Positions 1 through 64,000 of a stretch of DNA of 64,000 nucleotides are shown piece after piece (the first letter of the stretch is position 1; every line of letters begins with the position of its first letter). This DNA comes from Octopus sinensis (lineage: Eukaryota), in assembly GCF_006345805.1 (NCBI RefSeq), contig NC_043011.1, positions 21,588,464-21,652,463 on the forward strand, given 5' to 3'. The notes beneath the pieces were generated by a model. That model was given only the letters and a program-made list of their open reading frames with translations, had not been told where the DNA came from and did not search any database. A program made the position numbers and the translations under genes.

Positions 1-11
1 CACCTCTACAT

Positions 12-150
12 AATATTATATTACATTATATTATATATTATATCATTCACTATATTATATTACATTATGTTATATATTATATCATTCATTATATTATATT
101 ACATTATGTTATATATTATATCATTCATTATATTATATTACATTATGTTA
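12..150. repeat. 39-bp AT-rich minisatellite, ~3.6 copies
   Basis: Unit TATATTATATTACATTATGTTATATATTATATCATTCAT at 12-50, 51-89, 90-128 and partially 129-150. Confidence 0.9.
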
Positions 151-168
151 TTTCTTGTTCAATTTCAG

Positions 169-276
169 GTCACTTCGCTTACTCATCGTCCTCATGGCTT
201 GTGATAATGAGCTAAAGGAATGTAAAGATGCAGCTCTAGCCTATTTTCGACAATGGGTAGATACAGGAAACACAGG
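169..276 (+). CDS. M1 aminopeptidase (aminopeptidase N / ERAP1-like C-terminal domain), internal exon A
   Basis: Acceptor tttcag|G at 168/169. Reads (x)SLRLLIVLMACDNELKECKDAALAYFRQWVDTGNT(G), matching the LR..AC...EC...A...F..W pattern of M1 aminopeptidases. Phase-2 donor GG|gtagat at 276/277 fits the next exon. Confidence 0.85.
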
Positions 277-507
277 GTAGATAATTCTTCAAAAACTGTT
301 TTGTTTTCTCTTTATTTATGCACTTATGTATTTATTTATATATTTATTTATTTATTTATTTGAACAAGTCCTTTGTCAACGATATTTCTTTGTTAGATTT
401 ACTATGTCTCTTCATTGCTAGTTTTACTTAGAAATAAATCCGTTGAGCTCTTTACACATGCATGGCTTGCAGGATTCAGTTTGAGCATATACATATGTAC
501 ATTTATA

Positions 508-539
<32 letters not shown>

Positions 540-1419
540 ATTAGGGAGTATGGCTCCAAACTTACAGGGAAAAATTAGATTTAGTATTAAATCAAATTTC
601 ATATTATATTTATATTAATTTTATATTACATTTATCATTCTTTTTATACTTTTTGGGAAAAAAAAAATTATATATACATCTATATTATATATTATTTTAA
701 TTATATTTATATTATTTGTTATTTATGTATTGGTTTATGTCTATCACTGTTTGAGTTGCATAATAGTGGTTTTATCTCTAATTCATATTTTATATATATA
801 TATATATGACAATTGCAGCATGGAAGGTGTTTATAAGCCATTTAAAAAACAGACACAAACTGTTACATTCACTTCAACATTTAAATTTAATTTGTCAAAA
901 TATTTTCGTCGCTTTGATACTGTGACCTGTTCACTGACAAAACTCCGTGCTGCATCTGAGCAAGAAACAGTTAGCTCATGATATATATATATGTATATAT
1001 ATATACATGTATACATGCGTGTATGCATGCATGTATGTATGTATGTATGTATGTATGTATGTATGTATGTATGTACGTACGTATGTATAGGAGTACATAC
1101 GTACGTATAGGTGTGGATGCATGCATACACATGTATGTATGTATGTATGTATGTATGTGTGTGTGTATCTATGTGTGTATGTGTGTATGTATGTATGCAT
1201 GTATCTACGTATGTATGTACTTATGTATGTAGGTGAGTATTTAGGTGTGTAAGTGTGTAGACGTGTCTGTGGTTGTATATATATATGTGTGTATATGTGA
1301 ACGTATGTTTATGTACTTATATGTGTGTCTGTTCAAGTTGTATATATATATATGACTTACTCTGTCGAAGGTTGTATATATATATATATATATAATATAT
1401 ATATATATATACACACACA

Positions 1420-1800
1420 AGAAGTTTCACAGTGTCATGTTTGTTGACGCTACACCTAGGAACAAATTTAGTAAGGCATTTAAGAAAATCCTGTGCACAA
1501 CTGGCCTTAAAATCAAAGTTGGACAATCAAATCTGTATTATATAAATCATACCCATTTGATAAAATTACGTGTCAGAATAATTGTGCAGTATGTTCAACA
1601 AATCCACATGTGAACTGCAAAAAGAAAAGTACTGTATACCAGATTAAGTGCCAAGAAGGGACTTGCGCGATTATCCCAGAATCATATATTGGTGAGACTT
1701 CTAGGAGCATCAATGATAGGTTCAAAGAATACCTGGACAACTACATTGAAAAAAAAACCCAATTCCATCTTATCTACACATCCCACTGAGTGTACATAGA
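1420..1800 (+). mobile_element. Penelope-like GIY-YIG 3' fragment
   Basis: NC.KKSTVYQIKCQ...SYIGETSRSINDRFKEY endonuclease motif. Confidence 0.75.
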
Positions 1801-2162
1801 TTAATATAGTATGTATGTATGTGTAGATGTATGTGGATTTTAGCATGCGTGTGTATGTGTGTGTTTGTGTTGTGTGAGTATATATATGTGTATGAGTGTG
1901 TACATGCATACACATATGAGTATGTGTGTAGATATATGTGTATATAATATGTATATGTCTACATAAAATAAAAATAAAAAGTTTTTGAATTTAACCGTTG
2001 TCTGCAAAAATAGTGACATATTTATGTGCAGATGGATGTGTATACTTTAAGATTATACGTATATATGTGAGTGTATATGCATGTATCCATTTACTGTTAG
2101 ACGGTAATGAAAGGGACATATATATATATGTGTGTGTGTGTGTGTGTATATACATATGGGGA

Positions 2163-2742
2163 GGGGCTAAACACAGAGAGGACAAACAAGGACAGACAAA
2201 TGGATTAAGTCGATTATATTGGCCCTAGTGTGTAACTGGTACTTATTTAATCGACCTCAAAAGGATGAAAGGCAAAGTTGACCTTGGCGGAATTTGAACT
2301 CAGATCATAGTGGCAGACAAAATACCTAATTCTTTACTACCCACAAGGGGCTAAACATAGAGTGGACAAACAAGGACAGACAAAGGGATTAAGTCGATTA
2401 CATTGACTCCAGTGCATAACTGGTACTTAATTTATCAAACCTGAAAGAATGAAAGGCAAAGTCGACCTCGGCGGAATTTGAACCCAGAACATAACGGCAG
2501 ACGAAATACCTATTTCTTTACTACCCACAAGGGGCTAAACACAGAGAGGACAAACAAGGACAGACAAGCGGATTAAGTCGATTATATTAACCCCAGTGTG
2601 TAACTGGTACTTATTTAATCAACCCTGAAAGGATGAAAGGCAAAGTCGACCTCGGCGGAATTTGAACTCAAAACGTAACGGCAGATGAAATACCGCTAGG
2701 CATTTCACCCAGCATGCTAATGATTCTGCCAGCTCGCCGCCT
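2163..2742 (-). mobile_element. SINE with one head and a triplicated ~185-bp body
   Basis: Head GGCGAGCTGGCAGAATCATTAGCATGC, then three copies of GAGTTCAAATTCCGCCGAGGTCGACTTTGCCTTTCATCC...AAGTACCAG. Single-body copies at ~5750-5910, 26230-26400 and 61255-61465. Confidence 0.8.
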
Positions 2743-3391
2743 TATAAATCTCACAGAATACTGCAGGCAAATGTTTATATTTCTTCGTAGACAGAAAATT
2801 AGTGTGCTTATTCTGGTGATTATCTGTCTGAAAATTCATGGAAGTACATATGCCTTTATTATCTATCTATAGCTTTGAATCATAGGCTAGTAATCAGCTA
2901 AAACGGCCAATTTAATTTGCATACATATACATTCATTTGTAATTATATTGAATAATTATGAGCAACACATGTTTATAATTTATAAGTTTTAGGTATGTCT
3001 ACATTAAATTGCTGATTATTCAAAGCACAATGCATTATGCATACTTAATTAGTTAGTTAATTAATTTACTAACTTGCTAACAGATGTGACACTGTGCCAG
3101 ATCAAACTTATAATAATGCATGCCAACATGGGAAACTGTGATGGTGATAATAACAACAATGTTTGATTGTATGTGTGTGTACATGTGTGTGTGTATGTGT
3201 TGTAAATGTGTGTATGCATATGTGTAAGTATGTATATGTATGTTCTATGTATGTGTTGTATGTGTGTGTATATTGTAAGAATGAGTGTATATATATATGT
3301 ATGTGTGTGTGTATATATATATATATATGTGCTGTGTGTGTATGTATGTATATATTTATATATATATATATATATATAATATATATATATG

Positions 3392-3445
<54 letters not shown>

Positions 3446-3519
3446 GTATGTATGTATGTATATATATATATTATATTATATATATATATATATATATTAT
3501 AATATATGTATGTATATGT

Positions 3520-3564
<45 letters not shown>

Positions 3565-4668
3565 ATATATATATATGCCACAGAATCTGGGAAACCAAAC
3601 TTATTAACCTTTCATATTTTCTATTGTCTTGGTTACACATTTGATGTTGGTGGGAAATGAAAATGTATTCTAAGGGCTGCATGTAAAAATCTTTTGCAAC
3701 TCTCACAAACAATTAACATAAGCTTTATTTATTGTACATAGTTTTTTCTGTGTTGGTCTTTCAATCAAAAATAAAAGCAACAATTTATACACACTGGTAG
3801 TGACATACTACTGAGGTACACAAAAAAAATAGCTGATACATATCAAACTGTGACAAGCCTGTCACAACTGGGAAAATAATTGCAATAAATTCATGATGCA
3901 AATCTGTACCTTAGATCTGCCTGAAAGATGGTTCTGAACGAAAGAGAAGTCATTAGTCATAACAGTAATTGTCTCAGCATTCTGAAGTTAGTGCCAAAAA
4001 TCCACCTTTTTTTAGAAGGCTCATTAGAAGGTTCTACAAAGTTGAATCACATGATAGCTTGACACTGATTGGTCAGTGAACTGGCCAATTATGTGAAACA
4101 ACTGTGATCAAAACATGGCATCCACACAGCTATCCGACAATTCAGTTTCAATTCTGCTACAAGCCTATGGCACTGGAAAGACATTTGATACTTTTTGTTT
4201 TTGATGTGTGCATGTATCTAAATATGAAATGGCAGCAACATATGACAAACAAATGCCTTTATCAAGACCCGTGAAAAATTAGTGAGAAGATCAGGCAAAG
4301 ATGGCTGCGACTATCTGGTCACTGCATGTGCCATTCTGAACTGGAAGCATCCAAATTAGTCTTGTGGAACCCACTTCATGGCGATGTAAGAAGAGGAAAA
4401 TGTTTGTCACACTTACATTGACAACTTGATTGAAGACACTGGCCTGAAATGTATCCAGGATCCCAAGGCAATGATGTTGGACCAAGAATTGTGGCAGGTG
4501 GACTCTGTTGCTTCAGCCTGGTTTGGAACCTGGCCATGATGATAATCCTAATAATGTATATATGTACATCTGTGTCTGCATGTAAGTGTGTATATATTAA
4601 TTCATTCCACTAAATGGAAATTAAATGAAATGGAAAAATATAATTTCTGTTCCTATTAATTTTTCTAG

Positions 4669-4836
4669 CTTGGACACTGAACTGAATTCTATAATTTACT
4701 GCATCGGTGTCCGTTATGGAGATGAAGATGAATGGAATTTTGTTTATAACAAATACAAAACATCTACAGTGGTCATTGAAAAAACACCAATCTTAAATGC
4801 ACTTTCCTGTACCAGACATCCATGGCTACTCAACAA
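4669..4836 (+). CDS. M1 aminopeptidase exon B
   Basis: Acceptor ttttctag|C, donor AA|gtaagt. Reads LDTELNSIIYCIGVRYGDEDEWNFVYNKYKTSTVVIEKTPILNALSCTRHPWLLN(K), the VYC.G....G...EW.F...LSC..PWLL signature of the ERAP1_C domain. Confidence 0.93.
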
Positions 4837-5926
4837 GTAAGTCAATATTACTCTACCTTTTTGTTTAGTTACAGAAGACAGCACAACAGAATGGTGCCAC
4901 TTCATAACCTTTTCCTGAGGGCCTCCGAGACAGGTAGGTTAACTAACCTACTTAAACCTTTGCTCTCTATGGAGAATAGGCTACCGATAACTTTTCTTCA
5001 TTGTTCTTGACTTTGAGCTGTCTAATCTTCTCTCAAGTTAGATCCCTTCTTTTTAAACTTTGCTTCAGTATCCCACATCCAGCTACTTTTAGGACGTCCT
5101 TTCTTCTGTCTCCCTTGTGGGTTCTGGTGGTGAGAAGAGTGATGGGAGGCAACCTTGTAGCTTCCTTTTGAATTTTGCTGCAATGTATCATGTATTTCCC
5201 TAAGGGAAGACTTTCCCCTCCCAGGAGTTTTTGGCTTTGAATTGTCATCGATGTTTCTGTAACTTTGATTTTCTTCTAAGTAGGGATGTTGGCCCTATGC
5301 AAACCCATTTTATCTCTGAGAAGTGGTCTATATTATTCTGACTTCTACCCTTTGACCTGAGTTTGTTCTCTGCTAACATAGTTCTTAGAATCACTGAGGC
5401 ACCCAAGTCACAACATTGCAATATGGACTGAACCTTGTTGTAGCAATAATACAGTGCCTTCGCATAACCTTTTCCCCAGGGTCTCTAAGACAGGTGAGGA
5501 GGTAAAGGGGGATTGAAACTACAAGATATGGACTGCTGCTGTAGAAAACAGTGAATCAGGATATAAAGTTATACTCAGACAGGACACCTAGCCCAATTAC
5601 TTATATGTGAGATCCACAATGAAGTATTACCCTCACATCTGGGATGATACAACAACAACAACAACAACAACAACGACGATGACGATGATGATGAGGAGGA
5701 TTTCAAATTTTGGCACAAGGCCAGCAATTTCGGGGGAGGAGATGAATCAAATACATTGACACTAGTACTCAACTGGTAATTATTTTAGTAACCCAGATAG
5801 GATGAAAGGAAAAGTCGACCTTGGTGGAATTTGAACTCAGAATGTAAAGATAAGCTAAATGCTGCAAAGCTTTTTGCCTGACGTGTTAACAGTTCTGCCA
5901 GCTTACTGACTTAAAAAAAAATAATA

Positions 5927-5978
<52 letters not shown>

Positions 5979-8003
5979 GCCCTGATGCAGTACCAGACAG
6001 TGGCTCTCATGGCTTCTGATCTTAACTGATTGGAAGTGTTATCATGTACATTGTTTTGTCTTGGTATAAAAGATGGGCTACAGCAAATATTCTGCTCAAT
6101 ACCACAGATTTGCTTGTCAGTTATTTGACTTTAACCAGTTGAGCATGTCCCTTAGTGGCTGGTGTTATGTGCATCGCTGATCACGAGCAGAAGTAGTGGA
6201 GGAGCATCATAGCCGTGCATTGAAAGGAATTCTTTGGGGTTTGAATAATTCACCTCTGGAAACATGGGTGTTTCATTCAACATCCTTAAACAATCCTTAT
6301 TCAGGGACCTTTTGAGTGGGATGTGTTACTCGACCAGAAGAAAATTCTAACTGGGCCCCACCTGCAAGCTTATGCGCTGTTTTTCTTGATATGAGATCAC
6401 CATGTCGTGCACATACGGTTGTGATGCATGTGCCTAGTGTACCCTTATCAGACAGGTAGTCATGATGGGTATACTGGGCTTTGTATATTTTACCCCAGTG
6501 TCACTTTGATGGCATGCACTGCTCTCTCACTCAATAATAATAATAATAATAATAATGAACTTATAGTGCTCAGATGCACTACAACTCATCAGAAAGTATA
6601 ACCAAAACTGCATGAATAATATATAAAATATGCACCAGAGGTGAACAGTGAATGATTCATAAAAAAATAAACGTGGTTGGGGGCACCAGGTGTACTGTTG
6701 GCAAATTTCAGGAAGGATGTAGTGTTCCAGCAGCTAACAACTGATGTGGATAATTTATTCTATGCTTTAGCAATTCTGAGAGTGGTTGCTGTGCATACAG
6801 ATATCCTAAATGACATTCAGAAAAAAATCACCCAGACACACTCCAGCCTTTGACTCACCAGCATACTGTCCCCTCTCCTTACCTTTTTTTCTTGCTACTA
6901 TAGTCTTCTCAGCTCGTCAAACTTAGCCTTACTTGTCTCCCCTTCTGTTATCACCATTGTTGTGTACAATCTCCACATACTACACTTACCACTACGACCA
7001 GTTTTTCCTTCGTTTCATAGAACCTCAGTCTTTGGAAATCCCTCCCTGTTTGAGTTTTTCCTACTGGTGTTAATTTACAATGGTGCAAGAACATTAATGA
7101 CATTGCTCACTTACACACACACACACACACTTACTTACTGACTTGTACTTGCGGCGACATTCACCCTGGGCGGGTTGAGTCGGCTTCTTCTACCATGGAA
7201 GAAGTTTCATGGTAATATGTGGATTTCACAAGTGGTCCCCAACAATCCCGCATGTAGAGACATCCTGTTTGCCGCATATTGTCCGCAGACGCAGGGACAG
7301 AACGACCGAGGAGCCACCGGTTGCTGAAACAGACACTCCGAGGATTTTCGCCAGAGCCCTAATACCACTCGGTGTCAGACCAATCCGCCTCAGGTGGCCC
7401 TACCAGGAACCGAAGTTCCCGACGGCATAGCTCTGACACTACCCGTTGCCAGCGTCCCCACCATGGTGAGGAGGGGATGGACTTTGGGGATGCAAACACA
7501 TACACACTGCACTAGTCTTGAAGAACCTGGAAGGCCATGGTTACTTCCCCTTCTGGTGCATATTTTGTCAAACAACTGACAAGCAAATCTGTGGTATTGA
7601 GCAGAATATTTGCTGTAGCCATCTTTTATACCAAGACAAAACAATGTACATGATAACACTTCCTCCACAACCAGCAAAGAGAACAGAATAATATAAATGG
7701 ATCTCCGTCGGTTCTGATGATGAGTATTCAATTGTCCAATAAGCTGAATTTCCTGCTCATTGAATTAGCTTGTAAATGGTCAAGTATTCCACAGACACCT
7801 GTACTCAGAACTCTTTTGTCATCATATTTTTATTTAGCCATTTTTTTTATTTTCACTTGATTTTGAAAATAGTGGAAAATTTACTAACTTATGGAGTGGT
7901 GTCATCATCATCATCGTTTAACGTCTGTTTTCCATGCTAGCATGGGTTGGACGGTGTATAGAACATAAATCAACATGAAATTTTGATGGTAGGTTTTGAT
8001 TTA

Positions 8004-8319
8004 AAACGATAAAAGTCGCCCTTTTCAAGCCTAGCCAGGCTCACGGGCCCAGTTTCCCGGTTTCTGTGGTGTATGTGTTCCCCACAGCTGGACGGGATGC
8101 CAGTCCATCACAGCGTTACTCAAGAAACAGGAAGAGAGAGTGAGAGAAAGTTGTGGCAAAAGAGTACAACAGGGGTCGCCACCACCCCCTGCTGGAGCCT
8201 CATGGAGCTTTTAGGTGTTTTCACTCAATAAACACACACAACGTCCAGTCTGGGAATCGAAACTGCGATCCTCTGACTGCAAGTCCACTGCCCTAACCAC
8301 TGAGCCATTGCACCTCCAC
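8004..8319 (-). mobile_element. tRNA-derived SINE (V-SINE-like domain) with 13-bp TSD
   Basis: A-box TGGCTCAGTGGTT, B-box GTTTCGATTCC, GATGGACTGGCATCCCGTCCAG domain; TSD AGGTTTTGATTTA at 7991-8003 and 8320-8332. Confidence 0.85.
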
Positions 8320-9212
8320 AGGTTTTGATTTAGAGCACTTTAAAACATGAAGTTTGCAACATAGAACTAAGAGTGTCTTGAGCATCTGGTATCAAAAGGG
8401 TTAATGTAACTCTGAAGTTGAATCAGAGTGACAGTCTGTTGAGACAAGGCTGGATCTCTGAATTACAAATGCAATACATCCAACAGACCTCCAGACAATT
8501 TTCATATACCCAACCACAGAACGCTGAGCCCTACAAAGGAGATGACAGAGGATTGGGATATATGATGCATTGTCGTACTTGAAAAGACCTACCCACCACC
8601 ACAGAATTGAGATCCTAAAACCAAAGTGCCGCTTAAAATGCATTGGTGCGGGTGCTATGTATAAAGGACTGGTGCTGATTCCACATAAAAAGTATGGATG
8701 TGGGTGCTAGTGCTACATATAAAAGCACTGGTGCTAGTACCATATAAAAAGCACTGGTGTTGGGACCATGTACAAAGCTCTAGTGATGGTGTCATGTAAA
8801 AAGCACCCAATGCACTCTGTAAAGTGGTTGGTGTTAGGAAGGGCACCCAGCCATAGAAATCCAGTGTCAAAACAGACTAGAGAACCAGGAGTGGCCCTTG
8901 GCCTTGCTAGTTCCTTTCAAGCCATCCAACCCATGCCAGCATGGAAAACAGACATTAAATGTTGATGATGATGATGATGAACCAACTTTATAGGCTTTTG
9001 GAATTATTGATGTAGACCATAGTATTTTGTGAACATTAATTAAATCACATAGTATTTAGTGAACATTAATTAAATCAATTAAATTAATTAATTTAATTAA
9101 ACCCTAACCCTAAATCACTGAAGCAGTTTATTTGCCTTTTTCAATTTTTTTTTTTTTTTGTTATTTAGTTTAGCTACTGTTTATCACCTTGGCATTTCTT
9201 TTACAATGACAG

Positions 9213-9353
9213 GTATTTGAAAATCGCAATGAATCCAGACAAAATTCGTTACCAAGATGTCGGCACTGTTTTAAATGATATATCAAGGAATCCTATTGGA
9301 GAAAAGATTGTCTGGGATTTTATTCGATCGAACTGGGATGAACTTGCTACAAA
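9213..9353 (+). CDS. M1 aminopeptidase exon C
   Basis: Acceptor atgacag|G, donor AA|gtaaga. Reads YLKIAMNPDKIRYQDVGTVLNDISRNPIGEKIVWDFIRSNWDELAT(K), the IR.QD...N..G...W.F...NW motif. Confidence 0.93.
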
Positions 9354-9444
9354 GTAAGAATTTTGTTCGTTTTTTTCCTTGCAGAACTATTTTATTAACT
9401 GAAATGTTACAGCTGCTATTATTGCAAGGTAACTATTTTACATG

Positions 9445-9745
9445 TTTGTTCCTTCTCGAGCCATGCCTGGTTCATAAGGGCCAGTTTCCTGGTTTCCTTG
9501 GTGTATAGGTTCCCCACCTGGACAGGATGCCAGTCCGTCGCAGGTGAGCTGCAAGATGCAAGAGGAAAGAGTGAGAGAAAGTTGTGGCGAAAGAGTCAGC
9601 AGAAGTTCGCCATTACCTTCTGCCGGAGCCGCGTGGAGCTTAGGTGTTTCGCTCATAAACACACACATTGCCCGGTCTGAGATTCGGACCCGTGATCCCT
9701 CAACCACGAGTCCGCTGCTCTAACCACTAGGCCATGTGCCTCCAC
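9445..9745 (-). mobile_element. tRNA-derived SINE (same family) with 14-bp TSD
   Basis: A-box TGGCCTAGTGGTT, B-box GGTCCGAATC; TSD AACTATTTTACATG at 9431-9444 and 9746-9759; starts ~90 bp downstream of aminopeptidase exon C. Confidence 0.88.
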
Positions 9746-11110
9746 AACTATTTTACATGAACAAAAGCTGGCTAATTTTTCAAGATTTTAATCTGCCAAA
9801 TGCTGAGTTAATGATTTGTATCTCATGAACAGTACAGTGAGGGGTAATTTTTTCCCCCACTTAAATGTGGATGTTCTTTTAGAGCAGGGATAAACATTAC
9901 CTCTCGGTATTAGCACAGCCTGTCACTTATAGATATTTTTTAATAATACAGTATTTTACAAATTGGATATGATTTTCTTTTTCTTTTATTCTTTTATTCG
10001 TTTCAGTCATTTTGACTGTGACCATGCTGGAGCATCGCCTTAGGCATTCTATCCTATATTTTTTTATATTAACTAATATAACCAATGATTTTAAGGGGAC
10101 TTAGTTGCTATTTCTAGAAGACCAAGTAACCACAGAGAGGCTCTATAATACATTCCTCCGGGTACCATTATTGTATAATACCTGATTAGTGTTGGCTAAG
10201 CAGGTTTATGATCAAAGGTATTCTATCTTTTTATATCAAAGATTATATTGACTAATATAAACCAAAATACAGGCTATGAGTTTAGAGAGACTTGGCTGCT
10301 ATTTCTAAATCAAGTAACCATTATTGTATAAAAGAAATATGACATTAACATTCAGGCATGGCCATGTGATAGCATTGCATCTTGGGCAAATGTATTCTAC
10401 TATAGCTTTGAGCCAACCAAAGCCTTGTGGGTGGATTTGAAAGACAGAAACTGAAGGAAACCTATCATCAGTTCCTGCATCCCCTTTTTGTCCATGTGTC
10501 CCTCTTCATCTGAGCATTCCTAATCTTGCAGGTCATGGGTGCTGGTGCCATGTAAGAAGCACCCATACTGGTGCCACACAAAAGCACCCGTGCTGGTGTT
10601 GCACTAGATGTAAAAAAACATCCAATTCACACTGTGAAATGGTTGGCACTGGGAAAAGCATCTAACCGTAGAAACCATGCCAAAAACAGACATGGAGCCC
10701 GGGCACCTGTTAAGCTGTCCAGCCCATGCCAGCAGGGAAAGCAGACATTAAATGATGATGGTGGTGGTGGTGGTGGTGGTGGTGGTGGTGGTGATGATGA
10801 TATCAATGTGTGTATGTCTTTGCGCCTGTGTTTGTCCCCCACTACATTTTAACAAGTGTTGGTGTGTTTACATTCCCACAATGTAGAAGCTCAGCAAAAA
10901 AAACAAAAAAAAACAATAGATTAAACATCAAGCTTAAAAAATAATAATCCTGGGATTGGTTCATTTGACTAAAAATTATTCAAGGCAGTGCCCCAGCATG
11001 GCAACAGTTTAATGACTGAAACAAGTAAAAGATAAAAAGATAAAGACTAAAGATGTACAAAAATTCTAATTTGCTTCTTTTAATTTCCTTCTTTTTCATT
11101 ACTATTACAG

Positions 11111-11189
11111 GTTTGCAGATCAAAACTTGCCCTGGTCTACATTTCGTAGAATAGCAAGAGAGTTTAATGATGAATTTGGATTAAAAGAG
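11111..11189 (+). CDS. M1 aminopeptidase exon D
   Basis: Long pyrimidine tract then ttacag|G, donor GAG|gtaaaa. Reads FADQNLPWSTFRRIAREFNDEFGLKE; phases are consistent with both neighbouring exons. Confidence 0.85.
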
Positions 11190-12369
11190 GTAAAAAGATT
11201 TATTTCAGAGTGTTTTTTTTTAATCTTTCCTGAGGAGAATCTTCTATTTATTAATATGTGGCTGTGCGGTAAGTAGCTTGCTTACCATCCACATGGTTCC
11301 TGGTTCATTCCAACTGCATGGCACCTTGGGCAAGTGTCTTCTACTATAGCCTTGGGCCGATCTGGTGAACGGAAACTGAAAGAAGCCCATCATATATATG
11401 TATGTGTATATGTGTGTGTGTATATGTTTGTGTGTCTGTGTTTCCCCCCCCACCAACATCATAACTTAGTGGTTCAGCAAAAGAGCCCAATAGAATAAGC
11501 ACTAGGCTTACAATGAATAAGTCCTGAGGTCAATTTGCTCGACTAAAGGCAGTGCTCCAGCATGGCCACAGTCAAATGACTGAAACAAGTAAAAGATTAA
11601 TATGTATTCAAACAAATGTGTATGCCATTTTACAGTTGATTGACTAATGCTCATGAACTGCCTTTATGTGTGTGTGGTGTGTGTGCGTGCACGTGTGTGT
11701 ATGTGTACGAATCCATGTACATATACATGTATATATATATGTGTGCATGTTTCAATTGAATATAGTTAAAACATGGTCTGGTTTTCATATTTTTTATTAT
11801 TGTATTTAAAAATTTTTTTTACAATGTTGAAGTGTGTTAAACATTAAAAAAATATTTTGTAATGTTCATAAAGTTCAATTAGCACTTTCATACGTTCGTA
11901 GTAATCATCAGATTTCAAAATGTATTTAACTGACAGTTGAGTTCTTGAGAACTGTAGTAAATGGCTCCTTCCTTTTTATACCTCTTAGAAGGCTCCAACA
12001 AGCTGAATTTTTGGAATACAGTTTTGACCAATCTGCATGCAGCTTAAGCATCATGGTTTGCTAAGTGTACCAATATTACTGGCATAGATCCCACCTTTAT
12101 TTTAACCAATTAGCTTGCGGTTTACATGTAATGGTTTTATGAGTGAGCAAATTTAGTTGGTATCAATTGTTTTTATTTCAATTGGTGGTAGCCTTCTGTA
12201 ATTTGTTTATATTCATAAGTTAAAGATATTTTTTAATCCACATCACTAACTGGTTGTCATATTATTGATGTTATTTCCATTCAAATCAGGTTTGAGTATT
12301 TCAATAAAACAGTTTTCTTTTATTTTTCTTCCAACCTTACTTGTGTCTTGTAGTTTGTGGAAAGGAAAA

Positions 12370-12625
12370 ATTAGAAACATTTTCTGACCACATGTTTCTA
12401 TATGTTCACTCAATGGAATTTGGTGAACATTAGTGCTCTGGATTTGTTGTCTGTAGGCTCATGAGCATTCTGATAATGCATTTCCTGTCTTGCCAATATA
12501 TAGTTCCTTGCAATTAGGGCATTTAATGCAGTAGATCAAATTTCTGCTTTTGCAGTTCATATCTGCATTTGTGAAAATCTGTCCATTTTTTGTTCTAATG
12601 GATCTACCAATATGCATGCATTGAC
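12370..12625 (-). mobile_element. Penelope-like GIY-YIG fragment
   Basis: MNCKSRNLIYCIKCPNCKELYIGKTGNALSE in ORF 12459-12701. Confidence 0.8.
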
Positions 12626-12656
12626 ACATTCTACATGTGTGTGTGTGTGTGTGTGG

Positions 12657-12687
<31 letters not shown>

Positions 12688-12739
12688 TTGTGCCAGCTCA
12701 CCGCCTTCTCATAAAATAATTATGAAAATAATAATAATG

Positions 12740-13470
12740 AGTATTTTCCAATGGAAGTTGGATGTAGAGGGTTTGTTGGATACAGTGTGAGACGACTGTT
12801 GTTATCGTCAGGCCTAACTCATCGTAAACTAAATACCACCATAACCGACATCCAAACTACAGTGGAGAAGGTTAGCCACTGGATTTCATTAAAAAGAGAC
12901 GAAGAGTGATGGTTATATTTAATAACTAGTTGATCTAGCAAGCGGGGCCTCATATCAGTGAGTGGGTTCGGTGCACATTGATGCCGTCGAGAGGTAGGCC
13001 CCGAAATGGTGCACATTCTCTCCTGATGACCCCATACACTTGCTGGCTTCCGGTATGCGGAGTTTTTGAGTAGTAGCACTTGCATGTGCAAGTTGTTTGC
13101 AAGACATATTTACAGTGCTCAGGTGCACATCAGAAAAAGTAGCCAAAAGTGCACGAACAGTACATAGAATAATGCACAGGGAATCAGTCATTTAAGGGGA
13201 AAAGAAAGAAGAAAAGAAGGGGGCACATCAGGTGTACTGTTGGCGAATTTGGGGAAGAATGGAAGTTTTGAAGCTGTAGTGTTTCGACAGCTAACAATTG
13301 ACACAGGTAGTTTATTGCATGCTTCAGCAAGTCTGAGCATGAAAGATTGCCTCTGAAAGTCAGGGGTGTTGTGTTGTTTTTTTTATTTTGTGAGCATGTC
13401 CATGAGTGTCAGACATATGGAATTAAAAGAAGGTGCACATGTAAAGCTATAAATAATAGTGTTATCTCCT
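12740..13470. mobile_element. CR1/L2-like LINE remnants
   Basis: Minus-strand RT C-terminal remnants (VRALLATFSDVHL...KLRIPEAS); the adjoining 13220-13350 segment resembles 6680-6800. Confidence 0.45.
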
Positions 13471-14111
13471 GTTGCTTACCCCAAGAAAGAATGAAAAAAT
13501 GGCTAATATCTCCTTCAATCTTTACTTTCCTCAAACTTATCTCCCCTTGGACAGTTAGCAGCAAAACTGAATTGTTGGGCTTTTGATCCCTGTATTTATA
13601 CTGTTGCCAGAATGTTTTAGAAATTCTTGAAACATTTAGAAACTTCTCAAAAGTTCTTGAAATTTCTAGAAAGTTCTAGAAAATTCTGCTTCAGCAACTC
13701 AGCACCGAGGTTATCTGAAATGTAATGAAAATAGGTCAGATTCAAAACAATGATATCCAGGTCATAAAAGCAAAGTATGAAGGGAATAGTAGTCATTTCC
13801 TTTGATTTATAGATAGAAGCAAAGAGAAAATAACACTTACTGACCAAAGATAAAAAAGTAAAAATAAAAATTCTGTTACACAGTACAATATTATGTAAAT
13901 ATTAAGTTCAAAAACACCTTTGGATAGAAAGGCTGCCCATGGGACTGAAATCCACATCTTCTGTAGCAATGACAGGCTTTCTACCATCGGACCAAAGCAA
14001 TCTTTCAAATTTTATGATCTATTTTAAAAACTTATCTACTTTGATTGTTGATTGTTTTTTTTTTATTTTTGATTCCCTTTTATTTATTTATCTATTTTTT
14101 TTATTTTCCAG

Positions 14112-14258
14112 GTGAAATATTGGATGACAAAAGATCAATATGTCAATAAATACAGAGAACAGTATGAAGAAGTTATTTCATACATTAAATCGAACATTAA
14201 ATTGATGGATAAGAACTATAAGAGAGTATCTGATTGGTTGGACCAGCAGGCAATATAA
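14112..14258 (+). CDS. M1 aminopeptidase terminal coding exon
   Basis: Acceptor ttttccag|G. Reads VKYWMTKDQYVNKYREQYEEVISYIKSNIKLMDKNYKRVSDWLDQQAI*, matching the ..E.I..NI.W...N...I..WL end of APN-like enzymes. Stop TAA at 14256-14258. Confidence 0.88.
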   Translation: MKYWMTKDQYVNKYREQYEEVISYIKSNIKLMDKNYKRVSDWLDQQAI

Positions 14259-15448
14259 ACGTGCCATAGTGATTGGTCAATTACACAAACAGACCATGAA
14301 ATCACTGAAAAGAAAATTCTATAATAACATATCAACAATAATAATTATCAAACAAAAAAAAAAGAGGAAAACATTGTGGTCAATTTTTACAATTATTATT
14401 TTTTTGTTGCATTATATACTTTATTATAATCTTGCATTTCTTTTTTTTTTTTTTTTCCTGTCACAATTTCGAAAAATTATGTGAGAAAATATTTTCTAAG
14501 ATGCTTCCTGTAAAAAAAAAAAAAAATCCAATCATTTAATGGTTTCAATAACTATTTGGAATATGATGTTGGTCTCGAGAGAAGAACTTGTAAATTTACC
14601 ATAGGAATCATCTGTAAATTTGCTATTTTCAATAGAAGTTTAGAAACATTTTTTATAAGAAGTGAGTTCATATAGGTTATATATGTACATGTGTGTGTAT
14701 GTATGTATGTATGTATGTGTATGTATGTATGTATGTATGTATGTATGTATGTACGTATGTATGTATGTATGTATGCATGTATGTATGTATGTATGTATAT
14801 ATATGTGTGTGTGTGTATATGTGTGTGTATATATATGTATATATGCATATCAATATGTATATATACAACTATACACACATATATAAATACATATATATAT
14901 ATTATTTATGTATATATATGTATGTGTCTGTGTATATATCCATACATTTATATATATATACACAACACACACAACACACATAATATAAATACATATATAT
15001 ATATATATAATATCTATATTATATAGATATATATATATTATATATATATATATTTATGTATATGGTGTGTGTGGTGTGTATACATATGTGCACGGCTTTC
15101 CGATTTAGTGCTTAAACGCAAGGAACAACCATTAAGTTTAAAGCTCAATGCATTACACCAGGTGAAACTCTGAACATTAGATATCAGTGCACTAATGTGC
15201 AGAAGGTTGCATATTACGAGAAACTCCCTAGAGTGGACGCAGAGAGCAAAGACATTTGCAAGAATAAGAGAAGACAAATGATATTGGTGATATTTCAAAT
15301 ATCTGTATCCTACATTATTTTCAATAACTCTGTAAGAATTGAATATCCAAAATATGACTTGTGTTGTTTGTCTTCTGCTATTATTTCAAACATGTATACA
15401 CACACACACACACACACATATGCATGTATGTATGTACATACATATATA

Positions 15449-15481
<33 letters not shown>

Positions 15482-15581
15482 CCGGAGTAAACACATAAAT
15501 GTGAAACAAGGTGGAAAAAAAGAGTACTCAAATACCAGGGGTAGAGTAATATGCTTTATTTAAAAGCAGCAGAAATTCAAC

Positions 15582-15629
15582 AAAACCTGTTACTCTGAGT
15601 TTCACGTTCCCGTTCGTCGGACAGTTTTT
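15582..15629 (-). ncRNA. Minimal type I hammerhead ribozyme motif (Penelope pLTR type)
   Basis: AAAAACTGT-CCGACGA-ACG(GGAA)CGT-GAAA-CTC(A)GAG-TA-ACAGGTTTT: stem I, core with U4C, 3-bp stem II with tetraloop, palindromic stem III, GUA cleavage triplet. Confidence 0.7.
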
Positions 15630-16361
15630 GTTAAAACACTGTTTAATTTCTGCTGCTTTTAAATAAAGTATATATATAGATATAGATATACACACACACA
15701 CACACATATATATATACGTATATATACATATATATACGTGTATATAATATATATATACGCATATACATATATATATATATACATATACATATATATACAT
15801 ATACACATATACATATATATACATATACACATATATATACATATATATATATACATACATATATATATATTTCTATATACATATATATATGTATATATAC
15901 ACACACACACACACGAATATATGTGTGTGTGTGTGTGTGTGTGCCACTGTGTGTTTGTGTGTGTGTATTCAAATGGTTCTAAAGAAGCTATAAGATGTTG
16001 CATGTGCACTGAACACTGGGAACATTGTTCTTTAAAGCAGAAACAACTATAAGCAAGTGGAAGTAGCTACATAACTCCAGTTTGTTTGTTTTTTGTCATT
16101 CATTTATTAATCAATAGTACACTCTGTACTGACCTACTGGTTCATATAAGAGTCCAGAGTGGAGAAATTCATAATAAATCACCCCTCTCCATCTCTAGTT
16201 CTCACTAATAATGTAAAATATAAGTAAAATGAGTTTTAACAATTGGTTGCTGATGTCTTATAGTAATCATAAAATATTTATAAATATATATATATTTATA
16301 TATGCATATACATACACACATACAAGTGCACACACATGCAGACACATATATAAATACATAC

Positions 16362-16396
<35 letters not shown>

Positions 16397-16604
16397 TGTA
16401 TGTATGTATGTATGTATGTATGTATGTATGTATGCATGTATAGTGGAACCTTGGTTTACGAGTTTAATATGCTCCTGAAGGCCGTTCATCACCTGAGATG
16501 TTTTATGTTAAAAAAATTGATTATGAACTGATTCGTTCATAATGAGAAGCATCCATAAATCAGAGTTTTATTACATATATGCATGCGCGTGTGTATGTAG
16601 GGAG

Positions 16605-16645
<41 letters not shown>

Positions 16646-16743
16646 TAAATATACATAGATTCACACACAGAGATATATACATACATATACAGATATATAT
16701 ACATGTGACCCACACACACACCACACACACACACACACACACA

Positions 16744-16795
<52 letters not shown>

Positions 16796-17537
16796 ATGAA
16801 ATAAACAGAGAAGCTGCCCTATGAAGAAACCACAGGTATAACTCAGAGGTGTTGCAAGCTCTTCTTGTAAGTCTGTCACAATATTGGAAATCATTCCATA
16901 ACATCAGCAGGTATGTCTTGTGGGGTCATCACAAGCATTTTACTCCTTAGCCAGTCTTCTTCGCCTGAGTAGCAAAGACTGAATTAGTTTTCACTTGCAA
17001 AAGGGTTCCATTTGCAGTCTCTTATCAACCATAGCCACCTTGAGCCTGTTTTGGCTGTCAGGCCAATCTCCTTGGTGGCTTTCTTCAATTGTTTAAGTTC
17101 CAGTCCAATATTCTGCAGGAAATAGTGCATACACACACAAACCAAACTGAATTTCTCTCTAAAGTTTTCATGCTACCAGAATCATTAGGCATGAACCAAA
17201 ATTACTCTGCACATTTATTCCTTTATTATACATCATTAAGGGCTAGCCCTATGTTTTATGTCTTTTGGTTAGATTGATTTTGGCATTACTTATGTCTGAT
17301 TGGTTCATAATGATGTGCTTCATCACAATTCTTACTTCGGAGCATGTTTATCTTCCTGTCAATTACTCTGATTTTGTTATGTTATTTTTGTTTTACCCTT
17401 TAGCATTCAGATTACTATGTCAAATGTAATGATTATTTATTCATATTGTTACGAATTAATCATACATTATCTCATAAAACTTGAATTTAATGATTTGATT
17501 CTTTCTTTTTAGAATGACAGATTGCAGGGTATGTATA

Positions 17538-17609
<72 letters not shown>

Positions 17610-17619
17610 TATATATAAA

Positions 17620-17650
<31 letters not shown>

Positions 17651-18055
17651 AATACATATATATTGATGAACTAAACATCAGAGAAGCTTCGCCCTATGAA
17701 GAAACTACAGGTGGATCTGGCCCATATGAACATGTAAGAGGTAGAATATTTTTGCTAGATATGGCCAGTTTCAATGCTAATGGGCTTAGATCACACACAC
17801 ACACACAAACACACATGTCAGTAGTTAATATATCTGAAAAAGAAGCATACTCTAAAACAACAGAGCAGTAGTATCTTTAGATGGTTATTTGTTATTGCCA
17901 GTCAGAAAGTCGCCATTGGTTCTGCAGCTATAAAGCGCTCAGCTGAATAGGCAACTCATCCCTTATGCAGCTAAGTGCTATATAGGTGTGAAACCAATGG
18001 TCAGTCTCTGACCATCCATAACAAACAACCTTCAAAGTGTATATATATAACATGC

Positions 18056-18124
<69 letters not shown>

Positions 18125-19657
18125 CATGCATGCATGTTTGTGTGTATGAAACAAAAATGAGCTAAGAGATATAACTCAGAGTGAGCAATGGCATGATTTT
18201 GAACAACAAAAACAAATAAAGTTATACTAAATCCCATACAAAATAAATTCTTGAATTATTGAAATTTTTCTTTCCTTCAAAATACATAATAAACAAATTC
18301 CTGGTGTTAATTGCATTCATTTCCAAATGAGAAACAAAATTAATCTCAAGAATCAATAATTGCCCAGAATTGGAATATCATTAAGGAAAAAGATACAATG
18401 ATTGTCATATGTGTATACGCCTACATATGTGTATATGCTCCTTGCATCTTACCATCCTCAAGATCATCAGAAATGAAAGAAACTTGGTGTCCATCATTGT
18501 GGATACCTTTATGAAATCTACACAGAGCCACTTATGACTGTACTTGCACACCTTTTGGTTCTAGTTGAAACTTTTACACATAGAAGCAGAGCATTGAAAG
18601 TGGTTTGATTAGTGAGATGAGTCTAATGTGGAATAGATGGTTGGCCACACTAGCTATCACAAAAAGCATATATCTAGAACCACAGTCAGACAATAAAAAT
18701 GGTTAGACTTGTCAACATAGTTGCAGCAATGTACTCATGTATTTTCAACATGTATGCATGTATATATGCATGTATATATGCATGTATGTATGTATGTATG
18801 TATGTATGTATGTATGTATGTATGTATGTATGTATGTATGTATGTATGTATGTGTATGTATGTATGTATGAATACATATATGTATTAATATGTATGTATG
18901 TATGTATGTATGCATGTATGTATGTGTATGTATGTATGTATGTATACATATATGTATTTATATGTATGTATGTATGTATGTATATATTTATATGTACGAG
19001 AGTAAGCTCATAAATATGAAACAAGGTGAAATAAACAGTACTCGAATACTGGAGGTAGAGTAAAATGCTTTATTAATAAAATTGCAAAGACATCACAAAA
19101 ACTGTTACTCAGGGTTTCACATTCCCGTCCCTCGGACAGTTTTGGTTGAGAATGGAGCAAAATGTGGTCATATGCATAAATATAGAATTATGTTGATAGA
19201 TACACATTTGAAAAAAGTTTTGTTTCATTGGCCCTTTCAACCAACAGTCTTTTCAATGACCGATTATATGAAATTACAATTATGATTTAAATTCATATTA
19301 TTATATAAATCTATGAAAACCTTAAATAATATGATTTTAATTTGTAATTGTAATTTCATATAACCAGTTATTGAAAAGACCATTAGTTGCAAGGACCAAT
19401 GAAACAAAACAATTTTTAAATGTGTATCAACGTAATTGTATATTTATGCTTATAACCATATTTTGTTCCATTCTCAACAAATTGGAACATGAAACTCTGG
19501 GTAATAGTTTTTGTGATTTCTTTGCAGCTTTATTAATAAAGTGTGTGTGTATATATATATAAGTATGTATATATGGTTGTATATGTGAATATATATACAT
19601 ACAGAGAGAGAGAGACAGAGAAATGTATGTGTGTGTATGTATATATATTATATATAC

Positions 19658-19692
<35 letters not shown>

Positions 19693-21251
19693 TGTATGTA
19701 TGTATGCATGTATACATATATACATACACATATATATAAATCAATAAAAAGAGTACAGTGAACTTGGTGTGGGGAGTATAAAATCCAACATATCAGAGTT
19801 CTATAAATATATGAATATATATATATATAAAGGAATAATGAGAAACTGGAGTTATTGAAGTTAATTAGAGTTTATTATCAGCGAAATCAATCATTATCTC
19901 TTACAGCTGTTTCAATTAAGCTCAGTGAAAATAAATATTAAAATCATATTTCTGAACTTAATCTTTTCAGAGGGAGGAAGAATATACCCTTAGATATTTC
20001 ATGCATTAGTAATTTGAATCATCATGGCAGACTCCGTGATGATTCATGTAACTAACTGTGAATCTACGCAAGGAGCAGGTTCCAAGGGAGGAGAATAATA
20101 AATGAATAAATAACATTCACTGCAGCTGTTTCCAATGAATTTTTAATTTAGTAATGAAGACATTATATTATTAGAGAAAACTGTTTTCATCAGGTGAATA
20201 TATGAGCTACAACATTCAAAACTATTCAAAATCCAATGAGATGTGCATCTTCATGATTCTGAACCCTTGCTCATAATTCAATAGTTAGCAAAGATCATGA
20301 GAAAGAGTGGCACACCCTCGGGTGGGTATATAAACTGATACTTGGCACGACGGAGCTTTTCTTTTTGCCTGCATTTAGTAAGTTTTGAAGTGAGAGTCAG
20401 TCCTTGCAATCCAATCCTACTCTGTAGACTTGGAAGTCTGACCAGATTGGCTAAGCAGGCTAAGACCACTGCAGTGACCAGTAAGCTGTAGGCTTAACAT
20501 TAGAGCAGCCTTCTCCCAGGATAATTGCTTTACGGGGTTGGAGAGCTCCACCTATCCTAAACCTGCTGGAAGGATGTCAAAAAGGGCACTGGACCATCTG
20601 AGGGACTTCACTATTTGATATGCTGTCAAAATAGACCCTCCAAGCCTTTTCTTTTCCCAAGGTACTCACATGACAGTGAGAATTTGTGCATGGAGCTTCT
20701 TCCATAACATGCTAATTAAACCATAGCTAGAACCCTGATAGATGCTACAACACCAGATCAGGGTATAACTAGAAACAACAGTAGCTAAGATGTGGTTCCA
20801 CATTCCAAAACTAACCCTGGGACTCCCAAACCAGGGCCTCCACTACCAGATGCAGTTTAAAATCATACCCAAGGTAAATAGATACATATACATGCACACT
20901 GTACATCATATATATATATATATACATACATACATATATATATATCAGAATTTTAATTGATTTGCTTTTCGCGGGAAGGAATTTTTCTTCGAAGTATACG
21001 TCTCGCTTTTATCCTTCGAACGTTTAGTAGATGAAATCTAGCGACTGAAGAGGGGATTTTCGTTGTGCTTATTGTCCTGTATCTCTCCCTTTTTTTTGTC
21101 TTGTCTTGTTCTTGGTTTGTGTCTATGTGTTTCGTCTCTCTATGTGTTCGACGTCTTTTTGGTGTCCTGTACACATATATGCGTGTATATGTACATGTAG
21201 AGGTAGGTACGTACATATATGTTTATATATATGCATATATTCTATTTTATT

Positions 21252-21300
<49 letters not shown>

Positions 21301-21842
21301 CAAAACGGGAAGTTGGACAATTTATTGGCATTATTTATTCACCATTATACATGTTTTGTTGCTAATAGGAATTACAGAGTTTTACGTGTTAGATAAACAT
21401 ATAAGGAATTTCCAATTAGAAATTCATTTGACAAAGAAATTAAATAATATTTGATAAAATTATAATTATTTAAATGATTTTTAATTAAGTAACATTTAAT
21501 TAAATGATATTATTTAATTTCTCTGGCAAATGAATCGAAAATTCCTCACATGTAAAACATGTAACATATAAAACTCTGTAATTCCTATTAGCAAATGGAA
21601 CATATGTAACGGGGTGGGGGTGGTGGCGGTAAATGATACAAATAAGTTTTCCAACTTCCTCTTTCCTTATACTATAACTCTGCAAACAATATTTCCAGAA
21701 TTTCCAACTTTGAAATGTGCTTTGCATCTGTACATCAACAACAACAGCATCTACATATTGAATTGTGATAATGGGATATGCAGCTTCAAGAGGAAACAGC
21801 TGGGAATTTACCCTATCTACCTATATTTTATACATACATACA

Positions 21843-21875
<33 letters not shown>

Positions 21876-21948
21876 GTATATTACATATTATATATTTATA
21901 TTTATAATATAATATATATATATATATATACATATATATATACATATA

Positions 21949-22031
<83 letters not shown>

Positions 22032-22049
22032 ACTGTGCCACCTGCACAG

Positions 22050-22105
<56 letters not shown>

Positions 22106-22279
22106 CTGTGCAGGTGGCACGTAAAGCACCCACTACACTCACGGAGTGGTTGGTGTTAGGAAGGGCATCCAGCTGTAGAAACATTGCCAGATTAGACTGG
22201 AGCCTGGTGCAGCCTTCTGGCTTCCCAGAACCCCGGTCGAACCGTCCAACCCATGCTAGCATGGGAACGGGCGTTAAAC

Positions 22280-22313
<34 letters not shown>

Positions 22314-22362
22314 ATATAAATATATATGTATATGTATATATACATATATATTATATATATAC

Positions 22363-22426
<64 letters not shown>

Positions 22427-22443
22427 TATATATATATATATAG

Positions 22444-22490
<47 letters not shown>

Positions 22491-22688
22491 TATATATATA
22501 TCCAATATATATATTATATATTATATATATATATATATATTATATATATATATATATATGCTTTATTTAAAGCAGCAGAAAATTCAACAAAACCTGTTAC
22601 TCTGAGTTTCGCAAAAAACTGTCCGATGAACGGCAACGCGAAGCTCAGAGTAACAGGTTTGTTGAATTTTCTGCTGCTTTAAATAAAG

Positions 22689-22739
<51 letters not shown>

Positions 22740-23148
22740 CTGTGTGTACATACGCATATACATATACATGCATATATAAACCTATGTATACACACACTTG
22801 TTTATATACACATACACACACACACATAATATATATATATATGTATGTATACCTGTACATATGTATGCATGTCAGTGTGTGTTTATAGTGATGTGTTTAT
22901 TATATCAAAAACAAAAACTTTCAATATAATAAATACAACAGTCAATTCTATCCTTTGTACAGAGTTCAATATCAGAAAATGTTTGCACTATATGATGTAT
23001 TTGGAAAAACTCGTGCGTGTGTGTGTGTGGCGCCTGCACGTTATTTATAAATATATGCATGTGTATATATAAATGTATGTATGTATATATATATCTATCT
23101 ATTATATATATCAAGTATGATGTATGTATGTATATATGTATAGTATAG

Positions 23149-23202
<54 letters not shown>

Positions 23203-23236
23203 CATACGTATAAGTATTTATATGTATAATATAAAT

Positions 23237-23267
<31 letters not shown>

Positions 23268-24733
23268 CTGTAGAGCATTACTGTTTTGAGGAAATATATA
23301 ATTATACTACATGTTTACTAAATTTCAAAAAGAAAGAAAATGTAAATAAATTATTTCAAATATCGATTTTTGACAATTGGCAAATGGTGCCATAGAAGAA
23401 ACAGTTACTGAATATTTCCTTGGTAATTACCAATGAATATTGGAAACTTATTTACATCCGTAATGTCCCCTAAAAAAAAAATACTCTTGAGAAAGATATT
23501 AATGCCACACAACCTCATTGGTCCCCTCCTTCTCCTCTACCACAATGAGGCATTGTGCCTATGTAAGAAAAAAAATATTGTATTTGACAATTTCAATTAT
23601 TATTTTTTTTTAATGAAAAGCAACTACAAATTTATGAACAAAATACAATTGTAAGCAGTTTCACAGTTATTTGTACTTCATTTTTATTTTTATCTAAATT
23701 GTATTTGCAATGAATTATCATTAAATGATATTTTTATTTAACTATTTTTTTACTCTTATTTCTGTTGTCTTTATTGTTGTGCTTGTATATGTGATACTTC
23801 TCTGAAACTGAGGAGCCGTAGTATTGAAAAGGATGGCTTTATTCCAGGTAATAAAAGATTACACTATGAGAGGGAAAGGAAGAAGTGTCACATAGCTACT
23901 CTCTTTTACTCTTTTACTTGTTTCAGTCATTTGACTGCGGCCATGCTGGAGCACCGCCTTTAATCGAGCAACTCGACCTCGGGACTTATTCTTTTGTAAG
24001 CCCAGTACTTATTCTATCGATCTCTTTTGCCGAACTGCTAAGTAATGGGGACATAAACACACCAGCATCGGTTGCCAAGCAATGCTAGGGGACAAACACA
24101 GACAAACAAACACGCATTTATATATATATATAGATATATACATATATACGATGGGCTTCTTTTAGTTTCTGTCTACCAAATCCACTCACAAGACTTTGGT
24201 TGGCCCAAGGCTATATAGGAAGACACTTGCCCAAGGTGCCACACAGTGGGACTGAACCCGGAACCATGTGGTTGGTAAGCAAGCTACTTACCACACAGCC
24301 ACTCCTGCACCTACCACTATTATGAAAAAAAAAATCTAGTCATAAATCCTTCAGTTTTGTTAACATAACTGGGTCGTTTCAGAAGATGGTAGTATGAAAT
24401 TTGAGGGAATTTTGGTAGCTAACTTTTGCATATTTAGTTACTACATACTGACTTGTATTTGAGGTTGAATTGTTGCAGTTGTTATTGATATTGCATTGAC
24501 CTTAAGCACAGTTATGAACCACATTTGAATGAAATAGAGTGCCTGTGAAGAATATGCCAGTGACTTTGAAGTTTCAGTTAGCTAAATCGTCATCATGTTA
24601 TATATGAATATATATATATATAATAATATATCTATATATATATATATATAAATATATTATATATATATATATTATATATATATATATATATATATTTATT
24701 ATATATATATAATATATATATATATAGATATTA

Positions 24734-24764
<31 letters not shown>

Positions 24765-24791
24765 ATATATATATATTTATATATATATATA

Positions 24792-25197
24792 TAGGCACAG
24801 GAGTGGCTGTGTGGTAAGTAGCTTGCTAACCAACCACATGGTTCCGGGTTCACTCCCACTGTGTGGCATCTTGGGCAGGTGTCTTCTGCTATAGCCCCGG
24901 GCTGACCAATGCCTTGTGAGTGGATTTGGTAGACGGAAACTGAAAGAAGCCTGTCGTATATATGTATATATATATATGTATGTGTGTGTATATGTTTGTG
25001 TGTCTGTGTTTGTCCCCCTAGCATTGCTTGATGCTGGTGTGTTTACGTACCCGTCACTTAGCGGTTCAGCAAAAGAGACCGATAGAATAAGTACTGGGCT
25101 TACAAAGAATAAGTCCCGGGGTCGATTTGCTCGACTAAAGGCGGTGCTCCAGCATAGCCGCAGTCAAATGACTGAAACAAGTAAAAGAGTAAAAGAG
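24792..25197 (+). mobile_element. Abundant tRNA-derived SINE family A (CORE-like domain, GAAACAAGTAAAAGA tail)
   Basis: GGCTGTGTGGTAAGTAGCTTGC head, GGCAYCTTGGGCARGTGTCTT domain, internal TA/TG microsatellite. Other copies at ~11260-11600 (+), 23905-24310 (-), 36250-36612 (-), 37415-37810 (-), 46150-46827 (-). Confidence 0.85.
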
Positions 25198-25438
25198 TAT
25201 ATATATATATATTGGTAAAAATGGTAAGATAACAATAGAAAGAAAGAGACCTCAATATTATGTAAATAGAGGAAATTTATCTGTAAAATAATATGTGACA
25301 ATTAACCAGATAACCGAAGAGATGGTGGTATGGATTTCCACCTCGGCATCCGAAACTCGGAGTTTTATCTTGGCTACCGAATAATTGTCACATATTATTT
25401 ACATATATAACATATATATATATATATATATATATAGT

Positions 25439-25470
<32 letters not shown>

Positions 25471-26949
25471 ATTATATATATATATGTGTATATATATATC
25501 GGCAAAGAGAGACAATAGAATAAGTACTGGGCTTACAAAGAATAAGTCCCGGGGTCGAGTTGCTCAACTAAAGGCGTTGCTCCAGCATGGCCGCAGTCAA
25601 ATGACTGAAACAAGTAAAAGAACAAAAGAATATATATATATCTTTAAAAATAATCTCCTAATTTTCATTATCTGTCCTATGGGATAATGGTGTAATGAAT
25701 ATATAAGTGTTGGTTTAATTCTAAATGTTATAGTTTAGCTAGTAAGCTAGTCAAACAAATATATATACTCGGATTCGAGTACGGTGAATAAGAGATCCAC
25801 TGCCATCCTTATGGACACTCTTACAGCCTTCTACGGTGAATAGAAGGAAGAGTAAGTGATAGAGGGAGATGTGAAGGCATCAACGATGTAAGGGAGACTA
25901 CTGGAGGAGTAACCCAAATCTAGACGCCTCACATCTTCCTGTCGTACAAAGTTTTTAACTTTTGTTTTGCTACGCTTGCACAACTAGGCGAGCATTTTGC
26001 CAGTCATCTCAGTCAGCACCCTTAGATCAAGTCTTCAGTATTTCGTCCATGTCTCCCTCTTGCATAAATTCCTTCTGCTTTGAGCATCTTTACAGCTTAT
26101 GGTCAATTAACCCCGGCGTATTACGACTAAATATTGAATCAATTCCTGACAGAATAATGACAATGCCATCATTGGTGGGGTTTGATCACAAAACTGAAAG
26201 TATGTAACTAAATACATTCCGCAATTTTGAGAAAGGGTTAAGTCTATTACAATCAACGCCAGTGCTAAACTGGTACTTATTTTATTGATGCTGAAAGAAT
26301 GAAAGGCAAAGTTGACCTCGGCAGAATTTGAACTCAGAACATAAAGATGGATCAAATATCACTAAGCATTTTGCTTGGTGTGCTAACGACTCTGCCAGCA
26401 CCCTGCCTTTTTCTTGGGTTTAATATTGGACATTAAAGAAAGAGAGACAGAGAGAGAGAGGGGGAGACAGACAGACACACACACACACACACACACAGAA
26501 AGAGAGAGACAGAGAGAAAAAGAGAGACGGACAGAGACAGACAGGCTAAAGGGAAATAACTCTAGATTACTAGAAGAAAGAAAAGTATAAGGAAACAATA
26601 AAATATAGTTACTGAGTAATTAATATCTATTAAACGAATGGACACCCAAGGAAAATCCAAGGCAAGCGTTACTTGCGGCAAACATTATTAAAAGGAATTA
26701 ACTAATTAAAGTACTTGTTCCTCGTCTGCTAGGGAATAGGGCAGCCTCAGTGCTCTGCCATTCGCCGTTCTTTGGCCAACGCGAGGATATTACTTCCGCT
26801 TCACCCACCCAACCCTATCTAAATTAGCTTCATTCAGATTGCAAATACCACATATTTGCAGCCTTGCCTCACGGAGTAGAAGTCAAAGAAGAAAAATGGG
26901 TGCTAGTATAGTATTCGATCTACCACAGTGTCAAACAGAGTTATCTACC

Positions 26950-27700
26950 TTATCTTTCAATTATTTCAGAGATAAAACACTTCAGATATTTCAGAGATTT
27001 CTTTCTTTTTTACCAGAATCATAGTTTTAGCATCTAACCATGATCACTCAATGGCTTGAGTGTGTGATCCGGTATACAATAATTTCATTCATTATTATTA
27101 TTATAATGTCGTTGATGTTCACTATCATATACGGATAACCTATGGCATTTAAATCATTATAAGCTGGCCACTCATCTGAATGAATTAGTGAACCTTTTTC
27201 ACTTTTTCTTTCCACACAAAAGTATCGACAGTCTGAGCCTTGTTTGAGACTAAAAACCCACGGCCGATCGATTCTACGTCTATGGTTCTTGTTGTTTCGT
27301 TCTGCATCACTGTCTTGGAAGAGAGGAGCGTCGTTGCCATTCAGTATTCTTCCTCAATTGTATTTTCGTCGACCAGTAAATCTTGCTTCGTCGATCTGAC
27401 TGGGGTTATCGTTTGTTCTAACCATCTTCCTTCGTCGTACATGATAAACTATGAATCCACACACCTCGCGGCACATATTATACCAGTCAGTTATTGCTGG
27501 GGGTCATGGGTATATCCATGACAAAGAAAAATATTAGTTCTAAAACCTCACTCAGGCTCAGCTAGCAGTTTAATTTGTTAATGTCCGTATAATGGGAAAA
27601 TTGGTTTCTTTCACATACTGAACGTTCAAGGTAGATAACCTGGCTTATACAGTTTGACAACGTGGTAGACCGCATCCGAAAATGTTCAGATAAGCAACTC
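26950..27700 (-). mobile_element. Decayed Merlin (IS1016/ISXO2-like) DDE transposase relic
   Basis: Minus strand reads QIDEARFTGRRKYN*GRIL (~27400), PWVFS, GSLIHSDEWPAYNDLNAIGY (~27170) and HTQAIE*SWLDAK (~27060), the EIDE / SD.W.AY / HTQ.IE..W motifs of the Merlin/IS1595 family. Boundaries approximate. Confidence 0.8.
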
Positions 27701-27876
27701 TCGTTTCCAACCTAGCACACATCTAAACCTCATTTTAAAGCGCAAATTATAATTACTATCATTAGTCATTAAATTAGATAATTTAATGAATAATACAGCA
27801 TTGAATAGACAGTTTCGTCTTTTCCATGGCGTATATTATAGTAAACTTATAAGAAACCCTATGTTCAACTCAATTC

Positions 27877-28508
27877 GGATCTTTTCCTTTGAACGGCAGA
27901 CAATTTCTAGATAACTAAACACTTTAAACTTCGTATACTGGTAGAATGTGTCAAAATAAAACATTTTTTTCTCTTGGCTTTCTTGAGAAATTGTAATTTG
28001 TTTGTTTAACGTAGTTTAATTTTTCGAATTTTAACCAATCCATGCGCTCTTTTGAGCTAAAATAATTTGCTGCGTCTAAAACTGAGACAACATCCTGTAA
28101 CTAACCCTAAACCTCCCCCTAACCCTAACCCTAAATTTTTTTTCTTAATTGTTAATTAATTAATTGTTACGCGTGTAAAAAAAACTAAAGCAATGGAATT
28201 AAATTAATTTAACAATTAAGAAAAAAAAAATTAGGGTTAGGGTTTGGGTTAGGGGGGAGGTTTTAGGGTTAGTTACAGGATGTTGTCTCAGTTTTAGACG
28301 CAGCAAATGATTTTAGCTGAATGGAGGTAATCGATTGGTTAAAATTGCTCGGATATTCTGACGAAATATCTTACAAACTATAGAATTTTCTCAATAAAAC
28401 CAAGAGAAAATGATGTTTTATAAACACATTCTACCAGTATACAAAGTTTAAAAGTGTTTAGTTAACTAGAAATTGTGTTGACATCTGCCGTTCAAAAGGA
28501 AAAGATCC
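27877..28508. mobile_element. Merlin-type MITE (632 bp, near-complete palindrome)
   Basis: TIRs GGATCTTTTCCTTTGAACGGCAGA / TCTGCCGTTCAAAAGGAAAAGATCC; 8-bp TSD CTCAATTC (27869-27876, 28509-28516); long internal inverted arms with CCCTAA/TTAGGG motifs. Family fragments also at ~52445-52560 and 63140-63400. Confidence 0.85.
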
Positions 28509-28889
28509 CTCAATTCTCTCTCACTTTGATGCTCATTCTAAAAATTATTATTATTGTTGTCCATTTATTTATTTTTGTCACAGTTTGGCTAACTACATAC
28601 TGTAAGTTATAGCTATAGTTAAAGTTAAGAATGCCACGTTCCGTTCTGCTTCACTCTATAATGCTCTTTATGATAGATATTTTTGTTATTCATTTACCGG
28701 TATGTTATGGTAAAGTTAAGAATTCCAATCGTTCAATTCTTTACCCTTGCTCTAAATCTCAAAAATTCCATCTTTTCATGTTCTGTCTTCGACCAGCCCT
28801 AACTCTGGACTCTCTCTCTCTCCCTCTCTCTCTCTATCTCTATCTATCTATCTATCTATCTATTTATCTATCACAGTTTCGTTAACCAC

Positions 28890-29640
28890 TTGTTTACCCA
28901 TGTTGACTATTGATTAGCAGCTTACTTTGTCTGTGGTTATGCCACATCGGCTTCTGCTAGGGAATAGGGCAGCCTCATTGCTCTGCTATTCGCAGTCCGC
29001 CCTCTCATCTTGCCCCCACCACTTATACCGGAAGTCTTTATCCTCTGATCGCTATCGGATGTCTTTCTCCTGAGCACCTCTAATGGCTTACTGTATGGAA
29101 CGTTTCCTCCATCCCTACTTAGTGTCTATCTCCTGTTGTATATACTGATTATGTAGCAAATAAAATGATAGTGTAGTGTATGCAGGTTGAAGGTTATTGT
29201 ATGCTTATGAGATCTGCCAAATGCAAGCCTTCTTTTCAGATACATAATGCTGCTGTCCCCCATCCCAGGGTCTTTCAGGCCCACACCTTCCACACCCTTA
29301 GAGTTGGCACACTTAATGTTGGCACATTGAAAGGTAGGTCTTATGAGATTGTTGGGACGCTTGAACGGAGACATGTAGATTTGTGCTGCATCCAAAAAAT
29401 AAAGTGGAGAGGAAGTTCTGCTAGGTTCCTCACAGGCAAAGATCATAAGTATAAGATTTTCTGGGTAGGGAACACTGATGGGGTTAGGGATGCAGATATA
29501 CTCTTTGTAGATAAATGGGTTGATAAGGTAATCGAGGTAGTCAGAGTCTATGATAGAATAGACTCTGACTACCTCTTAGTAAGTAGGAAGGCAGACAATC
29601 ACAAATCCCTTCGGAGTTTGATAGAAGGCTTGCTCTTCCT
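28890..29640 (+). mobile_element. RTE-clade LINE 5' fragment (5' UTR + APE endonuclease)
   Basis: LRVGTLNVGTLKGRSYEIVGTLERRHVDLCCIQKIKWRG...YKIFWVGN, the N-terminus of an apurinic endonuclease of RTE-type elements. Confidence 0.8.
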
Positions 29641-30299
29641 TCCGTAGAAGAAAAAATTCAAATCAGACCATGTTAACACCAAAAATTATTTACATCAAAA
29701 AGGTGCTTTTTTTCTATGAAAATCTCTATTTTTTACGACTTTTTTACTGCTGTGTCACCATTTTTCAGTGTATTTCAACCAGAAAAATGTTCACTTAAAG
29801 AGAATAACAAACTACATAATGCAAAATTTTTACTTTTTGAAAATTCCAATTCTAAAGGGTCAAAAAGAAAACAAGCCCGAGCAATGCTGTGCTATACTGC
29901 TAGTTGTTAAATTCAAAACTTCAGGACACAAAGAAACGACTCCACTTGTTTAGAAACAACTTATAAAACAATGATGACCTATTTACTATAAAAAGCAATT
30001 CAACCTCATGATTTGGTATACTAAACATTTTTACAAAACTGGCTTTCAAAGAAAGAAGTTAGTGAACGTGCTTTAACATACAATATAAGAAAACATTGCA
30101 TCACCTTGAACTCAAAACTATTAAATTTTACTGCTGTTTCTTTCAACCAAAACTTTCACTCAAATAAGTGAATAAAAATATTAGGTATAAAAGCCCATTC
30201 ATGTGTATAATTTTGGGGCTGATTTGTAATGGATTCTTTGAATGTAATATGTGTGTGTATTTCTTTTATCTAAAGTTGAGGTATATTAATCGTTTGTCG

Positions 30300-31570
30300 T
30301 AGACCCGTTAAGAAGTGGCCTGTATTTTGTAATAAAGAGTTTTCTCTTTACTTATCGTTGTCTCGGGGTTGTATCGTCCTAAATTGGTAGAGGGGGAAAA
30401 TCCTGAACCCTGGTGTTTTGTTGTTGGCGCAAGTATCTATGTGTTGGCTGAAAGCTATTTTCTGTTTTGGGAATTTTTATCTGGGATCTGTGCAGGGCCA
30501 TTCTTTTACGCAAACTATTTTTTGTTTGCCTATGTACTGCTCTTGACACCCGGAGCAGTTTAGTGAGTATATTAGTTCTCAAGCACATGTGAAGTTGCTT
30601 TTCACTGTAAACATTGTCCTGTTTGAAGGAGAACTCTGATCCTCAATTAGATAATCGCATATCCCGCATTGGGGTCTTCCACATTTTTTTACTGTCGACT
30701 CTGTGTTGAAGAGTGAATTCGGGCTTGTTTAGGAGACTTTTCATAGATTTAGGCTGTCTCTTGCTTTTTATGATCGTGTGTGTTTGGAGGATTGTGTTCA
30801 TTCTGTGGTCTTTTTTAGGAAGGGTATGTTGTGGAGGATGGTGCCGAAGGCTTCGTTTATTGAGAGTTGTGTGTGGAGATGTATGGTAAGGCTTTTGGTC
30901 GTAAGTTTTCTTTGATTTGGGATGTCTCAGTTCCTTGATGTTAAGTTGAATGCACTTGTCAATAAGTGAAGGTGGATAGTTCCTGGTGATAAGGGTATCT
31001 TTTAGTTCTTGTAGTCGTGTGTCTCTGGTGTTTGCATTAGAGACTATAGTGCATATCCTTTTTGCTAGATTGAAGGGGATATTCATCCTGGTGTCTGGGG
31101 TGGCATGAATTGAATGGAAGATATTGCTTAGAATCTGGTAGGCTTATAATATATGTCTGTTTCTATTACATTATTAGCTTTCTTAATGAGGATATCGAGG
31201 AAGGGGAGTTGTGCTGGCTATATTCCATCGAGAATTGGATTTTTACGTCCAGTCCGTTTAAATTTTCTTGGAATTCTATGAGTTTTTCTATATTTTTATG
31301 CCAAAGAATGAAACAGTCATCTAGATATCTCTTCAAGTTGTTTTCTATGTAGATGAGAAAGGGCTGCCATATCTTTCTAGAACTTACGATACAGACTGAT
31401 CTCTAGATATCCTATGACTAGGTTGGCAAAGGAGGGGGCCATTCGTGTACCCATCGCAGTCCCCGATTTTTGTCGGTAGAGTTGTCATTGAAGGCAAAGA
31501 AGTTATTTTCCAGGATGATTTTAACTCCTTCTATCACAATTCTTTTTTGATGCGATGTGGTAGTTCGTTG
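30300..31570 (-). mobile_element. Penelope-like retroelement fragment (RT C-half), truncated by the assembly gap
   Basis: IVIEGVKIILENNFFAFND, RT domain-5 (GTRMAPSF), DSKQYLPFNSCHP and NIPFNLAKRICTIVSNANTRD; related to the 43447-45240 element. Confidence 0.85.
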
Positions 31571-31670
31571 NNNNNNNNNNNNNNNNNNNNNNNNNNNNNN
31601 NNNNNNNNNNNNNNNNNNNNNNNNNNNNNNNNNNNNNNNNNNNNNNNNNNNNNNNNNNNNNNNNNNNNNN
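31571..31670. other. Assembly gap (100 N)
   Basis: Run of n characters. Confidence 1.
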
Positions 31671-31765
31671 TCAACACAAACAACATTAACCATCCACATG
31701 AAAACTATTCTCCATCCATGGTTCAGTGATTCCAAATGTTATTACCAAAAATGTTACAGTGAAGT

Positions 31766-32008
31766 TTAACTCTTTAACATTCACCTTATTCTATCAAAAA
31801 TATTGCTTATTTGTTCACATTGTTTTAAATTAATCATGCATTATCTTGTAACGTTGGGAATAAAATACTATATTTGATGAAGTAACTGTTTAATTTTTGC
31901 AATGATATTGTAGGATTGGTGTGAGAGGTCAGATCTGGCCAGTTTGAGCAGAAAACAAGTAGAATATTTTGCCCAGATATGGCCAGTTTAAATGCAAAAG
32001 GGTTAAAA
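31766..32008. mobile_element. Short TTAA-flanked MITE (piggyBac-like family)
   Basis: TTAACTCTTTAACATT ... AATGCAAAAGGGTTAA termini; related fragments near 8340-8403, 17720-17790, 32387-32600, 39645 and 40140-40180. Confidence 0.5.
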
Positions 32009-33426
32009 TTAAAAGTATTATAGCTGCCACTTCCACTTCCCTTACAAATTCTAGACACCATGTCCCTCTCCTCTACTCTCTCAGAAATATTAAGCTTTAT
32101 GTCTGTGTTGAGAATACAAAAGTAATTCACTTCAATATATATTTCCATAGGGAAGTTATATCATCAATAACAGTTATTTAGATCAAACAAGGTATATATT
32201 TCTGAGATAGAAAAGGTAAGAAAAAAATAAGTGATATGCAAACTACATAAATGTAAGCTTTGAAATGGTTTACTAGGATTTATTATTTTCATCTCACTTC
32301 ATGGAAAACAATATTTTATTAATAGAAACACATCTGATGGCCTAGTCAGTAAGTTATCAGCAGTTCATAGCCCCTTATTATCACATTAACCCTTTCGTTA
32401 CCGTATTTATTTTGAGATGCTCTGTGTTTCTTTCAATTAATTTTAAATATAAAAAAGAATTTAGTAAAATAACTTCGTTATCATTCAGCTAGTGTTAGGA
32501 ACATAAATTGTGACTAAGGTTTGGTGGAAGATTTTAATTCAATACTTATGAAAACAAGACATTTGTACTACAGAGCCAGAGGCGGTTTTGGCCGGGTTGG
32601 TATCAGTCCCTGCCAATATATTTAACTATTAAAAGATAAGTAGTTAACACCAGTCGCATGTTTCATTGATGTGACTGATTAATGACAGTGCTGTGAATTT
32701 TATAGATACTATCTTTCTATCACTTAATGAAACAGAAGGCTGGTTCTCCTGATAATATGAAGGGGTTCCAAGACTAGAGGAAGGGAGAAAGTACGACATC
32801 CTCAAACTGGAGACAAGGACCAAATGATTGCAAAAGAGTGAACTCCTTTAAAGACACCAAAGGAGCAGATGTTCATACCAAATCAAGCATTGGATTGAGT
32901 GATCCACACAAGTGAGGCACAACAGAATTTGAACTCAGAACACTAAGAGCTGGAATAAATACTGCTGATTCTGAAGACTGTCAATTCACTACTTCTCTGA
33001 TTTGCAGTGCTGAGCTTATTTTCTCCTGCAGGATCTGCTTTATGCCATGCAAATCAAAGTTTAGTATGTCCCCTAAAAATCCTAATGATTTCAAAAGCAT
33101 TAACTATATTGTGATAGTATATCATCTCTTTTCAAATGTGACCGTTATCTAAGAATTTTAGAATAAAAATAGTTGGGGGTGGTAGTGACAATTTCACTGA
33201 AAGAATACTACCACAAACAAAATACTAAAAATTGTTGCAACATAGAATAATAACTGGATTAAAAGGACTTTGTTCTTCACAAACTTATCAATACTACAGT
33301 TCAAGTATTCTATAAACAGAAGTGTCTAAATTTACAAACTCATGACTCATATAGACACAGAAAAATACTAAAAGCCAGAAATAAAATTTTAAGAAAACAC
33401 TCAAACACAATATAGTATTTTTAAGA

Positions 33427-33432
33427 TTTAAT
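33427..33432 (-). terminator. Candidate polyadenylation signal (ATTAAA) for the selenoprotein mRNA
   Basis: Plus-strand tttaat, 27 nt downstream of the SECIS. AATAAA alternatives occur further down near 32315, so this is not unique. Confidence 0.35.
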
Positions 33433-33458
33433 ATTCAAGCAAATTTCAGTCGAGATTT

Positions 33459-33540
33459 TTACTGGTTATTCATCAGAATTTATCCAACTCTGGTCGATAT
33501 GTTTAAACCAGTGTTTTCATAGCCAGAAAATAACCAGTAA
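33459..33540 (-). promoter_or_regulatory. SECIS element in the 3' UTR of the selenoprotein gene
   Basis: Minus strand: helix I TTACTGGTTATT/AATAACCAGTAA (12 bp perfect); core ATGAA...GGAT (U.U, G.A, A.G, A.G quartet); helix II AACACTGGTT/GACCAGAGTT; unpaired AAA exactly 11 nt after ATGAA. Confidence 0.88.
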
Positions 33541-33689
33541 GAAAGTCAAATGAAAATTTTAAAATAAGCATTACAGAGTATTTTCAGGATAACAAATGTT
33601 ATCCTGAAAAAAGAAAGACAGGATAATTTAGAATTCAGCCTTGACTATCAACTTTAGTGGCTGGTCAAAAGATTTATGAGTGATATATT

Positions 33690-34205
33690 AGGAAATTATT
33701 AGTGCTGAAGAGTCTATGAGAGAGGGAAATAGGAATAAATAGGTATTAGATAACATAGTACAGAGATGTAGATTTTGAGGAGGGTTGGAAATTGAGAGAA
33801 GAGTGAACGTGAAAGATATAGGGAATGAGGGGGAAAACAGAGGGAATAGGGATTTAAAGAATGGAAGGAGGAATATTGATGAAAATAGATGAGTGAAAAA
33901 AAGTGGAGGAACAAATATAAAAATATATAAAATACCATAGAAAGAAAGCAAGAAAAGAAAAAACTAAGAGAGAGAGAGAAATAAAAGAAGATCCAGAAAT
34001 TGGTTGAATGAAGTAGATAGATGGGGAAAAAAGATAGAAAGAGAGACTGAAGTGAGTAAAAGGATGTAGAGAAAAAGAGAAATTCAGAGAATGGAGATGA
34101 GACAGAAAGTAGGAAAGTGAAAAAAAATAGAAGGGATAACATGGATAGGAAATAGGAGGCAAGGAAGTGGGGAAAGGAAAAGAAAGAAAATATAGAAAAG
34201 AAATC
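33690..34205 (+). repeat. ~500-bp purine-rich low-complexity tract
   Basis: Strong A/G skew on + without a fixed unit; lies between the selenoprotein stop codon and the SECIS. Confidence 0.9.
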
Positions 34206-34850
34206 CACATGGTTAAGCCAAATAGTACTTCATCAGACAGTAGTTAGATCACTCAATTAATTGAAGTGATAGATTTTTATGCTGAGCAACAAGAAGTAAT
34301 ATATGAGAAGCAAATGAATGGAAGCTTTCAAAATTCACAATGTATCTCCTTATATAGTCAACTCCAGTTGATATATTTGAGGTCACATGGAATTAAGGAT
34401 GGCCTTTTCCACCAAACATAAACATCAATATCACATCAGACTGCTCAGCATTAACCAGAAATTGTAGCCACCATCTACAACATACATTGTTAAGCAAGCA
34501 TCATAAAATATCTCACCAATGAACAAGGTTAACTCTTTCAGTCAGCTGAACAGCCTTGTTGTTTTTGTTGTTCTAACTGGTTAGAGAAATATTGCTTCAG
34601 TGAAAATGTAAGGGTAGCAACATCTACTGGATAAATATCTTCACCATAATGAGACAGGTTGTGCAACTTATCATGATACTGGGATGTGAGCCAGTCCATA
34701 TCTATATGTCTGAACCATGAGGATTTAGAAAGGAAGTATGATAGCCAAGGCCTTTAATTAATTAATTAGAAAGAGAGAAGTGACTTTAATATCAGAATTT
34801 AAAGTGTAACATAATTGCAGCAGATATAGAGTAGAGCAGCCCAAATTGGT

Positions 34851-34907
34851 TTAATGAACTGCTTTGAGTTGCTTTCCGTCCTGAGCATCTTTTATACACT
34901 TCAGAAT
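34851..34907 (-). CDS. MIEN1: Rdx-family selenoprotein exon 4 (terminal coding exon)
   Basis: Poly-T tract then ttacag|ATT. Reads ILKCIKDAQDGKQLKAVH*, which aligns with the MIEN1 LIEAIRRASNGETLEKIT segment. Total protein is 87 aa. Confidence 0.85.
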   Translation of the reverse strand: MLKCIKDAQDGKQLKAVH

Positions 34908-35689
34908 CTGTAAAAAAAAAAAAAAAAGCATAAAACACTATAGAAATTTAAAATGAATACAAGAAATTGATTTTTCTTTTTAAAAATAAGAATTTACTGT
35001 AATCAATTCTAAATTTACAGGGTATAAAATATGATCAAGAATAATAGTAGTGAAGTTGTGTCAGCACCAAGACTATTCTGGAGTACAGTATCATCATCAT
35101 CATCATCGTTTAGAGTCCGCTTTCCATGCTAGCATGGGTTGGACGGTTAAACTGGGGTCTGGGAAGCCAGAAGGCTGCACCAGGCCCAGTCTGATCTGGC
35201 AGTGTTTCGACAGTGTAACGCCAACCACTCCATGAGTGTAGTGGGTGCTTTTTACGTGCCACCAGCACAGGTGCCAGACGAGGCTGGTAAACGGCCACGA
35301 TTGGATAGTGCATTTTATGTGCCGCCAGCACTGAAGCCAGACAAGGCTAGCAACAGCCACAATCGGATGGTGCTTTTTACATGCCACTGGCACAGAGGCC
35401 AGTTGGGGCAGCGCTGGCAATGGCCACGTTCAGATGGTTCTCTTACGTGCCACCGGCACTGGTATCACAGCTACAATTTCCATTGATGTTGATCGATTTC
35501 GATTTCAAGTATGTTTAGTTAAAATATGTCACAGCTGGCTCAGTCACTAAATATCCTATATATTGTCACTGGTGCTTCACTGTATACATGACAAAGATAC
35601 TTATGTCTCAATACACCCATTCACTTGAGTTCTAATAGCAACAAAACAATCCAGCACAAACCCTATCTTGCTCAATAAAACAGTCTCCT

Positions 35690-36070
35690 GGAAACTATCA
35701 AGAAATGTAAAACCAGACAAATGCCCACCATCAGACATCTACAATACCTTGAACATCTTTCTTCCCTGGGCTTGCATACATTAAATCACTGACTAGGTAG
35801 ACACCTACAAGGTTATCCACCATCTTCCCAACAACAACCTTGAACACCTTTTTGACTTCCATATGTCTAACACTCGTGGACATGCTTGCAAAAGTGAAAA
35901 AACAACACAGCACCCATGACTTTCAGAAACATTTTTCCATGCTGCATCATTTGTTACATCCTTCAACACTTCTATGCTTCCTGAAATTCACCGACAAAAC
36001 ACCTCATGTCCCCACCCCCACCTTTTTTTTAATAATTCATTCACTGTTCACCTGTTCACTTCCTGTTATT
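35690..36070 (+). mobile_element. CR1-like LINE 3' end
   Basis: Decayed L..LGL..L..RR...DL....K...LF.....TRGH..KV.K......Q.HFS pattern typical of CR1 RT C-termini. Confidence 0.6.
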
Positions 36071-38478
36071 TGTATATGATACTTATATATTACTGAATTT
36101 TAAAATTTCTAATATGTCGGACTGTATAGATATAAACTAGTATATAAGATTTGCATGTGCTTGGTCTATCTTTGAATTTTGTGGTGTTCCTGTGGTTGTT
36201 TTCTCCTATTGCCTCCCCTTGGATAAAAAAGTATATACATATATATATATGACTGCGGCCATGCTGGAGCACCGCCTTTAGTCGAGCAAATCAACCCCGG
36301 GACTTATTCTTTGTAAGCCCAGAACTTATTCTATCGGTCTCTTTTGCTGAACCGCTAAGTGACGGGGACGTAAACACACTAGCATCGGTTGTCAAGCAAT
36401 GCTAGGGGGACACAGACACACAAACACACACACATACACACATATATATATATATACATACGACAGGCTTCTTTCAGTTTCTGTCTACCAAATCCACTCA
36501 CAAGGCATTGGTTGGCCCAGGGCTATAGCAGAAGACACTTGCCCAAGATGCCACGCAGTGGGACTGAACCCGGAACCATGTGGTTGGTTAGCAAGCTACT
36601 TACCACACAGCCAAACAGTCATGTACACAACTTGGACGGACACATACCAGTACACGGACATAAGTTAACATGCACATACACATGTACACACAGACACAGA
36701 CGCATCTACCCATTCTCCTAGATACTCACATACATACGTAGCATATAAGTACAAACATACATACATACATGCGTATGGGCATACACACGTACATACGCAC
36801 GTACATGTACACACATACATACGCACATGCATACGTGCGCATATACATACATACGCACATACATACGTACGTGCATACACACATACATACGTGTGTGTGT
36901 GTGTGTATATATATATATAACCTGAACTAACTAGATGTAAGGGGAAAAAAAAAAGATAAGTAATAGTAAAAGAAAAGTTTTGAGATATAGAGATAAGTGG
37001 CTGATAATAGGTTTTAGAGTTTTGTCGTGGGGGTAAGAGTCGTAAATCACTTCCTAGTTTCGGCGGGGGTGGGAGGTTGAAATTTGATATTGTTGTGATG
37101 AGTGGTCAGTCTACACCTATCCACCACTACAGGTTTATAGCTTTAATTTTATAGTGTGTGTGTGTGCGTACATATACACACATACATACATACATACATA
37201 CATACACACATGTGTACGTACGTACATACATACATATATGCATGCATACATACATGTATATAACGAACCAACCATTACTTTCTCAGATGCAGCACAGATT
37301 TTTGTCAGTGAACAGGTCGCGGTCTTAAAGCGACGAAAATATTTTGACAAATTAAACTTAAATGTTGAAGTTAATTGAACGGCTTGATATATTCTCTTTT
37401 TTTTTTTTTTTTCTCTTTTACTTGTTTCAGTCATTTGACTGCGGCCATGCTGGAGCACCGCCTTTAGTCGAGCAAATCGACCCCGGGACTTATTCTTTGT
37501 AAGCCCAGTACTTATTCTATCGGTCTCTTTTTGCCGAACCGCTAAGTGACAGGGACGTAAACACACCAGCATCGGTTGTCAAGCAATGCTAGGGGGACAA
37601 ACACAGACACACAAACACACATACATATATATATATATACATATATACGACAGGCTTCTTTCAGTTTCCGTCTACCAAATCCACTCACAAGGCATTGGTC
37701 GGCCCGGGGCTATAGCAAAAGACACTTGCCCAAGATGCCACGCAGTGGGACTGAACCCGGAACCATGAGGTTGGTTAGCAAGCTACTTACCACACAGCCA
37801 CTCCTGCGCCTATACATATATACATATATATTATAGACACACACACACACAGATTATATACAAGGAGTTTTCATCAACTGATATAATGTAACAGGTATGG
37901 TTTACCACTAAAGCTCCAGCCTGAACTGCAATTGAAAAATGTGGTGTTGAGACTGCCTATCAAAGGCATCTTTTAATTTTAAATCTCTCTCTCTCTTTCT
38001 ACGTGTATATATGTATATAGATGTATCATTATCATCATCATCATCCTCATTTAATGTCTGTTTTCCATGCTAGCATGGGTCGGATGGTTTAACTGAGAAT
38101 TGGTAAGCCGGGGAACTGCACCAGGTTCCAATCTGGTTTCAGCATGGTTTCTATGGCTGGGTGCCCTTCGTAACGCCAACCACTCCAAGAGTGTTGTGGG
38201 TGCTTTTTACGTGCCGCCAGCACAGGTGCCACTTACATGACGCTGGCATTGACCATGACTACGATCTCACTCGGCTTGACAGGTCTTCTCCAGCACGGTA
38301 TATCACCAACAGTCTTGGTCACCTGTCACTGCCTCTGTAAGGCCCAACATACAAACACACACATGCGGGTGGGAAGCAAACTTCTTAACCTCACAGTCAT
38401 GCCAAAAAATAAATAAATAAAGAGAATGCACATCTAAAACCAGAAATGATAAAAGATTAATGAAATAGAAAAACTGAC

Positions 38479-38555
38479 CTCTTCGTGGTCTGGGTATGAG
38501 CCACTTTTGAGCCTTGAATGAACCCCGCGGTGATTGATAGTGACTTCAAAGGCAC
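38479..38555 (-). CDS. MIEN1: Rdx-family selenoprotein exon 3
   Basis: Acceptor atttcag|GT GCC TTT GAA, donor GAG|gtcagt. Reads (G)AFEVTINHRGVHSRLKSGSYPDHEE, the Rdx GxFE(I/V)xxNxxxxxSK/R motif. Confidence 0.92.
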
Positions 38556-39689
38556 CTGAAATATAAGATGGCATCAATTAGAAATATTTACATGTGTAAT
38601 GAATGAAAAACAAGTAATAATATTAACCAATAAAATTATGAAACCCATAGCTGGACATATTTTCCCCGAACATGGAAAACAAACAACATTGCTTGTATGA
38701 CAGTGATGCTAAGGTATAACCATCACACAATAGCAAAGCAAGAAAATACAAACACAGACATGTATATGACAAGCTTCTTTCAGTTTCCATCATTTAAATT
38801 CACTCACAAGGCTCTGGTCAGCTTGAGGCTATAGTAAAAGACACTTGCCCAAGGTACTACAGAGTGGAACTGAATCCAAAAACATCTGGTTAGTAAAAAA
38901 AACTTCTTAACTACACAGGCATGTACTTATAAATTGAATTCTAAATGTAGATATTACGCAAAATTTAAAATATACATTGGCATATGAACAATATTTGAAG
39001 TTAAAATAAATATTTTTGTCATTTGAAAATCAACTGCTATACTCAATGTGAGAAATAGCCTTCAAATTTAGATAAATATTCAAATATTTACATAGTTTCA
39101 GCATTTCAGGCATGTAGTAAATAGTCTGGAATTTTGATTAGACATAAATTATGATAAGCAACCTGTATATAATAAATATAGAATGTACATAACATTCACA
39201 TCAGTCACTGAAACACTAACGTATGAACCCCATCACTCATCTTCTCATGTAGTGCCTTTGCCTTTTGGCAGCTTCTTCAATAACATTTTCACTCTTCAAT
39301 AATGTTAGTACTTATAAAATCCTTGTAATTTCTGATAGATTTGATGTTCTAAAATATTTTCATTTTCTCTACTAGTTTTATCAAGCATTTCCAAGCCGAA
39401 TGCTTTTATTGTTTGTTTTATCAATGGTAACTCCTTAATTCATGCCAAAGATGTTTCATTTAACAGTAAATAAACCAAATAAATATTATCTCACATTATG
39501 ATAATTTTGTCTATGAAGCTCCATTTAGCTGCTCCACTTAAATGAATCTAACATCTTGTCTTCTCTATTGTCAGTCCATCAGCATCATTCTGGTTGTAAA
39601 CATCATTTCTCATTGTAAACTACACACCAAATGGTTTTTCATTTTAAACCTTTAACATTCATATTACTCTGTCAACTGTTGAGACACCC

Positions 39690-40015
39690 TTTGGTTATGA
39701 CTGGCTGTGGCATTGCACCTAGGAAGTTACCCTCCAGGCACAAGTCCGGGTAAGGTTGTTTATGGAAGACCAGCAGTCGCCCATGCATACCGGCCTCCCC
39801 TCTCCACGCCACCAGTGTTATCTAAGGGAAAGGCAAAGGCCGATATAGCTTGGCACTAGTGACATCGCAACTCATTTCTACAGCTGAGTGAACTGGAGCA
39901 AGTGAAATAAAGTGTCTTGCTCAAGAACACAACACGCAGCCTGGTCTGGAATCCAAACTCACAACCTCACAATCGTAAGCTCGACGCTCTAACCACTGAG
40001 CTATGCACCTTCACA
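39690..40015 (-). mobile_element. tRNA-derived CORE-like SINE
   Basis: Minus strand AGGTGCATAGCTCAGTGGTTAGAGCGTC A-box head followed by GTGTTCTTGAGCAAGACACTT domain. Confidence 0.7.
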
Positions 40016-40377
40016 ACCGTAACATTTAATTATTTACATTGTTTTGAAATAATCATGCCATCATGCCATAGCTTTGAGATTTCAATAATTGTTTATTTTT
40101 AGAATGACATTGTAGATAAGGTGTGCTAGACAAGATGTAGCCAGTACAAACAAAACTAGTATGGTTGGTTTAAATGCTAAAAGGCTGAAGATTATTACTC
40201 TAACAAAATACATCTCTGCTACAGAACTAACAACTCTGCCCAATACCCAGAGGTTCCCATTGCCTTACCAAGGTATGGAACTCTAATTTTTCATACATAA
40301 TACCTTGATATATTACTATTTATCTCAGTGATCGGTGAGAATAATGCAAAATGGATATATAACAGAATAAATCTTAC

Positions 40378-40478
40378 CTTTACTGGGATTCACAGTGCTT
40401 TTTATATTAACTTCAGGAAAATTTGCGAGGATCTTACTAGTGAGAGCCTCCATCCTGTTCTGTCCACCTCATGCCTGA
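40378..40478 (-). CDS. MIEN1: Rdx-family selenoprotein exon 2, contains in-frame TGA (Sec13) at 40471-40469
   Basis: Acceptor ttttacag|T CAG GCA TGA GGT GGA ... AGT AAA G|gtaaga. Reads (C)QA-U-GGQNRMEALTSKILANFPEVNIKSTVNPSK(G) and completes the CxxU motif; phases 2 and 1 match both neighbours. Confidence 0.9.
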
Positions 40479-40984
40479 CTGTAAAATAAAAGTATATACA
40501 TTTTTAGAATAAAGACAATGACAACAGGTTATGGAGATATATATAGCAAGAGTAAATTTTAAGAGATAAACTGATATGTCATATTAGTTCAAGTGAAAAA
40601 AGGAAATAATCACTTTTCCTAGTTGATGTATGTATGTGTGTGCCTATATCAACAATTTAACATCAATTTTTCCTTCTTTTCATGGGTCTAAAGGAAATCA
40701 TTGTTGAAGCAGATATTCTATAACCAGATGCTGCTCTTCCTGACATCAACTTTCAATGGTTTCAAAATAAAGTAATATTCACTCGATGCCGGATGTCTTG
40801 CACAACAGACTTGAAAACAAACATCACACACATGAGAGTAATGATCATTTGTAAAACAAAGAATTGTCAGGTCAAAACATGTGTGTGTGTATACATGTGG
40901 GTTTATATATAAATACATGTATAAATATAAATACATATATTCAGAAACATATACATATGTACATATGTATATATACATATAAAC

Positions 40985-41058
<74 letters not shown>

Positions 41059-41837
41059 TATACTAGCAGTATAGCCCGGCTTTGCTCAGGATTAAGTTAG
41101 GATTATTAAGCTAATCAAGCTCTTTATTTCAAAGCAAACTAAGTAACATCGACGTCAAATTCGAGTGAAATCCGTTGAAATTGGTAAACTTTTGGCTGCA
41201 ATTTTGCTGACAATTTGATTGGGAAATCCCATAAGGAATCGGTTTCTTGATTTTTTCCACTCATCGATTGTTTTTCCTTTTTTTCTTTTCATGTAACCCC
41301 ACAGCAAGGAAAATAGAACACCCGGAGTGGTTGGCATTAGGAAGGGCATCCAGCTGTAGAAACTATGCCAGATCAGATTGGAGTCTGGTTTGCCAGACCT
41401 CAGTCAAATCGTCCAACCCATGCCAGCATGGAAAGCGAATGTTAAATGATGATGATGATATATATATATATACATATATACATATACATACATAGATATA
41501 TAGATACCTATATATATATATATATTATATATATATATATATACACATACATATATATATAGATAGCTATATATATATACATATATATACATACATCATC
41601 ATCATCATTATCATCGTTTAACGTCCATTTTCCATGCTAGCATGGATTGACGGTTCAACTGGGGTCTGGGAAGCCAAAAGGCTGCGACAGGCCCAGTCTG
41701 ATCTGGCAGTGTTTCTACAGCTGGATGCCCTTCCTAACGCCAACCACTCTGAGAGTGTAGCGGGTGCTTTTTATGTGCCACTTGCACAGGTGCCAGACGA
41801 GGCTGGCTGCCAGACGAAGCTGGCTGCCAGACGAGGC

Positions 41838-41875
<38 letters not shown>

Positions 41876-41877
41876 TT

Positions 41878-42121
41878 AGAGAAAAACCTCTATTAAGCAA
41901 TTCAATAGTGAAAGACGTTATTCACACCATATAGAAAAAAATAAATATACTATAAAAACCTTATTCTAAAAATCAATAAAGTACATAAACAACAAATAGT
42001 TACTTATTGTTTATGTACTTTATTGATTTTTAGAATAAGGTTTTTATAATATATTTATTTTTTTCTATATGGTGTGAATAACGTCTTTCACTATTGAATT
42101 GCTTAATAGAGGTTTTTCTCT
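41878..42121. repeat. Near-perfect 244-bp palindrome
   Basis: ~115-bp arms (AGAGAAAAACCTC...AAACAA / TTGTTT...GAGGTTTTTCTCT) with one visible mismatch and a ~14-nt loop. Confidence 0.95.
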
Positions 42122-42219
42122 CAATTATATACATAAATTATATATTGTAAAATTTGATTTAGAATTGCTAAATTAAATTTTTCCTTGTAAGTTTGGAATT
42201 ATATTCCTTACTATTATTA

Positions 42220-42244
42220 TTATACATATACATACATATATAAT

Positions 42245-42278
<34 letters not shown>

Positions 42279-42593
42279 CACACAATATATATACATATAC
42301 ATATATACATATATATATACATATATACATATATATATATACCTATATATATACATATATGTATGTATTTATATATATATATATATATGTATGTATATAT
42401 ATATATACATATATACATATATATACATATATATATATACATATATGTATGTATATATATATGTATGTATGTATATATATACATATATACTATATATACA
42501 TATATATACATATATAATATATATACATATATGTATGTATATATATATACATATATAACATATATATACATATATGTATGTATATATATATAC

Positions 42594-42624
<31 letters not shown>

Positions 42625-42628
42625 AATA

Positions 42629-42690
<62 letters not shown>

Positions 42691-43030
42691 TATATAATAT
42701 ATACATATATATATATGTATACATGTATGTATATATCTATACATATAAATATATACATATACATATATACATATAGATATATACATATATATATAACATA
42801 TATATATATATATATACATATATATAAATATAAACATATATATATACATATATATAAATATACACATATATATACATATATATATACACATATATATACA
42901 TATATATAAATATACACATATATATACATATATATAAATATATACATATATATGTACATATATATATATACACATACATACATATATATATACATATGTA
43001 TATACATATATACATATGTATATACATATT
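42220..43030. repeat. ~800-bp compound (TA)n/(CATA)n microsatellite; representative of dozens in the window (e.g. 975-1390, 3160-3580, 14680-15060, 21820-22560)
   Basis: Direct reading; source of the YI/VC/HT-repeat ORFs in the ORF track. Confidence 0.97.
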
Positions 43031-43061
43031 CTTACATATATATCGAAATCGAATTGAACCA

Positions 43062-43390
43062 GCCAGGATCTGGTGGTACATAAAAAGCACTATCCGACTC
43101 GTGGCCGATGCCAGCGCCACCTCCACTGGCTTCCATGCCGGTGGCACATAAAATACACCAATCCAACCGTGGCCGTTGCCAGCCTCGCCTGGCACCTGTG
43201 CAGGTGGCACGTAAAAAACACCCACTACACTCACGGAATGGTTGGCGTTAGGAAGGGCATCCAGCTGTAGAAACATTGCCAGATAAGACTGGAGCCTGGT
43301 GCAGCCTTCTGGCTTCCCAGATCCCCGGTCGAACCGTCCAACCCATGCTAGCATGGAGAACGGACGTTAAACGAGGATGATGATGATGAT
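43062..43390 (+). mobile_element. RTE-related short element family C with (GAT)n tail
   Basis: Repeated GGTGGCACRTAAAAAGCACC modules, TTAGGAAGGGCATCCAGCTG and CCAACCCATGCTAGCATGG...GTTAAACGATGAT tail. Other copies at ~8660-8980, 10540-10800, 22111-22311, 56780-57030 (+) and 35091-35475, 38025-38340, 41595-41830 (-). Confidence 0.8.
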
Positions 43391-43446
43391 ATCCATAATA
43401 TATATAACATATAAATACATATATAACATATATACATATATACATG

Positions 43447-45240
43447 TCAAAATAAGCAACAAGGATATCCAGAAATAATGCAGTATGATCGTTTCATGCA
43501 ACTCCATAACTGACCCCATAAGACTAAAAATCAGTGGCAGGTAGAGTATTCTTGATAATCTTAGTAACTTCTCTGCTGAAGTAGAGACATGTTCTTTGTC
43601 TATCTCCTTAACTTCTAGGAGATTTTAGGTATATTTATACTAATATATCCATCTGTTCTAATTTAATTAATTTCTGTGTCTTTGTGCAGCTGAGGATTGT
43701 TTTACATTTTAAATTGATGTAATGCTAGCATTGTTCAATTAAATGGAGTTGCATGAAATGATCATACTGCGTTACCTCTGGATATCCTTGTTGCTTATTT
43801 GATTTTATTTGATAAAAGTTGGTAATGCGTGCATATTAAGATGTGTTCTGTATTTTTCAATGAAAAAAGTTTCTTTATTCAAACATTCTTGTGAAGAGAT
43901 TGTGTCTTTGCACTGGTAGAAGCGGAAGGCTGTGAAATTTGATTTGATGTTATCTGCACATTTTTGTATAAGTTCATTGAGAAGAATTTGCCTGTATTGT
44001 GGGTAACGGATTTGCTCTTTATGTAGAATGGTTCTCCTTCACAAGGTTATACTCGTCTGTCCAATATTGTTATGTCCACAACCCGAGCAGGTTATTACAA
44101 CTTCTGTTCTTTTTTGAAAAGGAAATTCGAGCCTTCAAGTACATTGGGGCAGGTTCCACAGTTTGGTTGTCCACATTTTTTAACCGTTGGTTTCGTGGTT
44201 GTTTTGTAAAGCTTCGCATTTGTTAGTAGTCTCTTTAGCGATTTGTGTTGCTCTTTGCATTTGATGAGTTTGTGTGTTTTCAGGATGTTGTTCATTTTTG
44301 GATCTGTAGTTAGTAAAGGAAGATTTTGCACAACAGTGTTGAATGCTTCACTGTTTCTGGGGTTGTGTGTTGATATAAATAGTGGTGTTTTGAGATGAGG
44401 TGTGGTGTTATGTTTTGTTGTTCTTAGTGTTTTTATGTCTAATTTTCTGGCACATTTAATTCCCGCGTCTATAAGTGAGGGTGGATATTGTCTTTCACTA
44501 AGCGTTGTTTTGAGGTCTTGAAGACGAAGGTCTCGAGTTGTTCTATCAGACACTATTGTGCAAATCCTTTTTGCCAAATTGAAAAGGATGTTTATTTTGA
44601 TGTGTTTTGGGTGGCATGAGCTAAAAAGGAGACATTGTTTTGAGTCAGTTGCTTTATAATAGATACCAGTTATGATTTGGTTGTTGACTTTTTTTATCAT
44701 GATGTCTAAAAATAGGAGCTGTTCTTTGTTATATTCCATTGTGAATTGAATGTTACTATTTATATCATTTAGTGTTGATTTTAAATCCTAAAGCTTGTTG
44801 ATGTTCTCCTTCCAAATAAAACAGTCATCCAGGTATCTTTTACAATTTTCTCTTATGTAAAGGTAAAATGGATAACCATATTTCTGAAATGATACTTTAT
44901 ATAAAGTGAATTCAAAGTAACCCATTATGAGGTTCGCAAGAACAGGGGCTGCTTTCATTCCCATCACAATGCCACATTCCTAACAATAGTATGTGTCATC
45001 AAATAGAAAATAATTGTTCTGAAGTATAAATTTTAAAGATTCAATAATAAAGATCTGATTTATGCGTTCCGGGAGTACTTCAGGGTACTTTTCCAACCAG
45101 AATTTAAGTGCTTTTATTCTATAGTCATGGGGGATGTTGGTATTAAGATTGATAACATCAAGGGTAACCAATATTGCCTCTTCATTAATTGTTTTTGGTA
45201 GGTGTTCTAGCATGTCTAAATCGTCTCTAATGAAACTTTT
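43447..45240 (-). mobile_element. Penelope-like retroelement (RT + GIY-YIG), decayed, inside selenoprotein intron 1
   Basis: Minus-strand RT motifs LVTLDVINLNTNIPHD, GTRAAPVLANLIMGY, RYLDDCFIW and FLDIMI...HPKHIKINILFNLAKRICTIVS; GIY-YIG ITCSGCGHNNIGQT; ~58-bp inverted terminal segment (43449-43506 vs 43744-43800). Confidence 0.9.
43686..43770 (+). ncRNA. Type I hammerhead-like motif in a Penelope terminus
   Basis: GCAG-CTGAGGA-[58 nt]-GAAA-TGATCA-TA-CTGC: canonical cores, palindromic stem III ATGATCAT, stem I GCAG/CTGC; stem II region long and not cleanly closed. Confidence 0.5.
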
Positions 45241-45280
45241 GATGTATATATACATATAAATATACATACATATATATATA

Positions 45281-45341
45281 CATATCTCGCCTTTACCTTC
45301 GAAATGCGGAGTAGACGAAACGGAGGCGGCTGAAGAAAGGG
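45281..45341 (+). ncRNA. Rearranged hammerhead-like motif at a Penelope junction
   Basis: TAT-C-TCGCCT, CCTTC-GAAA-TG, AGGCGG-CTGAAGA-AAGGG: same strand order as the 62312 motif with different, compensating stems. Confidence 0.55.
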
Positions 45342-45556
45342 AAATTTCCTTGTGTCTTGTACCCTGTTTTTTCATTGTTTAAAAAATGTCCGTTTCCATG
45401 GTTCTGTTTCTATGTTTTCGTTTCTCATTGTGTTCAACGTTTTTTCGGTGTCCTGAACCTATATATGCATGTATATATACATATAGATGTAGGTACGTAC
45501 ATATATGTATATATATATGCATATGTTTTATTTATTATTTTATTACATATAAATAT

Positions 45557-45588
<32 letters not shown>

Positions 45589-46534
45589 ATATATATATAT
45601 ATATACACATACATAAATATACATGTGTGTGTGTATATGTGTGTACATACATACACTTACGCATAGAAATTCATAAAGATAGCTAGCTAGATAGAACGGC
45701 AGACACGATAAATGTTGAAAATCTTTTTTTAAGAAAATGCAAGCATACATATATATAAACTTAGTGTAAGATAACCAACGAAATATATTTATAAATAGTC
45801 ATTTGCTTTCATGTACATTTCACAAAAGCTAGTAGCAGGTCATGCATGAAACCTTTATGAAATTCAGAACAAACTTCAAAGTTGTACTTGTTTGACAAGT
45901 ATTTAGTTGCTTAGAGACGGGCTATTTGACCTGCAGCATTTGCGACATGAAAGAACCATTTGGGTTTCAACAACTGTGTGAAAAACGAATATGACAAAAA
46001 AATTTGCGCAAACGAACCTGGGGGTGGGGAGAGAACTTTCGGAAAATTCACAAGATCTGATTTTTCCGTCATAACTTTCGGGAAAATGGGTAGATATTGA
46101 AGGGAGTTGTTTATTGCTATGTTCCATTGTGAATTGTATGTTGCTATTTCTCTTTTACTTGTTTTAGTCATTTGACTGTGGCCATGCTGGAGCACCACCT
46201 TTAGTCGAGCAAATCGACTCCCAGACTTATTCTTTGTAAGCCTAGTACTTATTCTATCGGCCCTTTTGCTGAACCACTATATCACGGGGACGTAAACACA
46301 ATAGCATCGGTTGTCAAGCAATGTTGTGGGGACAAACACAGACATACATGTATATATATGTATATATATATATATATATTACAAAATTATGAAGTTATAT
46401 CTTGAGTGACAATAACGCTCAAGATATACAACGGACTGGAAATAGAAGTGCTCCAATGAGCTGTATACACTTTTTTGTCCAAGGGGCGGCCTCCCCTTGG
46501 ACATAAAAGTGTATATATATATATATTATATATA

Positions 46535-46574
<40 letters not shown>

Positions 46575-48186
46575 GACATATATATATATACGTCGTATAT
46601 AATATACGACAGGCTTCTTTCAATTTCTGTCTACCAAATCCACTCACAAGGCTTTGGTCAGTCCAAGGCTATAGTAGAAGACACTTGCCCAAGGTGCTAC
46701 GCAGTGGGACTGAACCTGGAATCATGTGGTTGGTAAGCAAGCTACTTACCACACAGCCACTCCTGCACCTAGCTACATACCACACAGCCACTCCTGCACC
46801 TAGCTACTTACCACACAGCCACTCCTATATATATTTGTTGAAAAATTGAAATTTTACAAACAAATTTTTTTCAGAATCCTAATCTTCGTATTTTATTTAC
46901 GTATTTTGCAAAAAAAAAAAAAATTTCAGGAAAAAGTGAAAAATGAAGAGGGGGAGGGGCTGAAGTTCTGAAAATGCGATTTTTGAAAATTTGTTTTCAG
47001 AATCGGATCCTCCATAACCAAAACCGTGGGATTCCGTAAAAAAAAAAAAATCAACGTAAATCCATTTTCCCGAAAGTTATGACGAAAAAATCGGATCTTG
47101 TGAATTTTTCAAAAGTCCTGTCCCCACCCCCAGGTTCGTTTGCGCAATTTTTTTTTCTGTCATATTATTAACACCCAGCAGGTTAGGTTGTTTTTTGTTT
47201 TTTTTTGTTAATGGGTGAAGATCTTTATCTTAACCGAACTATTGTACCTATAGAAGACCACGCAGTGTGCTATTCTGTTCACTTTATATACACACACATT
47301 TTTTATTAATAGACTATTGTGTCAAAATTTTCACTGCAGTTCTACAACTGGGGTACTTGGGAACAGTTCTAGGATGTCAATAGGGTTAAGTAGACACGTC
47401 AACTGAATCTCTTTCTCTCTCTCTGTTAGTTCCCCACCATCGCTTGACAACTCGTTTTGGCGTGTTTACATCCTTGTATCTTAGCGGATCGGCAAAAGAA
47501 AACCCTACAGAATAGGTACCAGGCTTTAAAAAAAATATTAGGGTCGATTCATTCGACCAAAAATTTTCAAGGTGTAACCCAGCTTGGCCACTGTCAAGTG
47601 ACAGAAACGAGTAAGAGATAAAAAATTACATACAGCAAGTATAATATATGGTAAATATATGGTAAATGGTAAATATATGGTAAATGGTAAATCACACCCC
47701 AAGCGTTTAGAAACCTCTACGTTTTCGCTTGTTTGCTGGCAACAGTCAAATTTCCCTTAAACTACCATCTTAAAAAGGTAAAACGTCGCATTAGATAATG
47801 TAGTTCATGTTTGCGTTGTCTCTCAAAATGATGAGATGGTCATAGTTGGAACGCTTTTGATCATAGTCGTCTGCTTGATCGGTGTCGACTTGTAGCTTGA
47901 CAACTTTGTATTTCAGTTGCTTTCATAGTTAGAAAAGCCGCACCTAGGCTAGTCTATACCTTGGAACAGAAATCTAAGTTACATAAACAATATTTTTTTA
48001 TAGGCAAAATATAAACATACATATATAAATATAAAATGTAAATTCAAAATAAGTTAACGAACGACGATATTGAAATAAACCAATGCTCTGCACATCAGGG
48101 TTTTTGGGTTTTTTTTTTTTTTTGCTTGTTGGTTGGTTTGTTCCCCCACCGACCCACCTCACCCCCAAAAATATATAATTACTTAC

Positions 48187-48215
48187 CAGTACTCTATCAA
48201 CACTTCAACAACCAT
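48187..48215 (-). CDS. MIEN1: Rdx-family selenoprotein (SelW2/MIEN1-like) exon 1
   Basis: Minus strand aaagATGG (good Kozak context): ATG GTT GTT GAA GTG TTG ATA GAG TAC TG|gtaagt = MVVEVLIEY plus TG of Cys10; 29 coding nt, perfect donor. The symbol is a best-family assignment from remembered similarity. Confidence 0.88.
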
Positions 48216-48386
48216 CTTTGCGGCAGTTCAAGCGAACAACCTTCACTGCTTGTTTAAAAATTAACGTTGGATTAAAACTTCTACGTGATTCACTTCTCAA
48301 GTGCTCGAGTAAAGTGATTGCTTTATTGTTGGTGCAAATATAAAACAATGTTCTAATTCAACCAACTGCGCAAGTTTTCTTTTCTC

Positions 48387-48512
48387 TGACGCGTCATCCG
48401 AATACAAAAGGCATTAGCCAATGATACAGCTTCTACATAATCAATGGATTTACTAGAAAAAAAGTAGACTAAAAGATCTTTCAAACTACACCTAATTGCA
48501 TTGGGCGGAGCC
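48387..48512. promoter_or_regulatory. Candidate proximal promoter motifs of the selenoprotein gene
   Basis: Palindromic TGACGCGTCA (CRE-like, 48387-48396), CCAAT (48418-48422), inverted CCAAT (48500-48504) and GC box GGGCGGAGCC (48503-48512), 170-300 bp upstream of the ATG. Motif presence only. Confidence 0.35.
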
Positions 48513-48816
48513 GATAACAGCAATTGTTTTGTTGTCGTTGGTAACTCGCTTAAACGAGGTGTCAAATGATTCCCGTGCTCGGCTGTTCCAACGCCTTGGC
48601 TTCGCCATCGCCCGTCGTAATGCTGTGAGCGTGTTGGCTTGCTTCAATAGGTTCCGTTGGACCTTGTAGTGTGCGACCATTAGGAGCACTTAGTGTTGAA
48701 TTGATGTTTTTTTTCTTTTCTTTTCTTTTCTTTCTTCCTCTTTTTGTCTTTCTGCGCTAATGTTTGTGTTTTCTTCGGTTTTGAATTTGTATCCTAACTT
48801 TATTTTGTATTATATA

Positions 48817-49203
48817 CTAGCAGTATCGCCCGGCGTTGCTCGGGTTTGTAAGGGAAATAACTATATAAGCATTTTTAGAGAGTTATAGCCAAAAAATGCA
48901 TTAAAAATGGGAAAAAAATGATGGTAAATTTTTTTTTTAATCGTTGACTCATCGTAGACATTTTTAGAGAGTTACTTCCCTTATATAATAGCGAAAAAAT
49001 GCATTAAAATGGAAAAAAATGATGGTAAATTTATTTTTAAATCGTAGACTCATCGTAGACGCGCGCTAATACCCAGAAGGGCTCGATATGAATCACGACT
49101 ATAAGATACCAGGTTTTGGTTAAACTGCACCGCAAAATGTGGGAGTAGTTAGGAATCTAAATCGTAGGAGACAAACGCACAACTTCACTTTTATATATAA
49201 AGA
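48817..49203 (-). mobile_element. Non-autonomous Helitron (387 bp)
   Basis: Minus strand starts A|TC and ends CTAG|T, with a subterminal hairpin CCCGAGCAACGCCGGG just before CTAG. Internal ~90-bp tandem duplication. A similar 3' end occurs at 41063-41090. Confidence 0.8.
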
Positions 49204-50151
49204 TGTATCATATACATACGCGTCATAAATGTAATAAAATAAATTTCCCCAGTAAAAAAATAAATAACAATATTAAATTTTAAAGAAATAGTTTATATTA
49301 ATGGTGCTTTCATAGCGTACAGTCTAATGGGACATTTATAGCGTTTGATTTATAGGGACATTATCGTGTCTAGTCTGGCGAAATTTTACACTGTAGGTCG
49401 ACTAAAAAACATAACTGCCCAATAGAATTTATTAATAGTTATCATATTAACAAAATGTATTAAGTCGTTGAATAATAATAATAATAATAATAATAATTGA
49501 TTCTGGTTCATTGGCCACAAGGGCTAACATAAATCAAGACACATGTAAAGACAAACACAGGACGAAAAGTACAAAGGGTTTTGCGAAAAAGAAAGGTCTG
49601 TAGTGATCCTATAACGGCGCGCGCTCGCGCACCGTCCATTTGTATTTCGCGCGTGCGGAGGTGGTGCTTTCACCACCGGAAGAAGAACCCTTTTGCCTAC
49701 GTAGCAGTTAGCCGAGGCAAGGGGATCGTAAGACGTTGACCACCAGCGTCCAGCAAGCAGCGACTGAAGGCGACGGTCACGTATATATTCTCTCCGTCCG
49801 GACTTGATTCTAGCAGCACCTTACCAAAAGGCCTTTAACCAAATTGTTGCAGACCACATCTCCCTGTTCCGGACGCCATCTTTGACCAGTGTCGTTTTGC
49901 ATTTGAACACTTTCTTATTTTACAGCGATAAGGTTCAGCACTGACACATTTATATCAAAGGGATACCAGATAACCACTTATTGTTACTGTTACCACATTA
50001 GAGAATAAAGTAGTATATATATCTTTTACGTCTGCGTCTTGTTGTTTCTGACTGGTAGAATTCTGGATTATTAAAGCAACGGCTAGTAATTGCCTCTTGT
50101 ACCCCGAAAGTACAAGAGAAGATATATTCACACACAATAAGTTCGTTACAG

Positions 50152-50170
50152 TGGTGACCCCGACGTGATT
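50152..50170 (+). other. Primer-binding site complementary to the tRNA-Trp 3' end
   Basis: TGGTGACCCCGACGTGATT, 1 nt after the 5' LTR, is the reverse complement of ...AATCACGTCGGGGTCACCA (eukaryotic tRNA-Trp-CCA 3' end). Confidence 0.85.
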
Positions 50171-51668
50171 CTGATCTAAAACCAGAGATCACTTAACAAC
50201 AAAGAAATCCAGTTTTTCTGCGAAGTCGGAACACGATCAAACTCTACGCATTCATCTTTCGACGATTTGTTTCCGGCCACCACAAACAGTTGTAGAAGGA
50301 GCCTCTTTCTTATTCTACAGCCATGATGACGAACGCCATCATATCAACGATGCCTTTTCTCCACCTTCGTCATCGCCATCGTCGTCTTTCTACTTCACGT
50401 CGTCGCTATCTTCGTCGCCATCATCACTAAGAACGATGTTGTCTCAAGTCCACTACAGTCGCCACCACCACCGTCGCCTTTCAACACCGTCGACCAAGAT
50501 GTACATAGCAACTCGCGGAACTTTAGCGTGCACGCTGTATGTGCATATGCACACCAAGGATTAACAGCACCGTCTATCTACGAGATTTCTTCTGTACCCA
50601 GTTAACCTGTCACAGCATCGAAGCTACAACCGCTACACATTGTGTTTAACCGGCATCTGCATTTTTGTGATTTCAACATTCTGTTACAGAACGAACTGCT
50701 ATTGTGCATCAGGCTATTACAGACTGGTAAACTAACTCCATTGTCTGGAATAGCCTTGAGAGACATTTTTTCTATGCGCTGTATTATTATTTTGCTCGCA
50801 TTTCACCTTGTATGTATTTTTGTCGCACACACGTACACACACATAAATGCTATCTCTCACATACATACGTCACACATGCTTTTCTCGCTTGTTTTTTTGT
50901 TCCATGCTAAATTTGCCTTTTGTGGACACACCTCATTTCTATAGACCCTAGGAGTCTCGTATACATAGAGAGGGTTGTTTGTCCATTATAACGCGCCGGC
51001 ATGCCATACCTTTGTTCCTGTACGAACGAGGCATATAATCGCTCAACCACTGGCATATTCATTGCTGTTTTTCGGTCTGGCAAGCACTATTGCATTTCAT
51101 GCGCCTTTGCTTCGCACGTGTACTGCCTTGTTTTTGCAACACGTTTGCGTTGGCTTAGTTCTTTTCCCGACTCATAGGACGTCGGATGTTCACATGCGCT
51201 GCGCCTATGTATAGGCGTAATTATTTTTCCCTGTTAGACTCCTGTTGGTCACGTAATTAACAGAGAAAATTATCTGTGTCGCGCATCACACCAGCATGCT
51301 TGCACTTTTGCTTTTGTGTTACTAGCGATCTATCTGTCGATTCCATTTCCTCTCCTGCAGCAATTGACTTAACTGCTATTTCGCAGGATCAACTACCTTT
51401 AGAGAAGTTGGATTTAATTTCGCCTAGGTTCATTAACTGTGAGTTTTGCTTTCCTTCCGCTGGTCAGCGGAAGGCTCTATACTTTGTGACGTATCCACTT
51501 TCATGCATGCACTTTTGAATTTTGCTCATTTTGAGTATTTTTTCCTTTAGTAAATTTCTTGTGTATGATGTAAATTTTGCCATTTTATTATATTGTGTGC
51601 TATTTGGTTATCTGGTGTCCACCTTGAGTTTTAAAGTCACTACAAAGGATTTTGTGTCGTGCTACGCA

Positions 51669-51682
51669 CTGGAGGGGAGCCT
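51669..51682 (+). other. Polypurine tract of the LTR element
   Basis: ctGGAGGGGAGcct immediately before the 3' LTR. Confidence 0.75.
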
Positions 51683-52709
51683 TGTAGTGATCCTATAACG
51701 GCGCGCGCTCGCGCACCGTCCATTTGTATTTCGCGCGTGCGGAGGTGGTGCTTTCACCACCGGAAGAAGAACCCTTTTGCCTACGTAGCAGTTAGCCGAG
51801 GCAAGGGGATCGTAAGACGTTGACCACCAGCGTCCAGCAAGCAGCGACTGAAGGCGACGGTCACGTATATATTCTCTCCGTCCGGACTTGATTCTAGCAG
51901 CACCTTACCAAAAGGCCTTTAACCAAATTGTTGCAGACCACATCTCCCTGTTCCGGACGCCATCTTTGACCAGTGTCGTTTTGCATTTGAACACTTTCTT
52001 ATTTTACAGCGATAAGGTTCAGCACTGACACATTTATATCAAAGGGATACCAGATAACCACTTATTGTTACTGTTACCACATTAGAGAATAAAGTAGTAT
52101 ATATATCTTTTACGTCTGCGTCTTGTTGTTTCTGACTGGTAGAATTCTGGATTATTAAAGCAACGGCTAGTGATTGCCTCTTGTACCCCGAAAGTACAAG
52201 AGAAGATATATTCACACACAATAAGTTCGTTACAGGTCCGTGTAAACATTCAAATAACAACGAAAAATATAACAAATAAAACTCCCAATAGGGGGAGGCA
52301 CTTCGAAAGGTTACTCGTGGAAAAACCCATAAAAGCCACGGGGGCCTGGTCAAAAAGGGGTAGGGAGCCCCTTCTTTTATATTACCTTTTTGGGGGGATC
52401 TTTTCGGTTTGACCGGCAGTTTTTTTTTAATAATTTCCATGTAACTAAACACTTTTAAACTTCGTATACTGGTAGAATATGTTTATAAAACATCTTTTTC
52501 TCTTGGCTTTATTGAGAAAATTCTAGTTTGTAAGATATTTGTTGTTGCTTTTTCTTCAATTTCTGCAATTTCAACCAATCACTGACGTATTTGAGGTAAA
52601 AAAAAAAAAAACATTCTGTGCCGTATGAATATGTCCCTCGTTTAAGAAACAGATTGGGTTTATTTACATTTGTGAAGAAAATAGAAAATAGACAAAAACC
52701 AAGTAGATT

Positions 52710-54720
52710 CTCAATGTATGTTATCCAAATCAAAAGAGGAAAGTGTTACTCATATAGTAAGTCAATGTAGCATGCTGGCACAGAAAGAATACAATAAAAG
52801 ACATGACGACCTAGGAATTGACCGTACTGATAAATGGTATGAACATGAACCTAGTAAAGTACTAGAAAGTAACAAATGTAAAATGTTGTGGGACTTTAAC
52901 ATTCAAACTGACAGAGTAATACAAGCTAGAAGGCCTGATTTAGTAGTAGTAGACAAAGAGAATAGAAAATGCCAGATAATTGACTTTACAGTTCCAAATG
53001 ATGAAAAAATCAATGTGAGAGGTATAGAAAAATAGCAAAGTACCAAGACCTAGCCCTTGAATTACCAACACTATGGAAAGTGCAAGTAAAATATATCCCA
53101 GTAGTTATAGGTGCATTAGGAACTATCCCTAAAGATTTGAACAGGTGGATAAAGGAAGTAGGCATAAAACCCAGTGTATTACAGCTCCAGAAAACAGTGT
53201 TATTAGGGACAGCTAGGATATTTAGGAGGGTTCTTGTCATCTAAGGTTACTTGTTGAAGCTCGTTGTTAGAAATTTTTCTATTCAAACAGTCTAATCTGT
53301 TGTGTGCATATGAATAAACAATAATGGACAGTATATACTTCGGAGCCGAAATGCTGATATAGACCAAGCAACAATCCATCAGTGGCTGAGAAGCTCAGGA
53401 CTGAAAGCAGAGACTGAAGATTTCATATTGGCGGCACAAGATCAAAGCTTGCTCACCAAAAACTACCAGGCTAACAGTCTTCAAAACGGTTCTGATCCTA
53501 AATGCAGATTCTGTGATAAATTTGACGAAACAATAGATGTTCTCATCTCGGGATGCCCTGTGCTGACACCAATTGAATGCAAAAATTTCCACGATAGAGT
53601 AGGACAGTATTTACATTGGAAAATATTTAAACACTACAAAATCAGCATTCTTGTTTACTGGTATGAACATCATCCTGAGCCAGACATTGAAGGTAAAAAT
53701 GTCACTATCCTCTGAGATTTTCCAGTCAACACCGACAGAATGATCCAGGCTAATCGATTAGACATAGTCATTAAAGACAGAAAATAAAATACTTGTAGGC
53801 CAATAGGTGTAAGTGTTCCCACTGATAAAAAAAATATCTGTAAAGGAATTTGACAAATTAAGTAAATATAAGGACCTGGAAATTGAAATACAAAAGATGT
53901 GACATTTTAAAGTGAGAACTGTTCTTGTTATTGTGGGTGCCCTAGATATGATAAGAAAGGGATGTCAAAAACATCTAGGTAATATCCCAGGAGAACCATG
54001 TCTCAATCCAAATGATTGTACTGACAAATACTGCCCACATCCTTAGAAAAACCCTATCATTTTAAATGTATGTGTTGTATTACATGAAGGTATTTCACTA
54101 CTGCCCCCTGTCACTTCCCCTTCCCAGGCTTTCAGTCATACTGTAACATCTCTTATCTTTCACTCACCCTAGGTTGCTGGGTGTGTCTTGGCAAGTGATT
54201 GTAACAAACATGCAGATTAAGAGAGTGGCAGGTCGGAGACTAGCAAAAGTTTCTGGGATTTCCCCAATCCAAACAGATCAGGTGCTAGAGCATAACAGAC
54301 CAGACCTAGTGGTGGTGGACAAGGTGTGCAACATATGCTATATAGTTGACACTGCATGCCCCTTTGACCCATGAATAGTCAAGAAGGAAGGTGGAAAGGT
54401 AAATAGATACAACCCTCTTAAGTACAAAATAGTTTGGCTATGGAAAACAAAAGTGAAGACAGTACCAATTATTGTTGGGTGCTTGGGAACAGTATCAGAA
54501 GGCATCAAAAGGAACATAAAGGAAATTGGAATAGAGTGCCCAGTAGAACTGTTACAAAAGGTTTGCCTCCTTGGCATGGCCAGAATAATCAGGAAAGTAT
54601 CAGATAGCTGAAAAGAATGAATAGCATGGTATCGTAGGCTGCAGGTAGTAAGCCTGCCATGCATGTAAGACTCCAGGAGATCCAATAAAACCTATGATAA
54701 AGAGATAATAATAATAATAA
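52710..54720 (+). mobile_element. Three tandem 3' fragments of R4/Dong-clade (restriction-like endonuclease) non-LTR retrotransposons
   Basis: CCHC-type C..C...ET..H..S.C and RHD motifs plus the PD..D-E.K endonuclease (RPDLVVVDK...IID..VP.D...K..KY.DL...W...PV.IGALG) occur at ~52710-53245, ~53340-54065 and ~54250-54612; ends in an (AAT)n tail at 54706-54720. Confidence 0.85.
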
Positions 54721-55212
54721 TGCAGTTTGCATTCCATCCTTTATTATATGGTAGAACAGGGTTCAAAAACTTTCGAATTTTTAACTTTTGAAGGTGCTGA
54801 AAAAAACAGATTAACTGTGCATTCTTGCCCACACACACATGCGCGCGTGAGTGTACTCACTGTACACTCAGTAAAATTGTATGGTAACCATAGAGTTTTA
54901 CAGATTTATGCATTTATAAAAATCAATAAATTGATTCTTATGAATGTGTAGATTCATGAAAATCAATTTATTCATTTCAAGAATGTGTGTCATTTATCAT
55001 ATTCATGTTTCATTGATTGGCCTGCAGCCATGCTGGAGCTCCAACCTGAATGGTGCTTTTAGCAAAACAGATACACCATGATATTTGCTTTTAAGTTTGG
55101 TACTCATTCAATTGGCCTCTTTTTTGTCAAACTTCAAGGTTACAAGGACATAAACAAACTAACACCAGTTGTCAATCGTGGTGGAGGCAAGCACAAAGAT
55201 GTATGCACAAGC

Positions 55213-55244
<32 letters not shown>

Positions 55245-55479
55245 ATAATATACATATTGGGTTTAGCTCCTTGTAGTTAACTTTTTGTTGGATACCTGCT
55301 CATTCAGGTCCCACCTCAAACTAAACGAAAGAGAAAGACTGTCGTATATTAACAAAGCTTCCTTTTATTCATTAGATTGGCCATAAAGGAAGCTGTGGGC
55401 TGGACAAAGACATAATGAAATGAAATGATAAACGATATGATAATAATGAGGGTAACAGGCAACGCCCACCAATTGCTGC

Positions 55480-56420
55480 TTACCCGAGCACATTGTTCTT
55501 TATAAATACCATATTTGAGGCAACAAACCTCTTACATAGTTCAAAGTAAAACATCACTGAGGCAATAAACCTCTTACATTTACAACACAAAAGCCATTGT
55601 GAGGCAATAAACCTCTTACACAAGTCAATTATAAAATCAATGAAACAATACAAATGAGGCACCAAGCCTCTTACTTTAAACACTTACAACCCTTCCTGCC
55701 TGACTAGACTTATCGCCTTAGTTAAACACCTGGACAGCACCAAGTCAGGCCAATTTAACATGAATCTGAAGGTATCCTCGGGGAAGGAGACCATTATCCT
55801 GCACAGGTCAGTTTCCCATATGACCTCCGCAGCCACCAGCAAAGGTCAGCCAGGGTCCTCTGTGCAGGAATGCCCAGTAGTGTGTCGATGCAGCTCCGAG
55901 GCTATGATCTATGAAGAAAAAGTGGTGTCCGGCAGTAGAAGTAACAACAACACTGGTAGCAACACAATAGCAGCACCAACAACATAGGGACACATACACA
56001 GAAATATGCTGGAACAACAGAGTTCCCATTTAAGCTACGACTAAATGACCACAGGCCCTCTTTTAGGATCCCAGAGAGGTGCAACGTTATGGCATTGGCC
56101 AACTACATATGGTCTTTAAAAGAAGAGGGAATGCCATACAGGGTTACATGGAGGCTTCTGGACCAGCTTCAGCCATACCCCAATGGAAGCAGATGATGAA
56201 AACTTTGCTTGACCGAGAGGGTAAGGATCTTTAAAACTTTGTTTGATCCGAGTGCCTTCTTAAATTCAAAAAGTGAGATTATTAGTCGGTGCCTTATGAT
56301 AAAAAATTCATGTTGAAAACATGGGCCCCTTCGCTTGCTGACTAGTGAGCGGAAAACAGAAGTAAACTAATCCTTCTCAAACACATCTGGAACGTTCAAA
56401 TGAAGACAACTCCATCATTC
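55480..56420 (-). mobile_element. Heavily decayed L1/Tx1-like RT fragment
   Basis: Residual similarity to LDQ.KAFD and VNG..S..F...V.QGCPLS..L..L RT segments on the minus strand; many stops. Confidence 0.35.
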
Positions 56421-57622
56421 CCAGAAAGGGCTTCGCATTTTATTTAGAGTGTGCTTTTTTCGGATTTATGGACAACTGACTGGTTGTGTGTGTGTGTGCA
56501 TGTGTGCCTCTGTAGGTGTGTGTGTGTGCACGCGTGCGTATGGGTAGGTATGTGTGTGTGTGCATGAGTGCGTGCGCAAGACTATGTCTGTTTGTCCCCA
56601 CCACTACTTGACAACCGGTGTTGGTGTGCTTATGTCCCCATAACCTAATGGTTAGGCAAAAAGGATCCATAGAATAAATACCAACCTTTAAAAAATTAAG
56701 TGCTAGGATTGATTCATTCAACCAAAACACTTCAAAACATGCACCAACATGGCCACAGTCTAATGACTGAAACAAGATATGTTGCCAGACTGGCTTCTGT
56801 GCAGGTGGCACATAAAAAACACCATTTGAGCGTGGCTGTTGCCAGTACCACCTGACTGGTCCTCATGCTGGTGGCACATAAAAGCACCCACTACACTCTC
56901 AGAGTGGTTGGCTTTAGGAAGGGCATCCAGCTGTAAAAACTCTGCCAGATCAAGATTGGGGCTTGGTACAGCCATCTGGTTTGCCAGTCCTCAGTCAAAT
57001 CGTCCAACCCATGCTAGCATGGAAAGCTTCCAAACAGTTTCCGTTGGTCAAATTCACTCACAAGGCATTGGTTGGCCAAGGGTTATAGTAAAAAAATGTC
57101 CAAGAAGTCACACAGTAGGACCATGCAATCGCAAAGCAGGCTTCTTCACTACATAGACATGTTTGCGCCTATATTCATAAAATCTGTTTATTATCAATGA
57201 TAACTTAATTTTAAGCAATGAAAACTATGATCGAATTACCTATTTCTATTAACAATAAAGTAGCATTTACGAACATTTCTACTTTTAAAACAGGTGTGAT
57301 TGACAGTTTTCTGAGAAACAGATTACATGAGACATGATTCATGTCTAAGGCATGCCACACTATTGACAATAATTCAAGATAAGCTTTTGTTAGACATGTA
57401 TTCCAGAGGTAACTCCAGACGGTTTGGTGGGTATGGGTTACTTTTTTAAAATCTCGACATACTTTTGCAATTAATGAGAGGTAATTTACTATACAACGTA
57501 GTTGGAAATGAGTAATGCTAAAATTATGAAGGGTATTCCAAACATTTATCTTACTTTAATCATTGATAAAACTTGATAAATGATTGATTTTATGAATATA
57601 AACAGCAAAAAATCATTCTTAA

Positions 57623-58731
57623 ACCTTTCAGCCCGTAACACCAGTTTACTGGTGGATGACTTATTTTTCTCTATACCGTAGCATCTGTAGGTACAGTATA
57701 TGCTTCGACCGTGCGAATGAGAGGTGACGATGAATGGCTCCTTTAATACATCGCACGGTCTATTACAATAAATACAAAAAGTATAAGTGTGTACAAGTGC
57801 CAGAAGGAAAAGAGAGACACAACTGGTAGAAGGTTTAAGAGAAGATTTCATTGATAGATTAATATGTGTGTCTGTGTGTGCGTCATAAGTACATATATAA
57901 TAATAATAGACAGGCTATCATTATACATAATGTGTATGTGTATGCATTAAAATACAGAGCATTGAAAGAGTCTATAATAGGATGCTAGATGAATGTTCAG
58001 ACACAAGGATAATAAATACCAATTCATAGTCGAGGTACACGATAGTTGAGGTGCTGTAACAAGAAATTGTGGCAAAGAAGCAGAGCCGGTTGAGGCACAT
58101 GTGTAAGAAGTTGTGGCTACTATGCTGCTGCGGTCACTTGACACAGGAAGTTCTCACAGGCTGTGCCCACTGTTAACCATGATGAAGTAATTCACAAACA
58201 GTGAGGAAATAGAACCTGTGGCGAGGATTGCTGGTTGCTGTGTAAGTAGAGATATGTGTTGACGACATTAAGAAGACAGAGGCGACAGAGATGGAGATCC
58301 TGAATGCTGCTAGACGAAGTTGAGTTGTCGCTGGAACAGGTTGTGTGCTCTGTGGTCAGTGGTTAGACCTTAGAAGGTCTAGAACCGAAAGACATCCAGG
58401 CGGTGTTGAAGCTAGCTTTTATACTGTACTATCGACTCACTGGATGTTTGGAAGAAACTGTCTCACATGACCTTATCAGAAGGTCGCGATTGGTTGGGTT
58501 GCACATTGGCGCATAACAGAGCAAGAGACAAACTGTGCCAATACCAACCAATCAGAGTAGTGGACGCAACAGGGTCCAAAAGGGCGGCCGAAAGCTAGCT
58601 GTTATCTACTATGTCTGTACTTATGTATATATAACAGAGATAGAGTCCACTACACATCGCTCTATGCCGTAGCACCAGTAGAATGCTAGGTATATGGTAA
58701 AATAAGGTTCAGGAGGTCAGGGCTCAAAGGG
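57623..58731. mobile_element. piggyBac-like non-autonomous element (1109 bp)
   Basis: TTAA on both sides; imperfect TIRs ACCTTTCAGCCC / GGGCTCAAAGGG (10 of 12 match); subterminal inverted similarity (TTATTTTTCTCTATACCGTAGCAT vs ATGCTAGGTATATGGTAAAATAA). Confidence 0.55.
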
Positions 58732-59022
58732 TTAAGTTTACTCTAATGGTAAAATAGCAAAATAAGCTAAATCTGCCATTGAGTCCCTTTTTTAATAAAG
58801 TACTTTTTTTTTCAAATTTCTATATTAAAAAGGAAAAAACTCACATTAGATAATGTAATCCAGGTTTGCACTATGTCTGTGAAAAAGATGAGATCGTCAT
58901 GACTGGAGCGCCGTTGATCATACTGTCTGCTTGATCAGTGGCGACTTGTGGCTCAACAACTTTGTATTTCTCGTAAATACCTGGAACAAAATTGATGATA
59001 GGCTGTCTTTCTAGTTTATTTA

Positions 59023-60308
59023 TCAGGTCATCCCATAAGTAATGTCCAGACTTCTATATTTTCAATTTGTAAACGCTTTACGGCATTTTAGAATGTCTAA
59101 TGACATCAAGTAATATTTATGGGTGTTTGGACGTATTTAAACTTATTAAATTTAATTTTGCCGGATAATCTAATTGAAATTTCACTAATTATAGTTCTTC
59201 AAACATGAAAGTGTCTGTGGAGAATTTGAGGCACATAATGCTTTATGAATTTAAAAAGGGGAACTTTGCAGTTGAAGCAACTCAAAATATTCACTCAGCT
59301 TATGGGGAAGAGTGCCTGAATGAAAGAACTTGCAGAAGATTGTTTGTAAAATTCAGAAGTGGAGATTTCAGCCTTGAAGATGAGACCCGAACAGGACGTC
59401 CAATTGAGTTTGATGACAAGATCCTTTTGGCAGAACTTGAAAAAGTTCATGCAGTTTCAGTTGAAAAATTGGCAAGCAAGCTTTGTTCAAGCCACACAAC
59501 TGTTCACCGCTATCTTCAACAGCTTGAAAAGGTCCTAAAACTCGGGAAATGAGTACCTCATGATTTGTTTGAAGCCAACTGCAAGTTCCGAGTGGACATC
59601 TGCTCTTCTCTTCATTCTCCTGAACTCATCTCACACTGTTTGGACAGATGGGTGACCGGTGATGAAAAATGGATCTTTTATCAAAATGTTAAGCGTCATA
59701 GTCATTGGCTTGGTGAAGGGGAAAAGGTACAACCACAACCGAAAAGGGAACTCCATGCGAAGAAGGTACTTCTCTCTGTTTGCTGAGATTGCAAAGGAGT
59801 CATCCACTTTGAGTTGCTACCAACTAATGTAACAATCAATACTCAAATTTACTGTCAGCAATTAGAGCGTTTGAACACTGCACTGAAGAAAAAAGGACTG
59901 CTTTAGTGAATCAAAAGGGAGTAATGTTTCATCGGGACAATGCAAGACCCCAACACTGGAAAGATCATGCCACAAGATCAAAGAAGTTGACTGGGAGAAA
60001 ATTGCTCATCTACCTTACTCTCCAGACCTTGCTCCTTCAGATTACCATTTGTTCCATAGTTTACAGAAAGAATCATTTAGATCGATTGGCTCTCAAAACT
60101 GCTCTTTCGGGAAGTCGAAACTGACCTTTCAGACTTCTTTTCGAAACTAAAAGTTTTTCACTAATGGAGTTAAAAAGTTTATGAGTAGATGGAAAGATGT
60201 CATAAATAATTATAGAAAATATATAGACGATTAAGTTCATTAACATCTAAGATTTGCTCACTTGTTTTCCTTATTTAAAATCCCGATATTACTTATGGGA
60301 TGACCTGA
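59023..60308 (+). mobile_element. Full-length decayed mariner transposon (DD34D)
   Basis: TIRs TCAGGTCATCCCATAAGTAAT (21 bp identical), TA TSDs, 1286 bp. Transposase from ATG 59205 with an HTH region, VTGDEKW, FHRDNARP and YSPDLAPSDYHLF motifs, broken by stops and frameshifts. Confidence 0.95.
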
Positions 60309-62311
60309 TACAATCTATTTTTAAAAGCTTCACCCCACCAGGAGTAAAATAGAGTACCAAGTGCTAGTGAGAGAAAAATAAAGTCAGTAAGTTACCTTAA
60401 TGCTGTAGCGGTTCATTATGAGGCTGTGTGGTAAGAAGTTTACTTCCCAACGGCATGGTTCCGAGTTCAGTCCCACTGCATGTCACCTTGGGCAATTGTG
60501 AATGGATTTGATAGATGAAAACTGGAGTGTGTGTGTGTGTGTGTTTCTATACGTCTTCCCTCTGTCATCGTTTGAAAACTGGTGTTGGTTTGTTTACCTC
60601 CCTATAACTCAGCAGTTCGCCAACACAGACTGATAAAATAAGTACTCCTCTTTCACCTTTCCAACCTCTCCTACTAATGGCATTACCCTGTTGTCTTTCT
60701 ATACCAGACCATAACTAGGTTGCCTGAGGTCCACCAGCATGTTAAAAAAAAACGTACTAGAGGTCGAATTCTTTGACTAAACCCGCCAAGGTGGCACCCC
60801 AACTTAGCCGCCACCTAATGATTGAAACAAGTAAAAGTGTGTGTGTGTGTGTGTGTCATATCGTCAAACAACATATTACTGCTTGTGGCACGTAACTGAT
60901 CAGAATGTTACCGTCGGTTTTACAAGACAATGTTGACAACTCTTCAGACATGTTAGCTGGAAGCACACAACCTCTTTAGCGCTTGAAGTACTTCACTTAT
61001 GTTTGTATTTTCTTCTAGTTGGAATTTGTATTTTAATGTGGTTTTGTATTATATATGTATCATATGCATACGTGTTATATATGTAATCATTAAATTAGCT
61101 ACAGAAATGCTTCCAACTTTTAAGCTTTTCAAATACTTTGACGAAGAAAAGAAATATTTTATGAGTACAAAATCTATTTTTTATCTCATTAATAAAAAGA
61201 GATGTCTGCCAAAATATCTCGCTATTTAGTAAAGCCCTTGTTATAAGTTACTGATACCTATTTCTTTACTACCCACAAGGGGCTAAACACAGAGAGGACA
61301 AACAAGGACAGACAAACGGATTAAGTCGAATACATCGACCCCAGTGCGTAACTGGTACTTATTTAATCGATCCCGAAAGGATGAAAGGCAAAGTCGACCT
61401 TGGGGGAATTTGAACTCAGAATGTAGCGGCAGACGAAATACTACTAAGCATTCCGTCCGACGTGCTTCAAATATAAGCTACTGATACCGTAAACCGCAAC
61501 TTAGTAACATCTTAATTCTTTTCCTTTTTCTCGTCAGATTAAATTTACTTAATTTGATATATAGAAACTGGAGTGTGTGTATGTGCATAATTAAGTAAAT
61601 TTATCAATGTACAGTAAGCACAGGAAGTGATTATGAAACACTTTCATCAGACCTTTTAATGCTTCTCTCTTTTTAATATTTCTTTTCTTCTCTCCCTTCT
61701 TTGTCCCTTCACTCTCTCCCCCTCTCTGCTTCTCTTCTTTTATGTGTGAGTATATTTCTTTTCGTGTGTATTGAGAACAAGGAAAATGTTTACTTCAATC
61801 ATATTCTATTAATAAATTATAATCTCTCTCTCTCTCTCTCAGGCTATCAGATGTTGCTACACATCGCTGGTCACAATACGCTTCGCACTGTTTTAGCCTT
61901 CAAATGATGCCATCCCGCTGGCTAAACAGCAGGCCAACAGAAGAAAGAGTGAAAGTTGCAATGAAGGCATACTGCAGGGATCACCACCACCCCCTGCTGG
62001 AGCCTCATGGAGCTTTAGGTGTTTTCGCTCAATAAATACTCACAATACCCGGTCTGGGAATCGAAACCTCGATCCTACGACCGCGAGTCCACTGCCTTAA
62101 CCTCCACACACACACACATAATATACGCCAGCTAAGTTGTACTGTCTATTAGTCGTAAGACACCCGTTGTTTTTGTCTTGTTTTTACTATTATTGTTTTT
62201 TGTATTTTATATTCGAGTGGCATCGTCCGTTTTTCTGTCCCTGTTTCGTATACATTCGATCCTTTTTCCAAGAAATCTAATGCTCGTAGCTTAGTTTTTC
62301 CTTGGGGCTGG

Positions 62312-62384
62312 CCGGATCGGAGCGATCTCAAGATTAATCAGCCGAAATTGCTAGGATGATCCGGTTCTTGACTGAAGATTGAAG
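62312..62384 (+). ncRNA. Rearranged (non-circularly permuted) hammerhead-like motif
   Basis: Order is AGCGAT-C-TCAAGA, TTAATCAGCC-GAAA-TTGCT, TCTTGA-CTGAAGA-TTGA. Stem III (6 bp + 7 bp) and stem I (6 bp) are perfect; stem II is broken. Confidence 0.6.
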
Positions 62385-64000
62385 GCGTCCGTGTTTTTTG
62401 TATCGTCTTCTAAATGTTTTACGTTCTTGTCCCAGTTTGTATTTTTCTACATATAATATATATAACTATCTATCTTTCAATCTGTCTGTCTGTCTGTCTA
62501 CCTATCTTTATATGTGTATATTTCTGTATGTGCATCTGTGTGTGTGTGTGTCTGTGTGCGTGCGTGCATATGCCTCCAGTACCAAAATTTACAACAGCCA
62601 AACAGGTTGCATGTCCAGAGAGCCGTGCCAAATCGTCTGTGTTCAAGCAGCAGCGTCTAACCATCTCACTCCCATAGGAAAATTATCAAAGCTGATATTT
62701 ATGAATATTGAATTGCATGTCGATAAAATAACTAGGTTTACTCAACAGCATAAATATCAATAGTCACGAAATAGTCATATCAACAAGAAAACGATTGATT
62801 TGCTCAACAAACTTAAGTAGTACGCTTGCTGTGTGTTGCTATATGTTGTTATGCATTGGTAGGCGTTTGTATGCGTTGCTATGTTGTGTTCATCATGGCC
62901 CATCCTTATAGTTTAAAACAATAAGGTTAGAGAGAATTTTTGAATTGTTCTTTCTAGCAGGTCGAGCAACTACTTGAGGCCCCCACCCTCACCATCTTTT
63001 AGTTTGATAAAAGATGGTGGAGGTGGGGGGCTTAATATCTTCTGTAAGTGTTCAGACTGCACATCAAAGCAACAAAAGACGGCAGAAGTCTCGTTTAAGC
63101 ACCCCATATAACCCCTCATAGGTTTTTCTAATTTTTGGAATTTTACCAGTATATGAAGTTTCAAATTGTTTAGTTAACTAGAAAATTCCGTCCATCAAAA
63201 GAAAAAGATCCTTTGAGTTCAAATGCTGGGATTTCATCGGTTAAAATTCGAAGAATTAAACTACGTTAAACTTACAAATTACAATTTTGTTTTCAATTTT
63301 GTTTACAATAATGTTTTCTTTTGACACATTCTACCAGTATACGAAGTTTCAAATTGTTTAGTTAACTAGAAAATTCCGTCCATCAAAAGGAAAAGATCCA
63401 GTTTTTGCGAAATTGTATTCTCCACACGGGAATTCATACGATTATGAAAAAAATTTTTTTCAATTCTAAAATCTAAAATTTTCCATTCTTTAAAAAATCA
63501 GTTTAAAATACAGACAGTTCGAATATTTTGCTTAAATCCCGTCAGTGGACTATCTTTGGGTGCTTCATAATTCCATTAAATGTGTTTATGGAGAGAAAAA
63601 TATTGAAAAATATTAATACATGTCAGAGTGGCAAAGAAACGAGAACGGTATCAGGTGGTCATGAGATGTATTGAAACAGCAGCTAAATCGCCCTTAAATC
63701 ACATACACAAATATTTTCTTTTTTTTTTTGCATGATTGGGTGATTTCCCGCGTGTAGAACACAAATTTGCAAAAATCTTTGGAAAATCCAAATATTTTTT
63801 TTAAATTAAAAAAATTTTTAAATTTAAAAAAGTTATGGGCTGCTTAAACCAGAATTCCGCCCCAAAGGCCATCTGACCTATTGATTAAATAACCACCTGA
63901 TACGTAGTTACAAGAGTAGCTGTATGATAAGAAGTTTGCTTTCAAAACCCGTCGTTATGGGTTTTGTCCCCACTCAGTTCTGCTATAAACATAAGAGTGG

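What the first reader, a model, noticed from the sequence alone, without database searches (positions are those of the whole stretch)
33459..33540. Canonical SECIS element 1.3 kb downstream of the selenoprotein stop codon
Seen on the minus strand: a 12-bp perfect lower helix, the AUGAA/GGAU non-Watson-Crick quartet with tandem G.A/A.G pairs, a ~10-bp upper helix with one mismatch, and AAA 11 nt above the core. Established: this is the eukaryotic SECIS consensus bound by SBP2. It was found independently of the coding exons and on the same strand, so the two observations support each other. The internal loop (9 and 11 nt) is on the large side.
Basis: partly seen in the sequence, partly recalled or inferred. 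Interest (0 to 1): 0.85.

Follow-up and report, generated by a model that had tools for sequence, protein, structure and literature searches.

The report
Octopus selenoprotein W2 gene's SECIS element
The flagged 82-base hairpin is very probably a genuine selenocysteine-insertion signal in the 3' untranslated region of an octopus selenoprotein W2-like gene that the public Octopus vulgaris annotation mis-models; it is an ordinary, expected element.

Summary
On the minus strand, 33540..33459 has a perfect 12-bp lower helix, an AUGAA/GGAU core, a 10-bp upper helix with one A.A mismatch, and unpaired AAA in a 10-nt apical loop. It starts 1,310 nt after a TAA stop.

The gene upstream has four exons and encodes 87 aa. 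It belongs to the Rdx family (Pfam 62.9 bits). Its closest solved relative is human MIEN1, so it fits the SELENOW2/MIEN1 group. An in-frame UGA sits at the second Cys of the CxxC motif (C-Q-A-U).

Rfam SECIS_1 is the best of 4,227 families across the 3' region. It scores below gathering (21.4 vs 35 bits), partly because the model does not cover the long lower helix.

The strongest evidence is a neighbouring paralogue in O. vulgaris. It also has CxxU and carries a homologous SECIS (29.6 bits). That SECIS is 88% identical against about 71% in the flanking UTR. All five helix changes preserve pairing, including one compensatory C-G to U-A change. The poly(A) hexamer about 27 nt downstream is conserved in position.

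No transcript data or other cephalopods could be reached. This is a new member of a known kind, of modest interest.

The parts
33459..33540 (-). Whole SECIS element, type I form with no third helix
   Evidence: Sequence read. Rfam SECIS_1 gives 21.4 bits over the full model. It is the only hit of my descriptor in the window. It is homologous to the paralogue SECIS.
33529..33540 (-). Helix 1, 5' arm: UUACUGGUUAUU
   Evidence: Perfect 12-bp complement of 33459-33470. Pair probabilities are about 1.0. Across the paralogue there is 1 change in 24 nt, U-A to U.G.
33517..33520 (-). AUGA, the 5' half of the non-Watson-Crick quartet (kink-turn core)
   Evidence: It is invariant in the orthologue and the paralogue.
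33506..33515 (-). Helix 2, 5' arm: AACACUGGUU
   Evidence: Pairs with 33486-33495, with one A.A mismatch. The paralogue shows compensatory C-G to U-A, A.A to U-A, and U.G to C-G changes.
33496..33505 (-). Apical loop UAAACAUAUC, with the conserved unpaired AAA at 33504-33502
   Evidence: The AAA is invariant in all three sequences. The loop tolerates an A-to-G change in the O. vulgaris reference and a 2-nt insertion in the paralogue.
33486..33495 (-). Helix 2, 3' arm: GACCAGAGUU
33482..33485 (-). GGAU, the 3' half of the quartet (KGAW)
   Evidence: It is invariant in the orthologue and the paralogue. The consensus comes from PMC3753652.
33459..33470 (-). Helix 1, 3' arm: AAUAACCAGUAA
33427..33432 (-). 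Probable poly(A) signal ATTAAA, 27 nt 3' of the SECIS
   Evidence: The paralogue has AATAAA at the aligned position, offset by 1 nt. Identity between the paralogues falls sharply after about 33390. The two proximal ATTAAA hexamers (34790, 34758) are not conserved in the paralogue.
33433..34850 (-). Inferred 3' UTR from the stop codon to the distal poly(A) signal. It is assumed to be unspliced.
   Evidence: It is single copy in the window. It is 99% identical to the O. vulgaris reference. It aligns along its length with the paralogue's 3' UTR at 65-71% identity. There are no transcript data.
34851..34907 (-). Coding exon 4 (ILKCIKDAQDGKQLKAVH plus the TAA stop at 34853-34851)
   Evidence: It is the part of O. 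vulgaris protein P0001 that is modelled correctly.
38479..38555 (-). Coding exon 3 (G)AFEVTINHRGVHSRLKSGSYPDHEE
   Evidence: The acceptor is tttcag and the donor is gtcagt.
40378..40478 (-). Coding exon 2, which carries the Sec codon TGA at 40471-40469: (C)QAU GGQNRMEALTSKILANFPEVNIKSTVNPSK(G)
   Evidence: It is identical in the O. vulgaris reference. The UGA aligns with the second Cys of the MIEN1 CEPC motif.
48187..48215 (-). Coding exon 1: ATG ... MVVEVLIEY plus TG. The donor is GTAAGT and the start context is caaagATGg.
   Evidence: Adding this exon raises the Pfam Rdx score from 50.9 to 62.9 bits and completes the profile. It aligns to VRIVVEYC of MIEN1. The paralogue has ...LYVVIEY plus TG with a GTAAGT donor.

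Best explanation
33540..33459 (minus strand) is a functional eukaryotic type I SECIS element. It lies near the end of a roughly 1.4-kb 3' UTR of an octopus SELENOW2-type (SELENOW2/MIEN1 group, Rdx-fold) selenoprotein gene.

Inferred mechanism, from established knowledge of eukaryotic Sec decoding:
- The AUGA/GA quartet forms a kink-turn that SBP2 binds.
- With eEFSec and Sec-tRNA(Sec), this recodes the single in-frame UGA (40471-40469), about 1.55 kb upstream in the spliced mRNA, as selenocysteine.
- The product is an 87-aa thioredoxin-like protein with a C-Q-A-U redox motif.

Shown here:
- the sequence and structure features of the element;
- the gene model with UGA at the CxxC position;
- the same-strand downstream position;
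- conservation and structure-preserving substitutions in a paralogue.

Inferred, not shown:
- inclusion of the element in the mature mRNA;
- SBP2 binding;
- Sec insertion.
For: - **Anatomy.** All SECIS features are present.
- **Rfam.** SECIS_1 is the best-scoring of 4,227 families over the 3.25 kb downstream of the last exon.
- **Descriptor scan.** This is the only hit in 128 kb of both strands.
- **Upstream gene.** It has 4 exons, all with AG/GT sites and consistent phases, and an 87-aa product. It scores Pfam Rdx 62.9 bits (cut-off 22.6) and TIGR02174 CXXU_selWTH 63.8 bits. Human MIEN1 (2LJK) matches at 46.8 bits, E = 2.9e-11, with UGA opposite the second Cys of CEPC. Mouse SelW matches at only 20 bits.
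- **Literature.** Invertebrate members of this group fall in the SELENOW2 branch and are selenoproteins (PMC13134290).
- **Orthologue.** In the O. vulgaris reference the CDS has 1 mismatch in 264 nt. The SECIS has one change, in the apical loop.
- **Paralogue (L002).** It has the same exon phases and a C-D-A-U motif. A homologous SECIS lies 2.1 kb after its stop, with Rfam 29.6 bits and E = 0.006 and folding z = -5.28.
- **SECIS conservation.** Identity is 87.8% against 70.9% (5' flank), 76.3% (up to the poly(A) signal) and 61.0% (beyond). Fisher p = 4e-5 against all flanks and 0.0016 against the transcribed flanks.
- **Helix changes.** There are 5 changes in 46 paired nt, and all preserve or improve pairing, including one C-G to U-A double change. 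The AUGA, GA and AAA motifs are invariant.
- **Poly(A) signal.** The hexamer right after the SECIS is conserved in position (ATTAAA vs AATAAA), while the proximal hexamers are not.
Against: - The Rfam score is below the curated gathering threshold: 21.4 bits here and 29.6 in the paralogue, against 35. Nothing is reported at gathering.
- Shuffled sequence yields about 1.35 descriptor hits per window, so the motif alone is not rare.
- Comparative support rests on only three sequences, two of them about 99% identical. The count of structure pairs shuffle control is therefore uninformative (168/500).
- The whole 3' UTR is better conserved between the paralogues than synonymous sites are. The flanks may therefore not be a neutral yardstick.
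- No RNA-seq or EST evidence could be reached.
- Two ATTAAA hexamers 61 and 93 nt after the stop could in principle end the transcript early.
- The internal loop (8 and 12 nt) is large.
Confidence: 0.9

Rival explanations
1. A chance AT-rich hairpin that happens to carry ATGA, AA and GA at SECIS-like spacing.
For: Dinucleotide shuffles of the window give a mean of 1.35 hits per 128 kb to my relaxed descriptor, and 0.22 with helix 1 >= 10 bp. The Rfam score is below gathering.
Against: - It lies on the correct strand, 1.3 kb downstream of a gene with UGA at the CxxC position. The expected number of chance hits in about 3 kb of one strand is about 0.03.
- A homologous copy follows the paralogous selenoprotein gene. 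It has 88% identity, invariant motifs and only structure-preserving helix changes.
Confidence: 0.03
2. A real SECIS-like relic that is no longer used. Either the transcript ends at a proximal poly(A) signal, or the gene is a decaying pseudogene.
For: ATTAAA hexamers lie at 34790 and 34758, just after the stop. No transcript evidence is available. The public annotation does not model the Sec exon.
Against: - The ORF and all splice sites are intact in both the window and the O. vulgaris reference. The CDS has 1 mismatch in 264 nt, against 96-98% identity in the surrounding DNA.
- The proximal hexamers are not conserved in the paralogue, while the distal one is.
- The SECIS is the best-conserved block of the UTR.
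- Annotation pipelines routinely mis-model selenoproteins (abstracts of PMC13134290 and PMC12822975).
Confidence: 0.05
3. The SECIS was brought by, or belongs to, a transposable element such as a Sec-encoding Naiad/Penelope-like retroelement, rather than to the host gene.
For: - Penelope-like element fragments with RT and GIY-YIG motifs lie on the same strand just downstream (about 31.7-30.2 kb) and in intron 1 (about 45.3-43.7 kb).
- Naiad elements in clams and spiders carry SECIS elements, and TE-borne SECIS acquisition has been proposed (PMC8557442).
Against: - The SECIS and the whole UTR are single copy in the window.
- They are collinear with the paralogue's UTR from just after the stop to about 300 nt past the SECIS.
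- For the downstream element, the SECIS would lie 5' of its ORF, which is the wrong side.
- SECIS-bearing Naiads place the SECIS 1-21 bp after their stop codon.
Confidence: 0.01
4. A C/D-box snoRNA-like element, using UGAUGA at 33476-33471 and CUGA at about 33449.
For: Weak Rfam matches to four C/D snoRNA families overlap 33393-33481, at 15.4-18.2 bits and E = 1.7-4.9.
Against: - The scores are far below gathering (39-50) and the E-values are above 1 in a 401-nt search.
- The boxes are only about 25 nt apart, and there is no terminal stem.
- The UGAUGA box changes to UUGUGG in the paralogue, while the SECIS motifs are invariant.
Confidence: 0.01

Closest known systems
Eukaryotic SECIS element (Rfam RF00031 SECIS_1; type I as defined for SECISearch3, PMC3753652)
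   Same: - AUGA...GA quartet that fits UGAN/KGAW.
- Upper helix of 10 bp.
- Unpaired AAA in the apical loop.
- Lower helix.
- Position in the 3' UTR of a UGA-containing gene.
- No third helix, so it is type I.
   Different: - It is below the Rfam gathering score. The Rfam model has only a 5-bp helix 1 close to the core. Here the true 12-13-bp helix lies beyond a large internal loop (8 and 12 nt) and is not credited; the model instead forces a mismatched pairing of UUUUC with GAUGA.
- Helix 2 has an A.A mismatch, which is a U-A pair in the paralogue.
SELENOW2 / MIEN1 (formerly Rdx12) subgroup of the Rdx (SelW/SelT/SelH) thioredoxin-like family
   Same: - Length of about 87 aa, an N-terminal beta-strand followed by CxxU, and a G-x-FE-V motif.
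- The best solved relative is human MIEN1 (46.8 bits), against 20 bits for SelW1.
- Invertebrate members are reported as Sec-containing SELENOW2 (PMC13134290).
   Different: - Human MIEN1 has Cys (CEPC), an N-terminal extension and, from my own knowledge, a C-terminal prenylation box. The octopus protein has Sec and ends in ...KAVH.
- I built no phylogeny, so the assignment to SELENOW2 rather than MIEN1 rests on the cited paper's statement about invertebrates.
Zebrafish SelW2a/SelW2b tandem pair (PMC3316567)
   Same: Two Sec-containing SELENOW2-type paralogues lie next to each other on one chromosome, each with its own SECIS.
   Different: The octopus pair is head-to-head, with coding starts about 30 kb apart. 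It is much more diverged in protein (44% identity). It arose independently, in the mollusc or cephalopod lineage.

Membership tests
Eukaryotic SECIS element | Core quartet with tandem G.A/A.G pairs and sequence UGAN / KGAW | tested here: met
   AUGAA at 33520-33516 and GGAU at 33485-33482. The consensus is from PMC3753652. The core is invariant in the orthologue and the paralogue.
Eukaryotic SECIS element | Conserved unpaired adenines in the apical loop at the right distance from the core | tested here: met
   AAA at 33504-33502 lies 12 nt after AUGA, in a 10-nt apical loop. It is invariant in all three sequences.
Eukaryotic SECIS element | Helix 2 of appropriate length and low bending between the core and the apical loop | tested here: met
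   There are 10 pairs, with one A.A mismatch and no bulges. The helix is perfect in the paralogue.
Eukaryotic SECIS element | Helix 1 below an internal loop | tested here: met
   The helix is a perfect 12 bp, plus a U.G pair, with pair probability about 1.0. The internal loop of 8 and 12 nt is larger than in the Rfam consensus.
Eukaryotic SECIS element | Score at or above the Rfam RF00031 gathering threshold (35 bits) | tested here: not met
   The score is 21.4 bits in the window and 29.6 bits in the paralogue. It is still the top family in both 3' regions.
Eukaryotic SECIS element | Location in the 3' UTR of an mRNA with an in-frame Sec-UGA, on the same strand | tested here: inconclusive
   The genomic position fits: 1,310 nt after the stop of a gene with UGA at CxxC, with a conserved poly(A) hexamer 27 nt beyond. 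Inclusion in the mature transcript could not be checked, because no RNA data were reachable.
Eukaryotic SECIS element | Structure conserved with compensatory changes in homologues | tested here: met
   The paralogue shows C-G to U-A (both sides), A.A to U-A, U.G to C-G and U-A to U.G changes, and no disruptive change in 23 pairs. This rests on only 3 sequences, so statistical power is low.
Eukaryotic SECIS element | Binds SBP2 and directs Sec insertion at UGA | not testable with these tools
   This needs a reporter, 75Se labelling or a binding assay.
SELENOW2/MIEN1 group of the Rdx family | Rdx (SelW/T/H) thioredoxin-like domain | tested here: met
   Pfam PF10262 gives 62.9 bits (cut-off 22.6), covering profile positions 2-74 of 74. 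TIGR02174 gives 63.8 bits (cut-off 34.2).
SELENOW2/MIEN1 group of the Rdx family | CxxU (or CxxC) redox motif right after the first beta-strand, with UGA at the second position | tested here: met
   EYCQAU in the window aligns to EYCEPC of MIEN1. The paralogue has EYCDAU.
SELENOW2/MIEN1 group of the Rdx family | Closer to SELENOW2/MIEN1 than to SELENOW1, SELENOH or SELENOT | tested here: inconclusive
   The match to MIEN1 (2LJK) is 46.8 bits, against 20 bits for SelW1 (2NPB). No SELENOW2 sequence was available for comparison and I built no tree. The subfamily placement follows PMC13134290.

The most novel reading that the evidence does not exclude
Octopus carries a head-to-head pair of Sec-containing SELENOW2 genes. 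Their proteins have diverged almost neutrally: 44% identity, and pN of about 0.39, which is close to the divergence of the intergenic DNA. Their entire 3' UTRs, not only the SECIS, are better conserved than synonymous sites.

The most novel reading is that these UTRs carry additional conserved cis-elements, or undergo 3'-restricted gene conversion. Either could co-regulate Sec decoding of the pair. On this reading, the unusually large internal loop would mark a lineage-specific SECIS variant.
Probability: 0.1. Interest if true: 0.45.

Novelty: new member of a known kind. Interest (0 to 1): 0.3.

Why it matters
- **Annotation.** The result corrects the record for an octopus chromosome. Two small selenoprotein genes are mis-modelled in the O. 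vulgaris reference. One skips the Sec exon and has a spurious N-terminus. The other starts at the first Met after the UGA.
- **Selenoproteome.** It adds two SELENOW2-type genes, each with its SECIS, to the cephalopod selenoproteome.
- **Method.** It is a clean example of paralogue comparison validating a SECIS that scores below the Rfam threshold.
- **Biology.** It does not change understanding of Sec decoding.

Tried and rejected
- **Rfam at gathering threshold.** The whole window gave nothing.
- **Rfam E-value mode on the whole window.** It was swamped by microsatellite matches to miRNA families, and the SECIS hit fell out of the list. It was uninformative, so I re-ran it on the 3' region.
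- It located exon 3 only weakly. My first guess of SELENOH was dropped once the PDB search pointed to MIEN1.
- **The O. vulgaris model P0001.** Its N-terminal 24 residues map to unrelated or repeat sequence, and the model skips the Sec exon. I rejected it as a gene model.
- **The search of protein representatives.** Run with P0001, it gave only one true relative, P0003, plus one spurious bacterial repeat protein, P0002.
- **The search for homologous proteins.** The two searches, one with the window peptide and one with P0003, each returned a single O. vulgaris protein.
- **Transposon origin and snoRNA readings.** I considered both and rejected them (see the rival explanations).

Full report
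**What is at the coordinates**

Read on the minus strand, 33540..33459 is 82 nt:
UUACUGGUUAUU-UUCUGGCU-AUGA-A-AACACUGGUU-UAAACAUAUC-GACCAGAGUU-G-GA-U-AAAUUCUGAUG-AAUAACCAGUAA.
- The two outer 12-mers are perfect complements. A U.G pair can extend this helix to 13 bp.
- The inner 10-mers pair with one A.A mismatch and a terminal U.G.
- AUGAA and GGAU face each other, as in the SECIS quartet. The consensus UGAN/KGAW comes from PMC3753652.
- AAA sits unpaired at the 5' side of a 10-nt apical loop, 12 nt after AUGA.
- There is no third helix, so the form is type I.

RNAfold gives z = -4.23 against 200 shuffles. The centroid structure is the SECIS shape. The explicit SECIS-form structure evaluates to -19.4 kcal/mol, with -7.4 for the upper stem-loop.

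**Is it more than chance?**

- Rfam at gathering thresholds reports nothing in the window.
- In E-value mode, the best of all 4,227 families is SECIS_1 (RF00031), both in 33300-33700 and in the 3.25 kb from the last exon onward. The match covers the full model at 21.4 bits against a gathering score of 35, with E = 0.1 and 0.83 respectively.
- The printed alignment shows why the score is low. The model has a 5-bp helix 1 close to the core and pairs UUUUC with GAUGA, including mismatches. The real 12-bp helix lies further out and earns nothing.
- A SECIS descriptor I wrote requires ATGA, AA 10-13 nt later, GA, helix 2 >= 8 bp and helix 1 >= 7 bp, each with at most 1 mismatch. It hits exactly once on both strands of the window, at this element. 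Dinucleotide shuffles give 1.35 hits per window, or 0.22 with helix 1 >= 10 bp.

The motif alone is therefore not rare. The case rests on context and conservation.

**The gene**

On the same strand I reconstructed four coding exons:

| Exon | Coordinates | Encodes |
|---|---|---|
| 1 | 48215-48187 | MVVEVLIEY plus TG; donor GTAAGT |
| 2 | 40478-40378 | carries TGA at 40471-40469 |
| 3 | 38555-38479 | (G)AFEVTINHRGVHSRLKSGSYPDHEE |
| 4 | 34907-34851 | ends in the TAA stop at 34853-34851 |

All junctions are AG/GT and the phases are consistent. The product is 87 aa:
MVVEVLIEYCQAUGGQNRMEALTSKILANFPEVNIKSTVNPSKGAFEVTINHRGVHSRLKSGSYPDHEEILKCIKDAQDGKQLKAVH.

- It matches Pfam Rdx at 62.9 bits (cut-off 22.6) over the whole profile, and TIGR02174 CXXU_selWTH at 63.8 bits.
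- Among solved structures, the best match is human MIEN1/C17orf37 (2LJK, 46.8 bits, E = 2.9e-11, residues 3-85). EYCQAU aligns to EYCEPC, so the UGA sits at the second Cys of the redox motif. Mouse SelW scores only 20 bits.
- The literature places invertebrate members of this group in the SELENOW2 branch, as selenoproteins, and derives MIEN1 from a vertebrate duplication (PMC13134290; PMC3316567).
- The SECIS base lies 1,310 nt after the stop, and its core is about 1.55 kb from the UGA in the spliced mRNA.

**Source and orthologue**

The only database protein that shares words with the query is a 69-aa 'hypothetical predicted protein' of Octopus vulgaris (P0001). Its locus is GCA_951406725.2, OX597831.1:56866897-56903986 (L001), which is 96-99% identical to the window. 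The window is therefore from the O. vulgaris species complex.

That annotation skips the Sec exon and carries a spurious N-terminus. In L001 the four exons I propose are intact, with a single mismatch in 264 nt (Leu6 to Ser). The 3' UTR is 99% identical, and the SECIS differs by one A-to-G change in the apical loop. This is compatible with function but carries little information.

**The paralogue: the informative comparison**

A full HMMER scan with P0001 found P0003, a 72-aa O. vulgaris protein on the same chromosome. Its locus (L002) lies head-to-head with the window gene, about 16 kb beyond the window's end.
- P0003 is annotated from the first Met after an in-frame TGA.
- The real gene has the same four-exon structure and phases, and reads ...LYVVIEYC-D-A-U-GGWKEMNTLRK....
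- 2.1 kb after its stop, Rfam finds SECIS_1 at 29.6 bits (E = 0.006 over 4 kb and all families). My descriptor finds the same site. It folds into the SECIS shape as the MFE structure, with z = -5.28.

This element is plainly homologous to the one in the window.
- The proteins are only 44% identical. The CDS is 57% identical, and third codon positions 46%.
- The SECIS is 87.8% identical, against 70.9% in the 250 nt upstream, 76.3% down to the poly(A) signal, and 61.0% beyond. Fisher p = 4e-5 against all flanks and 0.0016 against the transcribed flanks.
- Of 46 paired nucleotides, 5 differ, and none disrupts pairing. The changes are C-G to U-A (both sides), A.A to U-A (repairing the window's mismatch), U.G to C-G, and U-A to U.G.
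- Helix 1 has 1 change in 24 nt (binomial P = 0.003 at the flank divergence of 0.29). AUGA, GA and AAA are invariant.
- The loops take a deletion, a 2-nt insertion and six substitutions.
- With only three sequences, the formal shuffle control has no power (168/500). I therefore rest on the pattern of changes, not on that statistic.

**mRNA 3' end**

No AATAAA lies between the stop and 32500. ATTAAA occurs at 34790, 34758 and 33432.
- The hexamer at 33432-33427 is 27 nt past the SECIS and aligns, offset by 1 nt, with a canonical AATAAA in the paralogue.
- The two proximal hexamers are not conserved.
- Identity between the paralogues collapses after about 33390.

This suggests that the transcript ends about 20-30 nt after 33427, with the SECIS in its last 100 nt. 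It is an inference, because no transcript data were reachable.

**Rivals**

- A chance hairpin is disfavoured by position and by the paralogue.
- A repeat or transposon origin is disfavoured. The UTR is single copy in the window and collinear with the paralogue's UTR over 1.6 kb. The Penelope-like fragments nearby lie outside it. The SECIS-bearing Naiads described in PMC8557442 place the SECIS directly after their own stop.
- The weak C/D snoRNA matches (15-18 bits, E > 1) use a UGAUGA box that is not conserved in the paralogue.
- A relic SECIS of an unexpressed gene cannot be fully excluded without RNA data. It is unlikely, given the intact and conserved ORFs.

**Verdict**

This is a type I SECIS that serves a SELENOW2-type selenoprotein gene in octopus. 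It is a new, mis-annotated member of a well-known kind. My confidence is about 0.9, and the interest is modest.

Noticed in passing
L002 (O. vulgaris OX597831.1:56838051-56860914, reversed): exons 2281-2363, 9976-10076, 11544-11620, 12799-12864; SECIS about 14940-15024: A second Sec-containing SELENOW2-like gene (108 aa, motif C-D-A-U) lies head-to-head with the window gene, about 16 kb beyond window position 64000. The public model (P0003) starts at the first Met after the UGA, so it is truncated.
   Followed up: yes
window 34823-33149 vs L002 12904-15357: The paralogues' 3' UTRs, and about 250 nt beyond the poly(A) site, align at 61-71% identity. Third codon positions of the CDS are only 46% identical (pS 0.60, pN 0.39). 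The UTR is therefore better conserved than synonymous sites. Possible causes are 3'-limited gene conversion, constraint on the UTR, or a fast-evolving CDS.
   Followed up: partly
window 54913-54860 (minus) and L001 gene model 10001-27090: The O. vulgaris reference model P0001 begins with 'MHKSVKLYGYHTILLSVQ', read from unrelated sequence about 6.7 kb upstream of the true start. It skips the Sec exon. Its first 24 residues are not part of the real protein.
   Followed up: yes
window 48200-48198 (exon 1, codon 6): The window has TTG (Leu), while the O. vulgaris reference has TCG (Ser) in the first beta-strand. This is the only CDS difference between the two assemblies.
   Followed up: no
window about 45300-43700 (minus, intron 1), about 31700-30200 (minus) and about 12470 (minus): These are degenerate Penelope-like retroelement copies with an RT (YLDD; Pfam RVT_1 at 27.4 bits, just below cut-off) followed by a GIY-YIG-like motif. 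They contain many in-frame stops, including TGA. I judged the TGAs to be decay, not Sec codons.
   Followed up: partly
window 31571-31670: A run of 100 N, which is an assembly gap, lies inside the downstream retroelement copy.
   Followed up: no
window 33581-33610: A near-perfect 30-nt palindrome (CAGGATAACATTTGTTATCCTG...) lies about 40 nt 5' of the SECIS. It is conserved in the O. vulgaris reference with 1 change, but the region is only about 55-60% identical in the paralogue.
   Followed up: partly
window 49599-50151 and 51683-52235: A 553-bp direct repeat at 99.8% identity, with copies 2.08 kb apart, lies upstream of the gene's first exon.
   Followed up: no
window, many sites (e.g. 22038-22117, 19668-19738, 42300-43000, 36750-36920): TA/CA-rich microsatellites give dozens of sub-threshold Rfam matches to miRNA families such as mir-297, mir-3149 and mir-466. 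These are low-complexity artefacts.
   Followed up: no
window 48400-48370 (minus): A palindromic TGACGCGTCA motif lies about 170 nt upstream of the start codon. It may be a promoter element (CRE-like). I did not test it.
   Followed up: no

What the first reader, a model, noticed from the sequence alone, without database searches (positions are those of the whole stretch)
34851..48215. Hidden four-exon selenoprotein gene (CxxU, SelW2/MIEN1-like) missed by ORF calling
Seen: four minus-strand exons with canonical splice sites and consistent phases (2,1,0) assemble MVVEVLIEYCQA-U-GGQNRMEALTSKILANFPEVNIKSTVNPSKGAFEVTINHRGVHSRLKSGSYPDHEEILKCIKDAQDGKQLKAVH (87 aa), with TGA at codon 13. Established: Rdx-family proteins (SELENOW, SELENOT, SELENOH, MIEN1) use an N-terminal CxxU/CxxC and a GxFE motif; vertebrate MIEN1 has Cys where SelW2-type homologues have Sec. 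Inference: this is a Sec-containing MIEN1/SelW2 orthologue that automated pipelines would likely truncate, start at the downstream Met (MEALT) or miss. U-GG instead of the usual U-G(Y/F), and HRG instead of G.L, are unusual.
Basis: partly seen in the sequence, partly recalled or inferred. Interest (0 to 1): 0.9.

Follow-up and report, generated by a model that had tools for sequence, protein, structure and literature searches.

The report
Unannotated octopus selenoprotein gene in cluster
The four-exon gene with an in-frame TGA is real: it is a small selenocysteine redox protein of the SELENOW2/MIEN1 family with its own SECIS element, but it is the most divergent, anchor-less copy in a four-gene octopus cluster, so it is a new member of a known family and not a new kind of gene.

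Summary
Four minus-strand exons (48215-48187, 40478-40378, 38555-38479, 34907-34851) have canonical splice sites and phases 2/1/0. They encode 87 aa with TGA at codon 13, and the product matches Pfam Rdx end to end (62.9 bits).

It is the only rule-passing SECIS in 128 kb. The genome (Octopus sinensis) has tRNA-Sec.

The protein is closer to human MIEN1 (E=2.9e-11) than to SelW (E=0.008). It is not "the" orthologue. It is gene A of a roughly 105-kb cluster of four paralogues (A-D), each with TGA plus SECIS. C and D keep the family's C-terminal CAAX prenylation box. A and B lost it through different premature stops, and the relic CAAX codons are still readable.

Public models of these genes are wrong. 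The O. vulgaris model of A has a false N-terminus; B and C are cut at the Met after Sec; C and D are fused into a chimera.

No transcript of A was found, and the species comparison is too shallow to prove selection, so a silent or decaying copy remains possible (about 20%). Novelty is modest.

The parts
48187..48215 (-). Exon 1 coding part: ATG MVVEVLIEY plus TG, the first two bases of the Cys10 codon. Donor GTAAGT.
   Evidence: It is the only minus-strand exon-1 candidate near gene A found by a pattern scan. An in-frame TGA lies 5 codons upstream of the ATG. The 5' context CGCAAAGATG is shared with paralogue B.
40378..40478 (-). Exon 2: completes Cys10, then QA-U-GGQNRMEALTSKILANFPEVNIKSTVNPSK plus the first base of Gly44. 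Acceptor TTTTACAG, donor GTAAGA.
   Evidence: Family HMM hit E=2.2e-6. Identical in O. vulgaris.
40469..40471 (-). In-frame TGA, the Sec codon 13 of the C-Q-A-U redox motif.
   Evidence: Aligns with the second Cys of human MIEN1 CEPC. The same TGA position is found in paralogues B, C and D and in cephalopod transcripts L027-L029.
38479..38555 (-). Exon 3: (G)AFEVTINHRGVHSRLKSGSYPDHEE. Acceptor TTTCAG, donor GTCAGT.
   Evidence: Family HMM hit E=1.3e-8. Identical in O. vulgaris.
34851..34907 (-). Exon 4 coding part: ILKCIKDAQDGKQLKAVH plus TAA (34853-34851).
   Evidence: Identical in O. vulgaris. Homologous to the last exons of B, C and D.
34824..34838 (-). Relic of the ancestral CAAX box, now untranslated: TGC TCT ACT CTA (C-S-T-L), followed by TAT where C and D have their TAA stop.
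   Evidence: Nucleotide alignment of the last exons of A, B, C and D.
34799..34823 (-). Proximal 3'UTR motif CTGCTGCAATTATGTTACACTTTAA. Its core is present in A, B and C at the same place; D has a looser copy. Role unknown.
   Evidence: It begins a proximal 3'UTR block homologous to B and C.
33459..33540 (-). SECIS element: 13-bp helix I, AUGA / GA quartet (core ATGA at 33520-33517), about 10-bp helix II, AAA apical loop.
   Evidence: Rfam SECIS_1 gives 21.4 bits, below the gathering score of 35. It is the only rule-based SECIS hit in 128 kb. Shuffles give 0.02 hits of this quality per 128 kb. RNAfold z=-4.36 with a SECIS-shaped centroid. It is homologous to the SECIS elements of B, C and D, with an invariant core and one compensatory pair.
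33427..33432 (-). ATTAAA, a possible poly(A) signal about 30 nt past the SECIS. This is an inference only.
   Evidence: Paralogue homology of the distal 3'UTR runs on to about 33149, so the true 3' end is not known.

Best explanation
Window 48215-33459 (minus strand) holds an intact four-exon selenoprotein gene, which I call gene A. It belongs to the SELENOW2/MIEN1 branch of the Rdx (thioredoxin-like) family in Octopus sinensis.

Mechanism, inferred from established eukaryotic Sec decoding: the UGA at codon 13 is recoded as selenocysteine, because the SECIS stem-loop in the 3'UTR recruits SBP2, eEFSec and Sec-tRNA. The product is an 87-aa protein whose C10-x-x-U13 pair forms a redox-active selenenylsulfide centre.

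Gene A is one of four clustered paralogues (A-D, about 105 kb) that arose by duplication within cephalopods. C and D keep the family's C-terminal CAAX prenylation box. A (and, separately, B) lost it through a premature stop. A is therefore predicted to be a soluble protein with a SelW-like layout, not a membrane-anchored MIEN1-like one. It has evolved fastest of the four.

Shown: the gene structure, domain, TGA position, SECIS, tRNA-Sec, the cluster, the CAAX loss and the misannotation. Inferred: expression, actual Sec insertion, solubility and redox function.
For: Gene structure and domain:
- Exact exon structure with canonical splice sites.
- Full-length Pfam Rdx match at 62.9 bits.
- The TGA aligns with Cys of MIEN1's CxxC; MIEN1 E=2.9e-11 against SelW E=0.0076.

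SECIS and Sec machinery:
- The SECIS at 33540-33459 is the only hit in 128 kb. The chance expectation is 0.02 per 128 kb, roughly 5e-4 for the right strand within 3 kb of the stop. Fold z=-4.4.
- tRNA-Sec(TCA) genes are present at up to 77.7 bits. SELENOT with TGA is present in the genome.

The cluster:
- Paralogues B, C and D have identical intron phases, a TGA at the same codon and their own SECIS elements.
- Spliced cephalopod transcripts of C- and D-type carry the in-frame TGA.
- The cephalopod clade has 99/88 support.

Signs of constraint on A:
- The SECIS is 83% identical between A and B or C, while synonymous sites differ at 58-66%. A's SECIS was therefore constrained for most of the time since duplication.
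- dN/dS is 0.50 for A-B and 0.35 for A-C.
- Exons 2-4 are identical in O. vulgaris.

CAAX loss: the relic codons are readable past the stops of A and B.
Against: - No transcript or protein record of gene A turned up in the 5.8-billion-protein collection, apart from the mis-modelled O. vulgaris P0001. C- and D-type transcripts from other cephalopods, and retrocopies of B, do exist.
- A has the longest branch: 0.72 against 0.09 for C.
- A has a turn motif (N-H-R) seen in 0 of 120 family representatives.
- A lost the CAAX box through a nonsense change.
- The only coding difference from O. vulgaris is non-synonymous (L6S).
- CDS against intron divergence is not significant: 1/264 against 1.56%, P=0.08.
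- The Rfam SECIS score is below the gathering threshold.
- Continuity of the 1.3-kb 3'UTR between the stop and the SECIS is inferred from paralogue homology, not from RNA.
Confidence: 0.74

Rival explanations
1. Gene A is a silent or decaying duplicate. It is structurally intact but no longer expressed, or no longer under selection, and the work of the family is done by C and D (and perhaps B).
For: - A has the longest branch in the clade.
- It has a unique N-H-R turn and the rare U-G-G.
- It lost the prenylation box through a premature stop.
- No A-type transcript or retrocopy was found, while such evidence exists for B, C and D.
- The single interspecies coding change is non-synonymous, and CDS against intron divergence gives P=0.08.
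Against: - There is no frameshift, internal stop or splice-site defect in 264 nt and six splice sites.
- The TGA is retained.
- The SECIS core is invariant and 83% identical to paralogues whose synonymous sites are near saturation.
- dN/dS is 0.35-0.50, not about 1.
- The proximal and distal 3'UTR blocks are still alignable with B and C, whereas the introns align only through shared repeats.
- The absence of transcripts is weak evidence, because the collection holds only one contig for each of the cephalopod transcripts found.
Confidence: 0.2
2. The TGA is a true stop. Either a 12-aa peptide is made or translation starts at Met19 (MEALT...), giving a 69-aa protein without the redox motif.
For: Annotation pipelines read the paralogues this way (P0115, P0256). 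No direct evidence of Sec insertion exists for this gene.
Against: - The sequence upstream of the TGA encodes the family's beta1 strand and first Cys (VEVLIEYC) in frame, across a conserved phase-2 intron.
- A SECIS sits downstream on the same strand.
- Homologues across animals carry Cys or TGA at exactly this column: 18 Cys and 29 TGA-as-W among representatives.
- A product starting at Met19 would lack strand beta1 and the active site.
Confidence: 0.04
3. The four exons are a chance assembly of open frames and splice-like sites.
For: None, beyond the general ease of finding GT/AG sites in AT-rich DNA.
Against: - Pfam E=3.3e-17 over the full domain.
- Identical exon architecture in three neighbouring paralogues.
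- Exons 3-4 are already joined in an independent O. vulgaris gene model.
Confidence: 0.01

Closest known systems
SELENOW2 / MIEN1 (formerly Rdx12) group of the Rdx family
   Same: - Best solved-structure match is human MIEN1 (2LJK), E=2.9e-11 over residues 3-85.
- N-terminal CxxU/CxxC, the G-A-F-E motif and a G-x-(F/Y)-P turn are present.
- About 90-100 aa.
- Sec in non-amniote members and Cys in amniotes and insects.
- Invertebrate members are reported to fall on the SELENOW2 side (PMC13134290).
- Sister genes C and D align end to end with MIEN1, including the CAAX box.
   Different: - Gene A has no C-terminal CAAX prenylation box. 84 of 134 family representatives end in C-x-x-x, and in A only untranslated relic codons remain.
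- It has U-G-G instead of U-G-Y/F, and N-H-R instead of N-G-x.
- There is no TRPM7-type neighbour as in vertebrate SELENOW2: no alpha-kinase domain on C15.
- My tree does not resolve SELENOW2 against MIEN1 affinity.
SELENOW (SelW1)
   Same: By my recollection of the mammalian protein, not tested here, it has the same overall layout: 87 aa, Sec at residue 13, soluble, no lipid anchor. It is in the same Pfam family.
   Different: Sequence similarity is much weaker (mouse SelW 2NPB, E=0.0076, 20 bits). Gene A derives from CAAX-bearing ancestors within the cephalopod cluster, so any likeness to SelW1 is convergent.
Mollusc SelW-family selenoproteins reported earlier (Lottia gigantea, 3 genes)
   Same: Several SelW-family selenoprotein genes in one mollusc genome, found only by dedicated selenoprotein searches (PMC3473315).
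   Different: In the papers I could search, nothing describes a cephalopod cluster or the CAAX loss.

Membership tests
Rdx family (Pfam PF10262) | Profile match above the curated cut-off over the whole domain | tested here: met
   62.9 bits against a cut-off of 22.6, E=3.3e-17, profile positions 2-74 of 74.
Rdx family (Pfam PF10262) | N-terminal CxxC/CxxU redox motif after strand beta1 | tested here: met
   V-L-I-E-Y-C10-Q-A-U13-G. The TGA aligns with the second Cys of MIEN1's CEPC.
Rdx family (Pfam PF10262) | Thioredoxin-like fold | not tested
   The spliced protein is not a contiguous translation of the window, so I did not submit it for structure prediction. The fold is inferred from sequence homology to 2LJK and 2NPB.
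Eukaryotic selenoprotein gene | In-frame UGA at a position where homologues have Sec or Cys | tested here: met
   Family representatives show 18 Cys and 29 TGA-as-W at this column.
Eukaryotic selenoprotein gene | SECIS element in the 3'UTR on the same strand | tested here: met
   The rule-based scan gives one hit in 128 kb, at 33540-33459, against 0.02 expected. Fold z=-4.4. The element is conserved in paralogues. Caveats: Rfam SECIS_1 gives only 21.4 bits against a gathering score of 35, and UTR continuity is inferred.
Eukaryotic selenoprotein gene | Sec-decoding machinery in the organism | tested here: met
   tRNA-Sec with anticodon TCA, at least 4 copies, up to 77.7 bits. Other TGA-bearing selenoprotein genes are present, such as SELENOT on C8694. 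SBP2, eEFSec, PSTK and SepSecS were not searched.
Eukaryotic selenoprotein gene | Transcription, splicing as predicted and actual Sec insertion | not testable with these tools
   No RNA-seq or proteomics for this species is reachable. No A-type ORF was found in the protein collection. C- and D-type transcripts from other cephalopods do show the in-frame TGA.
SELENOW2/MIEN1 subgroup | Closer to MIEN1/SELENOW2 than to SELENOW1 | tested here: met
   46.8 bits to MIEN1 against 20.0 bits to SelW. The nearest named homologues are annotated as 'migration and invasion enhancer 1'.
SELENOW2/MIEN1 subgroup | C-terminal CAAX prenylation box (functionally defining for MIEN1) | tested here: not met
   Gene A ends ...GKQLKAVH*. 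The relic C-S-T-L codons lie after the stop. Genes C (CTIL) and D (CTIV) meet this feature. Gene A is therefore a member by descent, but should not be called a MIEN1-type prenylated protein.
SELENOW2/MIEN1 subgroup | One-to-one orthology with vertebrate SELENOW2 or MIEN1 | tested here: not met
   All cephalopod copies form one clade (99/88), so A-D are co-orthologues. Deeper forks are unresolved. There is no TRPM7-type synteny.

The most novel reading that the evidence does not exclude
Genes A and B form a new soluble subfamily born inside a prenylated SELENOW2/MIEN1-type cluster. Two separate nonsense changes removed the lipid anchor, and gene A then converged on the 87-aa, Sec-13 layout of SELENOW1 while gaining an altered active-site neighbourhood (U-G-G, N-H-R). 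This would be a natural experiment in which a membrane-anchored selenoprotein was repeatedly turned into a cytosolic one in cephalopods.
Probability: 0.3. Interest if true: 0.5.

Novelty: new member of a known kind. Interest (0 to 1): 0.38.

Why it matters
It adds a correctly modelled selenoprotein gene, and in fact a four-gene cluster, to octopus genomes. Every public model I could see for these genes is wrong: truncated at the Met after Sec, given a false N-terminus, or fused into a chimera. That is a concrete correction for cephalopod annotation and for counts of mollusc selenoproteomes.

Biologically, the cluster shows step by step how a prenylated MIEN1-like protein can lose its anchor, because the relic CAAX codons are still readable. 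It also gives paired anchored and un-anchored Sec paralogues for testing what prenylation does in this poorly understood family.

It does not reveal a new mechanism or a new kind of gene. UGA recoding through a SECIS and the misannotation of selenoproteins are both well known.

Tried and rejected
1. Rfam over 22 kb was swamped by low-complexity miRNA hits. It was only informative once narrowed to the 3' region.
2. The word-based search with gene A alone found only P0001, so no close annotated homologue or transcript ORF exists in that collection.
3. I first took the C4 hit (L003) for a second functional gene and searched 30 kb for its missing exons. It spans the intron positions of gene B and is interrupted by a TA repeat, so it is a processed retrocopy of B. 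The C10 copy is the same kind.
4. Comparing O. sinensis with O. vulgaris as a test of selection is inconclusive. Introns differ at only 1.56% and the CDS at 1/264, P=0.08.
5. The SECIS search in the cephalopod transcripts L027-L029 found nothing. The contigs end less than 0.9 kb after the stop, while the genomic SECIS elements lie about 1.0-2.6 kb downstream, so this is uninformative.
6. TRPM7-type synteny as in vertebrate SELENOW2: there is no alpha-kinase domain on C15.
7. The large ORFs in the window (44098-44787 and others) gave no Pfam hits. By eye they look like degraded retroelement pieces.
8. My first dN/dS run used a mis-set exon boundary for B and is discarded. One search is the corrected run.
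10. The tree does not resolve SELENOW2 against MIEN1 affinity: only 99 columns were usable, many forks are open, and the bootstrap had not converged.


Full report
**Observation**

The window is G000:C15:21588464-21652463 of a 2.72-Gb genome. I identify the genome as Octopus sinensis. A RefSeq protein named 'migration and invasion enhancer 1-like [Octopus sinensis]' lies on a contig of 67,901,367 bp, which is exactly the length of C15.

Read base by base, the exons are:
- Exon 1: CDS 48215-48187, donor GTAAGT.
- Exon 2: 40478-40378, acceptor TTTTACAG, donor GTAAGA.
- Exon 3: 38555-38479, acceptor TTTCAG, donor GTCAGT.
- Exon 4: CDS 34907-34851, poly-T ACAG acceptor, TAA at 34853-34851.

The phases are 2, 1, 0. 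The total is 264 nt, giving 87 codons plus the stop, and the TGA at 40471-40469 is codon 13. An in-frame TGA lies five codons upstream of the ATG.

**Is it a gene?**

With U written as C, the product matches Pfam Rdx over the whole profile, at 62.9 bits against a cut-off of 22.6 (E=3.3e-17). Among solved structures the best match is human MIEN1/C17orf37 (2LJK, E=2.9e-11, residues 3-85). The TGA sits opposite the second Cys of CEPC. Mouse SelW scores only E=0.0076.

**SECIS and Sec machinery**

Rfam's best hit in the 3' region is SECIS_1 at 33530-33470 on the minus strand. It scores 21.4 bits, below the gathering score of 35.

I wrote a rule-based scanner with these requirements: (A/G)UGA-N, an 8-12-bp helix II with at most one mismatch, unpaired AA, N-GA, and a helix I. 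It finds exactly one site in both strands of the window. That site has a 13-bp helix I. Dinucleotide shuffles give 1.69 core-level hits and 0.02 hits with helix I of at least 9 bp per 128 kb. That is roughly 5e-4 for the correct strand within 3 kb of the stop.

The element folds with z=-4.36, and its centroid has the SECIS shape. The genome carries tRNA-Sec(TCA) genes at up to 77.7 bits. It also carries other TGA-bearing selenoprotein genes, such as SELENOT.

**Context: a four-gene cluster**

Following an O. vulgaris hit (P0115), I found that gene A is the first of four paralogues within about 105 kb. Coordinates below continue the window numbering along C15.

| Gene | Strand | Landmarks | SECIS |
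|---|---|---|---|
| A | - | ATG 48215, TAA 34851 | 33540-33459 |
| B | + | ATG 73842; exon 2 82042-82142 (C-DA-U-GGWKEM); stop 84576 | 86669-86732, Rfam 27.6 bits |
| C | - | ATG 100864; exon 2 about 94726; ends ...RSNSRCTIL* at about 92635 | 90064-90005 |
| D | - | exon 2 at 136823 (C-NS-U-GY); ends ...TSTGCTIV* at about 115885 | about 114921 |

All four genes share the three intron positions and phases. Over 288 kb (both strands), my scanner finds only the SECIS elements of A, C and D. B's SECIS is found by Rfam.

The four SECIS elements are homologous. In the alignment of the A, B and C elements, AUGA, AAA and GA are invariant, and 22 pairs are kept with one compensatory change and several wobble changes.

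Short RNA-seq-derived contigs from other cephalopods carry C-type and D-type mRNAs with the coding sequence already spliced and the TGA in frame (L027-L029). The family is therefore expressed as selenoprotein mRNA in cephalopods.

**Place in the family**

A sensitive profile search returned 1125 relatives. Many are non-vertebrate, with TGA read as W at the Sec column, and most have a C-terminal C-x-x-x box. The named ones are insect Cys forms annotated 'migration and invasion enhancer 1', plus a Capsaspora protein.

The literature states that invertebrate genes of this group fall on the SELENOW2 side and that MIEN1 arose in jawed vertebrates (PMC13134290; see also PMC3316567). It also reports three SelW-family selenoproteins in the limpet Lottia (PMC3473315).

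In my tree the cephalopod sequences form one clade (99/88). D-type is sister to the rest, and A pairs with B (95/49). The end branches are 0.72 for A, 0.47 for B and 0.09 for C. So A-D are co-orthologues of the vertebrate genes, and A is the most derived. Deeper forks are unresolved.

**Loss of the anchor**

C aligns with MIEN1 to the last residue, with CTIL opposite CVIL. Aligning the last exons at nucleotide level shows the old CAAX codons surviving beyond new stops:
- A: ...V H * T N L G C S T L Y
- B: ...K E * V C U T L *
- C: ...E R S N S R C T I L *
- D: ...E E T S T G C T I V *

The stops in A and B are at different codons. The losses are therefore separate events, or at least separate mutations.

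The rare U-G-G occurs in 1 of 47 representatives but is shared by A, B, C and a C-type transcript. A's N-H-R turn is unique among 120 representatives.

**Is gene A under constraint?**

Against O. vulgaris (L008), exons 2-4 are identical. Exon 1 has one non-synonymous change (TTG to TCG, L6S), at a position that also varies among the paralogues. The SECIS has one change, in the apical loop. Introns differ at only 1.56%, so 1/264 gives P=0.08, which is inconclusive.

The paralogue comparison is more telling. dS is 1.1-1.6 and dN/dS is 0.35-0.50. Introns align only through shared repeats. The proximal 3'UTR and a distal block containing the SECIS still align at about 70-73%, and the SECIS itself is 83% identical. 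This argues that A's SECIS and UTR were constrained for most of the time since duplication, and that the stop and the SECIS lie on one homologous 3'UTR. It cannot exclude recent silencing.

**Annotation**

- P0001 (O. vulgaris) is exons 3-4 of A behind a false N-terminus.
- P0115 is B started at the Met after Sec.
- P0256 (O. sinensis RefSeq) is C started at the Met after Sec.
- P0259 is D's tail fused to C's head, ending at C's TGA.
- No O. sinensis protein for A appeared.

**Verdict**

Gene A is a real, intact and previously mis-modelled selenoprotein gene of a known family. It is new as a member, and interesting mainly for the cluster and the anchor loss. Expression and Sec insertion remain unproven for gene A itself. 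I give 0.74 to a functional selenoprotein gene, 0.20 to a silent or decaying copy, and the remainder to the TGA-stop and chance readings.

Noticed in passing
Outside the window: G000:C15:21662305-21675195 (+), continued window coordinates 73842-86732: Paralogue B is a 108-aa Rdx selenoprotein (C-DA-U-GG). It lies head-to-head with gene A, with the start codons 25.6 kb apart, and has its own SECIS (Rfam 27.6 bits). Like A, it has no CAAX box. The O. vulgaris model P0115 starts at the Met after the TGA.
   Followed up: yes
Outside the window: continued coordinates 90005-100864 (-) and about 114900-136823 (-) on C15: Paralogues C (99 aa, C-QS-U-GG, ends CTIL) and D (C-NS-U-GY, ends CTIV) each have a SECIS. 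RefSeq truncates C to 78 aa (P0256). O. vulgaris P0259 is a D/C chimera. Exon 1 of D was not located.
   Followed up: partly
G000:C4:69459650-69459937 (L003) and G000:C10:50378777-50378917: These are intronless copies of gene B that span its intron positions, so they are processed retrocopies. The C4 copy keeps the TGA and is cut off by a TA microsatellite; the C10 copy has an internal TAA. They show that B's spliced mRNA was present in the germ line.
   Followed up: partly
window 34799-34823 (-), and the same position in B, C and D: A 3'UTR motif (CTGCTGCAATTATGTTACAC) sits shortly after the stop. It is conserved in A, B and C, with a looser copy in D, although the proteins are only about 45-57% identical. 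Its role is unknown; it may be a regulatory site.
   Followed up: no
window 33700-34210 (-): A CT-rich, low-complexity stretch of about 500 nt lies inside the presumed 3'UTR of gene A, between the two blocks that align with B and C. It is probably an insertion specific to A.
   Followed up: no
window 28081-28292: A long, nearly perfect hairpin matches a plant miRNA model on both strands (about 88 and 85 bits, far below the gathering score of 230). Its arms contain telomere-like CCCTAA/TTAGGG runs. It looks like a foldback or MITE-type repeat, not a miRNA gene.
   Followed up: no
window 36247-36613, 37406-37816, 46145-46771; continued coordinates 79767-80185, 83520-83895: A repeat family of about 400 bp, SINE-like by its size and copy number, occurs several times in the introns of A and B. 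Copies are up to 96% identical.
   Followed up: no
window 44098-45378 (-), 30646-31143 (-), 29177-29644 (+), 53314-53712 (+): These open frames of 130-230 aa have no Pfam match. By eye they resemble degraded retroelement (reverse transcriptase or endonuclease) remnants. One of them sits in intron 1 of gene A.
   Followed up: partly
window 36668-37300, 42176-43100, 45450-45680: Long TA/TG/CA microsatellite tracts in the introns of gene A give many spurious miRNA-family hits in Rfam.
   Followed up: no
G000:C9495:201053-201235 (-) and G000:C8694:334681-334803 (+): C9495 holds a fifth SelW-family exon with an in-frame TGA (...STS-U-GYLSKAKK...SSFEVLIDGKLIHSKL...), on an unplaced scaffold. C8694 holds SELENOT.
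   Followed up: partly
window 31571-31670: An assembly gap of 100 N lies about 1.8 kb beyond the SECIS.
   Followed up: no
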